64,000 nt of DNA from a virus. Taxonomy: Duplodnaviria > Heunggongvirae > Uroviricota > Caudoviricetes. Below the pieces are notes generated by a model. That model was not told the DNA's origin and did not search any database. It saw only the letters and a program-made list of their open reading frames with translations. Positions 1 through 64,000 of the stretch are shown here, piece after piece (the first letter of the stretch is position 1; each line of letters begins with the position of its first letter). The stretch lies in IMG/VR virus record IMGVR_UViG_3300028833_006001, positions 1 to 64,000 of that record; one strand, 5' to 3'. The translations under genes were made by a program, and so were the position numbers.

Positions 1-252
1 TTAATCATTACTTGATGTATTATCATCATTTTCTTCATCATCATAGTCTACTTCTACTGTTGAAAATTTACTATTTTCATCAAGACCAGCAATATTCATA
101 AATTCCTTAGTTTCTTTTGCTTTTCTACCATCAACATTATTAAGCATAGCTCCATCAGGAATAAGCCAAGCTAACTTTTCAGAATCAGTTATCTTTTCAA
201 CATCAAAAGTAAGACCAGTTACTTTTGTAAATAATTCTTGTTTTGTAGCCAT
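1..252 (-). CDS. small acidic hypothetical protein (83 aa)
   Basis: Complete ORF with start and stop. The C-terminus is a D/E-rich tail. I recognise no motif. Confidence 0.3.
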   Translation of the reverse strand: MATKQELFTKVTGLTFDVEKITDSEKLAWLIPDGAMLNNVDGRKAKETKEFMNIAGLDENSKFSTVEVDYDDEENDDNTSSND

Positions 253-295
253 TTTATATTATATATTTTTTTACTTTATATATAAAAATAAAACT

Positions 296-1549
296 TTAAA
301 ATAGTTCAAGTTGAACAACATTACTAGCATTAACAAGAGGTATCTTCATTACTTCTAAAAATCTATTAATAGGATCAATAACAGTCTTTTGCCATTGTGT
401 AAGTTTATCCATTTTAGGTGCCCAAGAAGGTAATTCACCAGCAGGAAAACCAAAATATCCTGTATCATTCTTTCCAAGACCAGTTCTTATATTATAATAC
501 TTAATTTTACCAGCATAAAATTTAAGATGATCTTCTCCATTTTTATGTGCTAAATAGTTAAATCTTGCAACAGAATGAACAGATACTGGACATTGTTTTC
601 CAAGAATAAGTTCTGTTGTATCATTTATAACATATTTTTTATAATCACCAGTACCAATACTTTGTGAAATATCTTCTATAGGAGCTTGATAAAATTGTCT
701 TCTATATTCTGATAATTTATCATTAAAGAACATAATATATTCTTCTCTCTTTTCTGGTGTTGAATCATCAAAGTCAAACATAAGACTTTTCATCAAATCA
801 GAAAGAATAGTTCTACAAAGTTTAGGTGTTGTTGATTTAATAATTTCAATACCAGTTCCAGATACTTTTGGTTTTTCATAGAAATTACCTTTACTGAATA
901 CAAGTCCTTTAAGATACTTTTTCTTAGCAAGATAAATACCAGCTTTAGAAATAGTTTCTAGCTCAAATTCATGAATACTATGTCCATGACGAGGTTCATA
1001 TATTTCTTCACACCATTTAGTATTCTGCTTATCAAGAAATTCTTTATTGAATTTAAGAATAAAATCTGTTTTCTTTCTATCAGTATCAAATTTAGCTTGA
1101 CTCTCTGGAGTCATTGCTTGAAATAATGTACCATATGTTGTATAAACAGAATCAGTATCAGAATATATTGAAATTGTTTGTTGACGATACCAATCATGTT
1201 TACTTTCATCAAGTTCAAAACCAAATTGTTCCCACAAATCTTTTCTTTCCCAAAGTGTTTCATGGAAAAAGTTTTCAAGATTTGCCCACATAGTTTTTGT
1301 AAGGTGACGACATTCACCAGTAATATCACCAGCTAATGACAAATTAAAGAAATAAAAATATTGATTAGCAGCAGCACCATAAGCAGCATTACCTAATGCT
1401 TTACATGCCATTTCAAGAAGCCAATACTCTTGACGTAAAATTGTTACTTCTTCTTTAAATGCTTTAAGTTCTTCCAGATTCATTTGATATATATCTTTAT
1501 CTGGAAAATGTTCTTTCATTAATTGAACAATGTCTTCAGAAAAATTCAT
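296..1549 (-). CDS. Family-B DNA polymerase, C-terminal fragment (palm motifs B and C plus thumb); T4 gp43-like
   Basis: Motif B is KALGNAAYGAAAN (K..N..YG). Motif C is SIYSDTDSVY (DTDS). A KKKYLKGL segment and EIIKSTTPK align to T4 gp43 KAKKRYAL and ETQQSSTPK. The ORF begins only about 48 aa before motif B. The N-terminal exonuclease and palm-A half is absent from the adjacent upstream DNA. Confidence 0.88.
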   Translation of the reverse strand: MNFSEDIVQLMKEHFPDKDIYQMNLEELKAFKEEVTILRQEYWLLEMACKALGNAAYGAAANQYFYFFNLSLAGDITGECRHLTKTMWANLENFFHETLWERKDLWEQFGFELDESKHDWYRQQTISIYSDTDSVYTTYGTLFQAMTPESQAKFDTDRKKTDFILKFNKEFLDKQNTKWCEEIYEPRHGHSIHEFELETISKAGIYLAKKKYLKGLVFSKGNFYEKPKVSGTGIEIIKSTTPKLCRTILSDLMKSLMFDFDDSTPEKREEYIMFFNDKLSEYRRQFYQAPIEDISQSIGTGDYKKYVINDTTELILGKQCPVSVHSVARFNYLAHKNGEDHLKFYAGKIKYYNIRTGLGKNDTGYFGFPAGELPSWAPKMDKLTQWQKTVIDPINRFLEVMKIPLVNASNVVQLELF

Positions 1550-1615
1550 CTTTCAAATTTATAGGTTGTATTTGTAATATTAAAATAGAAAAACAAATGA
1601 ATTAAATTCATTGGC

Positions 1616-2557
1616 TTAATAATTCAAATATAAACTATCATAAACAATATCTGTAGGATTAGTATTTACAGACTTTGATCTTAATTTTTTAAAAGATGAA
1701 TGTCCACTATCTACATAAACATGACGAGTATAAAATTCTCTTACATTACATGTTCTATCATCTTTTCCAGAAGTACCATCATAAGATAAAAGTATTTTAA
1801 CATTTTTCTTAGATAACTCTTCTATAACATCATACATATGTTCTGAATTAAATGTATCAGCCATATAATACATACTTCCAGTATTTTCATATGGTGGATC
1901 CATATAAATTAAATCTCCTTCATGAGCATCTTTAATTATATCATCATATGAACCACATATAAATGTTATTTTATCTTTAATAGGTTCAATAACTGAATAC
2001 CAAGAATCTAATACTTTTTCAAGTTCTTCTGGTTTAATACCATATCTTCCACCAACATGAAATGGTGTATTGAATTTACCACTTGGATTATATCTTATAA
2101 GACCATTGAAACATGTTCTAGAAATCCAATAAAGAAGTTTTGCTCTTTCTGGATCATCTTCACTAAGACTATTATATTTTGCTCTATTCTCATAATATAC
2201 TGGTTGAATTAACTTAATATCTTCATTAGTTAATTCTTTAGCATCTTTATAATCAACTTTACTACGAAGTTTATCATAATTTTCAGTATAATAATCTAAT
2301 AGTTCATCTCTATTATTTTTTAATAAATTCCAAATATTCATAAGGTCTTTATTAAGATCTGAACATACAATTTTATTTACTTTAATATTTCCAAGAGCTA
2401 TTTCATTTAATAGTTCATGAAGAACAGAACCACCACCAAGAAATGGTTCATAATATGTATCTATTTCCTTAGGAAATTGATGTACTATATATGGAGCCTG
2501 TTTTCTTTTAGAACCGCTCCATTTTATAAAAGGTTGTTTACTGATATTTACTAACAT
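1616..2557 (-). CDS. dam: DNA N6-adenine methyltransferase (Dam-like, D12 class)
   Basis: IKWSGSKRK and YYEPFLGGGSV form the Dam N-terminal AdoMet motif. The catalytic DPPY is in IYMDPPYENTG. Confidence 0.85.
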   Translation of the reverse strand: MLVNISKQPFIKWSGSKRKQAPYIVHQFPKEIDTYYEPFLGGGSVLHELLNEIALGNIKVNKIVCSDLNKDLMNIWNLLKNNRDELLDYYTENYDKLRSKVDYKDAKELTNEDIKLIQPVYYENRAKYNSLSEDDPERAKLLYWISRTCFNGLIRYNPSGKFNTPFHVGGRYGIKPEELEKVLDSWYSVIEPIKDKITFICGSYDDIIKDAHEGDLIYMDPPYENTGSMYYMADTFNSEHMYDVIEELSKKNVKILLSYDGTSGKDDRTCNVREFYTRHVYVDSGHSSFKKLRSKSVNTNPTDIVYDSLYLNY

Positions 2558-2558
2558 A

Positions 2559-3449
2559 TTATTTAATTAAATCACTTAATTTTATTATCCTTATTTTACA
2601 TATATCATATAATCTTTCATATACTACTTTATTAAGACCTTGATATATTGTATCAAGTAAATCCATATCCATTTTATAATTATTAATTAAGAATTTATTT
2701 AATGCTTCTGCAAAATTATTAATATATTCTTCATCATAATATAAAAATTTCATTAATCTTATTACTGATTTAAAGAATTCTGGATGAGCTTCAATAAATT
2801 CTTTAGAAATATAATCATAAGCATGAAAATCAAACTTCTTTTTTAATACTTCTTCAGCAGCTTCTTTTGTTTTAAATATAAACTGACCATCATAATCAGA
2901 ATATATCTTATCATTCATAATTATGATATATTTATTCGTAATAAAATCAGATAATTTATCATTTAAATAAAGATTTCTAACAGAACGTTGTAATGCATCT
3001 TCAACATTATCATCTGGTGGAGCAAAAGTGAATTTATTTAAATCTCTTTTAATTTCCTCATGTTCATCTTTAGGAAATGCATTCTTATTTACTTCATCAT
3101 CACTTTTACAATTATCATATAACTCTTTAGAATCACCACCAAATGAATATTTCCATTCATCAATAAGTTGATTTACTAAATTACTTTCAAAATATTTATT
3201 GAAGGCATTATATAAATCTTCTATTAATCTATCAACTTCTTCTTTAATATATTCTACTGGCTTTTCTCCTTTAGGTGTAATATCTTTTGGTGTAGACATA
3301 GCAAGAGACAATAAATCTCCTTTTAATTTATCTAATTCATTATTTGCAGAAGTTTCAGCAGATTTTGCTTCATATACTGATTCTATATCAACATTATCAA
3401 AATAAAGAATTGGTTTTCTTAATCTTATTTCTGTACCATTTGAACTCAT
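2559..3449 (-). CDS. hypothetical protein (296 aa)
   Basis: Long ORF tightly coupled (2-nt gap) to the dam stop. No recognisable motif. Confidence 0.4.
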   Translation of the reverse strand: MSSNGTEIRLRKPILYFDNVDIESVYEAKSAETSANNELDKLKGDLLSLAMSTPKDITPKGEKPVEYIKEEVDRLIEDLYNAFNKYFESNLVNQLIDEWKYSFGGDSKELYDNCKSDDEVNKNAFPKDEHEEIKRDLNKFTFAPPDDNVEDALQRSVRNLYLNDKLSDFITNKYIIIMNDKIYSDYDGQFIFKTKEAAEEVLKKKFDFHAYDYISKEFIEAHPEFFKSVIRLMKFLYYDEEYINNFAEALNKFLINNYKMDMDLLDTIYQGLNKVVYERLYDICKIRIIKLSDLIK

Positions 3450-3558
3450 AATATAATGTTTTAAACATAATTATAATTTAATATAGATTAATTATAACTA
3501 AAAAATCAATCTTCTAAAGTTTTATTTTTATATATAATATAGTGTTTTGTAAGGTAAT

Positions 3559-3951
3559 ATGGCTGGTGTAAAAATATCTAAAATGAATAAATATGAACAG
3601 ATGTTTGATGGACAAACTCTTCCAGAAGATATAAAAAATATGATACTTCCAATAAGTTTCGGAAATCAAACAATTAGTATTACTGTAGGAACTTTAATTC
3701 ATTTAATGCAACAACAAGATGATGATCAAGATATTAAAATTGATAATAATACTCAACTTATTCTACAGAATACAGAATTAATTAATTCATTAAGTGATGA
3801 AATTTATCAAAGAATTCAGCAATTACAAGAAGAAGCAGAAGAAAAACACCAACAAATGATTGATGATCAAAATATTATTGATACTGAACAAAATGAACGT
3901 ATTGGTGATATTGAGACAACAAATCTTTGGGAAATATATGGTAAAGACTAA
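3559..3951 (+). CDS. hypothetical protein, first gene of a plus-strand operon
   Basis: ORF followed by four tightly spaced co-directional ORFs. Q/D-rich. Confidence 0.4.
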   Translation: MAGVKISKMNKYEQMFDGQTLPEDIKNMILPISFGNQTISITVGTLIHLMQQQDDDQDIKIDNNTQLILQNTELINSLSDEIYQRIQQLQEEAEEKHQQMIDDQNIIDTEQNERIGDIETTNLWEIYGKD

Positions 3952-3953
3952 TA

Positions 3954-4451
3954 ATGAATAGTAATGTATTTGTAGGTAAAAACAATTCAAAAAAAATATC
4001 TGAATTAAGACCACGAGACATAATAACTATTCATCGTGATCATTCATGGATTCCAGTAGCACAGTTTGATAGTAGAATTAACTCTTATACAAACTTTGCA
4101 ATCAATATATCAGCAATAACAAATTATACTGATTCATATTCATATGAAGCAGCTTCAGCAGTTATGGCTGATTTTTCATATGAATATAAATTAGATGATT
4201 GGGTAAAATTACACAATTTTGGTGAAGCGGAAAATCCTGGATATATAACTAATGAAATGGATTCATTAATTACATATTCAAATATTGCTCAAAATATAGT
4301 AACATATTCATTTTCATATACTGATAAAATTCATGGTTGGCAATATTTATTTGGACACTATGATGTAAAAATTCCAGAAAGACCAGCTTATATTTATACA
4401 GAACTTGAAGAATATATAAATACAGAAGAAGGTAATAGAATTACATTATAA
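3954..4451 (+). CDS. hypothetical protein (165 aa)
   Basis: Translationally coupled to its neighbours (3-nt and 7-nt gaps). Confidence 0.4.
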   Translation: MNSNVFVGKNNSKKISELRPRDIITIHRDHSWIPVAQFDSRINSYTNFAINISAITNYTDSYSYEAASAVMADFSYEYKLDDWVKLHNFGEAENPGYITNEMDSLITYSNIAQNIVTYSFSYTDKIHGWQYLFGHYDVKIPERPAYIYTELEEYINTEEGNRITL

Positions 4452-4457
4452 TAGAAT

Positions 4458-5516
4458 ATGGCAGATGAAATTATAAATAAACTAACGATAGAACAATTAA
4501 AAGAAAATCCTCCTGTAATAGAGAAAAAGTTTATTTTAATTGATTCATCATTATATACTGATGAGGCATATGAATATCTTTTAGAGCTTATAAATGAAAC
4601 AGATTCAATAGCATTTATAAGGGATTTAAAAAAGATATATACTCATGGTGAATATTTTGGTGGAGATATTTGGGAAGAGTCATTATTTTATTTTGGTAAT
4701 TTTCAAATTTTAGATTCTAATGATGAATTAATAACATCAATTGAATCTGAAATAAGAAATGAAACATTAAGATTAAGAGGAATTGAAAATATAAAGATAA
4801 TTCCTTCTGTAGAATGGAAAAATGGTGTTAAATATAAAACAATAACATTTGGATATGATATTAAAAATTCTATACATAAAACACCAGTAACAATAGATGA
4901 TAATACAGCTGAATATAATTTAGATATAAAAGATGGTAAAATATTTATTGATAAATATATACCAATAAGAATAGAAACACCAGAATTACCATTGCTTGAA
5001 TATGATTCAGAAACATCATCATTAGAATTTAATATCAATATATTAGGAAATGATCAAGAAAAAAGAGTTATTATAACTTCTGACCAAGCGGTTATTACTC
5101 TTTCAGATGATTATAAAACAGTATATACAAATATACTTAATCCTAATATAAATGTTGAATATTTAATATTATATAGTGATTCTAAAACACAAGGTGCGAT
5201 AAATATGTATCAAAAATATGGTTTTGGTAATTTTTATTCAACAAATCAAATTTCAAAAGATACATTTAAATCTTGTGATAAATATATATCTGATGACAGT
5301 TGTAAAGGAATATTTACTTTAAATATTGGTGAAGAAGAATATGGTTGGTTCGCTTGTCCAAGTTTCTTAAAACCTAAATTTATTGATAAAGATAATAATA
5401 TTTGTGGTGGTTGGAAAAAAGATTCTTATATATATATTTATTCTATGAATATGGAATATATTGTATATAAAACAGAAAATAGTGGATTAGGATTAACTAC
5501 TTGGGAAGTTATATAA
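4458..5516 (+). CDS. hypothetical protein (352 aa)
   Basis: ORF in an operon context. No motif recognised. Confidence 0.4.
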   Translation: MADEIINKLTIEQLKENPPVIEKKFILIDSSLYTDEAYEYLLELINETDSIAFIRDLKKIYTHGEYFGGDIWEESLFYFGNFQILDSNDELITSIESEIRNETLRLRGIENIKIIPSVEWKNGVKYKTITFGYDIKNSIHKTPVTIDDNTAEYNLDIKDGKIFIDKYIPIRIETPELPLLEYDSETSSLEFNINILGNDQEKRVIITSDQAVITLSDDYKTVYTNILNPNINVEYLILYSDSKTQGAINMYQKYGFGNFYSTNQISKDTFKSCDKYISDDSCKGIFTLNIGEEEYGWFACPSFLKPKFIDKDNNICGGWKKDSYIYIYSMNMEYIVYKTENSGLGLTTWEVI

Positions 5517-5533
5517 GAAATTAATTTGATTAT

Positions 5534-6982
5534 TTGATGGCTAAATTAACTTATAATGAAATATTTACTAATGTAAGAAAATATGATGAGAACGGTGCTT
5601 ATACTGGTCTCCAAATTGCTAGTAAGTTAAATCAAAAGAATGGTCAAGATTATAAACTTATTGATGCTATTGATATTGATTGGAATGGCGCATTCTTAAG
5701 AATTACAGGATCATATATAAATAATACAGAAGATTTATTTGAGTCAATAAATAATATTGCTGATTTATCAGATCTTGAATGGATTAGAGAAAGAATAAAT
5801 ACTTTAACAGAAAATGTTGATACAATATTGTCAACATATGTTACTAAATCAGAATTAGAAGAAATTTTATCACAATATCAAAAACCAATATCTGCTGGTG
5901 AAAATATTACTATTGATGGAAATAATGTAATCAGTACTTATGGTTTAATTACTTCAGAACTTGCAAATGAATTATTTACAAAACAAACAGATTTTGATGA
6001 TTTAGTAAACCTTTTACATGAAGATTATTATACTAAATCAGAAACTGCAGAAGTAGCTGGAGAAATAACAATTGCAACAATAAATGATGTAATTATAAAA
6101 AATGCTGATGAAAGATATAATGATTTAGAAAAAATATCTAATTGGATATTATCTCAACCAGAAAGTATAACAGAAGATTTTGAAATATTTAATAATAGAT
6201 TAAATCGTATTGATGAAGCTCTTGGATATGTTATATATGATTCTGATTTAGATACTTATACATATACAAATGGTCTTTTATATGAAACCCATAATCTTCA
6301 GATTGAAACTGGAGAATTAAATGATAGAATGGTTAATCTAGAAAGTACTGTTGAATTATTTGGTGTAAAAGCAAATCAAGCATATGATACAGCAAATGTA
6401 GCTTATGATATGGCATATGATGCATATATGTCTTCTGCATCATCTACTGAAATGGCATATCAAGCATATGAAATGGCTTATACTTCTGTTATTAAAATTG
6501 GTAATAAGAGTATTAAAGAAAGATATGAAGAATTAACTAAAGAAGATATAGATTTATTAAATGAAAATCCTGATGCTATTCAAGTATATGCTATTCGTGA
6601 AGATAATCAATCAGGTATTCCTCTTCCAGATTTTTATAATCAAGATTCTGGTTTAATATACTATAAATATATTCCTTATGTAGAAGGAACTGGTATTTAT
6701 AAAGAACTTGAAGATACTCAAGAAATTGCATATGAAGCAAAAGATATAGCTATTAATTCTTTATTTAGATTACATACTACAACAAGTGGAACAACATATG
6801 CAGATTTAACATTATCTCCTAATGAAAATGATGGAACAGGACATAGAACAATTAATCTTAATATAGATGAAGCACAAATAAATAAAGATAATGGTGAAAT
6901 TGAACAAGATGGTTTAATTACAACATTTTCATTAGCTAATACTATATCATATATATCTTCATTTGAAATTATTGAAACTTAA
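5534..6982 (+). CDS. hypothetical protein with AYD/AYE heptad-like repeats; possible fibrous or structural protein
   Basis: The segment NQAYDTANVAYDMAYDAYMSSASSTEMAYQAYEMAYTS repeats an xAY(D/E)xA unit. A fibrous fold is inference only. Confidence 0.35.
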   Translation: MMAKLTYNEIFTNVRKYDENGAYTGLQIASKLNQKNGQDYKLIDAIDIDWNGAFLRITGSYINNTEDLFESINNIADLSDLEWIRERINTLTENVDTILSTYVTKSELEEILSQYQKPISAGENITIDGNNVISTYGLITSELANELFTKQTDFDDLVNLLHEDYYTKSETAEVAGEITIATINDVIIKNADERYNDLEKISNWILSQPESITEDFEIFNNRLNRIDEALGYVIYDSDLDTYTYTNGLLYETHNLQIETGELNDRMVNLESTVELFGVKANQAYDTANVAYDMAYDAYMSSASSTEMAYQAYEMAYTSVIKIGNKSIKERYEELTKEDIDLLNENPDAIQVYAIREDNQSGIPLPDFYNQDSGLIYYKYIPYVEGTGIYKELEDTQEIAYEAKDIAINSLFRLHTTTSGTTYADLTLSPNENDGTGHRTINLNIDEAQINKDNGEIEQDGLITTFSLANTISYISSFEIIET

Positions 6983-7070
6983 TTTAATAGTTTTAGAAAA
7001 TATTGGACGATAATAATTTATTTTTAAATATAAAATATAAAAAATACATAATATATAATTTTATAAAAAT

Positions 7071-10000
7071 ATGGCTAATTCAAATGTAAATATTGCTAAT
7101 AAATTATATGCATATATTAAACATGGTGTTGATATATCTCCTGAAATAAAAGAGAGATATAATAGCTCTATGATATTTATTGGTGATGAACAACAGATTT
7201 ATGTACCAGTAATGAATACATATGTTGGCATCGGAATGACAGCATATAATGCAACCATTAATAGAATAGCATCAGTTGAAGACCAGTTAAGAGAACTTGC
7301 TAAAACTTTAGCAACAGACCTTGTTTCTAAGATTTATCCAAACTATTCTTTGAATGAACTTAGTAAAGGTGGAATGATTGAAGGTGGACTTCCAGAAGGT
7401 TTCAGTGATGATTCTTGGGCATTAAATAATGATATCACTATTAAAGGTATTAATGACTACAATCCTGATACACATTATGCTCGTAGAAGAGTTGACGGAG
7501 AAATAATTACTTTAACAAATGCTAATGGTTATACTGCTAATTTAACAAGTAATGGTACAGTTGATATTCCTCCTTATAATCAAGATACTAGTGTAACAAC
7601 ATATGTTAATGCTACTTCTGGTATTACAATTACTCCACATTGGGGAGATAAACAAAGAACAACAAACCCTGTTACAGGTCAGGTTCTTGAAAAACGTACT
7701 GGTAACTATATCACAATTGATGATAAACTTACATGGAGTTACATGACAAGTGCTTATTCATATTCATTAGCATTTGCTCAGAATTATACAGCTTCTGAAA
7801 TTGATAGAGTTTATCATAATCTTCTTGGAGAATCAGAAGTTACTTATAATCCTATTTCATTCAGATCATTTGTTGATGATGTAACATCAGAATTTTCAGC
7901 ATATACAGGAGGTTTAACACCTGAATTTATTAATAAATATAATGAATCTCATTTAGATACATATGTAGTATTACATAAAACTGGAGATACTGTTGATGGT
8001 GTATATCGTCTTGATAAAAAATCAGCATATGTTGCTACATATACTGGAGAAGATGTAACTACTGGTGAATATGCAATAGATAATTACTATGAAGTTACAT
8101 ATTCAGATATTGCTAATGTATTAACTGGTGATGGTGCTGCAATTGGAGGTCCTAATGGATATATTTTATATAATAATTCAGAAGTTACTCCAGTAACAAG
8201 TAATTTCTATCAATTATATGAAAGAAGTGAACAATACAATTCTTCATATAATATGAATATTAAGAATGGTATTGAAACTCTTAAAGAAGTTGCTTATTTA
8301 CTTGATTTATTAACAGATGGACAGCTTGGTTCAGTAACATATTATACATATGCACAAGTAAATGATGAAAATAGTGAATTTAATACAAATTCTCAAATTC
8401 CTAGTACATATGAAACACATTGGATTAATACTGATCCTAATTGGCATCCAAATGATGATGATACTTATGCATATCTTGTAAAAATTTCTGATCCTGAAAA
8501 TCTTGGTATTCAGATTGCTTACTCAATAGCTGGTAATCAGAAACAAATTGATGATTTACATAAACATGCTGAATTATTAGAAAAAGGTGAAACTACTCTT
8601 AGAAGTATTCAAGCAACAAATTCTCAATTTGCTACTGTTTCTTTATATGGTGGAACAACTCATTGGACAGATACAGATACAAATCAAGGTGAATCTAATT
8701 TTGATACTGAAAGTACTAATCATCCAAATCATAGTACATCTAATACAAGACAAGAAAACTCTTATCTTGTTGGTGATGTAAATATTAAAGTTACTTTAGC
8801 AACATCTAAGGTATATGCAACTGTTAATCCTACAAATGAATCAACATTAAATCCAGAATTTACTGATGAAGCTGGTGTTGTATGGTATGGATGCTATACA
8901 GCAGCTGATATGGATAATATTGTACCTAATCCAAGTGATGAAGAATTTGATGATAATGATGTTCTTATAAAAGCAACATATTATGAAAAGGGTAATAATA
9001 ATGTATTTACTCCTATTTCATCTAGTGCTATTGAAGAAGGTAAAACATATGATTCTAGAAATCAATCAGAAAATTTACAATATTATTGGATTCCTAATTC
9101 TAATCTTGCACGTAATGATATTAATCAAAATGCTGTATATACAAAAATTAAAGTTAAAGAATTATTAGCTTTAAATGATCAAGATTCTGTTAAAAATACA
9201 ACAAAAACAAAATCTAGTATCACAGAATTCTTTATATTTAATGAAAATACTAATGAATGGGATAGTTTATGTAGTGCCGATAGTGATCATACTGCTATTT
9301 CTAAACTTATTACATTAGTAAATGAAAATGGTATTGATACTAATGAATATGTAGCATTTATTTCAAAATTTGAAAAAACTGTTATTCATACTGTTGATGA
9401 TGAAAATGTTCTTGCAACAACAGAATGGACAGAAGTTTATGTAAATTCAAAGGTTAGTCAAATTGCTGATGATCTTGAAAATATTCTTGAACAAGCAAAG
9501 AAATATACTGATGATGAAATTGCTAAACTTGATAATGAATATATTTATTCAGACTTTGAAACTTATTGGTCATATTATGTAACAGGATATAATATTTCTC
9601 ATCCTACTACACAATTAGTACAGGGTACTCCTGAATATGGAGAAGCTTATGATAGAGAATATGGTTCATTTGTTACTAATGATTATAATCTTACAAGAAT
9701 TTTTGATGATACTTATACAACATCAAATCCTGGAGAAGTAAATCCTTATAGATTAAGTTATATTACTAATTCTCAATATACATATAATATTATTGAAAAA
9801 GATGGTATTGTAACAGCTGCTTCTAGAGAACTTCCTTCAGATACTCTTAAAGTAAATGCTTATATCTGGGGTTCAGAACAAAGTACTACAAGATTTGAAT
9901 ATGAAGATATTAGTGGTCTTAGTGATAAAGATTCATTATTAGATGCTCTTTATAATTGGAAAGATGCTAATCAAGATAATCAGATATTTGTAAAGATTAA

Positions 10001-11048
10001 TGATGGTAATACATTTGAACCTGTTCCTACAAATACTGATTTAACAGGAATTAATACTAGTGATTATAGAGTAAAACTTGATGATGGTAGTCTTGTACCT
10101 GTTGAAGCACCTTATAATAATGTTCCAGATATTTATGCTAATACAAATGATATTAATTGGAAACCACTTTATAAGAAAGTTCCTAGATATCTTGAATTAA
10201 ATCTTGCTAATGCAATTAATCCTGGAGCAATTGAAACTGATCAAAAGGTTGAAATTAAAGAAAATGTTTTAATTAATAATGTTTTAACTGAAGTAACATT
10301 TACTTTAAGAAAATTTAAATCAGGTAATTATCAAGGTAAGATTCGTGTTATTAGTTCTGTAGAAGGATTAGTTGATACTGATGATGTACTTAAACATATT
10401 TCAGCTAAACCATCAGATTCTACAAAATATTTATCAGTAGAAAATAAGCATTTCTCATATGTAGATAATGGTAATGGTGAAAACCAATTTGAAGTAACTG
10501 CACATATCACAAAAATTGAAGATGCTACACCAACTAATACTGGTTTTGCTGATGCATATGATGTAAGAACATTTATTGAAAATATGTTTAAATGGGTTGA
10601 TATTTCAGCTACAATTTCTCCTGATACAATTAGTCATAGAGATGTATTCTTTAAGAATACTAATCTTGAAGATGTTCCAAGTGGAGCTAAATTATATAGT
10701 AGAAGTGAAGCTAGCAATGTTGTTACATTCGAAGAAGTTAACAAGCCTGCATATGGTTGGTTCTGGCTTGATGATAATAAATTTGCTGGTACTGCAACAG
10801 GCGATAGTTTATACACTAATGATATACCTTCAGGAGTTACTGTTGGTAATCATATTAAGTGTGCTGTTGAAGGCTCTGAAACAACATTCTATCTTGTTAA
10901 GAGATTCTGTGGTAATAATGCTAATCCAGGAGTTGGTGATCCATTCTCAGTATCATATAACTACTATATCAATATTGAAACAGCTAAGACTAATCCTCTT
11001 AATCTTAAAGAAACAAGATATGGTGAACCTGAACAAGCACAACCATAA
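7071..11048 (+). CDS. large Thr/Asn/Tyr-rich protein (1325 aa); putative tail fiber or receptor-binding structural protein
   Basis: 4-kb ORF. Its composition and size are typical of phage fiber proteins. It ends at a strong bidirectional terminator. No catalytic motif. Confidence 0.35.
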   Translation: MANSNVNIANKLYAYIKHGVDISPEIKERYNSSMIFIGDEQQIYVPVMNTYVGIGMTAYNATINRIASVEDQLRELAKTLATDLVSKIYPNYSLNELSKGGMIEGGLPEGFSDDSWALNNDITIKGINDYNPDTHYARRRVDGEIITLTNANGYTANLTSNGTVDIPPYNQDTSVTTYVNATSGITITPHWGDKQRTTNPVTGQVLEKRTGNYITIDDKLTWSYMTSAYSYSLAFAQNYTASEIDRVYHNLLGESEVTYNPISFRSFVDDVTSEFSAYTGGLTPEFINKYNESHLDTYVVLHKTGDTVDGVYRLDKKSAYVATYTGEDVTTGEYAIDNYYEVTYSDIANVLTGDGAAIGGPNGYILYNNSEVTPVTSNFYQLYERSEQYNSSYNMNIKNGIETLKEVAYLLDLLTDGQLGSVTYYTYAQVNDENSEFNTNSQIPSTYETHWINTDPNWHPNDDDTYAYLVKISDPENLGIQIAYSIAGNQKQIDDLHKHAELLEKGETTLRSIQATNSQFATVSLYGGTTHWTDTDTNQGESNFDTESTNHPNHSTSNTRQENSYLVGDVNIKVTLATSKVYATVNPTNESTLNPEFTDEAGVVWYGCYTAADMDNIVPNPSDEEFDDNDVLIKATYYEKGNNNVFTPISSSAIEEGKTYDSRNQSENLQYYWIPNSNLARNDINQNAVYTKIKVKELLALNDQDSVKNTTKTKSSITEFFIFNENTNEWDSLCSADSDHTAISKLITLVNENGIDTNEYVAFISKFEKTVIHTVDDENVLATTEWTEVYVNSKVSQIADDLENILEQAKKYTDDEIAKLDNEYIYSDFETYWSYYVTGYNISHPTTQLVQGTPEYGEAYDREYGSFVTNDYNLTRIFDDTYTTSNPGEVNPYRLSYITNSQYTYNIIEKDGIVTAASRELPSDTLKVNAYIWGSEQSTTRFEYEDISGLSDKDSLLDALYNWKDANQDNQIFVKINDGNTFEPVPTNTDLTGINTSDYRVKLDDGSLVPVEAPYNNVPDIYANTNDINWKPLYKKVPRYLELNLANAINPGAIETDQKVEIKENVLINNVLTEVTFTLRKFKSGNYQGKIRVISSVEGLVDTDDVLKHISAKPSDSTKYLSVENKHFSYVDNGNGENQFEVTAHITKIEDATPTNTGFADAYDVRTFIENMFKWVDISATISPDTISHRDVFFKNTNLEDVPSGAKLYSRSEASNVVTFEEVNKPAYGWFWLDDNKFAGTATGDSLYTNDIPSGVTVGNHIKCAVEGSETTFYLVKRFCGNNANPGVGDPFSVSYNYYINIETAKTNPLNLKETRYGEPEQAQP

Positions 11049-11065
11049 TAAAGTATACATAAATA

Positions 11066-11100
11066 AAAAAGAGAGCTTTTTCAAAAGCTCTCTTTTTTGT
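11066..11100. terminator. bidirectional rho-independent terminator
   Basis: Perfect 12-bp inverted repeat AAGAGAGCTTTT-TC-AAAAGCTCTCTT followed by TTTTTGTT. It sits between a plus-strand and a minus-strand gene that converge here. Confidence 0.8.
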
Positions 11101-11110
11101 TGATTATTTT

Positions 11111-11884
11111 TTAAAGATTTATAAAATGAGATTTTTCTTTATCTTCTTGAATATTTTCTGTTTTATCATTAATTTGTTCTGGTATTTCAGATACAGTTAC
11201 CTCTGGAGCTATATATTCTTCTTTAGGTTCTTCTTTAGGTTCTTCAATTTTTTGTTCTTCCTCTTCTTTATAATCTTCATCTTCTGGAATTGAATTAGAT
11301 TTTTCTTCTCTTTCTTTTTCAATTTCTTCAAATTTCTTTAAAGCTTCTTCTGAAGGTTCATCTTCTTCAATATCTCCAACTTCTTCTCCTTCAAGTGGTT
11401 CTTCCTCTGTTTTTTCAATATATTCTACTTCTTCATTTTCTTTTTTAGCTAAAAATCCACTAACCATTGCTGTTAAAAGAAGAGCAACTATAGGAAGGAT
11501 AGCTCCTTGAATATAACTAAGAATTACATTTGCTTCAGCATCTGGAAGTTGTGTCCATACAAATATAGGTTCTTTAAAAAATCTAAGATTTTCACTAGCA
11601 TTAGATATTAAATATTTATAAGAATTATATACATTACCCATAATTTGTACAAGAGTAAGAATACTCATTAATACCCAAGGCATTACTTTCTTTCTTTGAC
11701 TTGAATCAGTAAGAATACTAAAAAGTACAGCAGCTTGACCAATTTCAAATGCTATAGCTAACATTATTGCTAAAAGTGATGTATTAGCAAGACCAAAGAA
11801 AGCAAATCCATGAATACCTGAAACAAGAGCAACAAATGTATACAATATTATAAACAATATAATATAAATTTTATTACTTTTCAT
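11111..11884 (-). CDS. multi-pass membrane protein with poly-acidic (E-rich) C-terminal tail
   Basis: About four hydrophobic segments (YIILFIILYTFVALV, LLAIMLAIAFEIGQAAVLFSIL, WVLMSILTLVQIMG, AILPIVALLLTAMVSGFLA). These are followed by a roughly 100-aa E/K/D-rich tail. Confidence 0.5.
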   Translation of the reverse strand: MKSNKIYIILFIILYTFVALVSGIHGFAFFGLANTSLLAIMLAIAFEIGQAAVLFSILTDSSQRKKVMPWVLMSILTLVQIMGNVYNSYKYLISNASENLRFFKEPIFVWTQLPDAEANVILSYIQGAILPIVALLLTAMVSGFLAKKENEEVEYIEKTEEEPLEGEEVGDIEEDEPSEEALKKFEEIEKEREEKSNSIPEDEDYKEEEEQKIEEPKEEPKEEYIAPEVTVSEIPEQINDKTENIQEDKEKSHFINL

Positions 11885-11909
11885 ATGTTATTTATTTAAT
11901 TTGTTTTTC

Positions 11910-11956
11910 TCTTTAAAAATAAAAAATAAAAGGTCTATTAATAAAATAGACCTTTA
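11910..11956 (-). terminator. rho-independent terminator (minus strand)
   Basis: Inverted repeat AAAGGTCTATT-AATAA-AATAGACCTTT. It is followed by a U-run on the minus strand, immediately after the stop of the 11977..12504 gene. Confidence 0.7.
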
Positions 11957-11976
11957 TAATTTAAAAATTCAGTGAA

Positions 11977-12504
11977 TTATTCTTCGTCAAATTCAAGTAA
12001 TTCAGAATTATATTTTATAGTTACTGGATATTTATTAATATCACTTGAATCCAATTTTGTAAATATCTTATTTAAAATATTCTTATTATCATCTTGATTC
12101 TTATTGAGTATTTCAAATTCATCAAAAAGAATAATATATTTTAAATTTGTAAGTTTAAACATATTATTTTTGGTATCTTTTGATTTATCATCATAATAAG
12201 AATCCCATTTTAAATTGATTTGTTCATCTTCATAGTCATCAGATGAATGTTCAAACTTTTCATATTCAAAATATGCATCTGAAATATTATCAACATTCTT
12301 ACCAAGAAGATTTTGATATTTCTTATTTTCTGATGGAAGTTCTTTTAGAAGAACATCTCCGATATATATTTGGATATCACTTTCAGAATAAGTTTCAGGA
12401 GCTGTCAATGTAAATACTTTTGGTAATACATCAAATACAACCTTTACATTTCTTACTATGATTTGTTGATATTCTTCTTTAATATATTCAATTAAACTTT
12501 TCAT
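11977..12504 (-). CDS. hypothetical protein with short-form leader (MKSLIEYIKEE)
   Basis: The N-terminus matches the M-K-x-(I/L)-x-x-Y-I-x-E pattern shared with the array genes further along. Confidence 0.45.
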   Translation of the reverse strand: MKSLIEYIKEEYQQIIVRNVKVVFDVLPKVFTLTAPETYSESDIQIYIGDVLLKELPSENKKYQNLLGKNVDNISDAYFEYEKFEHSSDDYEDEQINLKWDSYYDDKSKDTKNNMFKLTNLKYIILFDEFEILNKNQDDNKNILNKIFTKLDSSDINKYPVTIKYNSELLEFDEE

Positions 12505-12521
12505 TAGTTAACATTATATAT

Positions 12522-13751
12522 TTATTCATCTCCATCAATATCATTAAGACCATTAAATTCGTTAATAAGTCTTGAATTTACATAGATTGGTTCATCATTA
12601 TTATCATATTCATCTTCATCATGCTTAGCTTCTTGCATAAGTTCGAAAATATCTACAAACTTTGCAAACATCTTTTTATCTTTCTTGATGTAGTTGATAA
12701 CTTTAGCTATTTCAGCAGTAATTGAAGATGGTGAGCTATAACCATATTTCTTGGCCATTTCTTTACCAGAAAGTTTCTTTGCTCCATTTTCAACACCAAA
12801 TCCAAAGTGATTCTTGAATATATCCATTGTCTTAGGACCAAACTTTTCTTCAAGTTGTTTAAGAATCTGATCCCAAAGGTCATCAATTTCCTTACGGTCA
12901 ATATTCTTACCAGGATTTTCCATTCCACCTACAAGGTCAAATAATGTCTTTCCTTCTTCTCCATCCTTTCCACCAAGATGACGGTCTCCAGATACTGAGT
13001 TAGATTTAGCAATAAATCCCTTCTCATCCTTTTCTTTCTTCTGACGAGAAATAGGAATACGTACAAGATGAGAGAAATTCTTAGTTGCTTCAAGAATTTC
13101 TACACGAATCATCTGAGCAGCATACTGAAGGAAAGTATATGACTTATACTTAGAAATATCAATTTCTTCTCCAGTTAATTCTTCCTTCTTTTTCTGCTTA
13201 TTACTCTTCTTGCCATATGTGTCCATAGCATAAACAAGTCCCTTCATACCGAATGCATAAATATCATCTCTGTCAAATGAAGTCTTGCCTAACCAAGAAT
13301 TAGTAATCTTATGTACAAGTGGTTCATATTTCTTTACAATAGCAGTTCTACCTTTTTCTGTTGTAAGGTCCATGATTACTTCATCAGGAGAAGCTGTCTT
13401 ATCAAGAATTGAATCAAACTGTTCTTTAGTCATAAAAGTAGGAATTTCAAGAATTCTTCCACTTGAATAAATCTTAGTAATATTACTATATAAAGATTTA
13501 AGAGAACTATCCTTTGGAATTCCCTTGTTATAGAAATCTACAAGAGCATTATCATTATCTCCTGTTGAAAGATCCTTGATATATGTCTTGTTATTTTCAA
13601 TTAACCATTTACATACTTCTTTAGCTTCAGCTGAAATAAATTTATCAGCTATTTCAAGATATTTATTTAGCTGATCTACAGTAAGATAGTTTATTGAATC
13701 CTCTTGGATTTCAATTGTTTTTGATTCGAATAATTGCGAAAATTTTTTCAT
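12522..13751 (-). CDS. sigma-70-family RNA polymerase sigma factor (regions 2 and 4) with N-terminal extension
   Basis: DDIYAFGMKGLVYAMDTY and YTFLQYAAQMIRVEILEA resemble region 2.2-2.4 (DLIQEG.IGL..A..KFD / FSTYA.WWIR.AI). The C-terminal LSGKEMAKKYGYSSPSSITAEIAKVINYIKK resembles the region 4.2 helix-turn-helix. Confidence 0.6.
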   Translation of the reverse strand: MKKFSQLFESKTIEIQEDSINYLTVDQLNKYLEIADKFISAEAKEVCKWLIENNKTYIKDLSTGDNDNALVDFYNKGIPKDSSLKSLYSNITKIYSSGRILEIPTFMTKEQFDSILDKTASPDEVIMDLTTEKGRTAIVKKYEPLVHKITNSWLGKTSFDRDDIYAFGMKGLVYAMDTYGKKSNKQKKKEELTGEEIDISKYKSYTFLQYAAQMIRVEILEATKNFSHLVRIPISRQKKEKDEKGFIAKSNSVSGDRHLGGKDGEEGKTLFDLVGGMENPGKNIDRKEIDDLWDQILKQLEEKFGPKTMDIFKNHFGFGVENGAKKLSGKEMAKKYGYSSPSSITAEIAKVINYIKKDKKMFAKFVDIFELMQEAKHDEDEYDNNDEPIYVNSRLINEFNGLNDIDGDE

Positions 13752-13911
13752 ATTTGTGTTTAATTAAACATTTTTATTATAATACTTCAGTATAAACTAT
13801 AGAACAATTTTTTTAAAATTCAATATTTTTTCATCTTTTTATAAAATAATGAAAAATAATTTTAAACATATCTATATTTATATATAAAAATAATAGTTTT
13901 AATTCATTAAT

Positions 13912-14448
13912 ATGGGTTTTTTTAACTGGTGTTACCAACATTCTTTAATCGGTAGGACAGTTAATATGGTATCAGATTATATATATTTCAAAAAAGATAA
14001 AAAAATAATTTCAGATACATTTTATGGTCCAGCATTTGATTTAGTCCTTAAAAAATATCTTAAAGCAAATTTTAAAAGGGACTGGATTGGAAGATTATAT
14101 GGTGTTGTGAATCCTAATTTAGATGAAAATGGTAAATATGATTTCAATAATGTAATTATTGAATTAGATGGAGATAATACAAATAATAATGAATATGTAC
14201 GTAATTGGGTATATAGACAAATGAGAATGATTAGTACATTATTCAAAATTGAAAGATTATATGATTATATTGATATTGAATTTAATCATGTTGGTCCAGA
14301 AAATCAAGATAACTATTTAGTAATATTTGATATTGTTTCTAGAAAAATTTCTGTTGAATCATGTAAAAAATTTTTCAGACATATATTATTTGATGGAGTT
14401 CTAGCTGGAATAATATTGTTTGTCTTAAAAATTTTATTGATTATATAA
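13912..14448 (+). CDS. hypothetical protein with C-terminal transmembrane helix
   Basis: ORF ending in the hydrophobic segment GVLAGIILFVLKILLII. Confidence 0.4.
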   Translation: MGFFNWCYQHSLIGRTVNMVSDYIYFKKDKKIISDTFYGPAFDLVLKKYLKANFKRDWIGRLYGVVNPNLDENGKYDFNNVIIELDGDNTNNNEYVRNWVYRQMRMISTLFKIERLYDYIDIEFNHVGPENQDNYLVIFDIVSRKISVESCKKFFRHILFDGVLAGIILFVLKILLII

Positions 14449-14468
14449 AAATATTTTTAACGTTAAAA

Positions 14469-14978
14469 ATGGATGTACTTGAAAAGAAAAAGCAATTAGC
14501 TGAGTACGAAAAGAGTTTAAAGAGTTTAACTCTTGAACAACTTAAAGAAAAAGAACAAGAAATAATTAAAGAAGCTGATGAAAATGATAAGGCTATTGCA
14601 TCAAAGGAATTTAAGCTTCCTGGTGAAAATTATAAAATAGTAGCTAATGGTATCAGAAAACTTCTTGAAAAGCAGACAGTAGAATGGAGATTTACTCTTG
14701 GTATGGTTTCAATGTATGATTTTTGGAATCCAGAAAATTTCCCTACAGTTGTAACATATCCTATGCTTGATGCAACTCTTCGTACTCTTGGTGAAATGAA
14801 GTTCACTGGTTATAGTGAATGGGCAGCTGTTGTAGCAATTAATAAGTATTTTGAATCACTTCATGCTGAATATGAAAGTGCAACTGAAAAGATTTATGAT
14901 ATTGCTTCTAAGCATAATGCTATCATTGATGAGCTTGGTCTTCGTGAACCAGTTGCTGGAGAAAAGGCAGAAAATTAA
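14469..14978 (+). CDS. hypothetical protein (169 aa)
   Basis: ORF followed by a plus-strand terminator. Confidence 0.4.
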   Translation: MDVLEKKKQLAEYEKSLKSLTLEQLKEKEQEIIKEADENDKAIASKEFKLPGENYKIVANGIRKLLEKQTVEWRFTLGMVSMYDFWNPENFPTVVTYPMLDATLRTLGEMKFTGYSEWAAVVAINKYFESLHAEYESATEKIYDIASKHNAIIDELGLREPVAGEKAEN

Positions 14979-15013
14979 TTTAGTTTAGCCAAATTTATAT
15001 TTTAGTATTTTTC

Positions 15014-15050
15014 TTCCTTAAGATTTATTCTTAAGGGAGTTTTTTTATTT
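15014..15050 (+). terminator. rho-independent terminator (plus strand)
   Basis: CCTTAAGA-TTTAT-TCTTAAGG stem-loop followed by GAGTTTTTTTA. Confidence 0.65.
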
Positions 15051-15106
15051 ATTTCGCCCCAGATTTAATCAAAATATATGATACGATATAGTTTATATTT
15101 TTTGTC

Positions 15107-15166
15107 TTAAAACGTCCCAAAACTAAAAAGAACTATCACAGAATTAAAATCTGAGATAGTTCTTAA
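15107..15166 (-). terminator. conserved terminator element, copy 1 (AAACGTCCCAAAA box plus hairpin)
   Basis: Hairpin AAGAACTATC...GATAGTTCTT. On the minus strand it is followed by TTTTTAGTTTTGGGACGTTTT. The same architecture recurs at 17308..17365. Confidence 0.6.
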
Positions 15167-15171
15167 AGTTA

Positions 15172-15378
15172 TTAGATACCATATACTCTATTCTGAAGAA
15201 TTTTATATATTTTTTCAGGATCATCATCTTCTCTTATATATCTATCATACCATCCACTATATTGAATAAACCATCTTAAATGTACAACACAATGTTCAGT
15301 TTTACAGATAAATATACTTTGTTCTATTTCCTCTTTTGTAGGAGTAAGTTCAGTTAAATATTCTTTTACTTTTATCAT
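15172..15378 (-). CDS. small protein downstream of uvsW (UvsW.1-like position)
   Basis: 68-aa ORF overlapping the helicase stop by 4 nt. In T4 a small uvsW.1 gene follows uvsW in the same position. Confidence 0.4.
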   Translation of the reverse strand: MIKVKEYLTELTPTKEEIEQSIFICKTEHCVVHLRWFIQYSGWYDRYIREDDDPEKIYKILQNRVYGI

Positions 15379-17189
15379 ACATTTTTAACAATTATATTAT
15401 AATCATATTTATTTTTCTTATAAATCTTTATTTTTTCAAGTCCTTGACGATATATAGATTTAGTAGAAATACTTTCATCAAAACAATCGATAAAATCATA
15501 TACAATATATTTATCTTTCAATTTACTAAGTCCAAGTCCACGACCTAAAGATTGCATATTAATTGTACCAGATTTAAATGATTCAAATAATACACCAAAA
15601 CAAAGATTTGAAAGAGTAATACCAGTTCCTATACAACCATATGAAGCGACAAGTATACAATTATTATTTTCTTTCAGAGTTTGTTTTATAGCATCTCTTT
15701 CTTTTGATTTTGTCTTACCATGAATAATACATACAATTTTATCTGGCATTCTTTTCTTTATTTCATCAGCAACATACATAAGATATTCTGTATGATGAGC
15801 AAGAACAAGTGTATTATATGGGCAAATACTTAATATATCATTACAAAGAATATCAATTCTTTTAGACATAAAATGTATCATCATTTTCTCAACTACAAGA
15901 TTATTTGTACTTGTTGAGTCTTTTATTTGTTTCATAAGTAATTCAATATACTTATCTTCTTTTTCTTTATCATTGAGATCTTGATTGTTATAAATTTCTC
16001 TTTTTGATAATAGAAGACCATATGGGAATTGTTTTTCATATTGAATTAAAAACTCTGGATTCTTAAGTAAAACTTTTTCCTTCTTCTTTTTATTTTGTTT
16101 TGTAATCTTTTCTACTTCAACAAATGGAGATAAAGCATATTCTGCACATTTTATAAAAAGTTTCTTTTGACTATCTAAGTCATTTACATAATTTATTCTG
16201 AACTGATTAATCTCAATATCAGAAATATATCCTTCATCCATTAATTCTCTTGGAGTAATCTCTTGTATTTTTGCACCAATAAGAGCATGAAGACAATATC
16301 TTTCTATTGTTTTTTCTTGAGGAAGTGTACCAGTCATACCAAAAGCAATTTTTACTTTATTCATAAATGGTTGAGATATGATGTTCTTTATTTGTGCTGC
16401 TGTAGCACGATGAACTTCATCTACAAATACACAATCAAAATCATCAAAGAAATGAGGATTATATTTCTTATTTGACCTATCTAAGAATTTAATAAGGCTT
16501 TGGAATGTACCTACAGTAAGATTAGCACTTTCAACAAGTTTACCACCTGACCATATACATTCAGTATTAAAAAACTCAGCATAATCATTAAAGTCATCAT
16601 ATGCTTGCTTTACAAGATCAATTGATGGAACAATCATAAGTATTTTCTTAACACCAAGATATTCCATACAATACCTGAATATCATATATGAAATAAGAGT
16701 CTTACCAGCACGAGTAGCAAGCTGTGAAAGAGATTTATTCCACTGAATAATTTTATATGCAGCTTCATATTGATATGGTCTAGGTTTTATAGAAAGATTC
16801 CAAGAGTCAACAATTTCTTTGAATTCATTAAATGAATGTTTCATCTTTCTCTTAAATCTATCTGGATCAAGACCATCATAAGGAATCTTATTTGTCTTTA
16901 AAAATTTATATATAACTTGCCAAAGTCCAATACTACACCATAATAATTGCTGACCAGAAGTTTGAACATAGTCAAATATAAAATCTTGTGTAAATCTTGG
17001 ACCTTTATATGTAGGTAAAAAACAAATAGGATCAGTAAGATTTATATGTTTTTTCAATAAATCAAATACATGATGCTTTACCCATTTTTTAACATCTTTT
17101 TCGAATACATTAATATATTCATCTGGAGTTAAATCACATTTTAGGAATAAATATCTTGAATCTGTATCTGAAAATTTAAAATGAATCAT
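15375..17189 (-). CDS. uvsW: SF2 DNA helicase, T4 UvsW-like
   Basis: Walker A is LATRAGKT and Walker B is VFVDEVHRA. The C-terminal ILVASYGCIGTGITLSNL and SLGRGLG align closely with T4 UvsW IIIVASYGVFSTGISVKNL and TIGRVLR. Confidence 0.78.
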   Translation of the reverse strand: MIHFKFSDTDSRYLFLKCDLTPDEYINVFEKDVKKWVKHHVFDLLKKHINLTDPICFLPTYKGPRFTQDFIFDYVQTSGQQLLWCSIGLWQVIYKFLKTNKIPYDGLDPDRFKRKMKHSFNEFKEIVDSWNLSIKPRPYQYEAAYKIIQWNKSLSQLATRAGKTLISYMIFRYCMEYLGVKKILMIVPSIDLVKQAYDDFNDYAEFFNTECIWSGGKLVESANLTVGTFQSLIKFLDRSNKKYNPHFFDDFDCVFVDEVHRATAAQIKNIISQPFMNKVKIAFGMTGTLPQEKTIERYCLHALIGAKIQEITPRELMDEGYISDIEINQFRINYVNDLDSQKKLFIKCAEYALSPFVEVEKITKQNKKKKEKVLLKNPEFLIQYEKQFPYGLLLSKREIYNNQDLNDKEKEDKYIELLMKQIKDSTSTNNLVVEKMMIHFMSKRIDILCNDILSICPYNTLVLAHHTEYLMYVADEIKKRMPDKIVCIIHGKTKSKERDAIKQTLKENNNCILVASYGCIGTGITLSNLCFGVLFESFKSGTINMQSLGRGLGLSKLKDKYIVYDFIDCFDESISTKSIYRQGLEKIKIYKKNKYDYNIIVKNV

Positions 17190-17307
17190 GTATAATTTTT
17201 ATAAATATATATTAAAATAGTAAAATATATTTATAAAATACAAATTTAAATAAATCGTCCTGGATGAGTTTATTTACTAAATATGTACAGAACATCGGAA
17301 AATATTT

Positions 17308-17365
17308 TTAAACGTCCCAAAAATAAAAAGAAGTATCAAAGAAACGAAATCTTTGATACTTCTAA
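17308..17365 (-). terminator. conserved terminator element, copy 2
   Basis: Hairpin AAGAAGTATCAAAG...CTTTGATACTTCT with a U-run on the minus strand, then TTTTGGGACGTTT. The stem differs from copy 1 by compensatory substitutions. Confidence 0.6.
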
Positions 17366-17382
17366 TAAGTTATTTCTAATGA

Positions 17383-17550
17383 TTACTGCTTATCTAGAAT
17401 ATAGAATATAAGAGCCATAACCAAATACAGACCAACACCAACACCATAAAGGAGAGCTGCAAGAACCCAAACAATTCTGATTACAGAAACATTTACACCA
17501 AACTTATTTGCAAGTCTTGCGCAAACACCAAAAATCATTTTATTTGCCAT
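17383..17550 (-). CDS. PspC-domain small membrane protein (55 aa; below the ORF-track cutoff)
   Basis: Hand translation gives MANKMIFGVCARLANKFGVNVSVIRIVWVLAALLYGVGVGLYLVMALIFYILDKQ. This matches the PspC-domain pattern G(V)C.GLA..FG.....R..FV.....G.G.L.Y. Confidence 0.6.
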   Translation of the reverse strand: MANKMIFGVCARLANKFGVNVSVIRIVWVLAALLYGVGVGLYLVMALIFYILDKQ

Positions 17551-17587
17551 ATACTTTTGATATTTATTTATATATTAATATAGAAAA

Positions 17588-18583
17588 TTACTTAGAAAAA
17601 TTTAGCATTACTCCCTGACCATTACCCATCATATATGTAGGAAGCTGACCATTCCACTTGTTAATCCATTCAAGCTCTACAATTCGAGGATTAGTAGAAA
17701 TTGACTGTCCTTTAATCTTAAGTGCCTGAGCTTCAGCTTCAGCCTGAGTAATATCAATATCCTTCTGAATCTGTGCCTGCTTCAAAAGCTCATTTTTCTG
17801 CTTAGTTACCTCAATAAGAGTAAGTGCCTTCTGTTCCTCAAGTTTCTTCTGGTTAATAGACTGTTCATATTCCTGATTGTAATAGACTTCACGAATATCA
17901 ATCTGTTCAAGAATAAGGTGATATGCCTCAATATCCTTCTTCATCTTATCATAAGTAAGCTGCTGAATTTCCTCACGCTTATTAGAATAAACTTCAATAG
18001 GAGTATACTTAGAAGCAGTAAGAGCAAGTGCAGACTTCAACTTAGCCTTAATAACATTCTCTTCAAGCCAAAGGAATCGTCCATTAGAAGAATCATCAAG
18101 CTCAGATACATTATCATAAATCCACCAAGCATATTCCTCATCAATCTTCCATGATGCAGAGATAGCAAATCCCATCTTAATACCATCAACAGTAGGTGCC
18201 CAGATTGTAGTGCCCTGTACAGAATTCTTCTTAGTATCAGTCATACGAGTATCATCTGCAGAAGCATCATTACGAGAACCAAGATTAGCACAAGTATAAA
18301 CCTGAACAGTCTTATCCATCTTTACAACATTATACCATGGCATTATCATATGCCAACCAGTCTTATAAGATTCATGTTTAACACCACCAGGAGTAACAAC
18401 TACACCACATTCCTGTGCAGGAATTACCGCAACAAAACTAAGAACAACCAATGTAATAATACCGGTAACAAGGATAGATAGATGATTTGGAAGTACTTTT
18501 TCTTCCTGAACTTTATTAGTAATAAAAGCTACCACCCAATAAACAATTGCGAGAATACCAAGAATAGTAATAAATGTAAGCAT
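17588..18583 (-). CDS. SPFH/Band-7 (prohibitin/HflKC-like) membrane protein
   Basis: N-terminal transmembrane segment. The ECGVVVTPGGV...GWHMIMPW core is typical of SPFH domains. A long coiled-coil Q/E/K-rich C-terminal region follows. Confidence 0.6.
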   Translation of the reverse strand: MLTFITILGILAIVYWVVAFITNKVQEEKVLPNHLSILVTGIITLVVLSFVAVIPAQECGVVVTPGGVKHESYKTGWHMIMPWYNVVKMDKTVQVYTCANLGSRNDASADDTRMTDTKKNSVQGTTIWAPTVDGIKMGFAISASWKIDEEYAWWIYDNVSELDDSSNGRFLWLEENVIKAKLKSALALTASKYTPIEVYSNKREEIQQLTYDKMKKDIEAYHLILEQIDIREVYYNQEYEQSINQKKLEEQKALTLIEVTKQKNELLKQAQIQKDIDITQAEAEAQALKIKGQSISTNPRIVELEWINKWNGQLPTYMMGNGQGVMLNFSK

Positions 18584-18618
18584 AATTTTTGTTTGTTTTA
18601 AAAAGTTTATAAATTAAT

Positions 18619-18882
18619 TTATCGTGTTTCTACAAAATAAACTGTACTTTCCATAATACCCCAACTAGAACTTTCCTGGAAAGTCTTTTTTACTGGAATA
18701 TAATCATCACTCATAGGGCGAGTAAGATAGAAAAGTTCATTATCTTTCCAAGTAACCATCATAAGTTCTTGACCAGCAGGAAGATTGATAGTCATTTCAC
18801 CACCAAACTGACGTGTACGAGTCTGTTCAGTACAACTGCACATACAAATAAGTGCAACAATAATCAAAATAAGTTTCTTCAT
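18619..18882 (-). CDS. small secreted protein or lipoprotein (87 aa)
   Basis: Signal peptide MKKLILIIVALICMCSCTEQ with a Cys cluster at the putative cleavage or lipidation site. Confidence 0.45.
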   Translation of the reverse strand: MKKLILIIVALICMCSCTEQTRTRQFGGEMTINLPAGQELMMVTWKDNELFYLTRPMSDDYIPVKKTFQESSSWGIMESTVYFVETR

Positions 18883-18885
18883 TTT

Positions 18886-19290
18886 TTAATTCTTTTTATA
18901 AATGTTATTTCCAAAATAATATAAAAGCATTCTATATTTTTTATCTTTATCCATTGTATTTGAAATATGATTCCAAATTTCTTCAATAGTCATATTATCA
19001 ATTTTCTCATGTTTAAGACCAGTACAATTAGTAACTTTGAGATAGTTCCTAATCTTTTCATTCTTTTCTTCTTCATCATTGTCTGGAATAAAAACAATCC
19101 AATCATTTGTTATTTCTGAAGGAGAAAATGAAATATCCCATTTATACTGTTCAATAAACTTTCCAGTTTTATTATGTTTTATTGCAAATGGCCCTTCATA
19201 TCCTTTCAACTTTTGTGTTTGAAGGATATTAAGAGCAGCTTCCAACGGAAGATTTTCAAGAACACTTTTCCAATTTCTAATATGTTTCAT
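18886..19290 (-). CDS. hypothetical protein (134 aa)
   Basis: ORF only. Confidence 0.35.
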   Translation of the reverse strand: MKHIRNWKSVLENLPLEAALNILQTQKLKGYEGPFAIKHNKTGKFIEQYKWDISFSPSEITNDWIVFIPDNDEEEKNEKIRNYLKVTNCTGLKHEKIDNMTIEEIWNHISNTMDKDKKYRMLLYYFGNNIYKKN

Positions 19291-19368
19291 TTATGTCTTA
19301 TTTAAAATTACATACTAAATATAGTATAGTTTTTCAAAATTTCAAATTTTTTTCTATTTATTTGAAAA

Positions 19369-19791
19369 ATGTTTATTATATTATTTGAGATTAATCAAAT
19401 ATATATAGAAATTAAAATGAATTATTTTGAAATAAATGATCTTTTATCTAAAGAAATATTACCACAAATAAATGATATCATATCTAATTTTTTAGAAGAT
19501 AAATTTTCATATATTGAAAATGAAGAAGATTTAGAAGATTTAGAAGATTATGAAGTTGATGATGAACTTATTGATATCGTAAAATCAGGTATATATGATG
19601 TAATTGCTGAAGTAAAAGATGATTATAAAGAAGAATTATCTAAAGTAGATGAAGATATAAATGAAAATGAATTAATCAATATGATTGAATCTTCAGTTAA
19701 TGACTATAAAGATATAATGGCTGAAAGAATAAGAGAAGAATTTGATAAAGAAGACTTTTTCGAAGATTATTATTCAGACATTGAATTTTAA
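19369..19791 (+). CDS. acidic hypothetical protein (140 aa)
   Basis: Very D/E-rich ORF, followed by a terminator. Confidence 0.4.
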   Translation: MFIILFEINQIYIEIKMNYFEINDLLSKEILPQINDIISNFLEDKFSYIENEEDLEDLEDYEVDDELIDIVKSGIYDVIAEVKDDYKEELSKVDEDINENELINMIESSVNDYKDIMAERIREEFDKEDFFEDYYSDIEF

Positions 19792-19826
19792 AAAAAAGAG
19801 GTTCATAATTGAACCTCTTTTATTTT
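19790..19826. terminator. bidirectional rho-independent terminator
   Basis: A-run, then AGAGGTTCA-TAAT-TGAACCTCT, then TTTATTTT. It sits between convergent genes. Confidence 0.7.
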
Positions 19827-20215
19827 GAATAATATGTCTTCATTTTATAGTTTCCACAATTCCAAGTGTCATTAATTTTATTATTCTTGACACAAGCAAT
19901 ATGACCACGAATATTTATAAGATATGTTCCATTATGAGTTTCAGCAAATTTAGAAACTGTAATATAATTCGGTAGAGAAACTTTGATTAGTCCTTTTTCC
20001 TTTGCATACTTATCTATAACTTTATGAGAATTTGGCATATCAAATTCTTTTGCTGCAATAATACATAGTTCTTTAAAAACTACACTCCAACTCAATCCAA
20101 GAATACAACAAAATGCTCGAATTACACAATCTCCCTTATTCCATCTCTTAGGCTTTCCAGTCTTCTTATCAATTTTAGCATCAGGATTTGGATTGAAATA
20201 TACAAAATTATTCAT
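19820..20215 (-). CDS. hypothetical protein with Cys/His pair (possible papain-like fold; speculative)
   Basis: GDCVIRAF ... RGHIACV. A conserved Cys..His spacing is only suggestive. Confidence 0.3.
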   Translation of the reverse strand: MNNFVYFNPNPDAKIDKKTGKPKRWNKGDCVIRAFCCILGLSWSVVFKELCIIAAKEFDMPNSHKVIDKYAKEKGLIKVSLPNYITVSKFAETHNGTYLINIRGHIACVKNNKINDTWNCGNYKMKTYYSK

Positions 20216-20269
20216 AAATGTTTGTTTTTTAATTACATATATAATATAGTATATTTTTTAAAAAATTCA

Positions 20270-20305
20270 AAAAAAGAGAATGAAATTATCATTCTCTTTA
20301 TTTTT
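20270..20305 (-). terminator. rho-independent terminator after the tail tube gene
   Basis: AAGAGAATGA-AATTA-TCATTCTCTT. On the minus strand it is followed by TTTTTTGAATTTTTT. Confidence 0.7.
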
Positions 20306-20329
20306 AAGTATTTGAATTTGATTTAGTTA

Positions 20330-20914
20330 TTATGCTAAATCTTCATCCCACCAGTCACTTCTGAATGAAACTGTAACCTGTCTAGCATCCATATTGGTAT
20401 AGTTTAATTCATCAATACCTGTAATACCAGTAAGCATTACTTTGTGGAATACATAACTTCTCCAAACTGTACCATCTCTATTAGCTTCAGCAATTCTAAG
20501 GTTATCAGCAACATAATCAGCCATAAGTGTTCTTGTACCATCACTAAGATCATAACCAAGTTTACCCCATGCCTTTAAAACTTTAAGAACATAAGCATCA
20601 GTAGCATTTCTGATATTAAGATTGAAAACAATCTGTAATTCAGCAAATGTATTATCAAGAACAGGGTTAAGATATGATACATCAACACCAAGGAATTTCT
20701 GTTGACCAGCTGAAACAGTCTTCTGAAGTGCATCAAGACCTGAAACTGAAAATACTTGTTCTGTTAAAATAGCTTCATCATCCTTAAATGTACTTTGAAG
20801 TGCGGTTGGTAAAGTAAAATATACCTCAAAGATACTTGAATGCATAGGATCGTAAAAATTATTACCAGCCTGTGTATTCTTTATGTGAGGTAAATGTGAA
20901 ACTTGACTTGCCAT
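20330..20914 (-). CDS. tail tube protein (T4 gp19-like)
   Basis: FEVYFTLP near the N-terminus and the C-terminal ARQVTVSFRSDWWDE parallel T4 gp19 NLFQVEISYLG and IQTFEVTLALDYWE. It sits immediately downstream of the sheath gene. Confidence 0.72.
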   Translation of the reverse strand: MASQVSHLPHIKNTQAGNNFYDPMHSSIFEVYFTLPTALQSTFKDDEAILTEQVFSVSGLDALQKTVSAGQQKFLGVDVSYLNPVLDNTFAELQIVFNLNIRNATDAYVLKVLKAWGKLGYDLSDGTRTLMADYVADNLRIAEANRDGTVWRSYVFHKVMLTGITGIDELNYTNMDARQVTVSFRSDWWDEDLA

Positions 20915-21003
20915 TTTATATATAAAATCTTATGTTTTTGTTATCTAATTAAAAATATACAATATTTTAATTCTGGAGAGATTTTATTCTCTCCAGAACT
21001 AAA

Positions 21004-23997
21004 TTATTTAATTTCAGTAATATTACTTGACATTTGTCCTGTCTTGTAAAGTGTAAGTTCGTGAATCATCTTACCACAACCCATACCTGGTTCTATATGT
21101 GTAGAAAGTATTGCCATTTCATTGTTAATAATTTCAGGAGTGTTATTAGATTCATCCATTACATTAAGGTATGCCTGAATACCACCATTAGCAGCAACTC
21201 TTGCACAAATGAAATTAGCTTTGTCAAGGATAGCATTTCTTGTTGTAGGGTTATTGAATTCCCACTGATATGCCTGAAGAACCTTTTCAATTTCATCCTG
21301 TAAGTAAATTACAAGTTCACGTACATTTACTTTAGAAAGAGCTGAAACTGGTGTCTGTTTTGCAGTCTGGTTAGCATTAACGAATGTACCGAAACCTGGA
21401 CGATATACTAAGCAGTTAACACCGAATGGTTCAATAATCTGAAGTTCATCCATTGAGTAGCTATAATCAGGACCTACAAGATCAGCACATTCAATCTTAG
21501 CATTGTTAGGACCAGCAACAATATAGTAAGGCTGTCTTGATGTGTACTTAGTCATAAATAAGTTAGAAACAACACCTGCTGAAGGAACTATTGTATCAAC
21601 ATATCCATCACTAAGTTTAAGAGGTGAATAGAATGCACAGAATGATGCACCTTCAGCTTCTGTAGGAAGTGAGAACTTCTTACCAAATGCTTTCTTCTTA
21701 TTGTAACCAGCAGCAACATATGCTACATTGAATACACCTTTAGCATCTGTGAATGAAGTGTAAGGACATTTAAGGAATGTCTTTACTGAAGGGAAGTTAA
21801 GAATTGCGAATGCACTCTGTTTTTCCTTAGCAAGATATGAAAGAACCTTCTTAGCTGAATTGTCAACATATGTTTCAAATGTATCAACGATATATCTATA
21901 ATCGATATTAGCTTTGTTAAGAAGAGCAGTCTTAAGACCCTTATATTCAGAAATAGCTGAAAGTAAGAAGTTCTGCCATTCTAACTTATCATACATACTT
22001 GTTGAAGCAGGTTTTGAATTCTTATATACATAACCTTCAAGATACTGAGGAACCATTGTACCAACTTCCTGGTTAAGAGGAGCATCAACTCTTACAAGAT
22101 ATGATTTACCATTAGGATCATTGTACATAAGAGGTTCACCTGTAAATCTAATAATATATTTAATTGTATCAGATTCAGCATCATTTACAGAAGTAATTTC
22201 TTGAACATATACATTGTCATAAAAATCAAGTGAATCACCTTCACCATTTTCATCAAGAACTGTATCATCTTCTGCAAGGAAACAGTCACCTACTGAAAGA
22301 GTTGTGAATATACTCTTATCCCATGGAGCATCAGCATTAACAAATTCATAAACACCGTTATTTTCTCCACCAGCCCATGCTTGATCATCAACAGGAACAA
22401 ATGTTACTGAAGAACCATAAACTGTATTTGTTTCAACATCATTCTTTACTGATTCTGAAGTAACATTGAATAATGAAACCTTCATATTATTATCAGCATC
22501 ACCATAAACACCATAAGGAGAATTAGCTGAAGTTGCTTCAAGACGAGTAATAGAAGTAATAACTGTTGCAGGACCTTCTGATGTAAATTTACCATCTTCA
22601 TCGATAAATGCATTACCACTTGTATAAACAGAACCATAACCGTCTGTTAAATTACCAAATTCACCAGCAGCATTTAATTTCTTAAGAATTGTATTAAATT
22701 CATCAGCATTGTCACCACATTCAATATTAACAGTTGAATCTGGAGCGCCTACCTGTTTAAGAGTAATCTTATGTTCTTCTGTATCAATATTAGAAACATA
22801 AAGAGTACCTGTAACTTTCTTTTCATTTGAGTTATCAAATGGAATAATAGCTGTTAATTTACCATCATCACCAACTTTAACTACGTTATTTGTAAATTCA
22901 ATAACTTCACTAACAACAGGTGCATTTAAGTTACCAAGAAGAGAAGTCTTAGCTTCACCAGTAAATAAGCTATTAAGAAGTTCATCATTAATAGAAAGTC
23001 TACCTGAAAGATCAATATTAGCAATACCTTCTTCTTCAAGTAAATCAACATTGAAACTCATCATCATATTGTGAATATCACTATCATTATTGAAAAGAAT
23101 ATCAAGAGCAGCATAACCACCTTGCTTATTCTTGAAATAAGGAATAAGTGAACCTACATAATGACCTATAGCACCAGATGTTTCATCATTATAAAGTGCA
23201 TCAAGAGCATCAACTTCATCGCCATATGCGTTAAGTACATGTTTCTTTAATTTAACATCTTCAGAATTCATATCTTCTACGCCATCAAAGTAGAACTTAA
23301 GTGTTGAAGAAGCAAGAACCTGAGATTTTGTGAATTTTCCTTTAAATACATAAATTTCTGCCATGAAGTCAGAAACAAGACTGTTCTTATATGGTTCAAG
23401 ATATTCTGGAAGTTCTTCATCTGAATACCAATCACTTACAGTAATATTATATCCATTTACTTTAGAACCAGAAGCTTTACGGATGAAATATGTACCAGAT
23501 AATTGCTTAGTGTTGATAGCACTAATATTAATGTACTGATCCATGAAAGCGCCAGAAACTGATTTAAGACCATTAAGTTTTTCTGCAGAAAGTTCCCAGA
23601 ATCTTGTTGTGTCATAAATATCTTCAACATTTAACTTAACTGTGTTAATAATATCGTACTTAGGATTGAAGTCTGTATTGATAGTTGCAGCATCAACTGT
23701 TTCACCATCAAACTTCTTAAGGTTCAAGCAAAGGATAGGACCACTTGCAAGAGCCTGAAGAGCTATTCTATGGAAGAATACGCCTCTCTTTTCAAGTTTC
23801 TTTGAAATATCACCATAAACAGCTTTAAAATCTGAAACAGATGTAATATAAGTAGGAATGTTGAAAGGACCCTTTTCAGAGTAACCAACAACAAGTCTAA
23901 GAACACTACTTTCTACGCCAGCTACGGTTGACTTATCAAAAACAATACGGTATATACCAGCAGCTTTAAATTGTTGTAAATAAACTGGAATAGCCAT
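21004..23997 (-). CDS. tail sheath protein (T4 gp18-like, 997 aa with insertion domains)
   Basis: The C-terminal region aligns with T4 gp18. DESNNTPEIINNEMAILSTHIEP matches DTTNNTPSVIDRNEFVATFYIQP. GVNCLVYRPGFGTF matches INPVTGTGGDGYVLYG. NVRELVIYLQDEI matches INVRRLFNMLKTNI. Confidence 0.85.
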   Translation of the reverse strand: MAIPVYLQQFKAAGIYRIVFDKSTVAGVESSVLRLVVGYSEKGPFNIPTYITSVSDFKAVYGDISKKLEKRGVFFHRIALQALASGPILCLNLKKFDGETVDAATINTDFNPKYDIINTVKLNVEDIYDTTRFWELSAEKLNGLKSVSGAFMDQYINISAINTKQLSGTYFIRKASGSKVNGYNITVSDWYSDEELPEYLEPYKNSLVSDFMAEIYVFKGKFTKSQVLASSTLKFYFDGVEDMNSEDVKLKKHVLNAYGDEVDALDALYNDETSGAIGHYVGSLIPYFKNKQGGYAALDILFNNDSDIHNMMMSFNVDLLEEEGIANIDLSGRLSINDELLNSLFTGEAKTSLLGNLNAPVVSEVIEFTNNVVKVGDDGKLTAIIPFDNSNEKKVTGTLYVSNIDTEEHKITLKQVGAPDSTVNIECGDNADEFNTILKKLNAAGEFGNLTDGYGSVYTSGNAFIDEDGKFTSEGPATVITSITRLEATSANSPYGVYGDADNNMKVSLFNVTSESVKNDVETNTVYGSSVTFVPVDDQAWAGGENNGVYEFVNADAPWDKSIFTTLSVGDCFLAEDDTVLDENGEGDSLDFYDNVYVQEITSVNDAESDTIKYIIRFTGEPLMYNDPNGKSYLVRVDAPLNQEVGTMVPQYLEGYVYKNSKPASTSMYDKLEWQNFLLSAISEYKGLKTALLNKANIDYRYIVDTFETYVDNSAKKVLSYLAKEKQSAFAILNFPSVKTFLKCPYTSFTDAKGVFNVAYVAAGYNKKKAFGKKFSLPTEAEGASFCAFYSPLKLSDGYVDTIVPSAGVVSNLFMTKYTSRQPYYIVAGPNNAKIECADLVGPDYSYSMDELQIIEPFGVNCLVYRPGFGTFVNANQTAKQTPVSALSKVNVRELVIYLQDEIEKVLQAYQWEFNNPTTRNAILDKANFICARVAANGGIQAYLNVMDESNNTPEIINNEMAILSTHIEPGMGCGKMIHELTLYKTGQMSSNITEIK

Positions 23998-24100
23998 TTT
24001 TTATATTTGTAATATATTTATTATTTTTTTCAATTAATAGAATTAAACATAACTTCTATAATTTAATTAAAAATAAAACTTTTTAGTCGTAAAGATTTAA

Positions 24101-24140
24101 AAATAAAAATCCATAGTCTCACGACTATGGATTTTTTCAT
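24101..24140 (-). terminator. strong rho-independent terminator after the major capsid gene
   Basis: Perfect 12-bp stem AAATCCATAGTC-TCAC-GACTATGGATTT flanked by A and T runs. A second small hairpin (TGCGA-GGTAAG-TCGCA) lies just upstream. Confidence 0.8.
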
Positions 24141-24198
24141 CATACGATGTGAATTATATATAGAGTGCGAGGTAAGTCGCATTTTATATATTCTAAGA

Positions 24199-25932
24199 TT
24201 AGATAAGGCCAAATTCTGAACCTACTGTGAATGTGAAGTACTGTGTTTCTGGGAAGAAACCAGCATCAACAATAGCATATCTTGAGTTAACAAGCATCTT
24301 AGGAGCCATTGTACCTTCAGCTGTGATAGATACTGTATCAGCAAGAATGTAAGGCATAAAGATTACACCAGGTTCGTTACCGTTACCCTTTCTACCAACG
24401 CAAACTCTTGTATCATCCCAATCCATATAAGGATCAACATAAACTTTAAGACCTGCGATTGTACCACTCATGAATAAGTTCTGTGAACCATCCTGTGCGA
24501 AGTTGTTTACCATAGGAGCAACTACATAACCACTAACATCCTGAAGAGCTGTAGCAACCTGAGCATTTGTAACAACCCATGTTGGTCTACCTCTACGTCC
24601 AGTTACCTGGATAAGGTTAGCAGCAGCAAGAAGTTTAGAACCAATTCTTCTCTGACGAGTGTGAAGATTTTCAGCACTTGTATTAACTTCTGCATTCTTG
24701 ATTGTTCCCCAATCACCCTTATGTTCAACACCATAAACATCCTTGAATGTCTTGATTGGCTGAGCAGCCATTGTGCTATCAGATGTACCCATCCAAAGGT
24801 TAAGGTCTACACCCTGATAAACTTTCTGATGAATAGCGTTAGTTACACCAAGAGCAAATACATGTTCAAGAATTCTAGCGTTAATTGACTGAGTAATTTC
24901 GTTCTGCATAGCTTCCATAACTTTAGCAACAGCATCAACACCATAAAGAGGAAGATCCTGGAGTTGCTGTCTTGTTACAGTACCTGTAACTTCATATGAA
25001 CCCATCTGAACCCATTTGCTGAATAATCTAAGACCAAGTACATTACCTGTACCAGTTTCATTTTCAGCTCTTGTCATGCTTCTCTTTTCACCTGTTGCGA
25101 AGTTTGCGAAACCGTCAACGAAATCAACCATTGTCTGAGCGAAATCAACTGATGTTACATTACCAGTAGCAACACCGCTAACAACTGCAGGATTTACACC
25201 ATCGAAAAGATCTGCAACAGCCTTATTAACATCACCAGCTTTACATTCTTTAACAGCAACGATAAGACCGCTATCCATTCTACCAAGCTGCTTGAATTCA
25301 CCCTTAAATGTTACACCATTACCAACAATAGTAATTGCTCTTTCAGCTGCTGGAGCTTCTGCCTTTGCTCTAAGAGCTGCAGCATCACCGTCGAAGCCAA
25401 GGAATTTAACATAAAGAGGTTTGTTTTCTGCGCCTTCACCAACACCGTCAAGACCAGCAACTTCGTTTCTTCTACCCATCTTACCACCAGCATATGGGAA
25501 GTCCATATAAGTTAACATTGCCCAAGGACCTTTTGCAGGAATAACTGGAACAAGTTCAAGACCGATTGTAAGAAGTGCTACGTTAAGAGCCATAGGAAGA
25601 GTTGATACAGGAATATCACCACTACCAACTGCTTGTTTGAAGAAGTCACCAGTACCACCCATTGGAACCTGTCCGTTAGGAGCATAACCAGGTGCCATAG
25701 GATTACCCATACCAAGAGTATTAAGAGGGGTTGCATAAAGAGGTGAAACACCCTGTGCAGGAGCTACCTGACCACCGATATTAGCGCCACCAACACCAAG
25801 CATAGATTCATGAATTTCATGAATAGCTGCATACTGTGATACCCAGTTTAACTTCTCATTATCTGTAACGTTAAAGTTTTCCTTTAACATTTTTGTCCAC
25901 ATCTGTGTACCATTCTGTTCGTTAATAAACAT
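24199..25932 (-). CDS. major capsid protein (T4 gp23-like)
   Basis: VVTNAQVATALQDVSGY matches T4 IIASRNVVNVLASVDTG. GTIAGLKVYVDPYMDWDDTRVCVGRKGNGNEPGVIFMPYILAD matches GVLGGKYRVYIDQYAKQDYFTVGYKGPNEMDAGIYYAPYVAL. The N-terminal propeptide has an I-H-E|S site resembling the T4 L-T-E|AEIGG cleavage site. Confidence 0.88.
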   Translation of the reverse strand: MFINEQNGTQMWTKMLKENFNVTDNEKLNWVSQYAAIHEIHESMLGVGGANIGGQVAPAQGVSPLYATPLNTLGMGNPMAPGYAPNGQVPMGGTGDFFKQAVGSGDIPVSTLPMALNVALLTIGLELVPVIPAKGPWAMLTYMDFPYAGGKMGRRNEVAGLDGVGEGAENKPLYVKFLGFDGDAAALRAKAEAPAAERAITIVGNGVTFKGEFKQLGRMDSGLIVAVKECKAGDVNKAVADLFDGVNPAVVSGVATGNVTSVDFAQTMVDFVDGFANFATGEKRSMTRAENETGTGNVLGLRLFSKWVQMGSYEVTGTVTRQQLQDLPLYGVDAVAKVMEAMQNEITQSINARILEHVFALGVTNAIHQKVYQGVDLNLWMGTSDSTMAAQPIKTFKDVYGVEHKGDWGTIKNAEVNTSAENLHTRQRRIGSKLLAAANLIQVTGRRGRPTWVVTNAQVATALQDVSGYVVAPMVNNFAQDGSQNLFMSGTIAGLKVYVDPYMDWDDTRVCVGRKGNGNEPGVIFMPYILADTVSITAEGTMAPKMLVNSRYAIVDAGFFPETQYFTFTVGSEFGLI

Positions 25933-26011
25933 TGTAATTTATAAAAATTTATTTGTTATTTTTTGTAATTATATTCTTGTTATTTATCTTATGATAAATG
26001 TTTCGTTTATT

Positions 26012-26032
26012 TACTTTATTAAAAATAAATAA
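26012..26032. promoter_or_regulatory. conserved 21-nt AT box TACTTTATTAAAAATAAATAA upstream of the major capsid gene
   Basis: An identical 21-mer recurs at 27839..27859 upstream of the protease gene. Near-copies lie at 27899..27919, 28650..28672 and 61180..61198. Confidence 0.4.
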
Positions 26033-26050
26033 TTTTAAATGAGATAGAAA

Positions 26051-27802
26051 TTATGCTCTTCTGAGTCTCATCATCTGAGCATATACAGAGTTGTAATGAT
26101 TTTCAAGGATGTCTTTTGGTTCTTCAACTTGCTGAGGAGCTTTTGTAGATGCAAAGTCTACACTTTCCCAGAATTTCTGAAGAACACCTTCTTTCTTAAA
26201 ATCATATGCTTTAGAACTTCTAACTATTTCTTCTTGTCTTTCTTCTGAAAGAGCATTCCAAGATGGCTGATATTCAGCAGGCATATTTTCAACTACGTAT
26301 ACACCAGCGAACTTATCTTGTGCTTTCTGTTCTTTTACAAGTTGTGAAATAGCTTCATCCTTATTTTCAAGGCTTTCGATAAGAGCATCAATATCTGAAA
26401 GTTTAGCACTCTTCTGGTTTTCCATAAAAGCGTTTACATTTTCATTTACCTTTGCTTCAATATTTGCATTGTTTTCAGGAGTATATTCTTCATTAATCCA
26501 TCCTTCGATAACTGGAGCAAATTCTTCACAAACCCAATTCTGTACTTCTGGGGCGAATTCTTCTGTAATCCAATTCTGTAATTCAGGAGAGAATTCTTCT
26601 GTAATCCAATTCTGTAATTCAGGAGAGAATTCTTCTGTAATCCAGTTTTGTACTTCAGGAGCAAATTCTTCACAAACCCAGTTCTGTACTTCAGGAGCAA
26701 ATTCTTCACATACCCAATTCTGAACTTCTGGAGCGAATTCTTCGCATACCCAATTCTGAATTGTTTCAGAGAAGTTTTCAACTACCCAAGTCTGAATATC
26801 TGAATTAATACTTTCTGAAAGTTCTGCCTTGAAATCTTTAGCAAATTCTTCAGTTACCCAATTTTCAATCTTTTCATAGTTAGGAGTTTCAAATCCATTA
26901 ACCTTTTCAGTAACACCATTAAGTGCTTCATTAAGTTTATTGATTTCTTTATCCTTAGCTGTTAATGATTCTTGAGCAACATGAAGTTCAGCTTCTAAAC
27001 TAGTTACCTTTTCAGTAAGTTTATCAATTGCTTCTTTTAAATCATTCATTGTAGTATTTTGACTATTTTTGTTATTTTCATCTTCTTCAGATGTATCTTT
27101 TTCCTTTTCATCTTTATCTTCTTCTTTGTTATCTTCTTTATTATCATTATTTTCATCATCATGATTTTCTTCAGAAGATTTATCAGAAGATTTGTCATTG
27201 TTTTCATCGTCAAGTAAATCATCAGATTCATCTTCATTTATGATAGCCCAAATCTGATTACCATCTTCAGCAGATTCATTTAAACATTCAAGTGTTTGAT
27301 TAGCTTTAAGATTTAATTTAGCTTGTGAGAAACCAGGTGTACCAACTAAGTCATATGTCTTAATTGTTGAAAGTGTTACGTTTCCTGCTTCATCAATAGA
27401 TCCAGCACCTCTTGAAGATATATAAAGAGGAAGACCTCCTTTTACAATTGCTTGTGCATTTTTACCATTTGTTGTATCAAGTAAAAGAATTGTACCAGTA
27501 ACTGTACCATCTTCATTCATTTCAATAGACTCAATCTTATGTGATACACGATTAAGATCAATATTCATAGTATTAGGATGTTCAAGTTCTCCCATAAGGC
27601 CTTCAGTTGCGATAACCTTCTGAAGATTTTCAACCATCATTCCATAATTTTCTTTTGAATATATACGTCTATTTTCGTTTTTAATGCCGCAAACACCAAA
27701 TACACCAGTCATACGAACTTCATTAGTATTCTGACTTTCTTGGATCTGCAATCCAGTTGTAGGTCCTAAAGTTTCAAATACCATGCATTTTTTATTTGCC
27801 AT
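26051..27802 (-). CDS. prohead core protease (T4 gp21-like) fused to an acidic scaffolding region
   Basis: The N-terminal about 170 aa carry GELEHP and YISSRGAGS, matching the gp21/U9 protease His and Ser motifs. The remaining about 400 aa are D/E/N-rich coiled-coil with tandem 12-aa repeats. Confidence 0.8.
   Translation of the reverse strand: MANKKCMVFETLGPTTGLQIQESQNTNEVRMTGVFGVCGIKNENRRIYSKENYGMMVENLQKVIATEGLMGELEHPNTMNIDLNRVSHKIESIEMNEDGTVTGTILLLDTTNGKNAQAIVKGGLPLYISSRGAGSIDEAGNVTLSTIKTYDLVGTPGFSQAKLNLKANQTLECLNESAEDGNQIWAIINEDESDDLLDDENNDKSSDKSSEENHDDENNDNKEDNKEEDKDEKEKDTSEEDENNKNSQNTTMNDLKEAIDKLTEKVTSLEAELHVAQESLTAKDKEINKLNEALNGVTEKVNGFETPNYEKIENWVTEEFAKDFKAELSESINSDIQTWVVENFSETIQNWVCEEFAPEVQNWVCEEFAPEVQNWVCEEFAPEVQNWITEEFSPELQNWITEEFSPELQNWITEEFAPEVQNWVCEEFAPVIEGWINEEYTPENNANIEAKVNENVNAFMENQKSAKLSDIDALIESLENKDEAISQLVKEQKAQDKFAGVYVVENMPAEYQPSWNALSEERQEEIVRSSKAYDFKKEGVLQKFWESVDFASTKAPQQVEEPKDILENHYNSVYAQMMRLRRA
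26505..26765 (-). repeat. in-frame 36-nt tandem repeats (about 7 copies plus degenerate flanks) encoding QNW(V/I)(C/T)EEF(A/S)PE(V/L)
   Basis: The repeated DNA unit GAATTCTTC(T/A)(G/C)(T/A)AA(T/C)CCAATTCTGTA(C/A)TTC... is visible directly in the sequence. Spurious ORFs appear in other frames on both strands. Confidence 0.85.
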
Positions 27803-27838
27803 ATTATATATTATGTATTATATTTGATATTTCCTAAT

Positions 27839-27859
27839 TACTTTATTAAAAATAAATAA
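27839..27859. promoter_or_regulatory. conserved 21-nt AT box upstream of the protease gene (identical to 26012..26032)
   Basis: Exact 21/21 identity with the box upstream of the capsid gene. Confidence 0.4.
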
Positions 27860-27923
27860 AAAATAAACTAATTGATAAATCTAATAGATCTCAATGTAGT
27901 TTATTAAAAATAATATTTATTTA

Positions 27924-28586
27924 CTAACTAGCTATTTCATTAGCAATTATATCTTCAGCAAGAACTTCTCCAGTTTCTACATCAACTATATTGTTTTTAT
28001 CATCAAAAGATTCTACTTGAATTTTATTATTTGATGTAGAATTATTAAGTGATTCAATAAATTCTTTAGAACCACGAACAATAATAGAACCATCTTCAAG
28101 ATTTGTTTCTTTAGGTTTTTCTGCAAATGTTTTATCTGCATTATCTTGCATTTCTCTAAAGATTGATTCAACACTAGATATTACATCATTAAGTTGTTTT
28201 TGAATATCTAACATTGATTTTTGTAATGCTGTAAGACTTTGGTAAAGAGCACCTTTACCAGCATTCATAGTAATACTTTGTATAAGTGTATCTTGCGCTT
28301 TTTCATTTACGTTCAACATCTTGAGAAGCATACGAATTTGATCCATTTCCTGAGAAATTTTATTAGGAATATATGGATGTTCGTCTATATACTTTTGATC
28401 AAAATAATAATTAGAAAGTCTTTCTGTTATCTGTTGAGCCTTAGCTTTTGCTTGACCTTCTACTTCTTCTAAATCAATTACTAATGTTGGGGTTTCAAGA
28501 ACATCATCAGGAGAATCATATTCAGGTTCTTCTGGGCTTCTTAAGAAAAGATCATTAAGAGCATCTTTATCTTCATTTGTAACCAT
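27924..28586 (-). CDS. acidic coiled-coil prohead core or scaffold-like protein (220 aa)
   Basis: Position immediately upstream of the protease gene. Acidic, Q/E-rich helical composition typical of scaffold or core proteins. Confidence 0.4.
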   Translation of the reverse strand: MVTNEDKDALNDLFLRSPEEPEYDSPDDVLETPTLVIDLEEVEGQAKAKAQQITERLSNYYFDQKYIDEHPYIPNKISQEMDQIRMLLKMLNVNEKAQDTLIQSITMNAGKGALYQSLTALQKSMLDIQKQLNDVISSVESIFREMQDNADKTFAEKPKETNLEDGSIIVRGSKEFIESLNNSTSNNKIQVESFDDKNNIVDVETGEVLAEDIIANEIAS

Positions 28587-28632
28587 ATAACATTTAATAT
28601 TTTTACAAATAAAAATAAAAAAATAAAAGTGA

Positions 28633-28672
28633 ACTAATAAAAATTAGCTCACTTTTATTAAAAATATTTAAT
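28633..28672 (-). terminator. terminator-like hairpin after the 28678..28860 ORF
   Basis: AAGTGAACT-AATAAAAATT-AGCTCACTT (one mismatch) followed by a U-run on the minus strand. It overlaps a copy of the AT box. Confidence 0.45.
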
Positions 28673-28677
28673 ATTTT

Positions 28678-28860
28678 TTATGAAATCATCAATTTCGATA
28701 GAGATTCGATATGATTTTTAAGATTTATTTTAGTATCTGGACAAACATCTTCAAGAAAAGGAGAATTCATTTCTTCAGGAGTAAGTTCACTCTCAAGAAC
28801 TGTTTTCATAACAGTCATATAAGCGAAATTCTCAAATCTTTTCTGTTTTGTATATGCCAT
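28678..28860 (-). CDS. small hypothetical protein (60 aa)
   Basis: ORF between the array and the head genes. It is followed by a hairpin. Confidence 0.3.
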   Translation of the reverse strand: MAYTKQKRFENFAYMTVMKTVLESELTPEEMNSPFLEDVCPDTKINLKNHIESLSKLMIS

Positions 28861-28930
28861 AATATTTATTGTTTTTACATTATTAATATAGTATATATTA
28901 TCTAAAATTCAATAATTTATATTCGATTAT

Positions 28931-29977
28931 TTATGATACATACCAAGAAGGTGGATTTTTTTCTAAAGGACATTTTTTAAATATATCCCTTGACCATTTT
29001 AATATTTTTATTTTTTTATTTATATTCCAAGATGATATATCTCCATCAAATTTAGAATTATAAAACATTTTTATCATATTAGTAACATTACTTACATCCC
29101 ATTTTGATATATCTTTATTAAAAATTGAGTTACAAAACATATACTCCATATTAACAACTTTACTTACATCCCAAGACGATATATCACTATTAAAGTTAGA
29201 ATAAGAAAACATATAACTCATATCAATAACATTACTTACATCCCATTTTGATATATCTTTATTAAAAATTGATCTAAAAAACATATAATCCATATCAGTA
29301 ACTTTACTTACATCCCATTTTGATATATCTTTATTAAATTTAGACTGTGTAAACATAAAACTCATATTTTTAACTTTACTTACATCCCAAGAAGATATAT
29401 CTCTATTAAATGATGAATAAATAAACATCTGTGACATATTAATAACATTACTTACATCCCAAGACGATATGTCACTATTAAAGTTAGAATTAGAAAACAT
29501 ATAACTCATATTAGTAACATTACTTACATCCCAAGATGATATATCTCCATTAAATTTAGATTGTGCAAACATAACATGCATATCAGTAACATTACTTACA
29601 TCCCAAGATGATATATCACCATTAAATTCAGAACTAGAAAACATTCTACGCATATTAGTAACATTACTTACATCCCAATCTGATATATCACCATTAAATT
29701 CAGAAGATTCAAACATACTATCCATATTAGTAACATTACTTACATTCCAAGATGATATATTTCCATTGAATTTTGAATTTTTAAATATATCAGTCATATC
29801 AGTAACATTACTTACATCAATATCATTTAAATCAGCCTTATTTCCTCTTTCTTCAATAAGTTTATCTACTAAAGATTTAAGTTCTTCTCTATCTTTAGGA
29901 TGATAATGATATACAGGTTTATTAATATCCTTATTTAAATGTAATTTCTCTATTATATAATTATTTAAATTTTTCAT
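28931..29977 (-). CDS. leader-family protein with DUF285/BspA-type leucine-rich repeats (about 10 repeats of D(I/V)SxWDVSNVTNMxxMF)
   Basis: The true start is probably the internal Met giving MKNLNNYIIEKLHLNKD; the ORF track extends it to 30043. Then come HPKDREELKSLVDKLIEERGNKADLNDIDVSNVTDM and tandem WDVSNVTNM repeats. Confidence 0.7.
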   Translation of the reverse strand: MKNLNNYIIEKLHLNKDINKPVYHYHPKDREELKSLVDKLIEERGNKADLNDIDVSNVTDMTDIFKNSKFNGNISSWNVSNVTNMDSMFESSEFNGDISDWDVSNVTNMRRMFSSSEFNGDISSWDVSNVTDMHVMFAQSKFNGDISSWDVSNVTNMSYMFSNSNFNSDISSWDVSNVINMSQMFIYSSFNRDISSWDVSKVKNMSFMFTQSKFNKDISKWDVSKVTDMDYMFFRSIFNKDISKWDVSNVIDMSYMFSYSNFNSDISSWDVSKVVNMEYMFCNSIFNKDISKWDVSNVTNMIKMFYNSKFDGDISSWNINKKIKILKWSRDIFKKCPLEKNPPSWYVS

Positions 29978-29978
29978 A

Positions 29979-40045: not shown

Positions 40046-40259
40046 ATAAGTTCAACATTAGTAATTTTTGCATCATTCAAGTCATATTTATAACTAGCTA
40101 CATCAACAGCATCATATTCATCAGATACATTATTGATATAAACTTCACCTTTAGATGAATAACTATTACCAAATAAATAAGAAATTTTATAAGTTGCCAT
40201 ATATTATAATTTTAATTTATTATATATATTAATAATATAGAAAAAGAGATTGATTAAAC

Positions 40260-40910
40260 TCAATCTCTTTTTATTTTTTTATACCATTTTGGTTTTTTAA
40301 TTTTATCACATCCATAAAACATTTGTGTAAAAGGTCCTTCATGTTTTAAATTATCAAAATTTGTTTTTAAATTCTTGCATCCCCAAAACATATATTGTAT
40401 GTCAGCATATTTATTAATTTTCCACTGTGATAAATCAATATCTAAATTTTCACAATACATAAACATACTTTTAAAATTAGTACATGAACTTATATCCCAA
40501 TTTTCTAAACCTTCACCGATAAAGTTTTTACAACCTAAAAACATTGCATACATTTCTTTTACATTAGATACATCCCAAGAAGATAAATCACAGTCAAAAT
40601 AATCACATTCTCTAAACATTTGTTCCATATTTTTTACATTAGAAACATCCCAAGAAGATACATCTATAGATTCAATTTCAAGATTTTTATATTTCTTAAG
40701 ATCATAAAATATATCTGACATATCAGTTATTTCACTTGTATCTATACAATTAAGATTAAGATTAGGACCTCTTTCTTTATATAACTGTATGATTATTTCT
40801 TTTAATTCACTAGAATTTTTAGGGAAATAATCTTTTTTAATATTTTCCTTTTTTATATGTTCATTATCTAATTTTAATTTCTCATTAATATAATTTATTA
40901 TTTCTATCAT
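40260..40910 (-). CDS. leader-family (variant MIEIINYINEKLKLDNEHIK) DUF285/BspA-type LRR protein
   Basis: Repeats DVSSWDVSNVKNMEQMF and DLSSWDVSNVKEMYAMF. Confidence 0.65.
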   Translation of the reverse strand: MIEIINYINEKLKLDNEHIKKENIKKDYFPKNSSELKEIIIQLYKERGPNLNLNCIDTSEITDMSDIFYDLKKYKNLEIESIDVSSWDVSNVKNMEQMFRECDYFDCDLSSWDVSNVKEMYAMFLGCKNFIGEGLENWDISSCTNFKSMFMYCENLDIDLSQWKINKYADIQYMFWGCKNLKTNFDNLKHEGPFTQMFYGCDKIKKPKWYKKIKRD

Positions 40911-40911
40911 A

Positions 40912-41208
40912 TTAATTTTGTATATATTTCATTATAAATTCTGCTATTTGTTCTCTAATTTTTTGTTGTTTATCTTCTTGTAAAAATTCATCATCATCTG
41001 GTTGATATGCTAAATATTCTTTTGAATATTCTTGAGATAAACAATCAGAAAATCTTTTTAATCGTTTTGAATTATTAAGACCATTTAATAATTCTACAAT
41101 ATTATCTTTTGTAAGATGTTTACTTGCTTTAAAAATATCTAAAACAATAGTACACCAAAGTGGAATCTTATCTAATTCCTCATTTATATATTCATTAAAA
41201 TTTTTCAT
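40912..41208 (-). CDS. small protein with short-form leader (MKNFNEYINEEL)
   Basis: Leader pattern. Confidence 0.45.
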   Translation of the reverse strand: MKNFNEYINEELDKIPLWCTIVLDIFKASKHLTKDNIVELLNGLNNSKRLKRFSDCLSQEYSKEYLAYQPDDDEFLQEDKQQKIREQIAEFIMKYIQN

Positions 41209-41666
41209 TTTTCTATTAAAATTAAATGATTATAATCTGTTGTTAAATTTTCCATATATAAACCATATTTATTACCATATAGTCTAATAATATTTGTTTC
41301 TTTTAATAAATCTTTACGTCTTTTTAATTTATTACCAACAAAATAATCAACTTTATTTTCATCAATTATTATATCAATATCAATATCTGAGTTGTTTTCT
41401 AAATTATAATTTCTATTTACATAATACTTTAATTTCTTATTTCTAATATCATTATTTATTACCCATTCAGTTATATAAGTTGTAAAAATATTTTGAGGTA
41501 AATCATCAATTGATGTTGATTTTTTTATTTTATCTAATACTATTTTATTAGTAGTATCATCATTAAAAAATTTAACTATATTAATAACTAAATCATCAAT
41601 ATTTGATAATTTTGTATTTTGATTAAGATGAAGTTTCTCAATTATATATTTATTTATATTTTTCAT
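41205..41666 (-). CDS. leader-family protein (MKNINKYIIEKLHLNQNTK)
   Basis: Conserved leader. Confidence 0.6.
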   Translation of the reverse strand: MKNINKYIIEKLHLNQNTKLSNIDDLVINIVKFFNDDTTNKIVLDKIKKSTSIDDLPQNIFTTYITEWVINNDIRNKKLKYYVNRNYNLENNSDIDIDIIIDENKVDYFVGNKLKRRKDLLKETNIIRLYGNKYGLYMENLTTDYNHLILIEK

Positions 41667-42028
41667 TAAAATTTTAATCTTTTAAATTTATAAGGATTAA
41701 TGTCTCCATCATTTAATTTTATAATTAAATCTTGTAAAGAATTAATTTTATTATCAATTTCAAAACATTGTACATCTGAATAATCTTCATCAAAATTATC
41801 TAAAAATTCTTTAGCATCATCTTTTTTTATAACATATATATATTGTTGAATTGCTTTAGAATATACTTTATTTAATTTATATTTTTCTTCAAATTCAGCA
41901 TTTAAAGTTATATAATTCTTTTCAAATAATATGTTTTTAAATATTATACAATATTCATCAATATTATCTGTCTTAATATTTTTGTTAAGATGTAATTTTT
42001 CAGTTATATATGTTGTTAATTCTTTCAT
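41666..42028 (-). CDS. leader-family protein (MKELTTYITEKLHLNKNIK)
   Basis: Conserved leader. Confidence 0.6.
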   Translation of the reverse strand: MKELTTYITEKLHLNKNIKTDNIDEYCIIFKNILFEKNYITLNAEFEEKYKLNKVYSKAIQQYIYVIKKDDAKEFLDNFDEDYSDVQCFEIDNKINSLQDLIIKLNDGDINPYKFKRLKF

Positions 42029-42042
42029 ATTTAAAAATAATA

Positions 42043-43674
42043 TTATGGAGTTATAAGACCATTCATATCTATAATTTTTCTAGCAGTGTCATTAACTAAA
42101 AGATTAGAATTAGTTGGGTACATTTGAAGAATTTCACTTACACTGTCTATATAAATATCAAATATTTTAATATTTGTTATATCACCATAAAATGATGACA
42201 ATACAATTTCTGATTTATTTTCTACAGTTAATTCAATATTATATTTAGATACTGATTTTATAGAATTATCTATATCAAACCAATAATGATGGTTTTGAAG
42301 TTTATATAATGGCAAATCAGCATGTATATATTCTGAAGCAGAAAATTCAGAAATATTTAAATCTTTACTATATCTGAAATATACAAAATATGTTTTATTA
42401 GGAGTTAAATCTAATGACATATTCTCAACATTTATAAATGTTAATTTACAATTAGTTTGTGTCTGTTTTATTTTAATTTTTAAATGTCCAACTTCTAATA
42501 AGGTACCATTATATATTTCTGCTTTAGGTTTTATAATAAATGAAAATGTTCCTTGATCTCCGCAGAATGTTCTTTGATATACAATTTTACCTTTATTAAA
42601 TCCATTGAATGAATAAATGTCATCACTAATCATAGTTCCTCTAAAATAAAGTAATCCTTGTTTAAAATCAATTGCATCAACAGATACATATTTTCTTGTA
42701 GAATCACTTTCAAATACTGGATATAATGTATCTGGATTATATGATGGTGCATCTACTGATTCTTGTCCAGAACCTATATTTTCTTCATCACCAAAAAGGT
42801 CTTCATATTTATTCTTTACAAAACTATTAACCATAGCTTCTGTATCTTTAAGATCAACACTATCTTTTTCTTGATATTTAACAAGAGTTACATGAAAGGT
42901 TGTAGCATTCCACATAAAAGCATCTTTCTTTTCTTCATATGCTTCATTTACCATCCACATTCTTTTCATCATAGGAATATAAATCAAATCACCTTCAGTT
43001 GGTTGAGCATTATTACCAAAAGCTGTTGCAAACATACCCTTTGATATTTCAGTTTCCCAGTCAGTCTGCCAATCAAGCCCCCAGTCATTGAATTCTGGTT
43101 TTGATGAAGGCATTTGGTTATCAGCTATTATAATTTTAATCTGTTTAACTGATTCAACATTCATAAGAGCATATTCTTTAAATGTTATATCTTTACTTCC
43201 TGCATCAGGAGATAATTTGAAATAATAACAAGGAATACCAATTACACAAGCAACAGTTTCTGTCAATTGTTGTTGAAGAGATATTGCACAATCCATATTT
43301 ATATAAGGATTATACATATTCTTTGAAGATACTCCACTTGAACAATAACTAAATGTAAATCCACTTTCAATACTTGTTGTATAGTCATAAAAATTAACAC
43401 CATTTATTATAACTCCATTTACTTGACCATTTACTCTTACTCTTATATAAAAATCATTTTTTAATTCAATAGTATTAGATATAAATGTATCAAAATCCAT
43501 ATAGCAAGACCAGCATAATGAATCTACACTATATGCAAATTTTAATACAGAATTATCATAAGCATTATTACATGAATCAAGTATTTGTATATTACTTAAA
43601 TCATTGAATGCAAAATTTATATTAACAATTTGTGAAGGAGAACATCCTTCTAAACAAGTATTTTGAAAGTTCAT
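42043..43674 (-). CDS. hypothetical protein (543 aa), possible virion component
   Basis: Large ORF inside the array without a leader. Cys-containing N-terminus. No motif recognised. Confidence 0.35.
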   Translation of the reverse strand: MNFQNTCLEGCSPSQIVNINFAFNDLSNIQILDSCNNAYDNSVLKFAYSVDSLCWSCYMDFDTFISNTIELKNDFYIRVRVNGQVNGVIINGVNFYDYTTSIESGFTFSYCSSGVSSKNMYNPYINMDCAISLQQQLTETVACVIGIPCYYFKLSPDAGSKDITFKEYALMNVESVKQIKIIIADNQMPSSKPEFNDWGLDWQTDWETEISKGMFATAFGNNAQPTEGDLIYIPMMKRMWMVNEAYEEKKDAFMWNATTFHVTLVKYQEKDSVDLKDTEAMVNSFVKNKYEDLFGDEENIGSGQESVDAPSYNPDTLYPVFESDSTRKYVSVDAIDFKQGLLYFRGTMISDDIYSFNGFNKGKIVYQRTFCGDQGTFSFIIKPKAEIYNGTLLEVGHLKIKIKQTQTNCKLTFINVENMSLDLTPNKTYFVYFRYSKDLNISEFSASEYIHADLPLYKLQNHHYWFDIDNSIKSVSKYNIELTVENKSEIVLSSFYGDITNIKIFDIYIDSVSEILQMYPTNSNLLVNDTARKIIDMNGLITP

Positions 43675-43677
43675 ATT

Positions 43678-45534
43678 TTAACTAAATAATTTTGTAGTGA
43701 AATTTCCAAACATCATTTTATCATAAGATGATGTTTCTTTTGATCCTGTCTCTTTTAAAACATAATTTTCTTTTTCTTCTGTAGGTATTGTATTATTTAA
43801 TGTTTCAGGTATATCAACTTCTTCTCCATCAAATACACTATCAACAAATTCTCTATATTTATTTTCATTATTTGATCCTTTTGCTAAATTCCAACCAATA
43901 ATACCAGGACATGCTTTACCCATAATATCATAGTGTCTTATAATATGTTCTTTAGGTATATTAAATTCTTTAACTAATAATTTGCATAAATATCTTGTAT
44001 TTGAAAGTACAGAACTTGTAAATTTAAAGTGAGGATCATTTGGAACCCATTTACCACCAGGTTCAAGTGTTGATGACATTTCAATAGATACAGAATTATC
44101 ATTATTAGCACCTTTACCAGCAGGTGTACCACTTGCACTCCATGCTTGTACAGCAGTACTTCTCCATTTTGTTATATCTTCTGCAAATTGCAAGATATTA
44201 TCATCATCAACAGCAAAGTCAGAACTAAATCCTCTTGTATCAAGAGTTTTTACAGTAACCATAGAATTATTCTTACCAGATGTTGTTGATGCTGAATAGT
44301 GTAAAATAATATATTGTATAGGACTTTTTCTTCTATACATATTTTCTGTATGATTAATGATTGTAATTCCTTTAGCATTAGGCTTTTCAGCAATAATTGG
44401 TAAACTCTTTCCTTTATATGTTTTACTGTCAAATGAATTTTCTAAATTCATCATTGACAAATGACCATAATCAGGAAATATATCAGCTAATGATAAATCA
44501 TCTACAGGTACACCACAACAAAACTGTGACAATAATTTAGCAATTAATAAAGAGAGAATAAAACCATTTGTTATTTCTTCTTTATACTTACCATTTAATA
44601 ATTCTGTTTCTGTTTCTTTTTGTACTTTTTCTTCAACTGATTCAAATGATTTAGAATAATCATAAGCTTCAGGTAAAAGATATCCAGCATATAATAAAAG
44701 GTGGTCATCATCTTTTGGATCATCTGATTCAACTGGGCGCTGACTATACATTAAATATTCTAATAAAGTCTTTTCATCTAATGGATTTTTTTCACTTTCA
44801 TTAATCAATAAATATAATATTTCAATCCAAGTACTTAAATCAAGCATATATAATAATCCATACTTACCAGTTTTATATTTAGATTCATTAGTAGGTATAG
44901 ACTTTACATTATTTGGATTTATTTCAAATGATGCATATTTATTTAATCCTAATTTATTAATAATGTTTAATTTTTGCGGCCATTTATTAATAGCTAATAA
45001 TCCTTCTTTTCTTGTTGTCCAATTATTTTTACCAACTTCTGTTGGATCAAAATAGTTTGGGTCCCATTTACTTTTAGCATATAACATACCACATATCATA
45101 TATGCTGATTGAGATGGAAAACCTCTTTTTATTAAAATATCATATAAATCTTTTCCTAAATATAATTCTTCAATACTATGAGGAAAATTAGTTTCATAAA
45201 CATTAAACTTTAATGAATCTCTTATATTATCTTGAATATATTTAATTAAATCTGGAGGAATAACAAAAAATTGGTCTTCATTATATGTCATTGCTATAGT
45301 ACCTTCAACTGAAAGATTACTATAATCATATCCCATTACATTTTTTATTATAAAATTCTTAAATTCAATATTATCATTATTATGATTTTGTGGAATAACA
45401 TTATTGAATTCATCACCAAATTCTGAAAAGTATAGACCTAATAAATTAGAACGAATATTAGATATTGTTTTATAAATTATATCTTCATTTCGTTCTGAAA
45501 TCCATTGTATTTTAACACTTTCTTTAGGGTCCAT
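43678..45534 (-). CDS. 618-aa protein with C-terminal N-acetylmuramoyl-L-alanine amidase (Amidase_2/PGRP) domain
   Basis: C-terminal YIILHYSASTT...DFAVDDD...HYDIMGKACPG is typical of T7-lysozyme/PGRP zinc amidases (H...H...C). The N-terminal 400 aa are unknown. Confidence 0.65.
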   Translation of the reverse strand: MDPKESVKIQWISERNEDIIYKTISNIRSNLLGLYFSEFGDEFNNVIPQNHNNDNIEFKNFIIKNVMGYDYSNLSVEGTIAMTYNEDQFFVIPPDLIKYIQDNIRDSLKFNVYETNFPHSIEELYLGKDLYDILIKRGFPSQSAYMICGMLYAKSKWDPNYFDPTEVGKNNWTTRKEGLLAINKWPQKLNIINKLGLNKYASFEINPNNVKSIPTNESKYKTGKYGLLYMLDLSTWIEILYLLINESEKNPLDEKTLLEYLMYSQRPVESDDPKDDDHLLLYAGYLLPEAYDYSKSFESVEEKVQKETETELLNGKYKEEITNGFILSLLIAKLLSQFCCGVPVDDLSLADIFPDYGHLSMMNLENSFDSKTYKGKSLPIIAEKPNAKGITIINHTENMYRRKSPIQYIILHYSASTTSGKNNSMVTVKTLDTRGFSSDFAVDDDNILQFAEDITKWRSTAVQAWSASGTPAGKGANNDNSVSIEMSSTLEPGGKWVPNDPHFKFTSSVLSNTRYLCKLLVKEFNIPKEHIIRHYDIMGKACPGIIGWNLAKGSNNENKYREFVDSVFDGEEVDIPETLNNTIPTEEKENYVLKETGSKETSSYDKMMFGNFTTKLFS

Positions 45535-45550
45535 AACTATATAAAAATAA

Positions 45551-45580
45551 AAAATCAGAGTTATTAGCTCTGATTTTAAT
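45551..45580 (-). terminator. rho-independent terminator
   Basis: AAAATCAGAG-TTATTAG-CTCTGATTTT palindrome after the stop of 45601..46437. Confidence 0.6.
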
Positions 45581-45600
45581 ATAATGTATTTTACATTTTA

Positions 45601-46437
45601 TTATTCTTTGACACTACTTAATAATGTACTTAAAATTTGTGAAGAATGATTAAGTTCACCAATAATCTTAGCTTTAGAAGGATGTTCTTTTTCATCTTTC
45701 CAGAATAATGATAATATACCAAGTGGACCATAAAGACCTTCAAGAATTAAGAATGAACCAAAGTTAACTTCAACATATCTTAATTTAGCAGCGAAATAAG
45801 GATCATCTTTTTCAACTTCATCAACTGAACCTATCCATGTATTATCTTTCCAGTGTACTGCGCAGAATGAAAGTTTAGCAAGATTTAAATTCTTAAATTC
45901 ATCTTTAGCATAACTTATTCTATTACTAATTTGTTCATATGACATATCAGCATATACAAATGGAAGACCTGAGAAATTATTTGTACCATTGTGTAATTCA
46001 AGAATTGCAGCTCTATCAGCATCAAGTCTTATTATTAAATCTTTTAATTCATTATCTATTAAATGATTTACTTCTAATCTTTTTATTGCTAAATCTGCAT
46101 GTTTTCTTCTTGATTCTTCTGTTTTACGAGTAATAGCTTCTTCATATTCACTTATTCTTTCTTCTTTGTTATTATTCATATTATCTTTTTGTAAACTCTT
46201 TGAAAGCTGATAAAAACCACAAATAACAAAAAACAATGATAATACTACCCATAAACTATTTATACTAAAATTAGCGAAAAATTCTTCTGGATTAGATATA
46301 GCTGTTGGATTGGTTAATATAAATACACCAATAAACATAAGGATAATCATCCCAATATTCTTTAAAAAATAACCAAATCCTTTATTAGTTGTTTTTTCTA
46401 ATTCATTCTTTAATTTTGTTACATCATTAATATTCAT
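45601..46437 (-). CDS. membrane protein (2 transmembrane segments) with coiled-coil cytoplasmic region
   Basis: IGMIILMFIGVFIL and LWVVLSLFFVICGFY hydrophobic helices. Confidence 0.4.
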   Translation of the reverse strand: MNINDVTKLKNELEKTTNKGFGYFLKNIGMIILMFIGVFILTNPTAISNPEEFFANFSINSLWVVLSLFFVICGFYQLSKSLQKDNMNNNKEERISEYEEAITRKTEESRRKHADLAIKRLEVNHLIDNELKDLIIRLDADRAAILELHNGTNNFSGLPFVYADMSYEQISNRISYAKDEFKNLNLAKLSFCAVHWKDNTWIGSVDEVEKDDPYFAAKLRYVEVNFGSFLILEGLYGPLGILSLFWKDEKEHPSKAKIIGELNHSSQILSTLLSSVKE

Positions 46438-46537
46438 TTTAAAAATTAAGCTAATTTAGTATAAAACTTTTCACATAATATACATAAATTTTACTCAACT
46501 TTATAATTAAAAATAATATAAAACTAACCAAAAATAA

Positions 46538-46571
46538 AAAGATGTGTTTAATAAATATTAAACACATCTTT
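46538..46571 (-). terminator. rho-independent terminator (16-bp perfect palindrome)
   Basis: AAAGATGTGTTTAATA-AA-TATTAAACACATCTTT, followed by a U-rich run on the minus strand after the dNMP kinase gene. Confidence 0.75.
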
Positions 46572-46595
46572 AATAATAAAAATATATAATAATAA

Positions 46596-47687
46596 TTAGT
46601 TATAATAAGATTCTTCTGAACTATCTATTTTTGATGTATAAATTAAGAACTTTGTTGACTTTTCATCAAACTCAATCTTTGTACAAACATATTTAACATC
46701 TGACTGTATAGGAATAATTTTATTAATTTCAATGCTTGGTCCACCTATAGGATCAACCATATAAATTTCTCCTTCATTTTTGTAAATCTGTTGTATTGGA
46801 TATTGTGTACATAATTTATATACATTATTCCATTGATGTTCTTCTGAATATTCATAAATTAATCTTAAATAATTATTGACATCATCTCTTGTCTGTAATG
46901 TCAACATCATATTATTGAATTCAATATTATTATGAAGAATATTCCAGATTTTTTCAAACAACTCATCATATGTACCATTATTTGTAATGATATAATCCCA
47001 TCTATCTTCTTCATCAAGATCATGCTCAGCAACATTATCAAGTTGTTGTACATCATCTCTTACAATTGAAATAGTTATACCATTGTTTTTATGAATATAA
47101 TTTATTTCATGATTAAATCTTATATCAGTTAAAAGAACATATTTAAGATTATTATTTATATTCTGTTGATTTTTAATAAGATTTCTAACAATGTTTACAA
47201 ATACATTTTTATTTAAATCTTGTTGAAGTACATATGTTCCGACATAAACAAGAATTTCACGTAAACTCATCCAATATTTATCTTCAGATGCTTTATATGC
47301 AGAAATATTATTATAATATTCTTCAGAAGTTACGATATAATTATCAAGAGGTTTTATTTCTGTATATTTAAAATCTTTATTTATACATACCCAACCAGTA
47401 GATTTATTTTGATAAAATCTATTTACTGGTATACCAAAAATATTTGAACAAATAATTTTTAATTGATCTGCAAAAGCAACACAATATACTGGTTTATTAT
47501 CATTTAAATTTTCATTAGGATTAAATGTTGCAGATATTGTAGGAGAAGTATATACTGATTTATAATATTGTTTACATTCTTCTAAATTATTCCAATTAAA
47601 ATTTAATATTGTTTTAATCATTTTTGCTACAGTATCTTTACCACTTCCGGCAAATCCATTAAGACCTATATATAACAAATTTGACAT
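46596..47687 (-). CDS. deoxynucleoside monophosphate kinase (T4 gp1-like) with about 100-aa C-terminal extension
   Basis: The P-loop GFAGSGKDT matches T4 gp1 GVKRSGKDT. LTDIRFNHEINYIHKNNGITISIVR...YIITNNGTYDELFEKIWNIL aligns to gp1 VPDTRQDHEMDAARAMGATVIHVVR...LVITNDGSLEELFSKIKNTL. Confidence 0.75.
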   Translation of the reverse strand: MSNLLYIGLNGFAGSGKDTVAKMIKTILNFNWNNLEECKQYYKSVYTSPTISATFNPNENLNDNKPVYCVAFADQLKIICSNIFGIPVNRFYQNKSTGWVCINKDFKYTEIKPLDNYIVTSEEYYNNISAYKASEDKYWMSLREILVYVGTYVLQQDLNKNVFVNIVRNLIKNQQNINNNLKYVLLTDIRFNHEINYIHKNNGITISIVRDDVQQLDNVAEHDLDEEDRWDYIITNNGTYDELFEKIWNILHNNIEFNNMMLTLQTRDDVNNYLRLIYEYSEEHQWNNVYKLCTQYPIQQIYKNEGEIYMVDPIGGPSIEINKIIPIQSDVKYVCTKIEFDEKSTKFLIYTSKIDSSEESYYN

Positions 47688-47750
47688 TTCTATTACTATA
47701 TATTTTTATTATATAATATAGAAATGTCAATATAATATATTCAATTTAAA

Positions 47751-49850
47751 CTACTTTGGTTGATCTTTTTGCTCTGCTGTTTTAGTTTTTAATTTCTTAT
47801 TACCTTCATTAGCTGATGGTAATGTACTTGCCCACATTGTAGCAAATTGATTAGCAGTATAAAGTATATTAGCATAATTATTATTTCCACCAGAATTCAT
47901 AATCATATTTATTGGTTTACCATCATCATCTGTATAATTATTACCACTTTCATCTTTATTTATTTCTAAGTTACTAATCATAGAAGGATATTCAGATGAT
48001 GCAAGAGGAACACCAAGACCAACACGACCCATAGTATACATCTTACCAATTTCCATCATATCTCTTGCTTTACCATGTTTAAGATTAACAGTAACTTTAA
48101 CTCCTGTTGGGAAATCATCAAGACCAAGAGGACCATATTGTTGAATTGTACTACCATCAATAATTAAATTACCTATACTCATTATAGGATTTCTTGGATT
48201 ACCTATTGTTAAATGCCAAAGTCCTACAGGATCACCTGTAAGAACAGAATCTGTTGCATAAATAGCTGGACGACCAAGTTTATTTTTCACCATATTTTTT
48301 AATATGTTACCAACACCTAATTTTGTTGCACCATCTCCTAATTTCTTTAAAAATGCTTGTGGATCATTTAACCATTCACCAAGAGTATTCATTGCTGAAG
48401 TACCTATATTTTCTATTTTTGACCAAGCATCAGCAAACCAATTACCAATATCTAATTCACCTGAACATAATTTAGTAAATGTATCTGTTAATTTATCCCA
48501 AGTATTATCTATCATAGCATTAGCTGTTCTCCATGCTTTTTTATTTGATGGAGCACCTATCCACCATACTCTACCACCCCAGAAATTACCCTTACGATAT
48601 GTAACATGTTGAATATTATTTATTAAATCTAAAAAAGCTGTTCTAGGATTTATATTTTCATATGCTCTTAATTCATAGTCAAATGTTAATGAAAATTCTT
48701 GACTAAATGTTAATTCACCTTCATATAAATGAGTATCTCTTGTTGTTCCTTTAGGTTCATAAATTCTATTATTATCATATCTTGTATAAAGAGCTGTATA
48801 ATTATCACCTACACCAACAGTATTAGCTCCTGTCAATGCTTTACCAAAAAGTTCGGCAGATGAAGGAGGATTTTGATCAAATACCATTCCTAATAATTTA
48901 TTTTGATTACCCCAAGCTTTTGCAATACCACTTCTATATTTTGGATTTGCTAAATTAATTGCAGCTCCAAGAATACCCCTAAATTCATTATCTTCTCTAC
49001 TAGTTGTATCATTATCAATAAATTTACCTTTTCTTTCAACAAATGAATCTTTATAATTATATTTTAATATATCTTCAAGTTTATTTGTATCATCCATCCA
49101 AGTAACAAGACGTCCAATATCACCAGAAATATCTGGTCCACCAATTTCTTTCTGATCAATACTCCATATATCATCTCCAATAGGAATAGGAAATCTTCTT
49201 AATGTTAATAAACGGTTATTAGAATATTTACCTAAATTTTTACAATACATAAAATCAGAATATTTAAATATTCCTCTACCTAATTTACCTTCATCAGATA
49301 ATTTTACTAATGTTTTTATAGAGCAATCACTTAAATCAGTATCATAATCATTTGCTCCATATTGTTTACCTTTATAATTATGTCTAGTATCACCATTAAG
49401 TATAGGAGTATTACCATCCATGCCTATTATATCAATACCATAAAGTGGATTAAATAATGATGGAACAACAGGAAGTTTGAATATAATACCATCTACTATA
49501 TCATTTTGATTTTCATCTTGACCAGTGATACCATATTCACCTGTAATATATGCAGGATTTTTATAAACAAAATGATAATTTTTTGTAGCAGTATTTAATA
49601 CTTCTTCAGATAATTTAAATGGATTTTCATAAATAAAATTATCCTTTTGATTATAATTACCAACTTGTTGTAACTCTGTAGAATTAATTTCATTAGTAAA
49701 TGTTATTTTACCAATGTTTTCTTTATAATATGATGAATATGGATTTCTATTTAAATGATCTTCTTGAAGTTTCTTATTTGCATTTTGAGTTTCTCTTGCA
49801 GAATTCCAACCTTCTTTAAAAGCACCACCTATACTACTAAATACTCCCAT
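47751..49850 (-). CDS. hypothetical protein (699 aa), possible virion component
   Basis: Large ORF. Gly- and Asn-rich. No motif recognised. Confidence 0.35.
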   Translation of the reverse strand: MGVFSSIGGAFKEGWNSARETQNANKKLQEDHLNRNPYSSYYKENIGKITFTNEINSTELQQVGNYNQKDNFIYENPFKLSEEVLNTATKNYHFVYKNPAYITGEYGITGQDENQNDIVDGIIFKLPVVPSLFNPLYGIDIIGMDGNTPILNGDTRHNYKGKQYGANDYDTDLSDCSIKTLVKLSDEGKLGRGIFKYSDFMYCKNLGKYSNNRLLTLRRFPIPIGDDIWSIDQKEIGGPDISGDIGRLVTWMDDTNKLEDILKYNYKDSFVERKGKFIDNDTTSREDNEFRGILGAAINLANPKYRSGIAKAWGNQNKLLGMVFDQNPPSSAELFGKALTGANTVGVGDNYTALYTRYDNNRIYEPKGTTRDTHLYEGELTFSQEFSLTFDYELRAYENINPRTAFLDLINNIQHVTYRKGNFWGGRVWWIGAPSNKKAWRTANAMIDNTWDKLTDTFTKLCSGELDIGNWFADAWSKIENIGTSAMNTLGEWLNDPQAFLKKLGDGATKLGVGNILKNMVKNKLGRPAIYATDSVLTGDPVGLWHLTIGNPRNPIMSIGNLIIDGSTIQQYGPLGLDDFPTGVKVTVNLKHGKARDMMEIGKMYTMGRVGLGVPLASSEYPSMISNLEINKDESGNNYTDDDGKPINMIMNSGGNNNYANILYTANQFATMWASTLPSANEGNKKLKTKTAEQKDQPK

Positions 49851-49885
49851 TTGTTAAAATATATATTAATATATATAAAAATAAA

Positions 49886-49910
49886 AAAGACTAATAAAAT
49901 ATTAGTCTTT
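49886..49910 (-). terminator. rho-independent terminator after the lysozyme gene
   Basis: AAGACTAAT-AAAAT-ATTAGTCTT with a U-run on the minus strand. Confidence 0.65.
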
Positions 49911-49933
49911 ATAAATTATATATTTAATATATT

Positions 49934-50455
49934 TTACTTTAACATCATAAGATGTTCATCATGACGACGTTTAATATGTCCTGGAGATGAAATTTTAGAT
50001 TCTTTAACACCAGCTATTGTAAAATTAAAATCAGCTTCATTCATTACACCATTTTTAACTCTACATTTAAGAAGTCTCTTATAAAATGTTGAGGTCTTAA
50101 CACCTCTTTCTCCACAATTATAAACTAGTGAATAAAGACCATCAATAAATCCCTGAGAGAATTCATATTCATAAGGAAGAGCCTCAATAAGTCGTTTTAC
50201 ACTTCCTTTAAATTTATTAATGTCTTTTTTAAAATATTCATCAGCTTCTTTTTCAGTGATTGTCATACCTTCATAAACATCACTCCCATGATGACCATAA
50301 CCAATACTCCAACCATTTGCATCTTTATATGCTGTTAAAGAACAAGATTCATATTTTTTAATATGATTAATTCCTTGTTTAGAAATATTATAAGTATTTG
50401 CAAAAGCACTAATACTAAATACAATAAAAAATAAAAGATTAATAATTTTTTTCAT
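49934..50455 (-). CDS. GH24 phage lysozyme with N-terminal signal peptide
   Basis: Signal peptide MKKIINLLFFIVFSISAFA. The catalytic region KKYESCSLTAYKDANGWSIGYGH matches the T4 lysozyme E-x8-D-x5-T pattern ([21 protein letters not shown]). Confidence 0.75.
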   Translation of the reverse strand: MKKIINLLFFIVFSISAFANTYNISKQGINHIKKYESCSLTAYKDANGWSIGYGHHGSDVYEGMTITEKEADEYFKKDINKFKGSVKRLIEALPYEYEFSQGFIDGLYSLVYNCGERGVKTSTFYKRLLKCRVKNGVMNEADFNFTIAGVKESKISSPGHIKRRHDEHLMMLK

Positions 50456-50461
50456 ATTTTA

Positions 50462-50707
50462 TTATTCAAAAATTTTCCACATCGTATATTTTAAATCGAT
50501 ATTATGAATATACTCAGTAAATTCTTTATCATAAATAGGATAACTATCATTAGAAAGATATAAAGAATGAATGAAAATGCAATCAAAATTCATTTCTATT
50601 TCATCAATAATTGAATTAACCATATCAATGTTGTTTCTTTTCCAGAAGAAATACATTGCATTAATTTCATTATTGAATTCATTCAGAAATTTTATACCAG
50701 TTTTCAT
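50462..50707 (-). CDS. hypothetical protein (81 aa)
   Basis: ORF only. Confidence 0.3.
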   Translation of the reverse strand: MKTGIKFLNEFNNEINAMYFFWKRNNIDMVNSIIDEIEMNFDCIFIHSLYLSNDSYPIYDKEFTEYIHNIDLKYTMWKIFE

Positions 50708-50754
50708 AATGTTGTTTATTAAATTACATTAATAATATAGAAATAAAATAAAAA

Positions 50755-50783
50755 AATTCAAAGATTTTATTTCTTTGAATTTT
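50755..50783 (-). terminator. rho-independent terminator
   Basis: AATTCAAAG-ATTTTATTT-CTTTGAATT followed by TTTTTTTATTTT on the minus strand. Confidence 0.6.
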
Positions 50784-50789
50784 AATTTA

Positions 50790-51248
50790 TTAATATACTC
50801 CTTTAAAATAATATATATTTAATTTACCAGGTTTTTTAACTAATAAATTATTTGATGGATATTTTTGTCCTAAGGAACTTTCATCGGAATATATTTCTAT
50901 ACCATTTTTATTATATAATTCTTTAAATCTTTTTTTATCTTGTTTATATAATCTAATAGCATCTTCATCTTCAATAACACTTAATGATACTCCATCTGGT
51001 AAATTAGCATGTTCTGCACAAAATGTCATAATATCTTTTTTAATTTTAAATGTTTTAATCCATGTTTCTAATACATCAGCAATATCATAATTATCTTTAA
51101 AATTCAATATATATAACATTAAATCAACAAATTTATTTTCATGTAATTTAAATTTAGTAGTAAATTGTTCTGGATCTTTTACTTTTGTTTCTTTATTAAG
51201 ATGAAGTTTTTCTAATATATATTGACTTAAATTATTCATATTATTCAA
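50790..51248 (-). CDS. leader-family protein (MNNLSQYILEKLHLNKETK)
   Basis: Conserved leader. The start may be the fourth Met. Confidence 0.6.
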   Translation of the reverse strand: MNNMNNLSQYILEKLHLNKETKVKDPEQFTTKFKLHENKFVDLMLYILNFKDNYDIADVLETWIKTFKIKKDIMTFCAEHANLPDGVSLSVIEDEDAIRLYKQDKKRFKELYNKNGIEIYSDESSLGQKYPSNNLLVKKPGKLNIYYFKGVY

Positions 51249-51831
51249 ATATTTCTTTAATTATATTTATTAATTTATTCCATGCTTGAGTAGTAAATCT
51301 AGATTTATTAATTGCTTCATTAAAATCATCTTTATAATATTTAAATTCTTTAATACCATTTAAAACTTTTGTTAAAACATCATCAGTTAATTCATATATA
51401 GGATGATTACCATATAAACCACCACTTTTATATTTTTCTGATTTATATTCTAATTCATACTTATAATATGAAGCTACACTAAATGATTTTTTACCATTAC
51501 TATAAAATAATCTAATATATATTAAAACTTTATCAGATGGTAAATTACCCATATTATTTTTAGCTGGTTTAGTAATATCAAATTTTAAATCAATATGAGA
51601 AGTATTATTTGGATTTTTAAAATAAAGATAATAATTACAATATTTATATCCATTATCATTAATTGAAGAAGAAGTTTCTTTTTCAAAATTATCACTATTA
51701 TCTTTATATCCTATATCTGAAAATGCTTTATCTAATTCTTTTATTATATAATCAAAATCATTTATATTTTCTATTTCTGTATCTTTATTAAGATGAAGTT
51801 TTTCTATTATATATTGTTTAAGACTTTCCAT
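51241..51831 (-). CDS. leader-family protein (MESLKQYIIEKLHLNKDTE)
   Basis: Conserved leader. Confidence 0.6.
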   Translation of the reverse strand: MESLKQYIIEKLHLNKDTEIENINDFDYIIKELDKAFSDIGYKDNSDNFEKETSSSINDNGYKYCNYYLYFKNPNNTSHIDLKFDITKPAKNNMGNLPSDKVLIYIRLFYSNGKKSFSVASYYKYELEYKSEKYKSGGLYGNHPIYELTDDVLTKVLNGIKEFKYYKDDFNEAINKSRFTTQAWNKLINIIKEIFE

Positions 51832-52297
51832 TTTTTAACCAATCCAATAGTTTTTTAAGCCATTCTTCAAGAGTAATATTATCTCTTTTTAATCCTATTT
51901 GTTTTTCAATTCTAAACTTACCATAAGGACATTCCCATTCTAACACAGGTTTTTGTAATATTTCTTCAATTAAATTAATTGCATCTTCCTTTAATATTAC
52001 ATATCCCCAACTAATATTTTTTTTAATATTATCTTCCCATTCAGATGAAGCAAAGATATATTTATATTTATCATTTAATGTATGATTTAATACAGTAAAT
52101 TCTTCTGAATGATTATGTAATTTAATTATATTTTTATCATAATCAGAAATTTCATAATAATAAAAAGATATATAATTAGGATTATTAGAAAGAGCACTAT
52201 GTGAAATTAGCAATACTGGTTCTTCTTCTAATAAATTAACTTTAGTATCTTTATTAAGATGAAGTTTCTCTATTATATAATTATTTATTTGCTTCAT
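51818..52297 (-). CDS. leader-family protein (MKQINNYIIEKLHLNKDTK)
   Basis: Conserved leader. Confidence 0.6.
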   Translation of the reverse strand: MKQINNYIIEKLHLNKDTKVNLLEEEPVLLISHSALSNNPNYISFYYYEISDYDKNIIKLHNHSEEFTVLNHTLNDKYKYIFASSEWEDNIKKNISWGYVILKEDAINLIEEILQKPVLEWECPYGKFRIEKQIGLKRDNITLEEWLKKLLDWLKNGKS

Positions 52298-52713
52298 ATG
52301 ATTTTATTTTGAAGTATTAATTTATACTCTCTTTCAACATTTTCTTTAGAATCAGATGAATGCATTGCATTTCTCATTTCATCTATTCCCCATTCTTTAC
52401 GGACTTTATTCTTAATAGTTTTTAAATCTTTAATTGGATCTTTACAATCCTTTCTTAACATATATGATATAGAATCTCCAGAAGCCATATAAGTACATAA
52501 TTCATTATAAAATGGTTTATCTTTTAAACCAATATAAAGTTCTTTTGCTTCATCAATTGATAAAGTTCTTTTAACTTTTTGGACAATTTGCCAATTTTTA
52601 TTTTTTAATAGATTATCAAAATCATATTCATGATCTAAAAAATCTGGTTTAAGAATTGCAAAACCATTTACTTCTGATAAAGATTCTTTTATATATTGAA
52701 CTATTGTTTTCAT
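52294..52713 (-). CDS. nucleoside-diphosphate-kinase-like protein with short-form leader ([12 protein letters not shown])
   Basis: FAILKPDFL matches the NDK [34 protein letters not shown] matches [32 protein letters not shown] matches NIIHGSDS and retains the catalytic His. Confidence 0.55.
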   Translation of the reverse strand: [139 protein letters not shown]

Positions 52714-52721
52714 ATTATTTA

Positions 52722-53255
52722 TTATAACTCAATTGGAGTAATATATTTATTTTCTTCATCTGTTTTTAATAAATTAAGATTTTCTGGTTCTTCTTCTCCT
52801 CTAACAATATAATCATAACATATATTATATCCATCATTAGTCAATGCATATATATAATATATTCCTCTTGATCCAGAATTAAGAGCATGTATTTCAAGAT
52901 GTCCACCTTTAATTAATACATTATATCCTAAATCTTTACCAGTAATAATTTTATCAGTAATTTTATCTAAATCATCACTAAAATTATAAATAACATCATC
53001 AGTAATATCTTTTTTAATAGAACCTAATGAATCAAATTGAAATGCAATAAATCCTGTATAGTTTTTATTTATTGTATCAAGTTCAGATTTACAATCATCC
53101 CAAAATATATCTCTATCTCCTTCTTCTTCAACATCTGCATCGTCATCATAAAGATATACTTCATCATTAGGAGATATATTATCAATATTAAATTGATGAT
53201 GTATATCTTTATTAAGATGAAGTTTTTCTATTATATATTGACTTAAATTATTCAT
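52722..53255 (-). CDS. leader-family protein (MNNLSQYIIEKLHLNKDIHH)
   Basis: The start is taken at the internal Met that restores the leader (the ORF track extends to 53321). It overlaps the upstream gene stop by 8 nt. Confidence 0.55.
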   Translation of the reverse strand: MNNLSQYIIEKLHLNKDIHHQFNIDNISPNDEVYLYDDDADVEEEGDRDIFWDDCKSELDTINKNYTGFIAFQFDSLGSIKKDITDDVIYNFSDDLDKITDKIITGKDLGYNVLIKGGHLEIHALNSGSRGIYYIYALTNDGYNICYDYIVRGEEEPENLNLLKTDEENKYITPIEL

Positions 53256-53991
53256 GATACCATTTTGGTGGATTTTTTTGTAAAGGACATTTATTAAACA
53301 TAAATTCCATATTTTTAACATTACTTACATCCCATTTAGATATATCTACATTAAATGGAGAATATATAAACATTTCACCCATATTTTTAACATTACTTAC
53401 ATCCCATTTAGATATATCTCTATTAAATTTAGAACTAGAAAACATTCTATTCATATTAGTAACATTACTTACATCCCATTTAGATATATCTCCATTGAAT
53501 TCTGATTTTCTAAACATATCATTCATATCAGTAACATTACTTACATTCCATTTACTTATATCTTCATTAAATTTAGAATCAGCAAACATATAAATCATAT
53601 TAGTAACATTACTTACATTCCATTTACTTATATCTCCATTAAATTTAGAAGTATAAAACATCATAGACATATCAGTAACATTACTTACATTCCATGATGA
53701 TATATCTCCATTGAATTTTGAATCTCTAAACATACTTTCCATATTAGTAACATTACTTACATCCCATTCACCTATATTTCCATTAAATTTAGATTTATAG
53801 AACATATAAGACATATCTTTAACATTACTTACATCAATATCATTTAAATCAGCATTATTTCCTCTTTTTTCAATAAGTTTTTCTATTAAAGATTTAAGCT
53901 CATCCTTATCTTTAGGATGATAATTATATAATGTTTTTATATTCTTATTTAAATGAAGTTTTTCTATTATATATGTTTTAAATTCTTTCAT
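53248..53991 (-). CDS. leader-family DUF285/BspA-type LRR protein
   Basis: MKEFKTYIIEKLHLNKNIK, then HPKDKDELKSLIEKLIEKRGNNADLNDIDVSNVKDM and about 7 WNVSNVT(D/N)M repeats. Paralogue of 28931..29977. Confidence 0.7.
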   Translation of the reverse strand: MKEFKTYIIEKLHLNKNIKTLYNYHPKDKDELKSLIEKLIEKRGNNADLNDIDVSNVKDMSYMFYKSKFNGNIGEWDVSNVTNMESMFRDSKFNGDISSWNVSNVTDMSMMFYTSKFNGDISKWNVSNVTNMIYMFADSKFNEDISKWNVSNVTDMNDMFRKSEFNGDISKWDVSNVTNMNRMFSSSKFNRDISKWDVSNVKNMGEMFIYSPFNVDISKWDVSNVKNMEFMFNKCPLQKNPPKWYHE

Positions 53992-53993
53992 TT

Positions 53994-54191
53994 TTAATCA
54001 AAATATTCGTCTTCTTTCATCCAATTATAAAGATTCTTAAGTTGAGTATCACTAAAATAATTCCAAATAAGCTGAAGAATATCTTCTTGATCCATATCTT
54101 TCCAAACAGAAAGAATTTTATCATATGCTTTATTTCCTTCAGATCCAACCCATCCTTCATTAACTGTTAAAATATCTTTTAAGTTTTTCAT
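53994..54191 (-). CDS. small hypothetical protein (65 aa)
   Basis: ORF only. Confidence 0.3.
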   Translation of the reverse strand: MKNLKDILTVNEGWVGSEGNKAYDKILSVWKDMDQEDILQLIWNYFSDTQLKNLYNWMKEDEYFD

Positions 54192-54198
54192 ATTATAT

Positions 54199-54474
54199 TT
54201 AATCTTTATATTTATCTAATTCATTAGAAAATTTATTTAAAACATTTATGAAATCTTTTATTTCTTTATCATTTCTAGTTTTACGTAATTCATCAGTAAT
54301 TCCAAAAATTAATTCATGTAGTACTTCTGGTAAAAGTTCTAATCTATGTTTTACTAATAAATTACCAATATGTTCAAAATCATCTAAAGATTGTGATTTT
54401 TCAATATATTCTTTTAAGGCTGCATCTCTTTCATATTGTTTAAATTCAACAATATAATTTTTTATATCTTTCAT
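54199..54474 (-). CDS. small protein with short-form leader (MKDIKNYIVE)
   Basis: Leader pattern. Confidence 0.45.
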   Translation of the reverse strand: MKDIKNYIVEFKQYERDAALKEYIEKSQSLDDFEHIGNLLVKHRLELLPEVLHELIFGITDELRKTRNDKEIKDFINVLNKFSNELDKYKD

Positions 54475-54476
54475 AA

Positions 54477-54749
54477 TTATTTATTAAATTTATTTAATGC
54501 TTCATAAAAATCAGACCACCAATCTTTGAATGATATAGCATTTTCATTTGTTATATATTTAGAAAATACTTCTTCAGCATATTTCTTTAATTCAGATTCT
54601 GATTTTAATTCTTCACTTTTAGCAGTTACATCAGCTTGAAGAGATGTAAATTGTTTTTGAAGTTTTATAAAATCAAATAAACCTTCATTAAGATATTCTT
54701 TTAAGTTTTTCATAATATATATTATTAAATTTTTATCTTCCTTGACCAC
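54477..54749 (-). CDS. small protein; probable start at internal MKNLKEYLNE (short-form leader)
   Basis: Internal Met at residue 13 gives the leader-like MKNLKEYLNEGL. Confidence 0.4.
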   Translation of the reverse strand: MVKEDKNLIIYIMKNLKEYLNEGLFDFIKLQKQFTSLQADVTAKSEELKSESELKKYAEEVFSKYITNENAISFKDWWSDFYEALNKFNK

Positions 54750-54882
54750 GATATGGTTTTACATAATGTTTTGAATTCTTATTTTTTGAACTCTTACATT
54801 TTGAATGAACACCAGGACGGCGTTTCTTACTTATCTCATGTCCTTTAGACACACTTTGTACTTGTACTTGTACTCTTGCCAT
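54733..54882 (-). CDS. very basic 49-aa protein (MARVQVQVQSVSKGHEISKKRRPGVHSKCKSSKNKNSKHYVKPYRGQGR); below the ORF-track cutoff
   Basis: Hand-translated minus-strand ORF between 54749 and 54920. K/R-rich. Confidence 0.3.
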   Translation of the reverse strand: MARVQVQVQSVSKGHEISKKRRPGVHSKCKSSKNKNSKHYVKPYRGQGR

Positions 54883-54919
54883 TTCTATATATCCGTATTT
54901 TTATAAATAAAAATAAAAA

Positions 54920-57900
54920 TTATTTTGTGTCAATTCTAAATTTAGCTTTCTTTGTATGGACATGAGTTATATAATCATCTACAGAATATTGTATACTTAC
55001 TGAATAATATCCAGGTTCATATTTATTAAATTTATTAGATATTGATAATATACATAATTCAGTATTAGATGTAATTGTATCAACATTATCTGATTTAAGT
55101 GATAATGGAGTTATTATCCATTTACTACCATTAGATAATTTAAATGAAAGTTTATCATTGTTTTTAAGGCTTGCTACAATAATATCATTATCTTTAAAAT
55201 GATTTATACCATTTGATGGATTATATATAAATCTATTAATTAAAAGTTTTCTATCACTTCTTTGATAACTTAATTTATATTCTCCAATAGTTATTTCTTT
55301 TGATTTATTACCAAATTTGAATGTTTTATCTTTTTTAGTTATATAATCAATTGGATCTTTAGATATAAGAATACCATACCAATATTTATAATCATGCATT
55401 ATATATAAATCATATTTATGATTATTTATTGTTATCAATGATTCATCAAATTTATAACTACCATCTTCATTAAAGAAATTTGAATATAATTCTACATTAT
55501 TATTTAAATCAATACACATAGGAATATCATCCCAAGAAATACATTCTATTTCATTTCCATTAGGAAGATATTCTATTTGATTACCATAATTATCAGTAAG
55601 TTTTAATAAATGACATGCATTTAAATATTCTTTATTTAAAAACTTAATAGTTTCTGTATAATTAGAATTTATATAATTATTTATATTTCCTGATAAGTTT
55701 ACTAATTCTTCACAGAAGTCCATATTATTTACATTTACTAAATTAGGAAGATACATAAATGAATTAAAATTAATTGTATTTCCTTCAATAGAACTTATCT
55801 GTCTAAAGTTTTTATCATATTTATATGAAAGAGTACCTAATTCAATATTAAAATCAGGCATCTTTACTAAGAAAGAATAACTATATAAAGTACCATTAAC
55901 AATTAAATCAATTCTAAATTTATTGTTTAACCAATAAATAGAATCAAATTTATCATTATTATATTCATTAATTTTCTTTGGATATAATATTAAACTTTGA
56001 TATTTTCTATCATCAGTCTGTATAAATTTAAATGATGATTTATATAATTGTATTAAATTATTTTCAAGATCTTCATTGTCTTTATCTAAATATCTGCTGA
56101 AAATAAGATTTACATCATAGTATATATTTTGATTAAATGTTATAGGTATTCTTATACATGTATCATTTATTTCATAATATATATTCTCATCATTAGTTAC
56201 ATATTCAGTAGTATAATGAGAAAATTCATTAAAGTTAGTATCTATAAATAATCTATTTGAATCAGAATAATCTTCATCAACATTTTTCTTATAATATCTA
56301 TTAAAATATATTATATTATAATTATTTTCATTGAATATTACATCTTCTGTAAATATATTATTTTCATCAGTAAAATTATTTGAAATATAAATAGGTGTAG
56401 CAGTAATACCATGAGATACTTTATTAATCAATTTTATATTATTACTAAATACTTGATGAGATAAATATGCATTATGTATTTTTACATGAAGAGGTAAAAA
56501 GTATTTTTCATAATAATATTTAAGGGCTGCAAGTTTAAGTCCTAAATCATTAAATGTAAAATTAAAATATCCTTTATAGAATATATCTTCTTCTTCATCA
56601 TATCTATTTTCATTTAATTCATAGAATTTATTTATTACTTTAGGATTACCTTCTCCCCAGAAGAATTCATTTAAATTTTGTTTTTCATTATCTAATGTTT
56701 CTGTTAATTTAAAATCTAATGAAAGAAGAGAAGTTTCATTAAATAATTGATATGAATATAATTTATCATTTAAAATATCAAAGAAATCCTTAACATATTG
56801 TCTTTGTATTCTATTATCATTTTTAAATAATTTAGAAATAGTAAGTTTATCTCCCCATTCAAACCATTTAAGACTGTTTATTATACTTCTATAGTTACCT
56901 AATTCTCCTTTAATTTTCATAAAGTTAATTAAGTATTCTTTTAATTTCTGATAATATATTTGTTCATCAGCTATATCAATATTATAATTTGATGAATATA
57001 TTGCTTGAATTATTTCTTTTGGAAGAGAAACTCCCATATTTTGACCATTTATAATAAGTTCTTCTTGTTCATCAATTACTTCAGCTTTTACAGTTATTGG
57101 TGTCCAAAAATCATCAACATTAATTAATATATTATTACTCCATATACCTGGTTCATTTGATTTAATAACAACATAAAATGTTGATATAAGATAATTATTA
57201 GATACTATAATATCATAATCATTTTCATCAGATTGTATATCTTGGATTTTCTTAAATAATTCTATATATTTTTCAATAGAGGCAATATTTATTTTACAAA
57301 ATATTTTATCAGAATCTGTATCTTGTGAATAATTTTGATTGTTTCCTAAATTATCAACATAAAGACTTCCATCTGGTAATATATCATAAATTTCACCAGT
57401 ATATTCTTGTTTAGTAAGAGGATTTATATAAGTTACTTGTTGTTTATAATAATTATTTGATTCTTGACTAATACATCCTTTAAATCCTATTTCTGAGTCA
57501 TTATAATATTCTATATTATTATGTTCATTTACTCTTGTTTTTATATTAATATCTTCAACATAATTTAATTCTTGACAACTTAAAATATCTTTTTCATTTA
57601 ATGATATTTTATCAGTTATTAAGTTATTTGTCAATATTTTATTTTCAATAATATCAGAATCTATTAAATAAAACTTATTTGAATTTTCAATTTTTATATT
57701 AATATTAAATCTTTCTTTAGGTAAGTTTGTTTGAGAATTTGTATTTATTCTATTAATGAATCTTATAGGTAAGAAATAATAATTGTCAACAGATAATTTT
57801 GAACTATTATCTGATTTAAATGTAAATATATATGGTGTTTCTTCATATTCATAACCAATTGGTTTATCATTATATGAAGGTAATGAAAATATATGTCCAG

Positions 57901-57928
57901 TTCTATCTATAAAATCCATAATTAACAA
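54920..57928 (-). CDS. large Asn/Tyr/Ile-rich hypothetical protein (1002 aa)
   Basis: 3-kb ORF. No motif recognised. Possible structural or internal virion protein. Confidence 0.4.
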   Translation of the reverse strand: MLIMDFIDRTGHIFSLPSYNDKPIGYEYEETPYIFTFKSDNSSKLSVDNYYFLPIRFINRINTNSQTNLPKERFNINIKIENSNKFYLIDSDIIENKILTNNLITDKISLNEKDILSCQELNYVEDINIKTRVNEHNNIEYYNDSEIGFKGCISQESNNYYKQQVTYINPLTKQEYTGEIYDILPDGSLYVDNLGNNQNYSQDTDSDKIFCKINIASIEKYIELFKKIQDIQSDENDYDIIVSNNYLISTFYVVIKSNEPGIWSNNILINVDDFWTPITVKAEVIDEQEELIINGQNMGVSLPKEIIQAIYSSNYNIDIADEQIYYQKLKEYLINFMKIKGELGNYRSIINSLKWFEWGDKLTISKLFKNDNRIQRQYVKDFFDILNDKLYSYQLFNETSLLSLDFKLTETLDNEKQNLNEFFWGEGNPKVINKFYELNENRYDEEEDIFYKGYFNFTFNDLGLKLAALKYYYEKYFLPLHVKIHNAYLSHQVFSNNIKLINKVSHGITATPIYISNNFTDENNIFTEDVIFNENNYNIIYFNRYYKKNVDEDYSDSNRLFIDTNFNEFSHYTTEYVTNDENIYYEINDTCIRIPITFNQNIYYDVNLIFSRYLDKDNEDLENNLIQLYKSSFKFIQTDDRKYQSLILYPKKINEYNNDKFDSIYWLNNKFRIDLIVNGTLYSYSFLVKMPDFNIELGTLSYKYDKNFRQISSIEGNTINFNSFMYLPNLVNVNNMDFCEELVNLSGNINNYINSNYTETIKFLNKEYLNACHLLKLTDNYGNQIEYLPNGNEIECISWDDIPMCIDLNNNVELYSNFFNEDGSYKFDESLITINNHKYDLYIMHDYKYWYGILISKDPIDYITKKDKTFKFGNKSKEITIGEYKLSYQRSDRKLLINRFIYNPSNGINHFKDNDIIVASLKNNDKLSFKLSNGSKWIITPLSLKSDNVDTITSNTELCILSISNKFNKYEPGYYSVSIQYSVDDYITHVHTKKAKFRIDTK

Positions 57929-57948
57929 AATTATTTATATATAAAAAT

Positions 57949-57976
57949 AAAAGACCACTTTGAATAAAAGTGGTCT
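57949..57976 (-). terminator. rho-independent terminator
   Basis: AAGACCACTT-TGAATAA-AAGTGGTCT followed by a U-run on the minus strand. Confidence 0.6.
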
Positions 57977-57985
57977 CTTTAATAT

Positions 57986-58432
57986 TTATTTTATTTTTTC
58001 TATCCTAACTGATCTTGAAGGAGTAATTAATCCATTATCATTATTTCTTTTTTCTATATCACAAAAGAACAATTTATTATCTTTTGTTCTAAAAACTAGA
58101 TAATTATCTTTACTACTACTATCATTAAGAATTTTTTCTAATGAATCATAAAATATTTTTTGAAATGTATCACCAGATTCATATTTCATATTAGTAGAAT
58201 CATAATCAATATTAAAATATTTACTCTTAAAATCTCTAATAACATAATATATTTTACCACTTAAATCAGAAGTATCATCTAACCAATTTTCAATACACTC
58301 AATCATTTGTTTATTTAAATTATCTATATTTAGACCAAGAGTATTAATTATCTTTTCTGCTTGTTGTGATATTTTTGAAACATCTTTATTTAAGTGAAGC
58401 TTTTCTAAAAGTATAGTTTTTAATTCTTTCAT
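57986..58432 (-). CDS. leader-family protein (MKELKTILLEKLHLNKDVSK)
   Basis: Conserved leader variant. Confidence 0.55.
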   Translation of the reverse strand: MKELKTILLEKLHLNKDVSKISQQAEKIINTLGLNIDNLNKQMIECIENWLDDTSDLSGKIYYVIRDFKSKYFNIDYDSTNMKYESGDTFQKIFYDSLEKILNDSSSKDNYLVFRTKDNKLFFCDIEKRNNDNGLITPSRSVRIEKIK

Positions 58433-58448
58433 TTTAATATATATAATT

Positions 58449-58682
58449 TTAATACCAACTAATCCATTTAAATCTTTTTATTTTATCTATGTTTTTAAAT
58501 AACATAATTAATCTAAGATCTATTAATTGAAGAAATGTTACAAGAATAACATTTCCTTTAAATAATATTTTAGGTAATGTCTTATTTAAAATTCCTTCTG
58601 ATGCATAATCATATTTAGGAAATTTTTCTAAAACATTAAAATTATCATAATTATTTGTTGAAATATTATTCTTTTTATCCAT
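58449..58682 (-). CDS. small hypothetical protein (77 aa)
   Basis: ORF only. Confidence 0.3.
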   Translation of the reverse strand: MDKKNNISTNNYDNFNVLEKFPKYDYASEGILNKTLPKILFKGNVILVTFLQLIDLRLIMLFKNIDKIKRFKWISWY

Positions 58683-59701
58683 TAAGCAACTTCTTTAAAT
58701 TTTTCTAATTTACTATCAATATCTTTAAATATTAAATCAAGTTTTTCTTTAGTTTTTAAATAATCTTCTCTTTGGAAACCAAATGAAGAACCTTTTGCAT
58801 TAGCTAATTTTAATTTAATATATTCTTTATAAACAAGTAATAAACCATCTTTACCACTATAATAACCTTTACCAGGTTTTACACTTGGATTATATCTTCT
58901 TTGATCTTGTAATAAATCAATTAAATATCCTACTTCATATTCATATTTAGCATATTTCATAGGATCTTTACTCATTTTAGTGGTAATTTCCATAATTTTA
59001 TTTATATACTCAGATACTTTTTCAGCCATACCATCATCAGCATCTTTCTGAGCTTTTACTTTAGCAACATATTGTTTATATCTTTCTTTATTGATTTCTA
59101 ATATTCTTTTATACTCCCATTCTCTTGTTTCTTCATCATTAAAAATATTAAAAGCACCAGATTTATTTATATCTCTTTGTTTTATTTTTTTATCTTCAAC
59201 AAATTTAGTTAGATCAATAAGATAATATTCATTAGTTAAATAATCAAGTGCTTCACCTGGTTTAATATATTTACCACCAGCAATTGTATAATTTGAATTA
59301 AAACTGAAATAACATGGTCCAGACATTAAAGCACCAAGATATTTTATATCAGCATTTTTATCATCATTTAATAAAATAACTAATCCTTTAAAATGATTTG
59401 ATCTATTAGAACATATTGCTCTTACAAGTTTTAATCCTTCTTCATCATCTTTTTTATATTTTGTAAAATCATCATCAGTTATTTTATCCCAACCAATACC
59501 AGATCTTTTACCAAATACAGCTCTAAATGTACTAGTAACATCAGCACTACTATATTTTTCTAATCCTCTTTTTTCATGATTTTTTGTTATTCTATCATTA
59601 AATTGTTTACTTATTTCACGAAGAATTGAAGAACTAAAACTTTCATTAATCATTAGTTCTGCATATAAATTATCATTAATATATTCTAATATTGTTTTCA
59701 T
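58682..59701 (-). CDS. hypothetical protein (339 aa) with short-form leader (MKTILEYINDNL)
   Basis: Leader pattern. Confidence 0.45.
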   Translation of the reverse strand: MKTILEYINDNLYAELMINESFSSSILREISKQFNDRITKNHEKRGLEKYSSADVTSTFRAVFGKRSGIGWDKITDDDFTKYKKDDEEGLKLVRAICSNRSNHFKGLVILLNDDKNADIKYLGALMSGPCYFSFNSNYTIAGGKYIKPGEALDYLTNEYYLIDLTKFVEDKKIKQRDINKSGAFNIFNDEETREWEYKRILEINKERYKQYVAKVKAQKDADDGMAEKVSEYINKIMEITTKMSKDPMKYAKYEYEVGYLIDLLQDQRRYNPSVKPGKGYYSGKDGLLLVYKEYIKLKLANAKGSSFGFQREDYLKTKEKLDLIFKDIDSKLEKFKEVA

Positions 59702-59892
59702 TAACCAAATTTTAATAATCTTTTTATATCACTTTGTCTTATTGATTCATACATTTGTTGTTCATTATAAGTCTCTCCATTTGGAGCCTTTGCTTCTCTA
59801 TTCCATTGAACAGTATTTTGTTCCCAATAATTTTTAGTTGGGTTATTCAATGATTTAGTTATATTATTTAATTTTTCAAAAATATTAATCAT
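59701..59892 (-). CDS. small hypothetical protein (63 aa)
   Basis: ORF only. Confidence 0.3.
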   Translation of the reverse strand: MINIFEKLNNITKSLNNPTKNYWEQNTVQWNREAKAPNGETYNEQQMYESIRQSDIKRLLKFG

Positions 59893-59894
59893 AA

Positions 59895-60299
59895 TTAAAA
59901 TATTTTATATCTAGGATATTGTGGTATAGTCCAATATTTATAATCCATTATATGTTGTTGACCTTTATATGGTCCAATTTTTATTGATTCTATGATACCA
60001 TATTCTTTTAATCCACAGAATAATTCTACTTGCTGTCCTGTTTTTCCTGGCCAAACTAATTCTCTTATTTTATCTTTACTAGCTGTTCCATCAAGACTTT
60101 TTAAACAAATATAAACCGCATACCAAGGTTTATTTTTTTGAACTCCATTTTCTTTTCTTGTTGATTTTCTATTGTTATAGAATTTTTCAGGAAATTTATT
60201 TATATCATCAGCTTCACCAAACCAATAATCTTTTTCAATTACTTTTATATCTTTATTAAGATGAAGCTTTTCAGTTAAAAATATATTAATTGTTTTCAT
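59895..60299 (-). CDS. leader-family protein (MKTINIFLTEKLHLNKDIKV)
   Basis: Conserved leader. Confidence 0.6.
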   Translation of the reverse strand: MKTINIFLTEKLHLNKDIKVIEKDYWFGEADDINKFPEKFYNNRKSTRKENGVQKNKPWYAVYICLKSLDGTASKDKIRELVWPGKTGQQVELFCGLKEYGIIESIKIGPYKGQQHIMDYKYWTIPQYPRYKIF

Positions 60300-60302
60300 A
60301 TA

Positions 60303-61166
60303 TTAAATAGTATTTGTATTATAAAAATATCCAACAGCATGATTAGATAATATCCATTCATGTATTTGTTGCATTTCTTCATTTGCCATGTCTCTCCAAA
60401 CTTGATAATTAAGTGTTACACCACCAGGGAGTTTAAATTCAAATGTACCCATTATAGTAGCCATACTTCTAAGTCCGAGACATACACAATATCTAAAGAA
60501 ATAATAATTCTTATAAAGGTCTTGTAATTTTATTCTTTGGAATACATCAAGTATTAAATCACTATTTCCAAGAGCACCTTGTATTACAAGTTCATTACTG
60601 AATTCATTATAATCATATGTAAGAGGAGAATTAAACATATATTTATATGTATCTACTTCATAAAGAGCTGCCATAACATCTACTAAGTTATAACCAGTTC
60701 CAGATCCAAATACATCACTAAGACTACCTCCAACACCTGATGCAAGAGCTGAGTTATTAAGTATCATTCTTTCAAGAGAGAAGTCTCCCATAACACCATA
60801 ATTAAAACTTGGATTTGTCTTATATACACCTACAACTGATAAAATCTGTGGAGGTAATTTTACTATATTATTAGGACCACATTTATTTATTTGAGCATTT
60901 GGTAAACAGAACCATTTATGCTGACAAGCCTGGTCATCATTTTGCCAGAAGTATTGAGCAGCCTGAAGAATAAGTGGTGGAATGGCAGACGCAGGAATAG
61001 GAATATTAAGAGCACAACTTTGTGTTAATTCCTGAATAATTCTTTGAATAAATTGATAATCAACTTGGTCTTCTATTTGTTGTTTTCTCTTCAAATAGTC
61101 TTCCATAGAGATTTGTTCTTTATTCTGTGTAACTTCATTTATTTGTGTTTGACAATTTTCTGACAT
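60303..61166 (-). CDS. hypothetical protein (287 aa), first gene of the minus-strand block
   Basis: ORF. An AT-box copy lies 15-35 nt upstream of its start. Confidence 0.4.
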   Translation of the reverse strand: MSENCQTQINEVTQNKEQISMEDYLKRKQQIEDQVDYQFIQRIIQELTQSCALNIPIPASAIPPLILQAAQYFWQNDDQACQHKWFCLPNAQINKCGPNNIVKLPPQILSVVGVYKTNPSFNYGVMGDFSLERMILNNSALASGVGGSLSDVFGSGTGYNLVDVMAALYEVDTYKYMFNSPLTYDYNEFSNELVIQGALGNSDLILDVFQRIKLQDLYKNYYFFRYCVCLGLRSMATIMGTFEFKLPGGVTLNYQVWRDMANEEMQQIHEWILSNHAVGYFYNTNTI

Positions 61167-61179
61167 AATTAAAATATTT

Positions 61180-61198
61180 TACTTTATTAAAAATAAAG
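61180..61198. promoter_or_regulatory. AT-box copy (TACTTTATTAAAAATAAAG) in the divergent intergenic region
   Basis: 19/21 match to the 21-mer found upstream of the capsid and protease genes. Confidence 0.35.
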
Positions 61199-61284
61199 AT
61201 TAAGATTTAATAAATTTTATATTGAATAAAGTCAAAATAAAATTCTATTATACTTATAATAAATATGTGTTGTAATGTTAGTGT

Positions 61285-64000
61285 ATGAGTGAAAACTTAA
61301 ATGAGTTTAAGCAAAAAACACAAGTATTAAGTAAAATTAATAAGGTCTTTAAGAATGAAGAGAAAAAGTCATTAACAGAGATTCTTACTGATTTTCAATA
61401 TATGAGTGATGATTTTGCTAAGTTAAATGAAGATATTGAAAAAAACAAAATAACATATTCTAATCCAAGATTTGATCTTTGTACCTTAGAAGAACAAAAA
61501 AAATTTATAGATAATCAATTACAATTAATTGAAACATTAGTTACTGATAAAATTTGGTTTAATAGTGGTGTTGTTTGGAACTGGTATGATATTTTTGCTT
61601 TGATGCATAATAAAGATTATGCTAATGTTCCAAAAGCAGAACGTAAAGTAATATTCTCTACATCTGAACCATCTCGTCCTATTGGTGATCAAGCATATAT
61701 AATGTGGAATGGTATTCAGATTATAGATATTGATATTAAGAACCAAGAGATTGCTAATGGTCTTAAAAAAATATTATTTGATGAATTAAATCAATATCAA
61801 TGGTTTTTAGGTGTATCTTTGTCATCATCTAAGAAATCATTACATGTCTGGACAAAAATTATACCTATATCAAGAGATTTAAATTCAAGAAAGGTAGAAT
61901 TTAGATGTAATTTCAGACATAAGTATTCTTATATTTATATTACATTATTAAAATATTGTTCTAAGTTTGGATATACAAAAGAAGATATTTTGTCATATCT
62001 AGATAATGCTATGGCTAAACCTCAACAGGGTATTTATATTGCAAGTGATGATCCATATATGAATACTAATTTTATGGATTTGAGATTAAATGCTACATTT
62101 GAGGCAGCTATTGAAACTGGTATTGAATCTATTAATTGGATTACACATCCAGATTTAAGAGAAATTTTTGCTAAACTTGAATGGTTTAATAATGAAAGTT
62201 TTTCTAAAGAAGCCAATACTAATTTAGATGATATTGAAAATAAAGATTATCGTTCAGATAAACATTCTGGTCCTATACACTATAAGCATAATCAACGTTG
62301 GCAACTTGCAAATACTCTTGTAGCTATTTATAAAGATTTACCAAATGGTGAGGAGAAAGCTTATCAAGTAATGTGCGAAATATGTGCTGAAACGAGTAAA
62401 AAAGAATTAAAAGGAGATATCAGAACAGCGGCTTTACATAATAAACCAATTTCAAAATGGGCTGTAAGAGAATTAAATGAACATCATGGTTTTAAATTGA
62501 AATTAAAACAAAATGTATCAGAATTCAGTGAAGCTATTGAAAAGACAAATGAAGAATTAAAAAATTCAAGTGTATCTAAAGATCCTATAAGAGTTTTTAA
62601 TAACAATGTAAATAGAATTGATTTTTTTATATCTAAGGACCAGTATTTAAGTGATATTAAAGATGATATTCTAAAGAATCTTTCTAAGATTACTCTTCTT
62701 GAAGCTGGTGCTGGTTATGGTAAGACTGAAATGATTAAAGCATTTAAAGCTAAAACATTACTAATATTACCATTTACTTCTATCATTAAATCTAAGATTG
62801 AGCTTGATCAGGTTACATCTGATTGGTTATATTATTATGGAAGTAAAAAACCAACTCTTGATGAACTAGTTCGTCCTGGTCAGTCTATGTCAATGACTAT
62901 TGATAAATTCAGTCATCTTAATTTGATGGAACTTGATATGGCTGATTTTGAATATATAGTAATTGATGAAAGTCATCTTTTATTTACTAGTTCTTATCGT
63001 GATGTTATGTCACCTACAATTCAACGTCTTGCAAATTGTAAGGCTAAAGTAATTATGATGACAGGAACACCAACTGCTGAGGTATTGTTTTTTCCTAAAG
63101 TAAACCATATAGTAGTTACAAAAGAAGAATCAAGAATTAAGGAATTTACTACATACTTCTGTAAAAGTAAATATGAGCAGATAGAATGTATGGTTAATTC
63201 TATGGTTGAAGATATTAAAAATGGTGTTAAAATTTTATGGCCTACAAATAAGGGTAATACATATTTTGAACAAATAACATCACTTGTACATGATAAAGTT
63301 TGTAGATTAGTTCCTGATCATGGTCCATTAAAAACTTTTTATTATAAGAAAAGTAATTATGGTGATGATTCAATGGATAATATTAATAAGAACAAATCAA
63401 TTGGTGATAATGATATAATTGGATGTACTACATATCTTTCTGTTGGTATTGATATTTGTGATACAAAAAGATTCCATATATATTTCAATGAACCAATGAT
63501 TTGTCAATATATTGAACAGTATGCTAATAGAATACGTAGAAATGATCTATATATTAAGTTATTCCTTCCTCTTGAAAATGATGGTAATGCTATAGATTGG
63601 AATTATGTAAAACCTATTGATTTAAAAATTCAAGAGAATGAAATTATTTATGCTAGAGATCTTGTTAAAACTGCTAATGATATGTTAGAGAGAAACTTAG
63701 ATGAATCTAAATATAATCCTCTTATATTATCTATGTTAACAGCTAATAAGTTCTTAAAATATGATGAAATTGATTGTAAGTATTATATTGATGAAACTTC
63801 ATATAAATTACATTTCTTTGAAGACAGATATATTGATTATGGTGAACAATGGAAAGTAATTAAAGAAGGTATGGAATATTATGGATATAATACAAAAGAA
63901 ATAATTTCTGAAGATGCAATATCTGAAGAAAGAAAGATTGAAATTGATGAAGATTTAAAGAAAATCAGACATAAGAGATGGGATGAATATACTCAAAATG
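61285..64000 (+). CDS. primase-helicase-like protein, 3'-partial (>905 aa; ORF runs off the window end)
   Basis: Hand translation from ATG 61285 has no stop through 64000. SF2 helicase motifs are Walker A LLEAGAGYGKT, DExH IVIDESHLL, MMTGTPT, GCTTYLSVGIDI and QYANRIRR. The N-terminal about 400 aa show a possible AEP-like motif order (IIDIDIK, SLHVW, ASDDPYM). Confidence 0.6.
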   Translation, partial: MSENLNEFKQKTQVLSKINKVFKNEEKKSLTEILTDFQYMSDDFAKLNEDIEKNKITYSNPRFDLCTLEEQKKFIDNQLQLIETLVTDKIWFNSGVVWNWYDIFALMHNKDYANVPKAERKVIFSTSEPSRPIGDQAYIMWNGIQIIDIDIKNQEIANGLKKILFDELNQYQWFLGVSLSSSKKSLHVWTKIIPISRDLNSRKVEFRCNFRHKYSYIYITLLKYCSKFGYTKEDILSYLDNAMAKPQQGIYIASDDPYMNTNFMDLRLNATFEAAIETGIESINWITHPDLREIFAKLEWFNNESFSKEANTNLDDIENKDYRSDKHSGPIHYKHNQRWQLANTLVAIYKDLPNGEEKAYQVMCEICAETSKKELKGDIRTAALHNKPISKWAVRELNEHHGFKLKLKQNVSEFSEAIEKTNEELKNSSVSKDPIRVFNNNVNRIDFFISKDQYLSDIKDDILKNLSKITLLEAGAGYGKTEMIKAFKAKTLLILPFTSIIKSKIELDQVTSDWLYYYGSKKPTLDELVRPGQSMSMTIDKFSHLNLMELDMADFEYIVIDESHLLFTSSYRDVMSPTIQRLANCKAKVIMMTGTPTAEVLFFPKVNHIVVTKEESRIKEFTTYFCKSKYEQIECMVNSMVEDIKNGVKILWPTNKGNTYFEQITSLVHDKVCRLVPDHGPLKTFYYKKSNYGDDSMDNINKNKSIGDNDIIGCTTYLSVGIDICDTKRFHIYFNEPMICQYIEQYANRIRRNDLYIKLFLPLENDGNAIDWNYVKPIDLKIQENEIIYARDLVKTANDMLERNLDESKYNPLILSMLTANKFLKYDEIDCKYYIDETSYKLHFFEDRYIDYGEQWKVIKEGMEYYGYNTKEIISEDAISEERKIEIDEDLKKIRHKRWDEYTQN

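What the first reader, a model, noticed from the sequence alone, without database searches (positions are those of the whole stretch)
296..2557. Stand-alone C-terminal half of a family-B DNA polymerase next to a Dam methylase: split or truncated gene 43
- The ORF at 296..1549 starts only about 48 residues before polymerase motif B. It contains motif C and the KKKY thumb region.
- The whole exonuclease, N-terminal domain and motif A are missing. The DNA immediately upstream encodes a Dam methyltransferase and an unrelated 296-aa protein instead.
- Split gene 43 (43A/43B) is known in a few T4-like phages. Here the partner fragment is not adjacent.
- So either the polymerase is assembled from distant fragments, or this is a decaying pseudogene.
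Basis: partly seen in the sequence, partly recalled or inferred. Interest (0 to 1): 0.6.

Follow-up and report, generated by a model that had tools for sequence, protein, structure and literature searches.

The report
Split DNA polymerase with distant partner
The 417-residue gene is a working subunit of a phage replicative DNA polymerase cut in two at the tip of its "fingers"; the other half lies about 200 kb away in a close relative's genome, and both halves carry the same short upstream leader sequence.

Summary
ORF 296..1549 (-) encodes 417 aa of a T4/RB69-type family-B polymerase, from mid-fingers to the C-terminus. Motif B, motif C and KKKY are present. The exonuclease domain and motif A are absent. 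It is not a pseudogene:
- dN/dS is 0.09 against a 95% relative.
- Catalytic residues are invariant in 50 homologues.
- Hundreds of stand-alone homologues of 411-425 aa exist.

The break maps to the fingertip (about RB69 residue 507/508), where the known 43A/43B splits lie. A sister clade has an unsplit 926-aa protein, and this ORF aligns to its residues 513-926 from its own Met1.

Matching stand-alone N-halves (about 513 aa) are equally abundant. One lies on another contig of the same metagenome sample, with the same dN and dS. In a 90% relative, both halves sit on one 473-kb contig, same strand, about 197 kb apart.

The 46 nt before both ATGs are near-identical and occur nowhere else in 337 kb of two relatives' contigs (one carrying this phage's likely partner). 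In another relative a single homing-endonuclease gene separates the halves. The Dam gene is an incidental insertion.

Verdict: a new variant of a known kind, of moderate interest.

The parts
296..1549 (-). C-terminal subunit ('43B-like') of a fingertip-split family-B DNA polymerase, 417 aa. It holds fingers helix P with motif B, the palm with motif C, the thumb and the C-terminal tail.
   Evidence: Aligns to residues 513-926 of the unsplit 926-aa homologue at 67.5% identity. dN/dS 0.091 against L005.
1376..1402 (-). Motif B, KALGNAAYG (equivalent to RB69 K560/N564/Y567/G568).
   Evidence: K50, N54, Y57 and G58 are invariant in 50 homologues.
1148..1165 (-). Motif C, YSDTDS (catalytic Asp pair, equivalent to RB69 D621/D623).
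   Evidence: Y129, D131, T132, D133 and S134 are invariant.
914..925 (-). KKKY (KKRY-type primer-binding motif at the palm/thumb border).
   Evidence: K209, K210, K211 and Y212 are invariant.
299..313 (-). C-terminal pentapeptide QLELF. It resembles the bacterial beta-clamp-binding consensus QL[SD]LF (from memory, not tested).
   Evidence: F417 is invariant; Q413 and L416 are at least 90% conserved. The unsplit homologue ends in QLSLF.
1550..1595 (-). 46-nt leader, TGTTTTTCTATTTTAATATTACAAATACAACCTATAAATTTGAAAG, immediately before the ATG. A near-identical copy precedes the N-half gene.
   Evidence: - 96-98% identity to the 50 nt before the N-half ATG in L107/L109/L110/L111.
- The 24-nt core is unique in the window; 0.00 matches expected by chance.
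- It occurs once per locus, always before a PolB half.
- In all IMG/VR, 8 of 10 hits are before PolB halves of this lineage.
1596..1612 (-). Weak hairpin AATGAAT-TTA-ATTCATT after the Dam stop codon, followed by TGTTTTT. It is terminator-like and separates Dam from the polymerase gene.
   Evidence: Read directly. Stronger hairpins sit at the same place in L130 and before the N-halves. The consensus scanner did not call it because it has too few G-C pairs.
1616..2557 (-). Dam-type (D12 class) N6-adenine DNA methyltransferase, 313 aa. It is a neighbour and not part of the polymerase system; it is an accessory insertion.
   Evidence: PF02086, E=2.9e-38. phrog_56, E=2.8e-60. DPPY at aa 220. Absent between the 296-aa gene and the C-half in L130; also absent in L146 and L147.
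2559..3449 (-). 296-aa protein of unknown function, the conserved upstream neighbour of the C-half.
   Evidence: No Pfam or PHROG match. Conserved next to the C-half in L004, L005 and L130, and as a 304-aa form in L147.

Best explanation
ORF 296..1549 encodes the C-terminal subunit of a two-polypeptide replicative family-B (T4 gp43-type) DNA polymerase.

**Where the break is**
- The ancestral gene is broken at the tip of the fingers domain, about RB69 residue 507/508.
- The N-subunit (about 513 aa) carries the N-terminal domain, the 3'-5' exonuclease, palm motif A and the first finger helix. It is encoded by a separate gene far away.
- In a 90% relative that gene lies about 197 kb away on the same strand of a 473-kb genome. 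For this phage it most likely lies on a 168-kb contig of the same sample.

**How it works**
- Each half has its own start and stop codon and is translated on its own. There is no intein or frameshift.
- The halves are inferred to associate non-covalently through the two antiparallel finger helices and a composite palm. Motif A Asp comes from one chain, and motif B and the motif C Asp pair from the other.
- Neither half alone could polymerise.

**Expression**
- Both genes are preceded by a near-identical 46-nt leader specific to the two PolB halves.
- This leader is inferred to give the two distant cistrons matched transcription and translation signals.

**Origin**
- The split probably arose by insertion of a free-standing homing-endonuclease gene. 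Such a gene is still present between the halves in a relative.
- Later rearrangement separated the halves.

**Shown:** sequence anatomy, conservation, selection, co-occurrence of the halves, and the shared leader.
**Inferred:** assembly, activity, the role of the leader, and the order of evolutionary events.
For: **1. The ORF is the C-part of a PolB.**

**2. The break point is exact.**
- The ORF aligns from its Met1 to residue 513 of the unsplit 926-aa protein of L006/L094.
- The N-halves end at the matching place...EIDRLIKEKENEK*.
- 513 + 417 aa compares with 926 aa unsplit, so nothing is missing or added.
- Residue 512/513 maps to RB69 ~507/508 in the fingertip.

**3. Both halves are under equal purifying selection.**

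| Comparison | dN | dS | dN/dS |
|---|---|---|---|
| C-half, window vs L005 | 0.046 | 0.507 | 0.091 |
| N-half, L110 vs L107 | 0.046 | 0.501 | 0.092 |

The two comparisons pair the same two samples. Their equal divergence argues that these contigs are the partner halves of the same two genomes.

**4. The two halves are about equally common.** 618 C-type and 641 N-type clusters were found (at different cut-offs, E<=1e-5 and E<=1e-20). Nearly all are stand-alone, at 411-425 aa and 506-519 aa.

**5. Both halves occur on single contigs.**
- ERZ14209546 NODE_2 (473,479 bp): C at 269,008-270,261 (+) and N at 467,471-469,006 (+).
- ERZ27257205 k141_4850879 (223,578 bp): N, a 371-aa gene, then C.

**6. 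The intervening gene is a homing endonuclease.** It matches DUF7487 and PHROG 3339 'homing endonuclease', E=8e-20.

**7. The leader is shared.** It is 45/46 identical between window and L005, against an expected neutral identity of 0.63 (P~2e-8).

**8. Some stand-alone C-halves carry an in-frame mini-intein at motif C** (P0096). This is expected only in a translated, essential gene.

**9. There is experimental precedent.**
- Fingertip-split 43A/43B of Aeromonas phage 25 co-purify and are active (PMC2988022, citing Petrov 2010).
- Pfu polymerase split near the fingertip keeps full activity (PMC3061061).
Against: - No experiment shows that these two polypeptides assemble or are active.
- The link between the window and the L110 contig rests on same-sample origin, matching dN/dS and the shared leader. 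It does not rest on a contiguous assembly.
- The complete genome was not readable, so a second, full-length polymerase elsewhere cannot be strictly excluded.
- The leader has no predicted RNA structure (z=0.14), no Rfam match and no sigma-70 consensus call. Its mechanism is therefore unknown.
- The AF2 model is poorly confident around motif B (residues 52-67 have pLDDT below 50). This fits a missing partner but proves nothing.
Confidence: 0.85

Rival explanations
1. Decaying pseudogene: a truncated remnant of gene 43 left behind after a deletion or rearrangement, and no longer functional.
For: The ORF lacks the exonuclease domain and motif A. No partner lies within 62 kb upstream or 10 kb downstream.
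Against: - dN/dS is 0.091 with dS 0.51.
- Motif B, motif C and KKKY are invariant in 50 homologues that go down to 64% identity.
- Length and start are conserved in more than 100 clusters.
- The N-half is under identical constraint.
- An in-frame intein is kept in some C-halves.
Confidence: 0.02
2. The two halves are joined covalently after translation (split-intein trans-splicing), or at the RNA level, so the mature enzyme is a single chain.
For: - Split-intein 'fractured' PolB genes do exist in the sister clade. L096 has Int-N, a homing-endonuclease gene and Int-C at motif C.
- Fractured genes are documented in metagenomes (PMC2677866).
Against: - At the fingertip break there is no extra sequence. 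The N-half ends and the C-half starts collinearly with the unsplit protein.
- There is no C/S/T-initiated Int-N and no ...HN Int-C block.
- Each gene has its own ATG, stop and leader.
- No Rfam intron match was found near the gene.
Confidence: 0.02
3. The C-half works on its own or with another partner (for example as a clamp-tethering, DNA-binding or regulatory protein). Replication would then be done by a different polymerase encoded elsewhere in the ~470-kb genome.
For: - The whole genome was not inspected.
- Jumbo phages can carry more than one polymerase type (PMC7824862).
- The two genes are about 197 kb apart.
Against: - Catalytic residues that are useless without motif A are invariant.
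- The N- and C-halves show the same dN and dS, equal abundance and the same private leader.
- Only one N-half or one C-half was found on each of the 168-kb and 169.6-kb contigs.
Confidence: 0.08

Closest known systems
Bicistronic gp43 (43A/43B) of T4-related Aeromonas/Acinetobacter phages 25, 44RR, 31, 65 and 133 (Petrov et al. 2006, 2010; summarised in PMC2988022 and PMC3061061)
   Same: - T4/RB69-type family-B polymerase broken within the fingertip between the two finger helices.
- Two ORFs with their own start and stop codons.
- In one case a homing-endonuclease gene sits in the gap.
- Non-covalent assembly has been shown for phage 25.
   Different: - There the two cistrons are 2 bp to 3 kb apart and adjacent. 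Here they are dispersed: at least 62 kb apart in this window and about 197 kb in a 90% relative.
- Here each half has its own copy of one 46-nt leader.
- The host genomes are AT-rich huge phages (about 470 kb), only ~20-25% identical to RB69 gp43.
- The homing endonuclease in the relative is a DUF7487 / PD-(D/E)XK-like type, not a Seg (GIY-YIG) type.
Split PolB of Methanothermobacter thermautotrophicus (Kelman et al. 1999, as cited in PMC3061061)
   Same: A family-B polymerase encoded by two genes far apart (85 kb) and assembled from two polypeptides.
   Different: - It is archaeal.
- The break is in the palm, about 83 residues C-terminal to the fingertip position.
- No shared leader has been reported.
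PolB gene pairs annotated in jumbo phages: Sphingomonas phage PAU (gp105 + gp110) and Chryseobacterium phage MA9V-1/-2 (_192 + _196)
   Same: - Same architecture: an N-half of ~490 aa ending about 90 aa after motif A, and a C-half of ~405-425 aa starting about 50 aa before motif B.
- They are the closest cultured relatives (25% identity).
   Different: There the halves are 2.4-3.5 kb apart, on the same strand, and separated by 3-4 small genes, including a TnpB in MA9V-2.
'Fractured genes' with a split intein plus a free-standing homing endonuclease (Dassa et al. 2009, PMC2677866)
   Same: A replication gene is cut into two ORFs with a homing-endonuclease gene between them. This arrangement is present at motif C in the sister clade (L096).
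   Different: The window's break has no intein halves. The polypeptides are not expected to be ligated.

Membership tests
Family-B DNA polymerase, T4/RB69 gp43 type | Motif B KxxxNxxYG on finger helix P | tested here: met
   KALGNAAYG at aa 50-58; invariant in 50 homologues.
Family-B DNA polymerase, T4/RB69 gp43 type | Motif C Y(G/S)DTDS with the catalytic Asp pair | tested here: met
   YSDTDS at aa 129-134, aligned to RB69 D621/D623.
Family-B DNA polymerase, T4/RB69 gp43 type | Palm + thumb fold similar to a solved PolB | tested here: met
   AF2 model with pLDDT 83.5 and pTM 0.69. The top 50 Foldseek PDB hits are all RB69 gp43, E~1e-13, TM (query-normalised) 0.52-0.59.
Family-B DNA polymerase, T4/RB69 gp43 type | Exo I-III motifs and motif A (DxxSLYPS) in the same polypeptide | tested here: not met
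   These are absent from this ORF and from the whole window. They are present in the separate N-half L110: DIET, GWNSYGFD, YNAIDS and DDFASLYPS. The ORF is therefore a subunit, not a complete PolB.
Fingertip-split (bicistronic) gp43, 43A/43B type | Break lies between finger helices N and P (the fingertip) | tested here: met
   The break corresponds to residue 512/513 of the unsplit homologue. That maps to about RB69 507/508, between R482/K486 and K560.
Fingertip-split (bicistronic) gp43, 43A/43B type | A partner N-half ORF exists in the same genome | tested here: inconclusive
   - Not in the 64-kb window.
- Present on a 168-kb contig of the same sample, with matching dN/dS and leader.
- Present on the same 473-kb contig in a 90% relative.
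Fingertip-split (bicistronic) gp43, 43A/43B type | The two cistrons are adjacent (2 bp to 3 kb apart, per PMC3061061) | tested here: not met
   The gap is at least 62 kb on one side and at least 10 kb on the other in this phage. It is about 197 kb in the 90% relative. Adjacent forms (N, homing-endonuclease gene, C) exist in a 66% relative.
Fingertip-split (bicistronic) gp43, 43A/43B type | The subunits co-purify and reconstitute polymerase activity | not testable with these tools
   Known only for phage 25 gp43A/B (PMC2988022) and for engineered split Pfu (PMC3061061).
Split-intein 'fractured' gene | Int-N (C/S-initiated) at the end of the first ORF and Int-C (...HN + C/S/T) at the start of the second | tested here: not met
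   The termini are collinear with the unsplit protein and have no extra residues. Compare L096, where ...DTD|SIRENS... and ...LVHN|SVYTTYG are plainly present.
D12-class (Dam) N6-adenine DNA methyltransferase (neighbour gene 1616..2557) | MethyltransfD12 domain with the DPPY catalytic motif | tested here: met
   PF02086, E=2.9e-38, covering aa 13-277. MDPPY at aa 219-223.

The most novel reading that the evidence does not exclude
The private 46-nt leader copied in front of both distant polymerase cistrons may be an autoregulatory operator. The assembled heterodimer would bind the 5' leader of both mRNAs, as T4/RB69 gp43 binds its own translational operator. This would hold the two subunits at matched, self-limited levels even though their genes are ~200 kb apart.

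A second point concerns the unsplit 926-aa gene of the sister clade. It is nested among split lineages, so it would be a secondary 're-fusion' of a split gene after loss of the homing endonuclease.
Probability: 0.15. Interest if true: 0.65.

Novelty: new variant of a known kind. Interest (0 to 1): 0.45.

Why it matters
- **Scale.** The finding turns what looked like a gene fragment into evidence that a very large, uncultured clade of huge phages (contigs up to 473 kb) replicates with a two-piece family-B polymerase.
- **Annotation.** Genome annotators should expect two half-size PolB genes anywhere in such genomes. They should not call them pseudogenes or score the genome as lacking a polymerase.
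- **An evolutionary series within one family.** The same family contains:
  - an unsplit gene;
  - halves separated by one homing-endonuclease gene;
  - halves dispersed by ~200 kb;
  - a split-intein 'fractured' version.
- **A testable question.** The shared leader raises the question of how a virus keeps two distant genes for one enzyme in step.

Tried and rejected
- **N-half in the window or flanks.** tblastn with the MA9V-2 N-half, an 82-sequence HMM against six-frame translations of the window and L003-L006, and tblastn with the unsplit L006 protein found nothing.
- **Close cultured relative.** Megablast of window 1-6000 against GenBank phages gave no match.
- **Leader as structured RNA.** The fold is no better than shuffles (MFE -7.9 kcal/mol, z=0.14). 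There is no Rfam hit at E<=1 apart from two chance hits elsewhere.
- **Leader as a sigma-70 promoter.** The consensus scan did not call it on the - strand, and promoter-like sites are not enriched overall (24 against 35 expected).
- **Leader as a generic promoter.**
  - The 24-nt core, allowing 3 mismatches, is unique in the window.
  - TATAAATTTGAAA is not enriched.
  - The short CTAT[AT]TTA box is not enriched overall (24 against 21). Several copies do sit 25-35 nt before ATGs.
- **Homing-endonuclease remnant next to either half.** tblastn with the L126 endonuclease against the window, L110, L107 and others found nothing.
- **Overlap of the window with the N-half contig.** No portal, terminase or TelA homologue is in the window, and the only shared DNA is the leader and short dispersed repeats.
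- **Neighbour annotation.** Ten flanking ORFs have no PHROG match.
- **Literature.** Petrov 2010 (PMID 19896487) is not held. Searches found no paper describing split PolB in megaphages.
- **Contig matching by length.** This first failed for the closest relatives because only cluster representatives are listed. It was solved with the listing of cluster members.
Full report
**1.

- ORF 296..1549 on the minus strand encodes 417 aa.
- It matches Pfam DNA_pol_B (E=5e-8). It matches PHROG 1918 'DNA polymerase' over its whole length (E=7e-47). It matches RB69 gp43 residues ~614-851.
- An AlphaFold2 model built on 50 homologues has mean pLDDT 83.5. Its 50 best PDB matches are all RB69 gp43 (E~1e-13).
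- Upstream lie 66 nt of spacer, a Dam-type methyltransferase (1616..2557; PF02086, E=3e-38; DPPY motif) and a 296-aa ORF with no family match.
- No N-terminal, exonuclease or motif-A PolB sequence is present in any frame of the 64-kb window.
- The identical protein, with the same boundaries, is called on two independent metagenome assemblies. An assembly frameshift is therefore excluded.

**2. It is a subunit, not a remnant**

- Against a 95%-identical relative (L005), the gene has dN 0.046, dS 0.507 and dN/dS 0.091.
- A database search returned 618 related protein clusters. The top 120 go down to 64% identity, and nearly all are stand-alone proteins of 411-425 aa that start at the same Met.
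- In an alignment of 50 of them, every catalytic residue is invariant.
- Some stand-alone C-halves carry an in-frame mini-intein at the classical motif-C site (P0096). That makes sense only for a translated, essential gene.

**3. Where the break is**

- A sister clade has an uninterrupted 926-aa polymerase (L006/L094 and six other IMG/VR contigs).
- The window's protein aligns to its residues 513-926 at 67.5% identity, starting exactly at the window protein's Met1.
- Stand-alone N-halves end at the matching point...EIDRLIKEKENEK*.
- 513 + 417 aa compares with 926 aa unsplit, so nothing is lost and nothing is added. There are no intein blocks at the junction.
- Through the unsplit protein, the junction maps to about RB69 residue 507/508. 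This is the tip of the fingers domain, between the helix that carries R482/K486 and the helix that carries K560/N564.
- This is the region where the known natural splits of T4-related gp43 lie (43A/43B in phages 25, 44RR, 31, 65 and 133). An engineered split of Pfu polymerase lies just N-terminal to the tip, within the adjacent finger helix, and leaves activity intact (PMC3061061; PMC2988022).

**4. The partner**

Stand-alone N-halves of 506-519 aa are as common as the C-halves: 641 clusters, with more. They carry exo I-III, motif A and the first finger helix.

For this phage:
- The exact C-half occurs in JGI sample 3300031992.
- The same sample holds a 168,026-bp viral contig with a stand-alone N-half (L110).
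- The 95% C-half relative (L005, sample 3300028591) has its counterpart N-half in its own sample (L107).
- L110 and L107 are 94.5% identical, with dN 0.046, dS 0.501 and dN/dS 0.092. These values are the same as for the C-halves.
- The N-half contig carries the T4-type portal and TelA. A relative's N-half locus (L131) also carries a terminase fragment. The window has no homologue of any of the three. The window carries the gp23-type capsid protein and the prohead protease.

For relatives with both halves on one contig:
- In the 90% relative, both halves are on ENA contig ERZ14209546 NODE_2 (473,479 bp). The C-half is at 269,008-270,261 and the N-half at 467,471-469,006, both on the plus strand and about 197 kb apart.
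- More distant relatives show the same state:
  - PAU gp105 and gp110 are 2.4 kb apart.
  - Chryseobacterium MA9V-2 _192 and _196 are 3.5 kb apart, with a TnpB gene between them.
  - In the 735-kb LR756501 the halves are on opposite strands and hundreds of kb apart.

**5. A shared private leader**

- The 46 nt before the C-half ATG (window 1550-1595) read TGTTTTTCTATTTTAATATTACAAATACAACCTATAAATTTGAAAG.
- They are 96-98% identical to the nucleotides before the N-half ATG in L107, L109, L110 and L111.
- The same pairing holds in the 90% relative (L130 against L131).
- The 24-nt core is unique in the window even with 3 mismatches allowed; 0.00 matches are expected by chance.
- It occurs exactly once in each locus that has it, always before a PolB half.
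- In all of IMG/VR it hits ten contigs. Eight are PolB halves of this lineage. These include a single hit each on the 169.6-kb and 168-kb contigs.
- Between the window and L005 the leader is 45/46 identical, although synonymous sites have diverged by 0.5 per site (rough binomial P~2e-8).
- Each copy is preceded by its own, different hairpin plus a T-run.
- I could not assign a mechanism:
  - There is no stable RNA fold.
  - There is no Rfam family match.
  - There is no sigma-70 consensus call.
  - The CTATTTTAA box at its 5' end recurs 25-35 nt before several other ATGs in the window and may be a general promoter element. It is not statistically enriched.
- The remaining ~30 nt appear specific to the two polymerase genes.
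- Inference: the leader gives the two distant cistrons matched expression signals.
- A more speculative reading is an autogenous translational operator, as in T4/RB69 gene 43 (reviewed in PMC3014915, not read here).

**6. How it probably arose**

- In a 66% relative (223.6-kb contig), the halves are separated by exactly one gene. Its start overlaps the N-half stop, and it ends 10 nt before the C-half ATG.
- That 371-aa protein matches DUF7487 and PHROG 3339 'homing endonuclease' (E=8e-20). It ends in a PD-(D/E)XK-like block.
- A neighbour-joining tree of the N-region was rooted on PAU and MA9V, which are themselves split. It places the unsplit clade inside the split lineages, next to this form with the endonuclease between the halves.
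- This suggests one of two histories: an old split with later re-fusion, or repeated splitting at one endonuclease target site. The tree has no support values, so the question is left open.
- In the window's lineage the endonuclease gene is gone and the halves are dispersed.
- The C-half keeps the same neighbourhood in 76-90% relatives. That neighbourhood is a block transcribed in the opposite direction on one side, and small genes and a GrpE-like gene downstream.
- The Dam gene is present only in the window, L004 and L005. It is absent in L130, L146 and L147. Its adjacency is therefore incidental.

**7. Comparison and verdict**

- The gene works like, and is best filed with, the fingertip-split (bicistronic) gp43 polymerases. 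One defining habit is not met: the cistrons are not adjacent. In that respect it resembles the Methanothermobacter split PolB (85 kb apart), which is broken at a different place.
- It is not a split-intein fractured gene, although a sister lineage has exactly that arrangement at motif C.
- Novelty: a new variant of a known kind.
- What is new:
  - the scale (hundreds of lineages of huge phages);
  - the ~200-kb separation;
  - the duplicated private leader;
  - the co-existence of four gene architectures in one family.
- Assembly and activity remain inferred from the precedents of phage 25 gp43A/B and split Pfu.

Noticed in passing
L096 10001..14554 (IMGVR_UViG_3300028805_004760); also L091, L104 and L125: In a sister lineage the polymerase is unsplit at the fingertip but 'fractured' at motif C.
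- ORF1 (776 aa) ends ...YSDTD followed by an Int-N (SIRENS...).
- ORF2 (420 aa) is a free-standing DUF7487-like homing endonuclease.
- ORF3 starts with an Int-C (...ILVHN) followed by SVYTTYG....
This is a split-intein arrangement like that of Dassa et al. 2009.
   Followed up: partly
window 1616..2557 compared with L130 9044..10001: The Dam methyltransferase is an insertion/deletion difference. In the 90% relative, the 296-aa gene is followed directly by the polymerase C-half with no Dam. Dam is also absent in the 82% and 76% relatives (L146, L147).
   Followed up: yes
window 299..313 (-): The polymerase ends in QLELF (QLSLF in the unsplit relative). F417 is invariant, and Q413 and L416 are at least 90% conserved. 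This resembles the bacterial beta-clamp-binding pentapeptide QL[SD]LF rather than the T4/RB69 gp45-binding tail. The resemblance is recalled from memory and was not tested.
   Followed up: no
NJ tree of N-halves; L087, L090, L092, L094 and L095 against the split loci: The unsplit 926-aa polymerases form one tight clade nested among split lineages, and the outgroups (PAU, MA9V) are also split. This suggests either re-fusion of a split gene or repeated splitting at one endonuclease target site. The tree has no bootstrap support.
   Followed up: partly
window 30361-33122, 41571-41666, 51174-51814, 53201-53258; L110 15068-15213: Short (~50-120 nt) repeats of 75-92% identity sit at gene boundaries inside tandem arrays of small genes (128-171 aa; for example 30433..33122). 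They are shared with the N-half contig. They are probably conserved ends of a paralogous small-gene family.
   Followed up: no
window 3478-3486, 17212-17220, 20241-20249, 47713-47721, 1580-1588 (all on the - strand): A CTAT[AT]TTA box lies about 25-35 nt before the ATG of several minus-strand genes, including the helicase at 15375..17189. It also occurs before polymerase halves of distant relatives. It is a candidate phage promoter element, although its total count is not above chance (24 against 21).
   Followed up: partly
In that phage the polymerase is both fingertip-split and intein-bearing.
   Followed up: partly
window 97..238, compared with L003 1597..1735: The 83-aa ORF just downstream of the polymerase gene (window 1..252) has a 77%-identical DNA copy at the start of the next gene, which lies beyond the window edge. 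This is a tandem partial duplication.
   Followed up: no
window 24001..26000: GC content rises to 38%, against ~25% for the window, over the gp23-type major capsid gene (24199..25932).
   Followed up: no
L002 4516..5682 (Chryseobacterium phage MA9V-2): In this cultured relative, a TnpB (RNA-guided endonuclease family) gene sits in the gap between the two polymerase halves. A mobile element therefore again occupies the split site.
   Followed up: no

What the first reader, a model, noticed from the sequence alone, without database searches (positions are those of the whole stretch)
24199..27802. T4-type head-maturation logic: the gp21-like protease, the capsid propeptide site and the leader sites all fit (I/L)-x-E
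- The protease ORF carries GELEHP and SSRGAGS blocks matching the T4 gp21 (Peptidase U9/S77) His and Ser motifs.
- The capsid protein has about 43 residues before I-H-E|SMLGVGGANIGG. This parallels T4 gp23 cleavage at L-T-E|AEIGGDHG.
- The array leaders all carry Y-I-x-E.
- These three independent sequence features point to the same maturation protease specificity. Together they support calling the leader a cleavable capsid-targeting sequence.
Basis: partly seen in the sequence, partly recalled or inferred. Interest (0 to 1): 0.7.

Follow-up and report, generated by a model that had tools for sequence, protein, structure and literature searches.

The report
T4-style capsid-loading tags in huge phage
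This uncultured giant phage has a T4-type head protease and capsid protein, and about 30 unrelated proteins in the window start with a 10-residue tag resembling T4's cleavable capsid-targeting sequence, so it probably loads an unusually large protein cargo into its head.

Summary
All three sequence features are real and well above chance.

- **Protease (26051-27802, minus strand).** It is a T4 gp21 / Peptidase S77 protease. It matches Pfam above its cut-off, His75 and Ser129 align with T4 His85 and Ser140, and the AlphaFold model matches PDB 5JBL (TM 0.77-0.82). A roughly 400-residue scaffold-like tail is fused to it.
- **Capsid protein (24199-25932, minus strand).** It belongs to the gp23 family. 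The conserved 42-residue N-terminus ends in I-H-E-I-H-E|S, the next Glu is residue 126, and 21 close and 4 distant relatives keep a hydrophobic-x-Glu motif at this boundary.
- **Leaders.** 29 of 71 called genes have [LIVMF]-x-E ending exactly at residue 10 (1.6 expected). The informative positions are 2, 4, 7, 8 and 10, which include the four mapped for the T4 tag MKTYQEFIAE. Selection acts on the protein, and 34 tagged proteins have 31 unrelated bodies.
- **Outside support.** In the cultured relative Sphingomonas phage PAU, published N-terminal sequencing puts the mature capsid protein start at or next to L-M-E64. Four of the five PAU proteins annotated "internal capsid protein" carry the same kind of tag.

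The T4-type reading is supported, but no cleavage or packaging has been observed for this phage. Two things do not fit the simple T4 model. The heptad KLHLNKD after the predicted cut is more constrained than the tag core, and tags also sit on enzymes such as a nucleoside diphosphate kinase. I rate it a new variant of a known kind.

The parts
26051..27802 (-). Prohead protease fused to a scaffold-like tail (583 aa)
   Evidence: Pfam Peptidase_S77, E 8.8e-10, 38.8 bits against a cut-off of 27. PHROG 207 'head maturation protease', E 1.2e-40. Tenacibaculum phages PTm1 and pT24 have the same fused layout, annotated 'prohead core scaffolding protein and protease' and 'prohead core scaffold'.
27293..27802 (-). 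Protease domain, residues 1-170. Catalytic His75 is the codon at 27578-27580 and Ser129 the codon at 27416-27418
   Evidence: Alignment with T4 gp21. Both residues are invariant in 30 homologues. AlphaFold model pLDDT 86. Foldseek top hit is 5JBL (T4 gp21), E 2.4e-10, TM 0.77-0.82, followed by weak herpesvirus protease hits.
27737..27781 (-). Candidate N-terminal self-cleavage sites in the protease: V-F-E10|T-L-G and I-Q-E22|S
   Evidence: E10, T11, G13, E22 and S23 are identical columns in the alignment with T4 gp21 (L-I-E9|T-W-G and M-L-E25|S). The first motif is kept in all 20 clade relatives and most of the 30 homologues. The model places residues 6-14 in a beta-strand, so cleavage here is uncertain.
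26483..26866 (-). Tandem 12-residue repeats in the protease tail, [VI]-Q-x-W-[VI]-x-E-E-[FY]-[AS]-P-E. There are 11 W-[VI]-x-E motifs in this ORF, 10 of them in this stretch
   Evidence: Across 77 repeats from 9 relatives, W is present in 77, [VI] in 74 and E in 75. The core aromatic-aliphatic-x-Glu is the same as the leader core Y-I-x-E. pT24 and PTm1 keep the Trp but not the Glu at the cleavage position.
24199..25932 (-). Major capsid protein, T4 gp23 family (577 aa)
   Evidence: Pfam Gp23, E 3.3e-29. Profile comparison with T4 gp23 gives probability 92.8% over the C-terminal half. 31-39% identical to the capsid proteins of PAU, pT24, PTm1, Lak phages and huge-phage genomes.
25807..25932 (-). 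Predicted capsid propeptide, residues 1-42, ending A-I-H-E39-I-H-E42|S-M-L-G
   Evidence: The propeptide and its ending motif are conserved in 21 IMG/VR relatives. A variant reads T-H-A-M-F-E|A, which keeps only the second site. A hypervariable stretch follows, then the conserved block GV(S/G)P(L/I)YATP. Distant relatives read AAIKE|, CAITE|, LTINE| and HELYE|.
27924..28586 (-). 220-aa acidic protein directly upstream of the protease; possible scaffold or core protein
   Evidence: Inferred from position only. No Pfam or PHROG hit. By eye it contains roughly ten [LIVMF]-x-E motifs.
28931..33122 (-). Array of 8 genes with the full leader M-x-x-L/I-N-x-Y-I-x-E|K-L-H-L-N-K-D. Gene starts at 29977, 30431, 30948, 31331, 31798, 32297, 32691, 33122
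   Evidence: Upstream DNA is not conserved. Leader codons 7-17 have synonymous divergence 0.50 against non-synonymous 0.11.
34205..34555 (-). Gene with a shortened leader (MKTLLEKLKLDKN)
38577..39023 (-). Gene with the full leader (MKELNLYIIEKLHLNKD)
40260..42028 (-). Three genes with the full or variant leader (starts 40910, 41666, 42028; the first is a DUF285 repeat protein) and one with the short 10-residue tag (start 41208, MKNFNEYINE)
50462..53991 (-). Five genes with the full leader (starts 51239, 51831, 52297, 53255, 53991), a nucleoside diphosphate kinase with the short tag MKTIVQYIKE|S (52294-52713), and MKTGIKFLNE (50462-50707)
   Evidence: The Pfam NDK domain begins at residue 18, so the tag is an N-terminal addition to the enzyme.
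54199..54713 (-). Two small genes with the short tag (MKDIKNYIVE, MKNLKEYLNE)
57986..60299 (-). Two genes with the full leader (starts 58432, 60299) and one variant short tag (58682-59701, MKTILEYIND-NLYAE)
34568..39666 (-). Genes with the short tag or a near variant: 94 aa (MKDIKTYLINE), 300 aa (MKTIVEYIHTILE|S), 408 aa (MKRFIQYIQE|S) and a 213-aa HAD-type hydrolase (MKSLLQYINE|A). The block also holds a 502-aa protein with an internal tag-like junction, SEYIKE|SLIVEGG
11977..13751 (-). Two genes with the short tag outside the main block: 175 aa (MKSLIEYIKE|E) and 409 aa (MKKFSQLFE9|S, the PAU form of the tag)
26016..26029 (-). One of 12 copies of the promoter-like motif TTTATTTTTAWWWA. Others are at 24064, 27843, 39691, 45538, 49872, 54904, 57938, 61184 and 279 (minus strand), and 3521 and 7017 (plus strand)
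   Evidence: 12 exact matches against 0.87 expected. All lie between genes and point towards the downstream gene. They precede the sheath, capsid, protease and adaptor-like genes, and also the transcription units that hold the leader arrays.

Best explanation
**What it is.** The window comes from an uncultured huge myophage. Its closest relatives are Sphingomonas phage PAU, Tenacibaculum phages pT24 and PTm1, Lak megaphages and metagenomic huge phages, at 31-39% capsid protein identity.

**Shown**
- The head module encodes a T4 gp21-type serine protease (His75, Ser129) fused to a scaffold-like tail, followed by a gp23-family capsid protein.
- About 30 proteins with unrelated bodies begin with a 10-residue tag, M-K-x-(L/I/F)-x-x-Y-(I/L)-x-E.
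- The tag is kept by selection on the protein, not on the DNA.

**Inferred, by analogy with T4 and with support from PAU**
- The protease is built into the prohead and cuts after Glu in hydrophobic-x-Glu motifs.
- It removes the 42-residue capsid propeptide after E42, and possibly also after E39.
- It trims itself and its repeat-rich tail.
- It clips the 10-residue tag from the tagged proteins.
- Before cleavage, the tag binds the proteins to the scaffolding core. They are therefore enclosed in the head and later injected with the DNA.

The genes with the longer leader add a conserved heptad, K-L-H-L-N-K-D. This would remain as the new N-terminus after cleavage. Its role is unknown.
For: **Protease**
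- Pfam and PHROG matches.
- Catalytic residues align with T4 gp21.
- The predicted fold matches 5JBL with TM 0.77-0.82.
- The N-terminal V-F-E10|T-L-G and I-Q-E22|S align with T4 L-I-E9|T-W-G and M-L-E25|S.

**Capsid protein**
- Pfam Gp23.
- A conserved boundary motif is followed by a hypervariable linker.
- No Glu occurs between residues 43 and 125.
- N-terminal sequencing of the PAU capsid protein gives 585 to 520 residues (PMC5646251), next to L-M-E64.

**Tag**
- 29 of 71 genes have [LIVMF]-x-E ending at residue 10, P about 3e-29.
- Besides position 2, the informative positions are 4, 7, 8 and 10, the four mapped for the T4 tag (PMC9026906).
- T4 IPII and IPIII begin MKTYQEFIAE|A and IPI ends its leader in I-T-E19|A.
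- In variants that lack E10, a hydrophobic-x-Glu follows within 1-5 residues.
- 34 tagged proteins fall into 31 unrelated body clusters.
- Synonymous divergence is 0.50 against non-synonymous 0.11.
- The tag is added in front of otherwise ordinary NDK and HAD domains.

**Relatives**
- Related contigs carry the same tags upstream of their head modules.
- PAU has about 20 genes starting MK(T/S)(L/I)xxL(Y/F)E, most of them near its portal, protease and capsid genes.
- Four of five PAU proteins annotated "internal capsid protein" carry this tag (Fisher P 8e-5).

**Timing**
- The arrays share strand, tight gene spacing and a promoter-like motif with the capsid, protease, sheath and adaptor-like genes.
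Against: - No cleavage or packaging has been measured for this phage.
- (I/L)-x-E is a short, weak motif.
- Residues 11-17 of the longer leader (KLHLNKD) are more constrained than residues 7-10: non-synonymous divergence 0.09 against 0.14. The T4 model does not predict this, because in T4 only the first 10 residues matter.
- Tagged proteins include a nucleoside diphosphate kinase, a HAD-type hydrolase and a protein related to the C-terminal domain of a cytidylyltransferase fusion. I know of no case where such enzymes are packaged in a phage head. A dNMP kinase in the same block has no tag.
- The PAU capsid site backed by sequencing aligns about 20 residues downstream of E42, where this protein has no Glu.
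- The T4 and window capsid N-termini cannot be aligned.
- The PAU "internal capsid protein" labels are database annotation. I found no published data behind them.
- The protease N-terminal motif lies in a predicted beta-strand of the fold.
Confidence: 0.65

Rival explanations
1. The leader is a capsid or assembly targeting tag, but it is not cut after E10. It either stays on the protein or is removed elsewhere, for example after the whole 17-residue unit. The matching (I/L)-x-E would then be a coincidence of a binding motif.
For: Residues 11-17 are the most constrained part of the longer leader. E-K-L-H-L is invariant. PAU gp199 carries a similar E-L-K-H-I-N-K-D after its tag, so a unit that spans E10 looks functional as a whole.
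Against: In the short-tag genes, conservation stops exactly at E10. Variants without E10 regain a hydrophobic-x-Glu a few residues later (MKTIVEYIHTILE, MKDIKTYLINE). PAU leaders have two tandem sites, L-Y-E9 and L-N-E14. In T4, positions 8 and 10 are the processing determinants (PMC9026906).
Confidence: 0.12
2. The leader has nothing to do with the capsid. It would be a shared N-terminal module for some other purpose, such as localisation to another phage structure, regulated turnover or control of translation.
For: Tags sit on metabolic-type enzymes (NDK, HAD hydrolase) that are not known head components. About 40% of genes in the window carry a tag, which is a very large fraction for packaged proteins.
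Against: The resemblance to the experimentally defined T4 tag holds position by position (PMC9026906). PAU proteins annotated as internal capsid proteins are enriched for the tag. In PAU, none of the replication or nucleotide-metabolism genes with a functional annotation carries it. Upstream DNA is not conserved and synonymous sites are close to saturated, so a DNA- or mRNA-level signal is unlikely. The leader is not hydrophobic enough to be a secretion signal.
Confidence: 0.15
3. The shared N-termini are left over from recent gene duplication or gene conversion, or are a composition artefact of an AT-rich genome, with no function of their own.
For: The genes lie in tandem arrays. M-K starts are common in AT-rich genomes.
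Against: Bodies are unrelated in 31 of 34 cases. Synonymous divergence in the leader (0.50) is as high as between unrelated bodies (0.41), while non-synonymous divergence is 0.11 against 0.64. The enrichment is specific to position 10. The tag type is shared with PAU, whose capsid protein is only about 35% identical.
Confidence: 0.03

Closest known systems
Phage T4 head maturation: gp21 protease, gp23/gp24 propeptides, and the capsid targeting sequence of internal proteins IPI, IPII and IPIII
   Same: - Same protease family, catalytic residues and predicted fold.
- Same capsid protein family.
- Cleavage motif is hydrophobic-x-Glu: T4 gp23 L-T-E65|A, gp24 L-R-E10|S, IPII/IPIII I-A-E10|A, IPI I-T-E19|A.
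- The tag has the same 10-residue length and shares T4's mapped positions 4, 7, 8 and 10.
- The tag sits on proteins with unrelated bodies.
   Different: - The protease is only 26% identical and is fused to a roughly 400-residue scaffold-like tail with 8-10 tandem W-[VI]-x-E repeats. T4 has separate gp21 and gp22.
- The propeptide is 42 residues rather than 65, and it cannot be aligned with T4's.
- About 30 tagged genes lie in 64 kb, whereas T4 has only a handful in its whole genome.
- The longer leader adds a conserved heptad after the cut.
- The tagged proteins include enzymes and DUF285 repeat proteins.
Sphingomonas phage PAU head module (gp142, gp154, gp199 and gp270 'internal capsid proteins'; gp151 protease; gp156 capsid protein)
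   Same: - Closest cultured relative (about 35% capsid protein identity, 42% in the protease domain).
- About 20 genes start MK(T/S)(L/I)xxL(Y/F)E, often followed by (A/S/N)KLNE(A/S).
- The capsid protein is known to be processed, by N-terminal sequencing.
- One PAU leader continues ...E-L-K-H-I-N-K-D, like the K-L-H-L-N-K-D here.
   Different: - The PAU tag is 9 residues (L-Y-E9), often with a second site (L-N-E14).
- The PAU protease and scaffold are separate genes.
- No body homology was found between PAU and window tagged proteins.
- I found no paper describing the PAU tags.
phiKZ, 201phi2-1 and SPN3US giant phages: gp175/gp245 proteases and processed head and ejection proteins
   Same: They have a gp21-related protease that cuts after Glu at a short motif. 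Many head and ejected proteins are processed, and propeptides hold redundant sites (PMC5694885, PMC9026906).
   Different: The motif is (S/A/G)-x-E or A-x-E rather than (I/L)-x-E. Most propeptides are long (often over 100 residues) and are not a shared 10-residue tag. It is a different phage lineage.
Variable internal-protein genes of T-even phages
   Same: A conserved tag is attached to divergent proteins. The T4 review links this variability to an arms race with host restriction systems (PMC9026906, section 3.1).
   Different: Far smaller in scale. Here there are arrays of up to 8 consecutive genes, at least 20 genes with the longer leader, and further short-tag genes on enzymes.

Membership tests
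Peptidase S77 (T4 gp21 prohead protease) | Sequence match to the family model above its curated cut-off | tested here: met
   PF03420, 38.8 bits against a cut-off of 27, E 8.8e-10. PHROG 207, E 1.2e-40. Nearly all of the 98 database homologues carry PF03420.
Peptidase S77 (T4 gp21 prohead protease) | Catalytic His and Ser at the positions of T4 His85 and Ser140 | tested here: met
   His75 (GELEHP) and Ser129 (SSRG) align with T4 GELNHP and VSSRG. Both are invariant in 30 homologues.
Peptidase S77 (T4 gp21 prohead protease) | gp21 / herpesvirus-protease fold | tested here: met
   AlphaFold model pLDDT 86. Foldseek hit to 5JBL at E 2.4e-10, TM 0.77-0.82, rmsd about 2.8 A. Weaker hits to pseudorabies, VZV and HCMV proteases.
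Peptidase S77 (T4 gp21 prohead protease) | Cuts after Glu in (L/I)-x-E inside the prohead | not testable with these tools
   Only candidate sites can be listed.
T4 gp23-family major capsid protein with a cleaved N-terminal propeptide | Sequence match to the Gp23 family | tested here: met
   PF07068, E 3.3e-29. Profile comparison with T4 gp23 gives 92.8% probability over the C-terminal half. Direct sequence and profile searches of PDB sequences found nothing.
T4 gp23-family major capsid protein with a cleaved N-terminal propeptide | Conserved hydrophobic-x-Glu at the end of a conserved N-terminal segment | tested here: met
   Kept in 21 close and 4 distant relatives. E39 is conserved in at least 90% of sequences in the alignment.
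T4 gp23-family major capsid protein with a cleaved N-terminal propeptide | The propeptide is actually removed in the mature head | not testable with these tools
   Indirect only. The PAU capsid protein goes from 585 to 520 residues by N-terminal sequencing (PMC5646251), next to L-M-E64. That site aligns downstream of E42.
T4-type capsid targeting sequence | N-terminal tag of about 10 residues ending in Glu, with hydrophobic or aromatic residues at positions 4 and 7 and aliphatic-x-Glu at 8-10 | tested here: met
   An unbiased N-terminal profile of 71 genes peaks at positions 2, 4, 7, 8 and 10. 29 genes have the motif ending at residue 10. T4 reference sequences are and the mapping in PMC9026906.
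T4-type capsid targeting sequence | Attached to proteins that are otherwise unrelated | tested here: met
   34 tagged proteins fall into 31 BLAST clusters. The tag precedes intact NDK, HAD and DUF285 domains.
T4-type capsid targeting sequence | The first 10 residues are sufficient, with no conserved sequence needed beyond the cut | tested here: not met
   This holds for the short-tag genes. The 18-20 genes with the longer leader have an invariant K-L-H-L after E10, under stronger constraint than the tag core.
T4-type capsid targeting sequence | Tagged proteins are found inside the capsid and the tag is removed by the protease | not testable with these tools
   Indirect only. Four of five PAU proteins annotated 'internal capsid protein' carry the homologous tag. 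This is annotation, not published data that I could find.
T4-type capsid targeting sequence | Expressed together with head assembly genes | tested here: inconclusive
   Same strand, overlapping or tightly spaced genes, and a shared promoter-like motif with the capsid, protease and sheath genes. The same units also hold a dNMP kinase and a lysozyme. There are no expression data.

The most novel reading that the evidence does not exclude
This huge-phage lineage has turned the T4-type 10-residue capsid tag into a general loading system. It would put dozens of unrelated proteins into the head for co-injection, including DUF285 repeat proteins, a nucleoside diphosphate kinase and a HAD-type hydrolase. 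The longer leader would be two-part, with a cleavable tag followed by a retained K-L-H-L-N-K-D N-terminus that has its own function. The 8-10 tandem W-[VI]-x-E repeats in the protease tail may be the docking or competing sites for the tag.
Probability: 0.35. Interest if true: 0.75.

Novelty: new variant of a known kind. Interest (0 to 1): 0.55.

Why it matters
**If true**
- The T4 capsid-targeting principle, so far worked out mainly in T-even phages, would extend to a distant clade of huge phages (PAU, Tenacibaculum phages, Lak-related and metagenomic phages).
- It would be used there on a much larger scale.
- That would give a simple sequence rule for predicting which of the many unknown huge-phage genes encode packaged, injected proteins. 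Such proteins are likely early-acting effectors against host defences.
- It would also suggest a natural tag for loading foreign proteins into large capsids.

**How it can be tested**
PAU can be grown in the laboratory, so the prediction can be checked directly. The retained heptad and the tags on enzymes are the parts a specialist would not have expected.

**What is ordinary**
The protease and capsid protein themselves are ordinary new members of known families.

Tried and rejected
- **Source of the window.** Megablast of the head module against 50,697 phage records found nothing, so the phage is not deposited there.
- **Aligning the capsid site with T4.** Sequence and profile searches of the capsid protein against PDB sequences gave no hit. 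Profile comparison with T4 gp23 aligned only the C-terminal halves. The two cleavage sites can therefore be compared only by analogy.
- **Leader in the literature.** Searching papers for the leader strings found nothing. Searches on capsid targeting combined with jumbo or huge phages, PAU and PTm1 found no description of these tags. The MA9V-1 paper has only SDS-PAGE data.
- **Amphipathic helix.** The idea that the longer leader is an amphipathic helix was not supported. The hydrophobic moment was 0.96, and 29% of shuffles were equal or higher.
- **Single-sequence structure model.** The AlphaFold model of the protease from one sequence was unusable (pLDDT 31). It was replaced by a model from a 30-sequence alignment.
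- **Leader in the large protein database.** A 40-residue profile found only 14 short fragments among 5.8 billion proteins, so the EKLHLNK form is confined to a narrow clade.
- **Shared cargo with PAU.** No homology was found between the bodies of window and PAU tagged proteins.
- **Two functional guesses dropped.** My impressions that the 409-aa tagged protein is sigma-like and that the 353-aa protein is ligase-like got no support from Pfam, PHROG or PDB searches.
- **Tail repeats as conserved cut sites.** Reading the W-repeats in the protease tail purely as conserved cleavage sites is weakened, because pT24 and PTm1 do not keep the Glu at the cleavage position.

Full report
**Context**

The window is AT-rich, with 19-38% GC. 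On the minus strand it carries a myophage structural block:
- a 220-aa acidic protein (27924-28586)
- a 583-aa protease ORF (26051-27802)
- a 577-aa capsid protein (24199-25932)
- a tail sheath (21004-23997)
- a tail tube (20330-20914)

It is not in the phage record collection. By tblastn the closest phages are a 462-kb uncultured huge phage (LR756500), Sphingomonas phage PAU, Tenacibaculum phages pT24, PTm1 and PTm5, Lak megaphages and Chryseobacterium phages, at 31-39% capsid protein identity. IMG/VR holds 21 closer relatives (62-93% capsid protein identity) on contigs of up to 435 kb. The identical capsid protein occurs in two ENA assemblies and one JGI metagenome.

**Protease**

- The ORF matches Pfam Peptidase_S77 above its curated cut-off (38.8 against 27 bits). 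It also matches PHROG 207, "head maturation protease", at E 1.2e-40 over residues 20-170.
- A direct search of PDB sequences finds T4 gp21 (5JBL).
- Aligned with the native T4 gp21 sequence, GELEHP (His75) pairs with GELNHP (His85). The first Ser of SSRGAGS (Ser129) pairs with the first Ser of VSSRGLGS (Ser140).
- Both residues are invariant in 30 database homologues, while the second Ser varies.
- A single-sequence model was useless. A model built from the 30-sequence alignment has pLDDT 86. Its only strong PDB matches are the three 5JBL chains (E 2.4e-10, TM 0.77-0.82), followed by weak herpesvirus protease hits.

Two further parallels with T4 appeared:
- The N-terminus MANKKCMVFE10|TLGP...LQIQE22|S aligns column for column with T4 MNEPQLLIE9|TWGQP...PMLE25|S.
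- The first motif is kept in all 20 clade relatives and in most of the 30 homologues.
- A review of T4 head assembly notes that L-I-E9 fits the gp21 cleavage logo and may be a self-cleavage site (PMC9026906).
- In the model, however, residues 6-14 form a beta-strand of the fold. Cleavage there is uncertain.

**Protease tail**

Residues 171-583 hold an acidic linker, a stretch that looks like coiled coil, and a tandem array of 12-residue repeats.
- Across 77 repeats from nine relatives the consensus is [VI]-Q-x-W-[VI]-x-E-E-[FY]-[AS]-P-E. Trp is present in 77, [VI] in 74 and Glu in 75.
- The core aromatic-aliphatic-x-Glu is the same as the leader core.
- PTm1 and pT24 have the same fused protease-scaffold layout and Trp-containing repeats, but they do not keep the Glu at the cleavage position.
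- The repeats may therefore be a structural or binding motif that also happens to be cleavable in this clade.
- PAU has a separate protease and scaffold.

**Capsid protein**

- Pfam Gp23 matches at E 3.3e-29.
- The N-terminus is MFINEQNGTQMWTKMLKENFNVTDNEKLNWVSQYAAIHEIHE42|SMLGVGG. That is 42 residues before the proposed cut, with two overlapping I-H-E motifs.
- All 21 close relatives keep ...W(V/I)SxYAx(I/T)H(E/A)(I/M)(H/Y/F)E|(S/A)xLG. A stretch that varies in sequence and length follows, and then the conserved block GV(S/G)P(L/I)YATPxNTxGxGN.
- One subclade reads T-H-A-M-F-E|A, which keeps only the second motif. That favours E42 as the cut site.
- The next Glu is residue 126, so E42 is the last possible site for a Glu-specific protease before the folded core.
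- Distant relatives have AAIKE49| (PAU), CAITE| (pT24), LTINE| (PTm1) and HELYE| (LR756500) at the homologous position. E39 is conserved in at least 90% of the sequences in the alignment.

Published data for PAU bear on this.
- Table 1 of Hua et al. [quoted passage not shown]
- The PAU sequence reads ...RALME64|NYQISG. Cutting after E64 leaves 521 residues and 56.08 kDa. The measured N-terminus is therefore at, or one residue from, a hydrophobic-x-Glu site.
- This site, and the matching I-L-E|S-Y of pT24 and I-N-E|S-Y of PTm1, aligns about 20 residues downstream of window E42. That is just before the conserved GVSP block, where the window clade has no Glu.
- The PAU result therefore supports Glu-directed processing of capsid proteins in this group. 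It does not confirm the exact window site.
- T4 gp23 (F-L-T-E65|AEIGGDHG) cannot be aligned with this N-terminus. "Parallels T4" is an analogy, not an alignment.

**Leaders**

- Twenty genes between 28.9 and 60.3 kb begin with M-x-x-(L/I)-N-x-Y-I-(I/L)-E-K-L-H-L-N-K-D or a close variant.
- In the 18 full-length copies, M1, E10, K11, L12, H13 and L14 are invariant. Y-I is present in 16; the exceptions read I-L-L-E and F-L-T-E.
- Upstream DNA is not conserved and the codons vary synonymously (TTA/CTT/CTC, GAA/GAG, AAA/AAG).
- For leader codons 7-17 the synonymous divergence is 0.50 and the non-synonymous 0.11. For the adjacent unrelated body codons the values are 0.41 and 0.64. Selection therefore acts on the peptide, not on the DNA.
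- Unexpectedly, residues 11-17 are more constrained than residues 7-10 (non-synonymous 0.09 against 0.14).

A second, broader class emerged. At least ten more genes start with only the 10-residue unit:
- MKSLIEYIKE|E
- MKRFIQYIQE|S
- MKSLLQYINE|A
- MKNFNEYINE|E
- MKTIVQYIKE|S
- MKDIKNYIVE|F
- MKNLKEYLNE|G
- MKTGIKFLNE|F

In near variants a hydrophobic-x-Glu follows slightly later: MKTIVEYIHTILE13|S, MKDIKTYLINE11|S and MKTILEYINDNLYAE15|L.

Statistics on a simple gene call of 71 genes:
- [LIVMF]-x-E ends exactly at residue 10 in 29 genes, against 1.6 expected (P about 3e-29).
- Without the EKLHL class it is still 10 of 51 (P about 2e-7).
- The unbiased N-terminal profile is most informative at positions 7 (Tyr), 4 (Leu/Ile/Phe), 8 (Ile/Leu), 10 (Glu) and 2 (Lys).

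**Comparison with T4**

- T4 IPII and IPIII begin MKTYQEFIAE|A, and IPI begins MKTFKEFTSTTTPVSTITE|A.
- The T4 review states that the first 10 residues of IPIII suffice for packaging. Targeting depends mainly on residues 4 and 7 and processing on residues 8 and 10, and Asp at position 10 blocks processing but not targeting (PMC9026906).
- The window tags match this in length and at those four positions. MKNFNEYINE, for example, has the same pattern as MKTYQEFIAE.
- T4 gp24 (MAKINELLRE10|S) and gp67 (MEGLIE6|A) fit the same logic.

**Cargo**

- The 34 tagged proteins fall into 31 unrelated BLAST clusters.
- The only larger family is three DUF285 repeat proteins.
- The short tag also precedes a nucleoside diphosphate kinase (Pfam domain from residue 18), a HAD-type hydrolase (domain from residue 22) and a 300-aa protein related to the C-terminal domain of a cytidylyltransferase fusion.
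- That 502-aa fusion protein carries an internal tag-like junction...SEYIKE|SLIVEGGHSVEN. An orthologue on a related contig starts MKSLLQFINE|ALIVEGGKAVE.
- A dNMP kinase in the same block has no tag.

**Relatives**

- The exact Y-I-x-E-K-L-H-L-N-K coding pattern occurs in 17 IMG/VR stretches from a handful of contigs.
- A profile search of 5.8 billion proteins found only 14 short fragments.
- Variants such as FITEKLKITSN and IIVEKLKISGN occur on one related contig. The short tag is common upstream of the head module in several relatives, for example ten consecutive genes on one contig.

In PAU:
- About 20 of 294 called genes begin MK(T/S/G)(L/I)xxL(Y/F)E9, often followed by (A/S/N)KLNE14(A/S). 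Fourteen of the 20 lie within about 15 kb of the portal, protease and capsid genes.
- [LIVMF]-x-E peaks at residue 9 (26 genes), with a second peak at residue 14.
- The GenBank record labels five proteins "internal capsid protein". Four of them (gp142, gp154, gp199 and gp270) carry the tag (Fisher P 8e-5).
- None of the PAU replication or nucleotide-metabolism genes with a functional annotation carries it.
- gp199 continues ...YE|AFVELKHINKD, which recalls the K-L-H-L-N-K-D found here.
- No body homology links PAU and window cargo.
- I found no paper describing these tags.

**Expression context**

- The motif TTTATTTTTAWWWA occurs 12 times against 0.87 expected. It always lies between genes and points towards the downstream gene.
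- It precedes the sheath, capsid, protease and adaptor-like genes. It also precedes the units that contain the leader arrays, several times directly after a hairpin and T-run.
- Genes within the arrays overlap or abut.
- This fits co-expression with head genes, which a capsid tag would require. The same units also contain a lysozyme and a dNMP kinase, and there are no expression data.

**Conclusion**

- The T4-type interpretation is the best explanation (confidence about 0.65). The main rivals are a tag that is not cut at E10 (0.12) and a function unrelated to the capsid (0.15).
- The protease and capsid protein are ordinary new members of known families.
- What goes beyond T4 is the scale of tagging (about 40% of genes in this window), the conserved heptad that would be retained after the cut, the tags on enzymes, and the tag-like tandem repeats in the protease tail.
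- I rate it a new variant of a known kind, of moderate interest. It can be tested directly in the culturable relative PAU.

Noticed in passing
window 279-292, 24064-24077, 26016-26029, 27843-27856, 39691-39704, 45538-45551, 49872-49885, 54904-54917, 57938-57951, 61184-61197 (minus strand); 3521-3534, 7017-7030 (plus strand): The promoter-like motif TTTATTTTTAWWWA occurs 12 times against 0.87 expected. It is always intergenic and points towards the downstream gene. Several copies directly follow a hairpin and T-run, which looks like terminator-promoter pairs. It is probably the promoter for the virion genes.
   Followed up: partly
window 26483-26866 (minus strand), protease residues 313-440: The protease tail holds tandem 12-residue repeats, [VI]-Q-x-W-[VI]-x-E-E-[FY]-[AS]-P-E, in 8-10 copies in every clade relative. 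The W-[VI]-x-E core mimics the leader core Y-I-x-E. The repeats could be self-destruct sites, or docking or competing sites for the tags.
   Followed up: partly
window 35771-37279 (minus strand), compared with 34872-35774 and L004:7159-8073: A 502-aa protein joins a cytidylyltransferase-like domain to a domain homologous to the neighbouring 300-aa tagged protein. The junction carries an internal tag-like sequence, SEYIKE|SLIVEGG, which suggests an internal protease site or a recent gene fusion.
   Followed up: partly
window 28931-29977, 40260-40910, 53248-53991 (minus strand): Three DUF285 repeat proteins (a Pfam family first named in Mycoplasma) carry the longer leader followed by a shared YNYHPKDxxELKSLIEKL segment. 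Database fragments from related phages show the same combination.
   Followed up: partly
window 52294-52713 and 39025-39666 (minus strand): A nucleoside diphosphate kinase and a HAD-type hydrolase each carry the short 10-residue tag in front of an otherwise complete enzyme domain. A dNMP kinase (46596-47687) in the same block does not.
   Followed up: partly
protease residue 88 (window 27539-27541, minus strand): His88, in the motif N-V-S-H-K, is invariant in 30 homologues and is present in PAU, pT24 and PTm1, but the aligned T4 gp21 residue is Ala. It may be a clade-specific extra active-site or structural residue.
   Followed up: no
L040 (PAU 108936-122654) and L042 (PTm1), genes between the portal and the protease: PAU gp148 and PTm1 ORF-299 share a D-G-H-H motif, which from memory resembles ParB-like nucleases. 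They sit between the portal and protease genes. The window has an unrelated 220-aa acidic protein at that position.
   Followed up: no
window 49934-50455 (minus strand): A phage lysozyme (Pfam E 1.6e-23) has a hydrophobic, signal-peptide-like N-terminus (MKKIINLLFFIVFSISAFA). It may be a secreted or signal-anchored endolysin.
   Followed up: no
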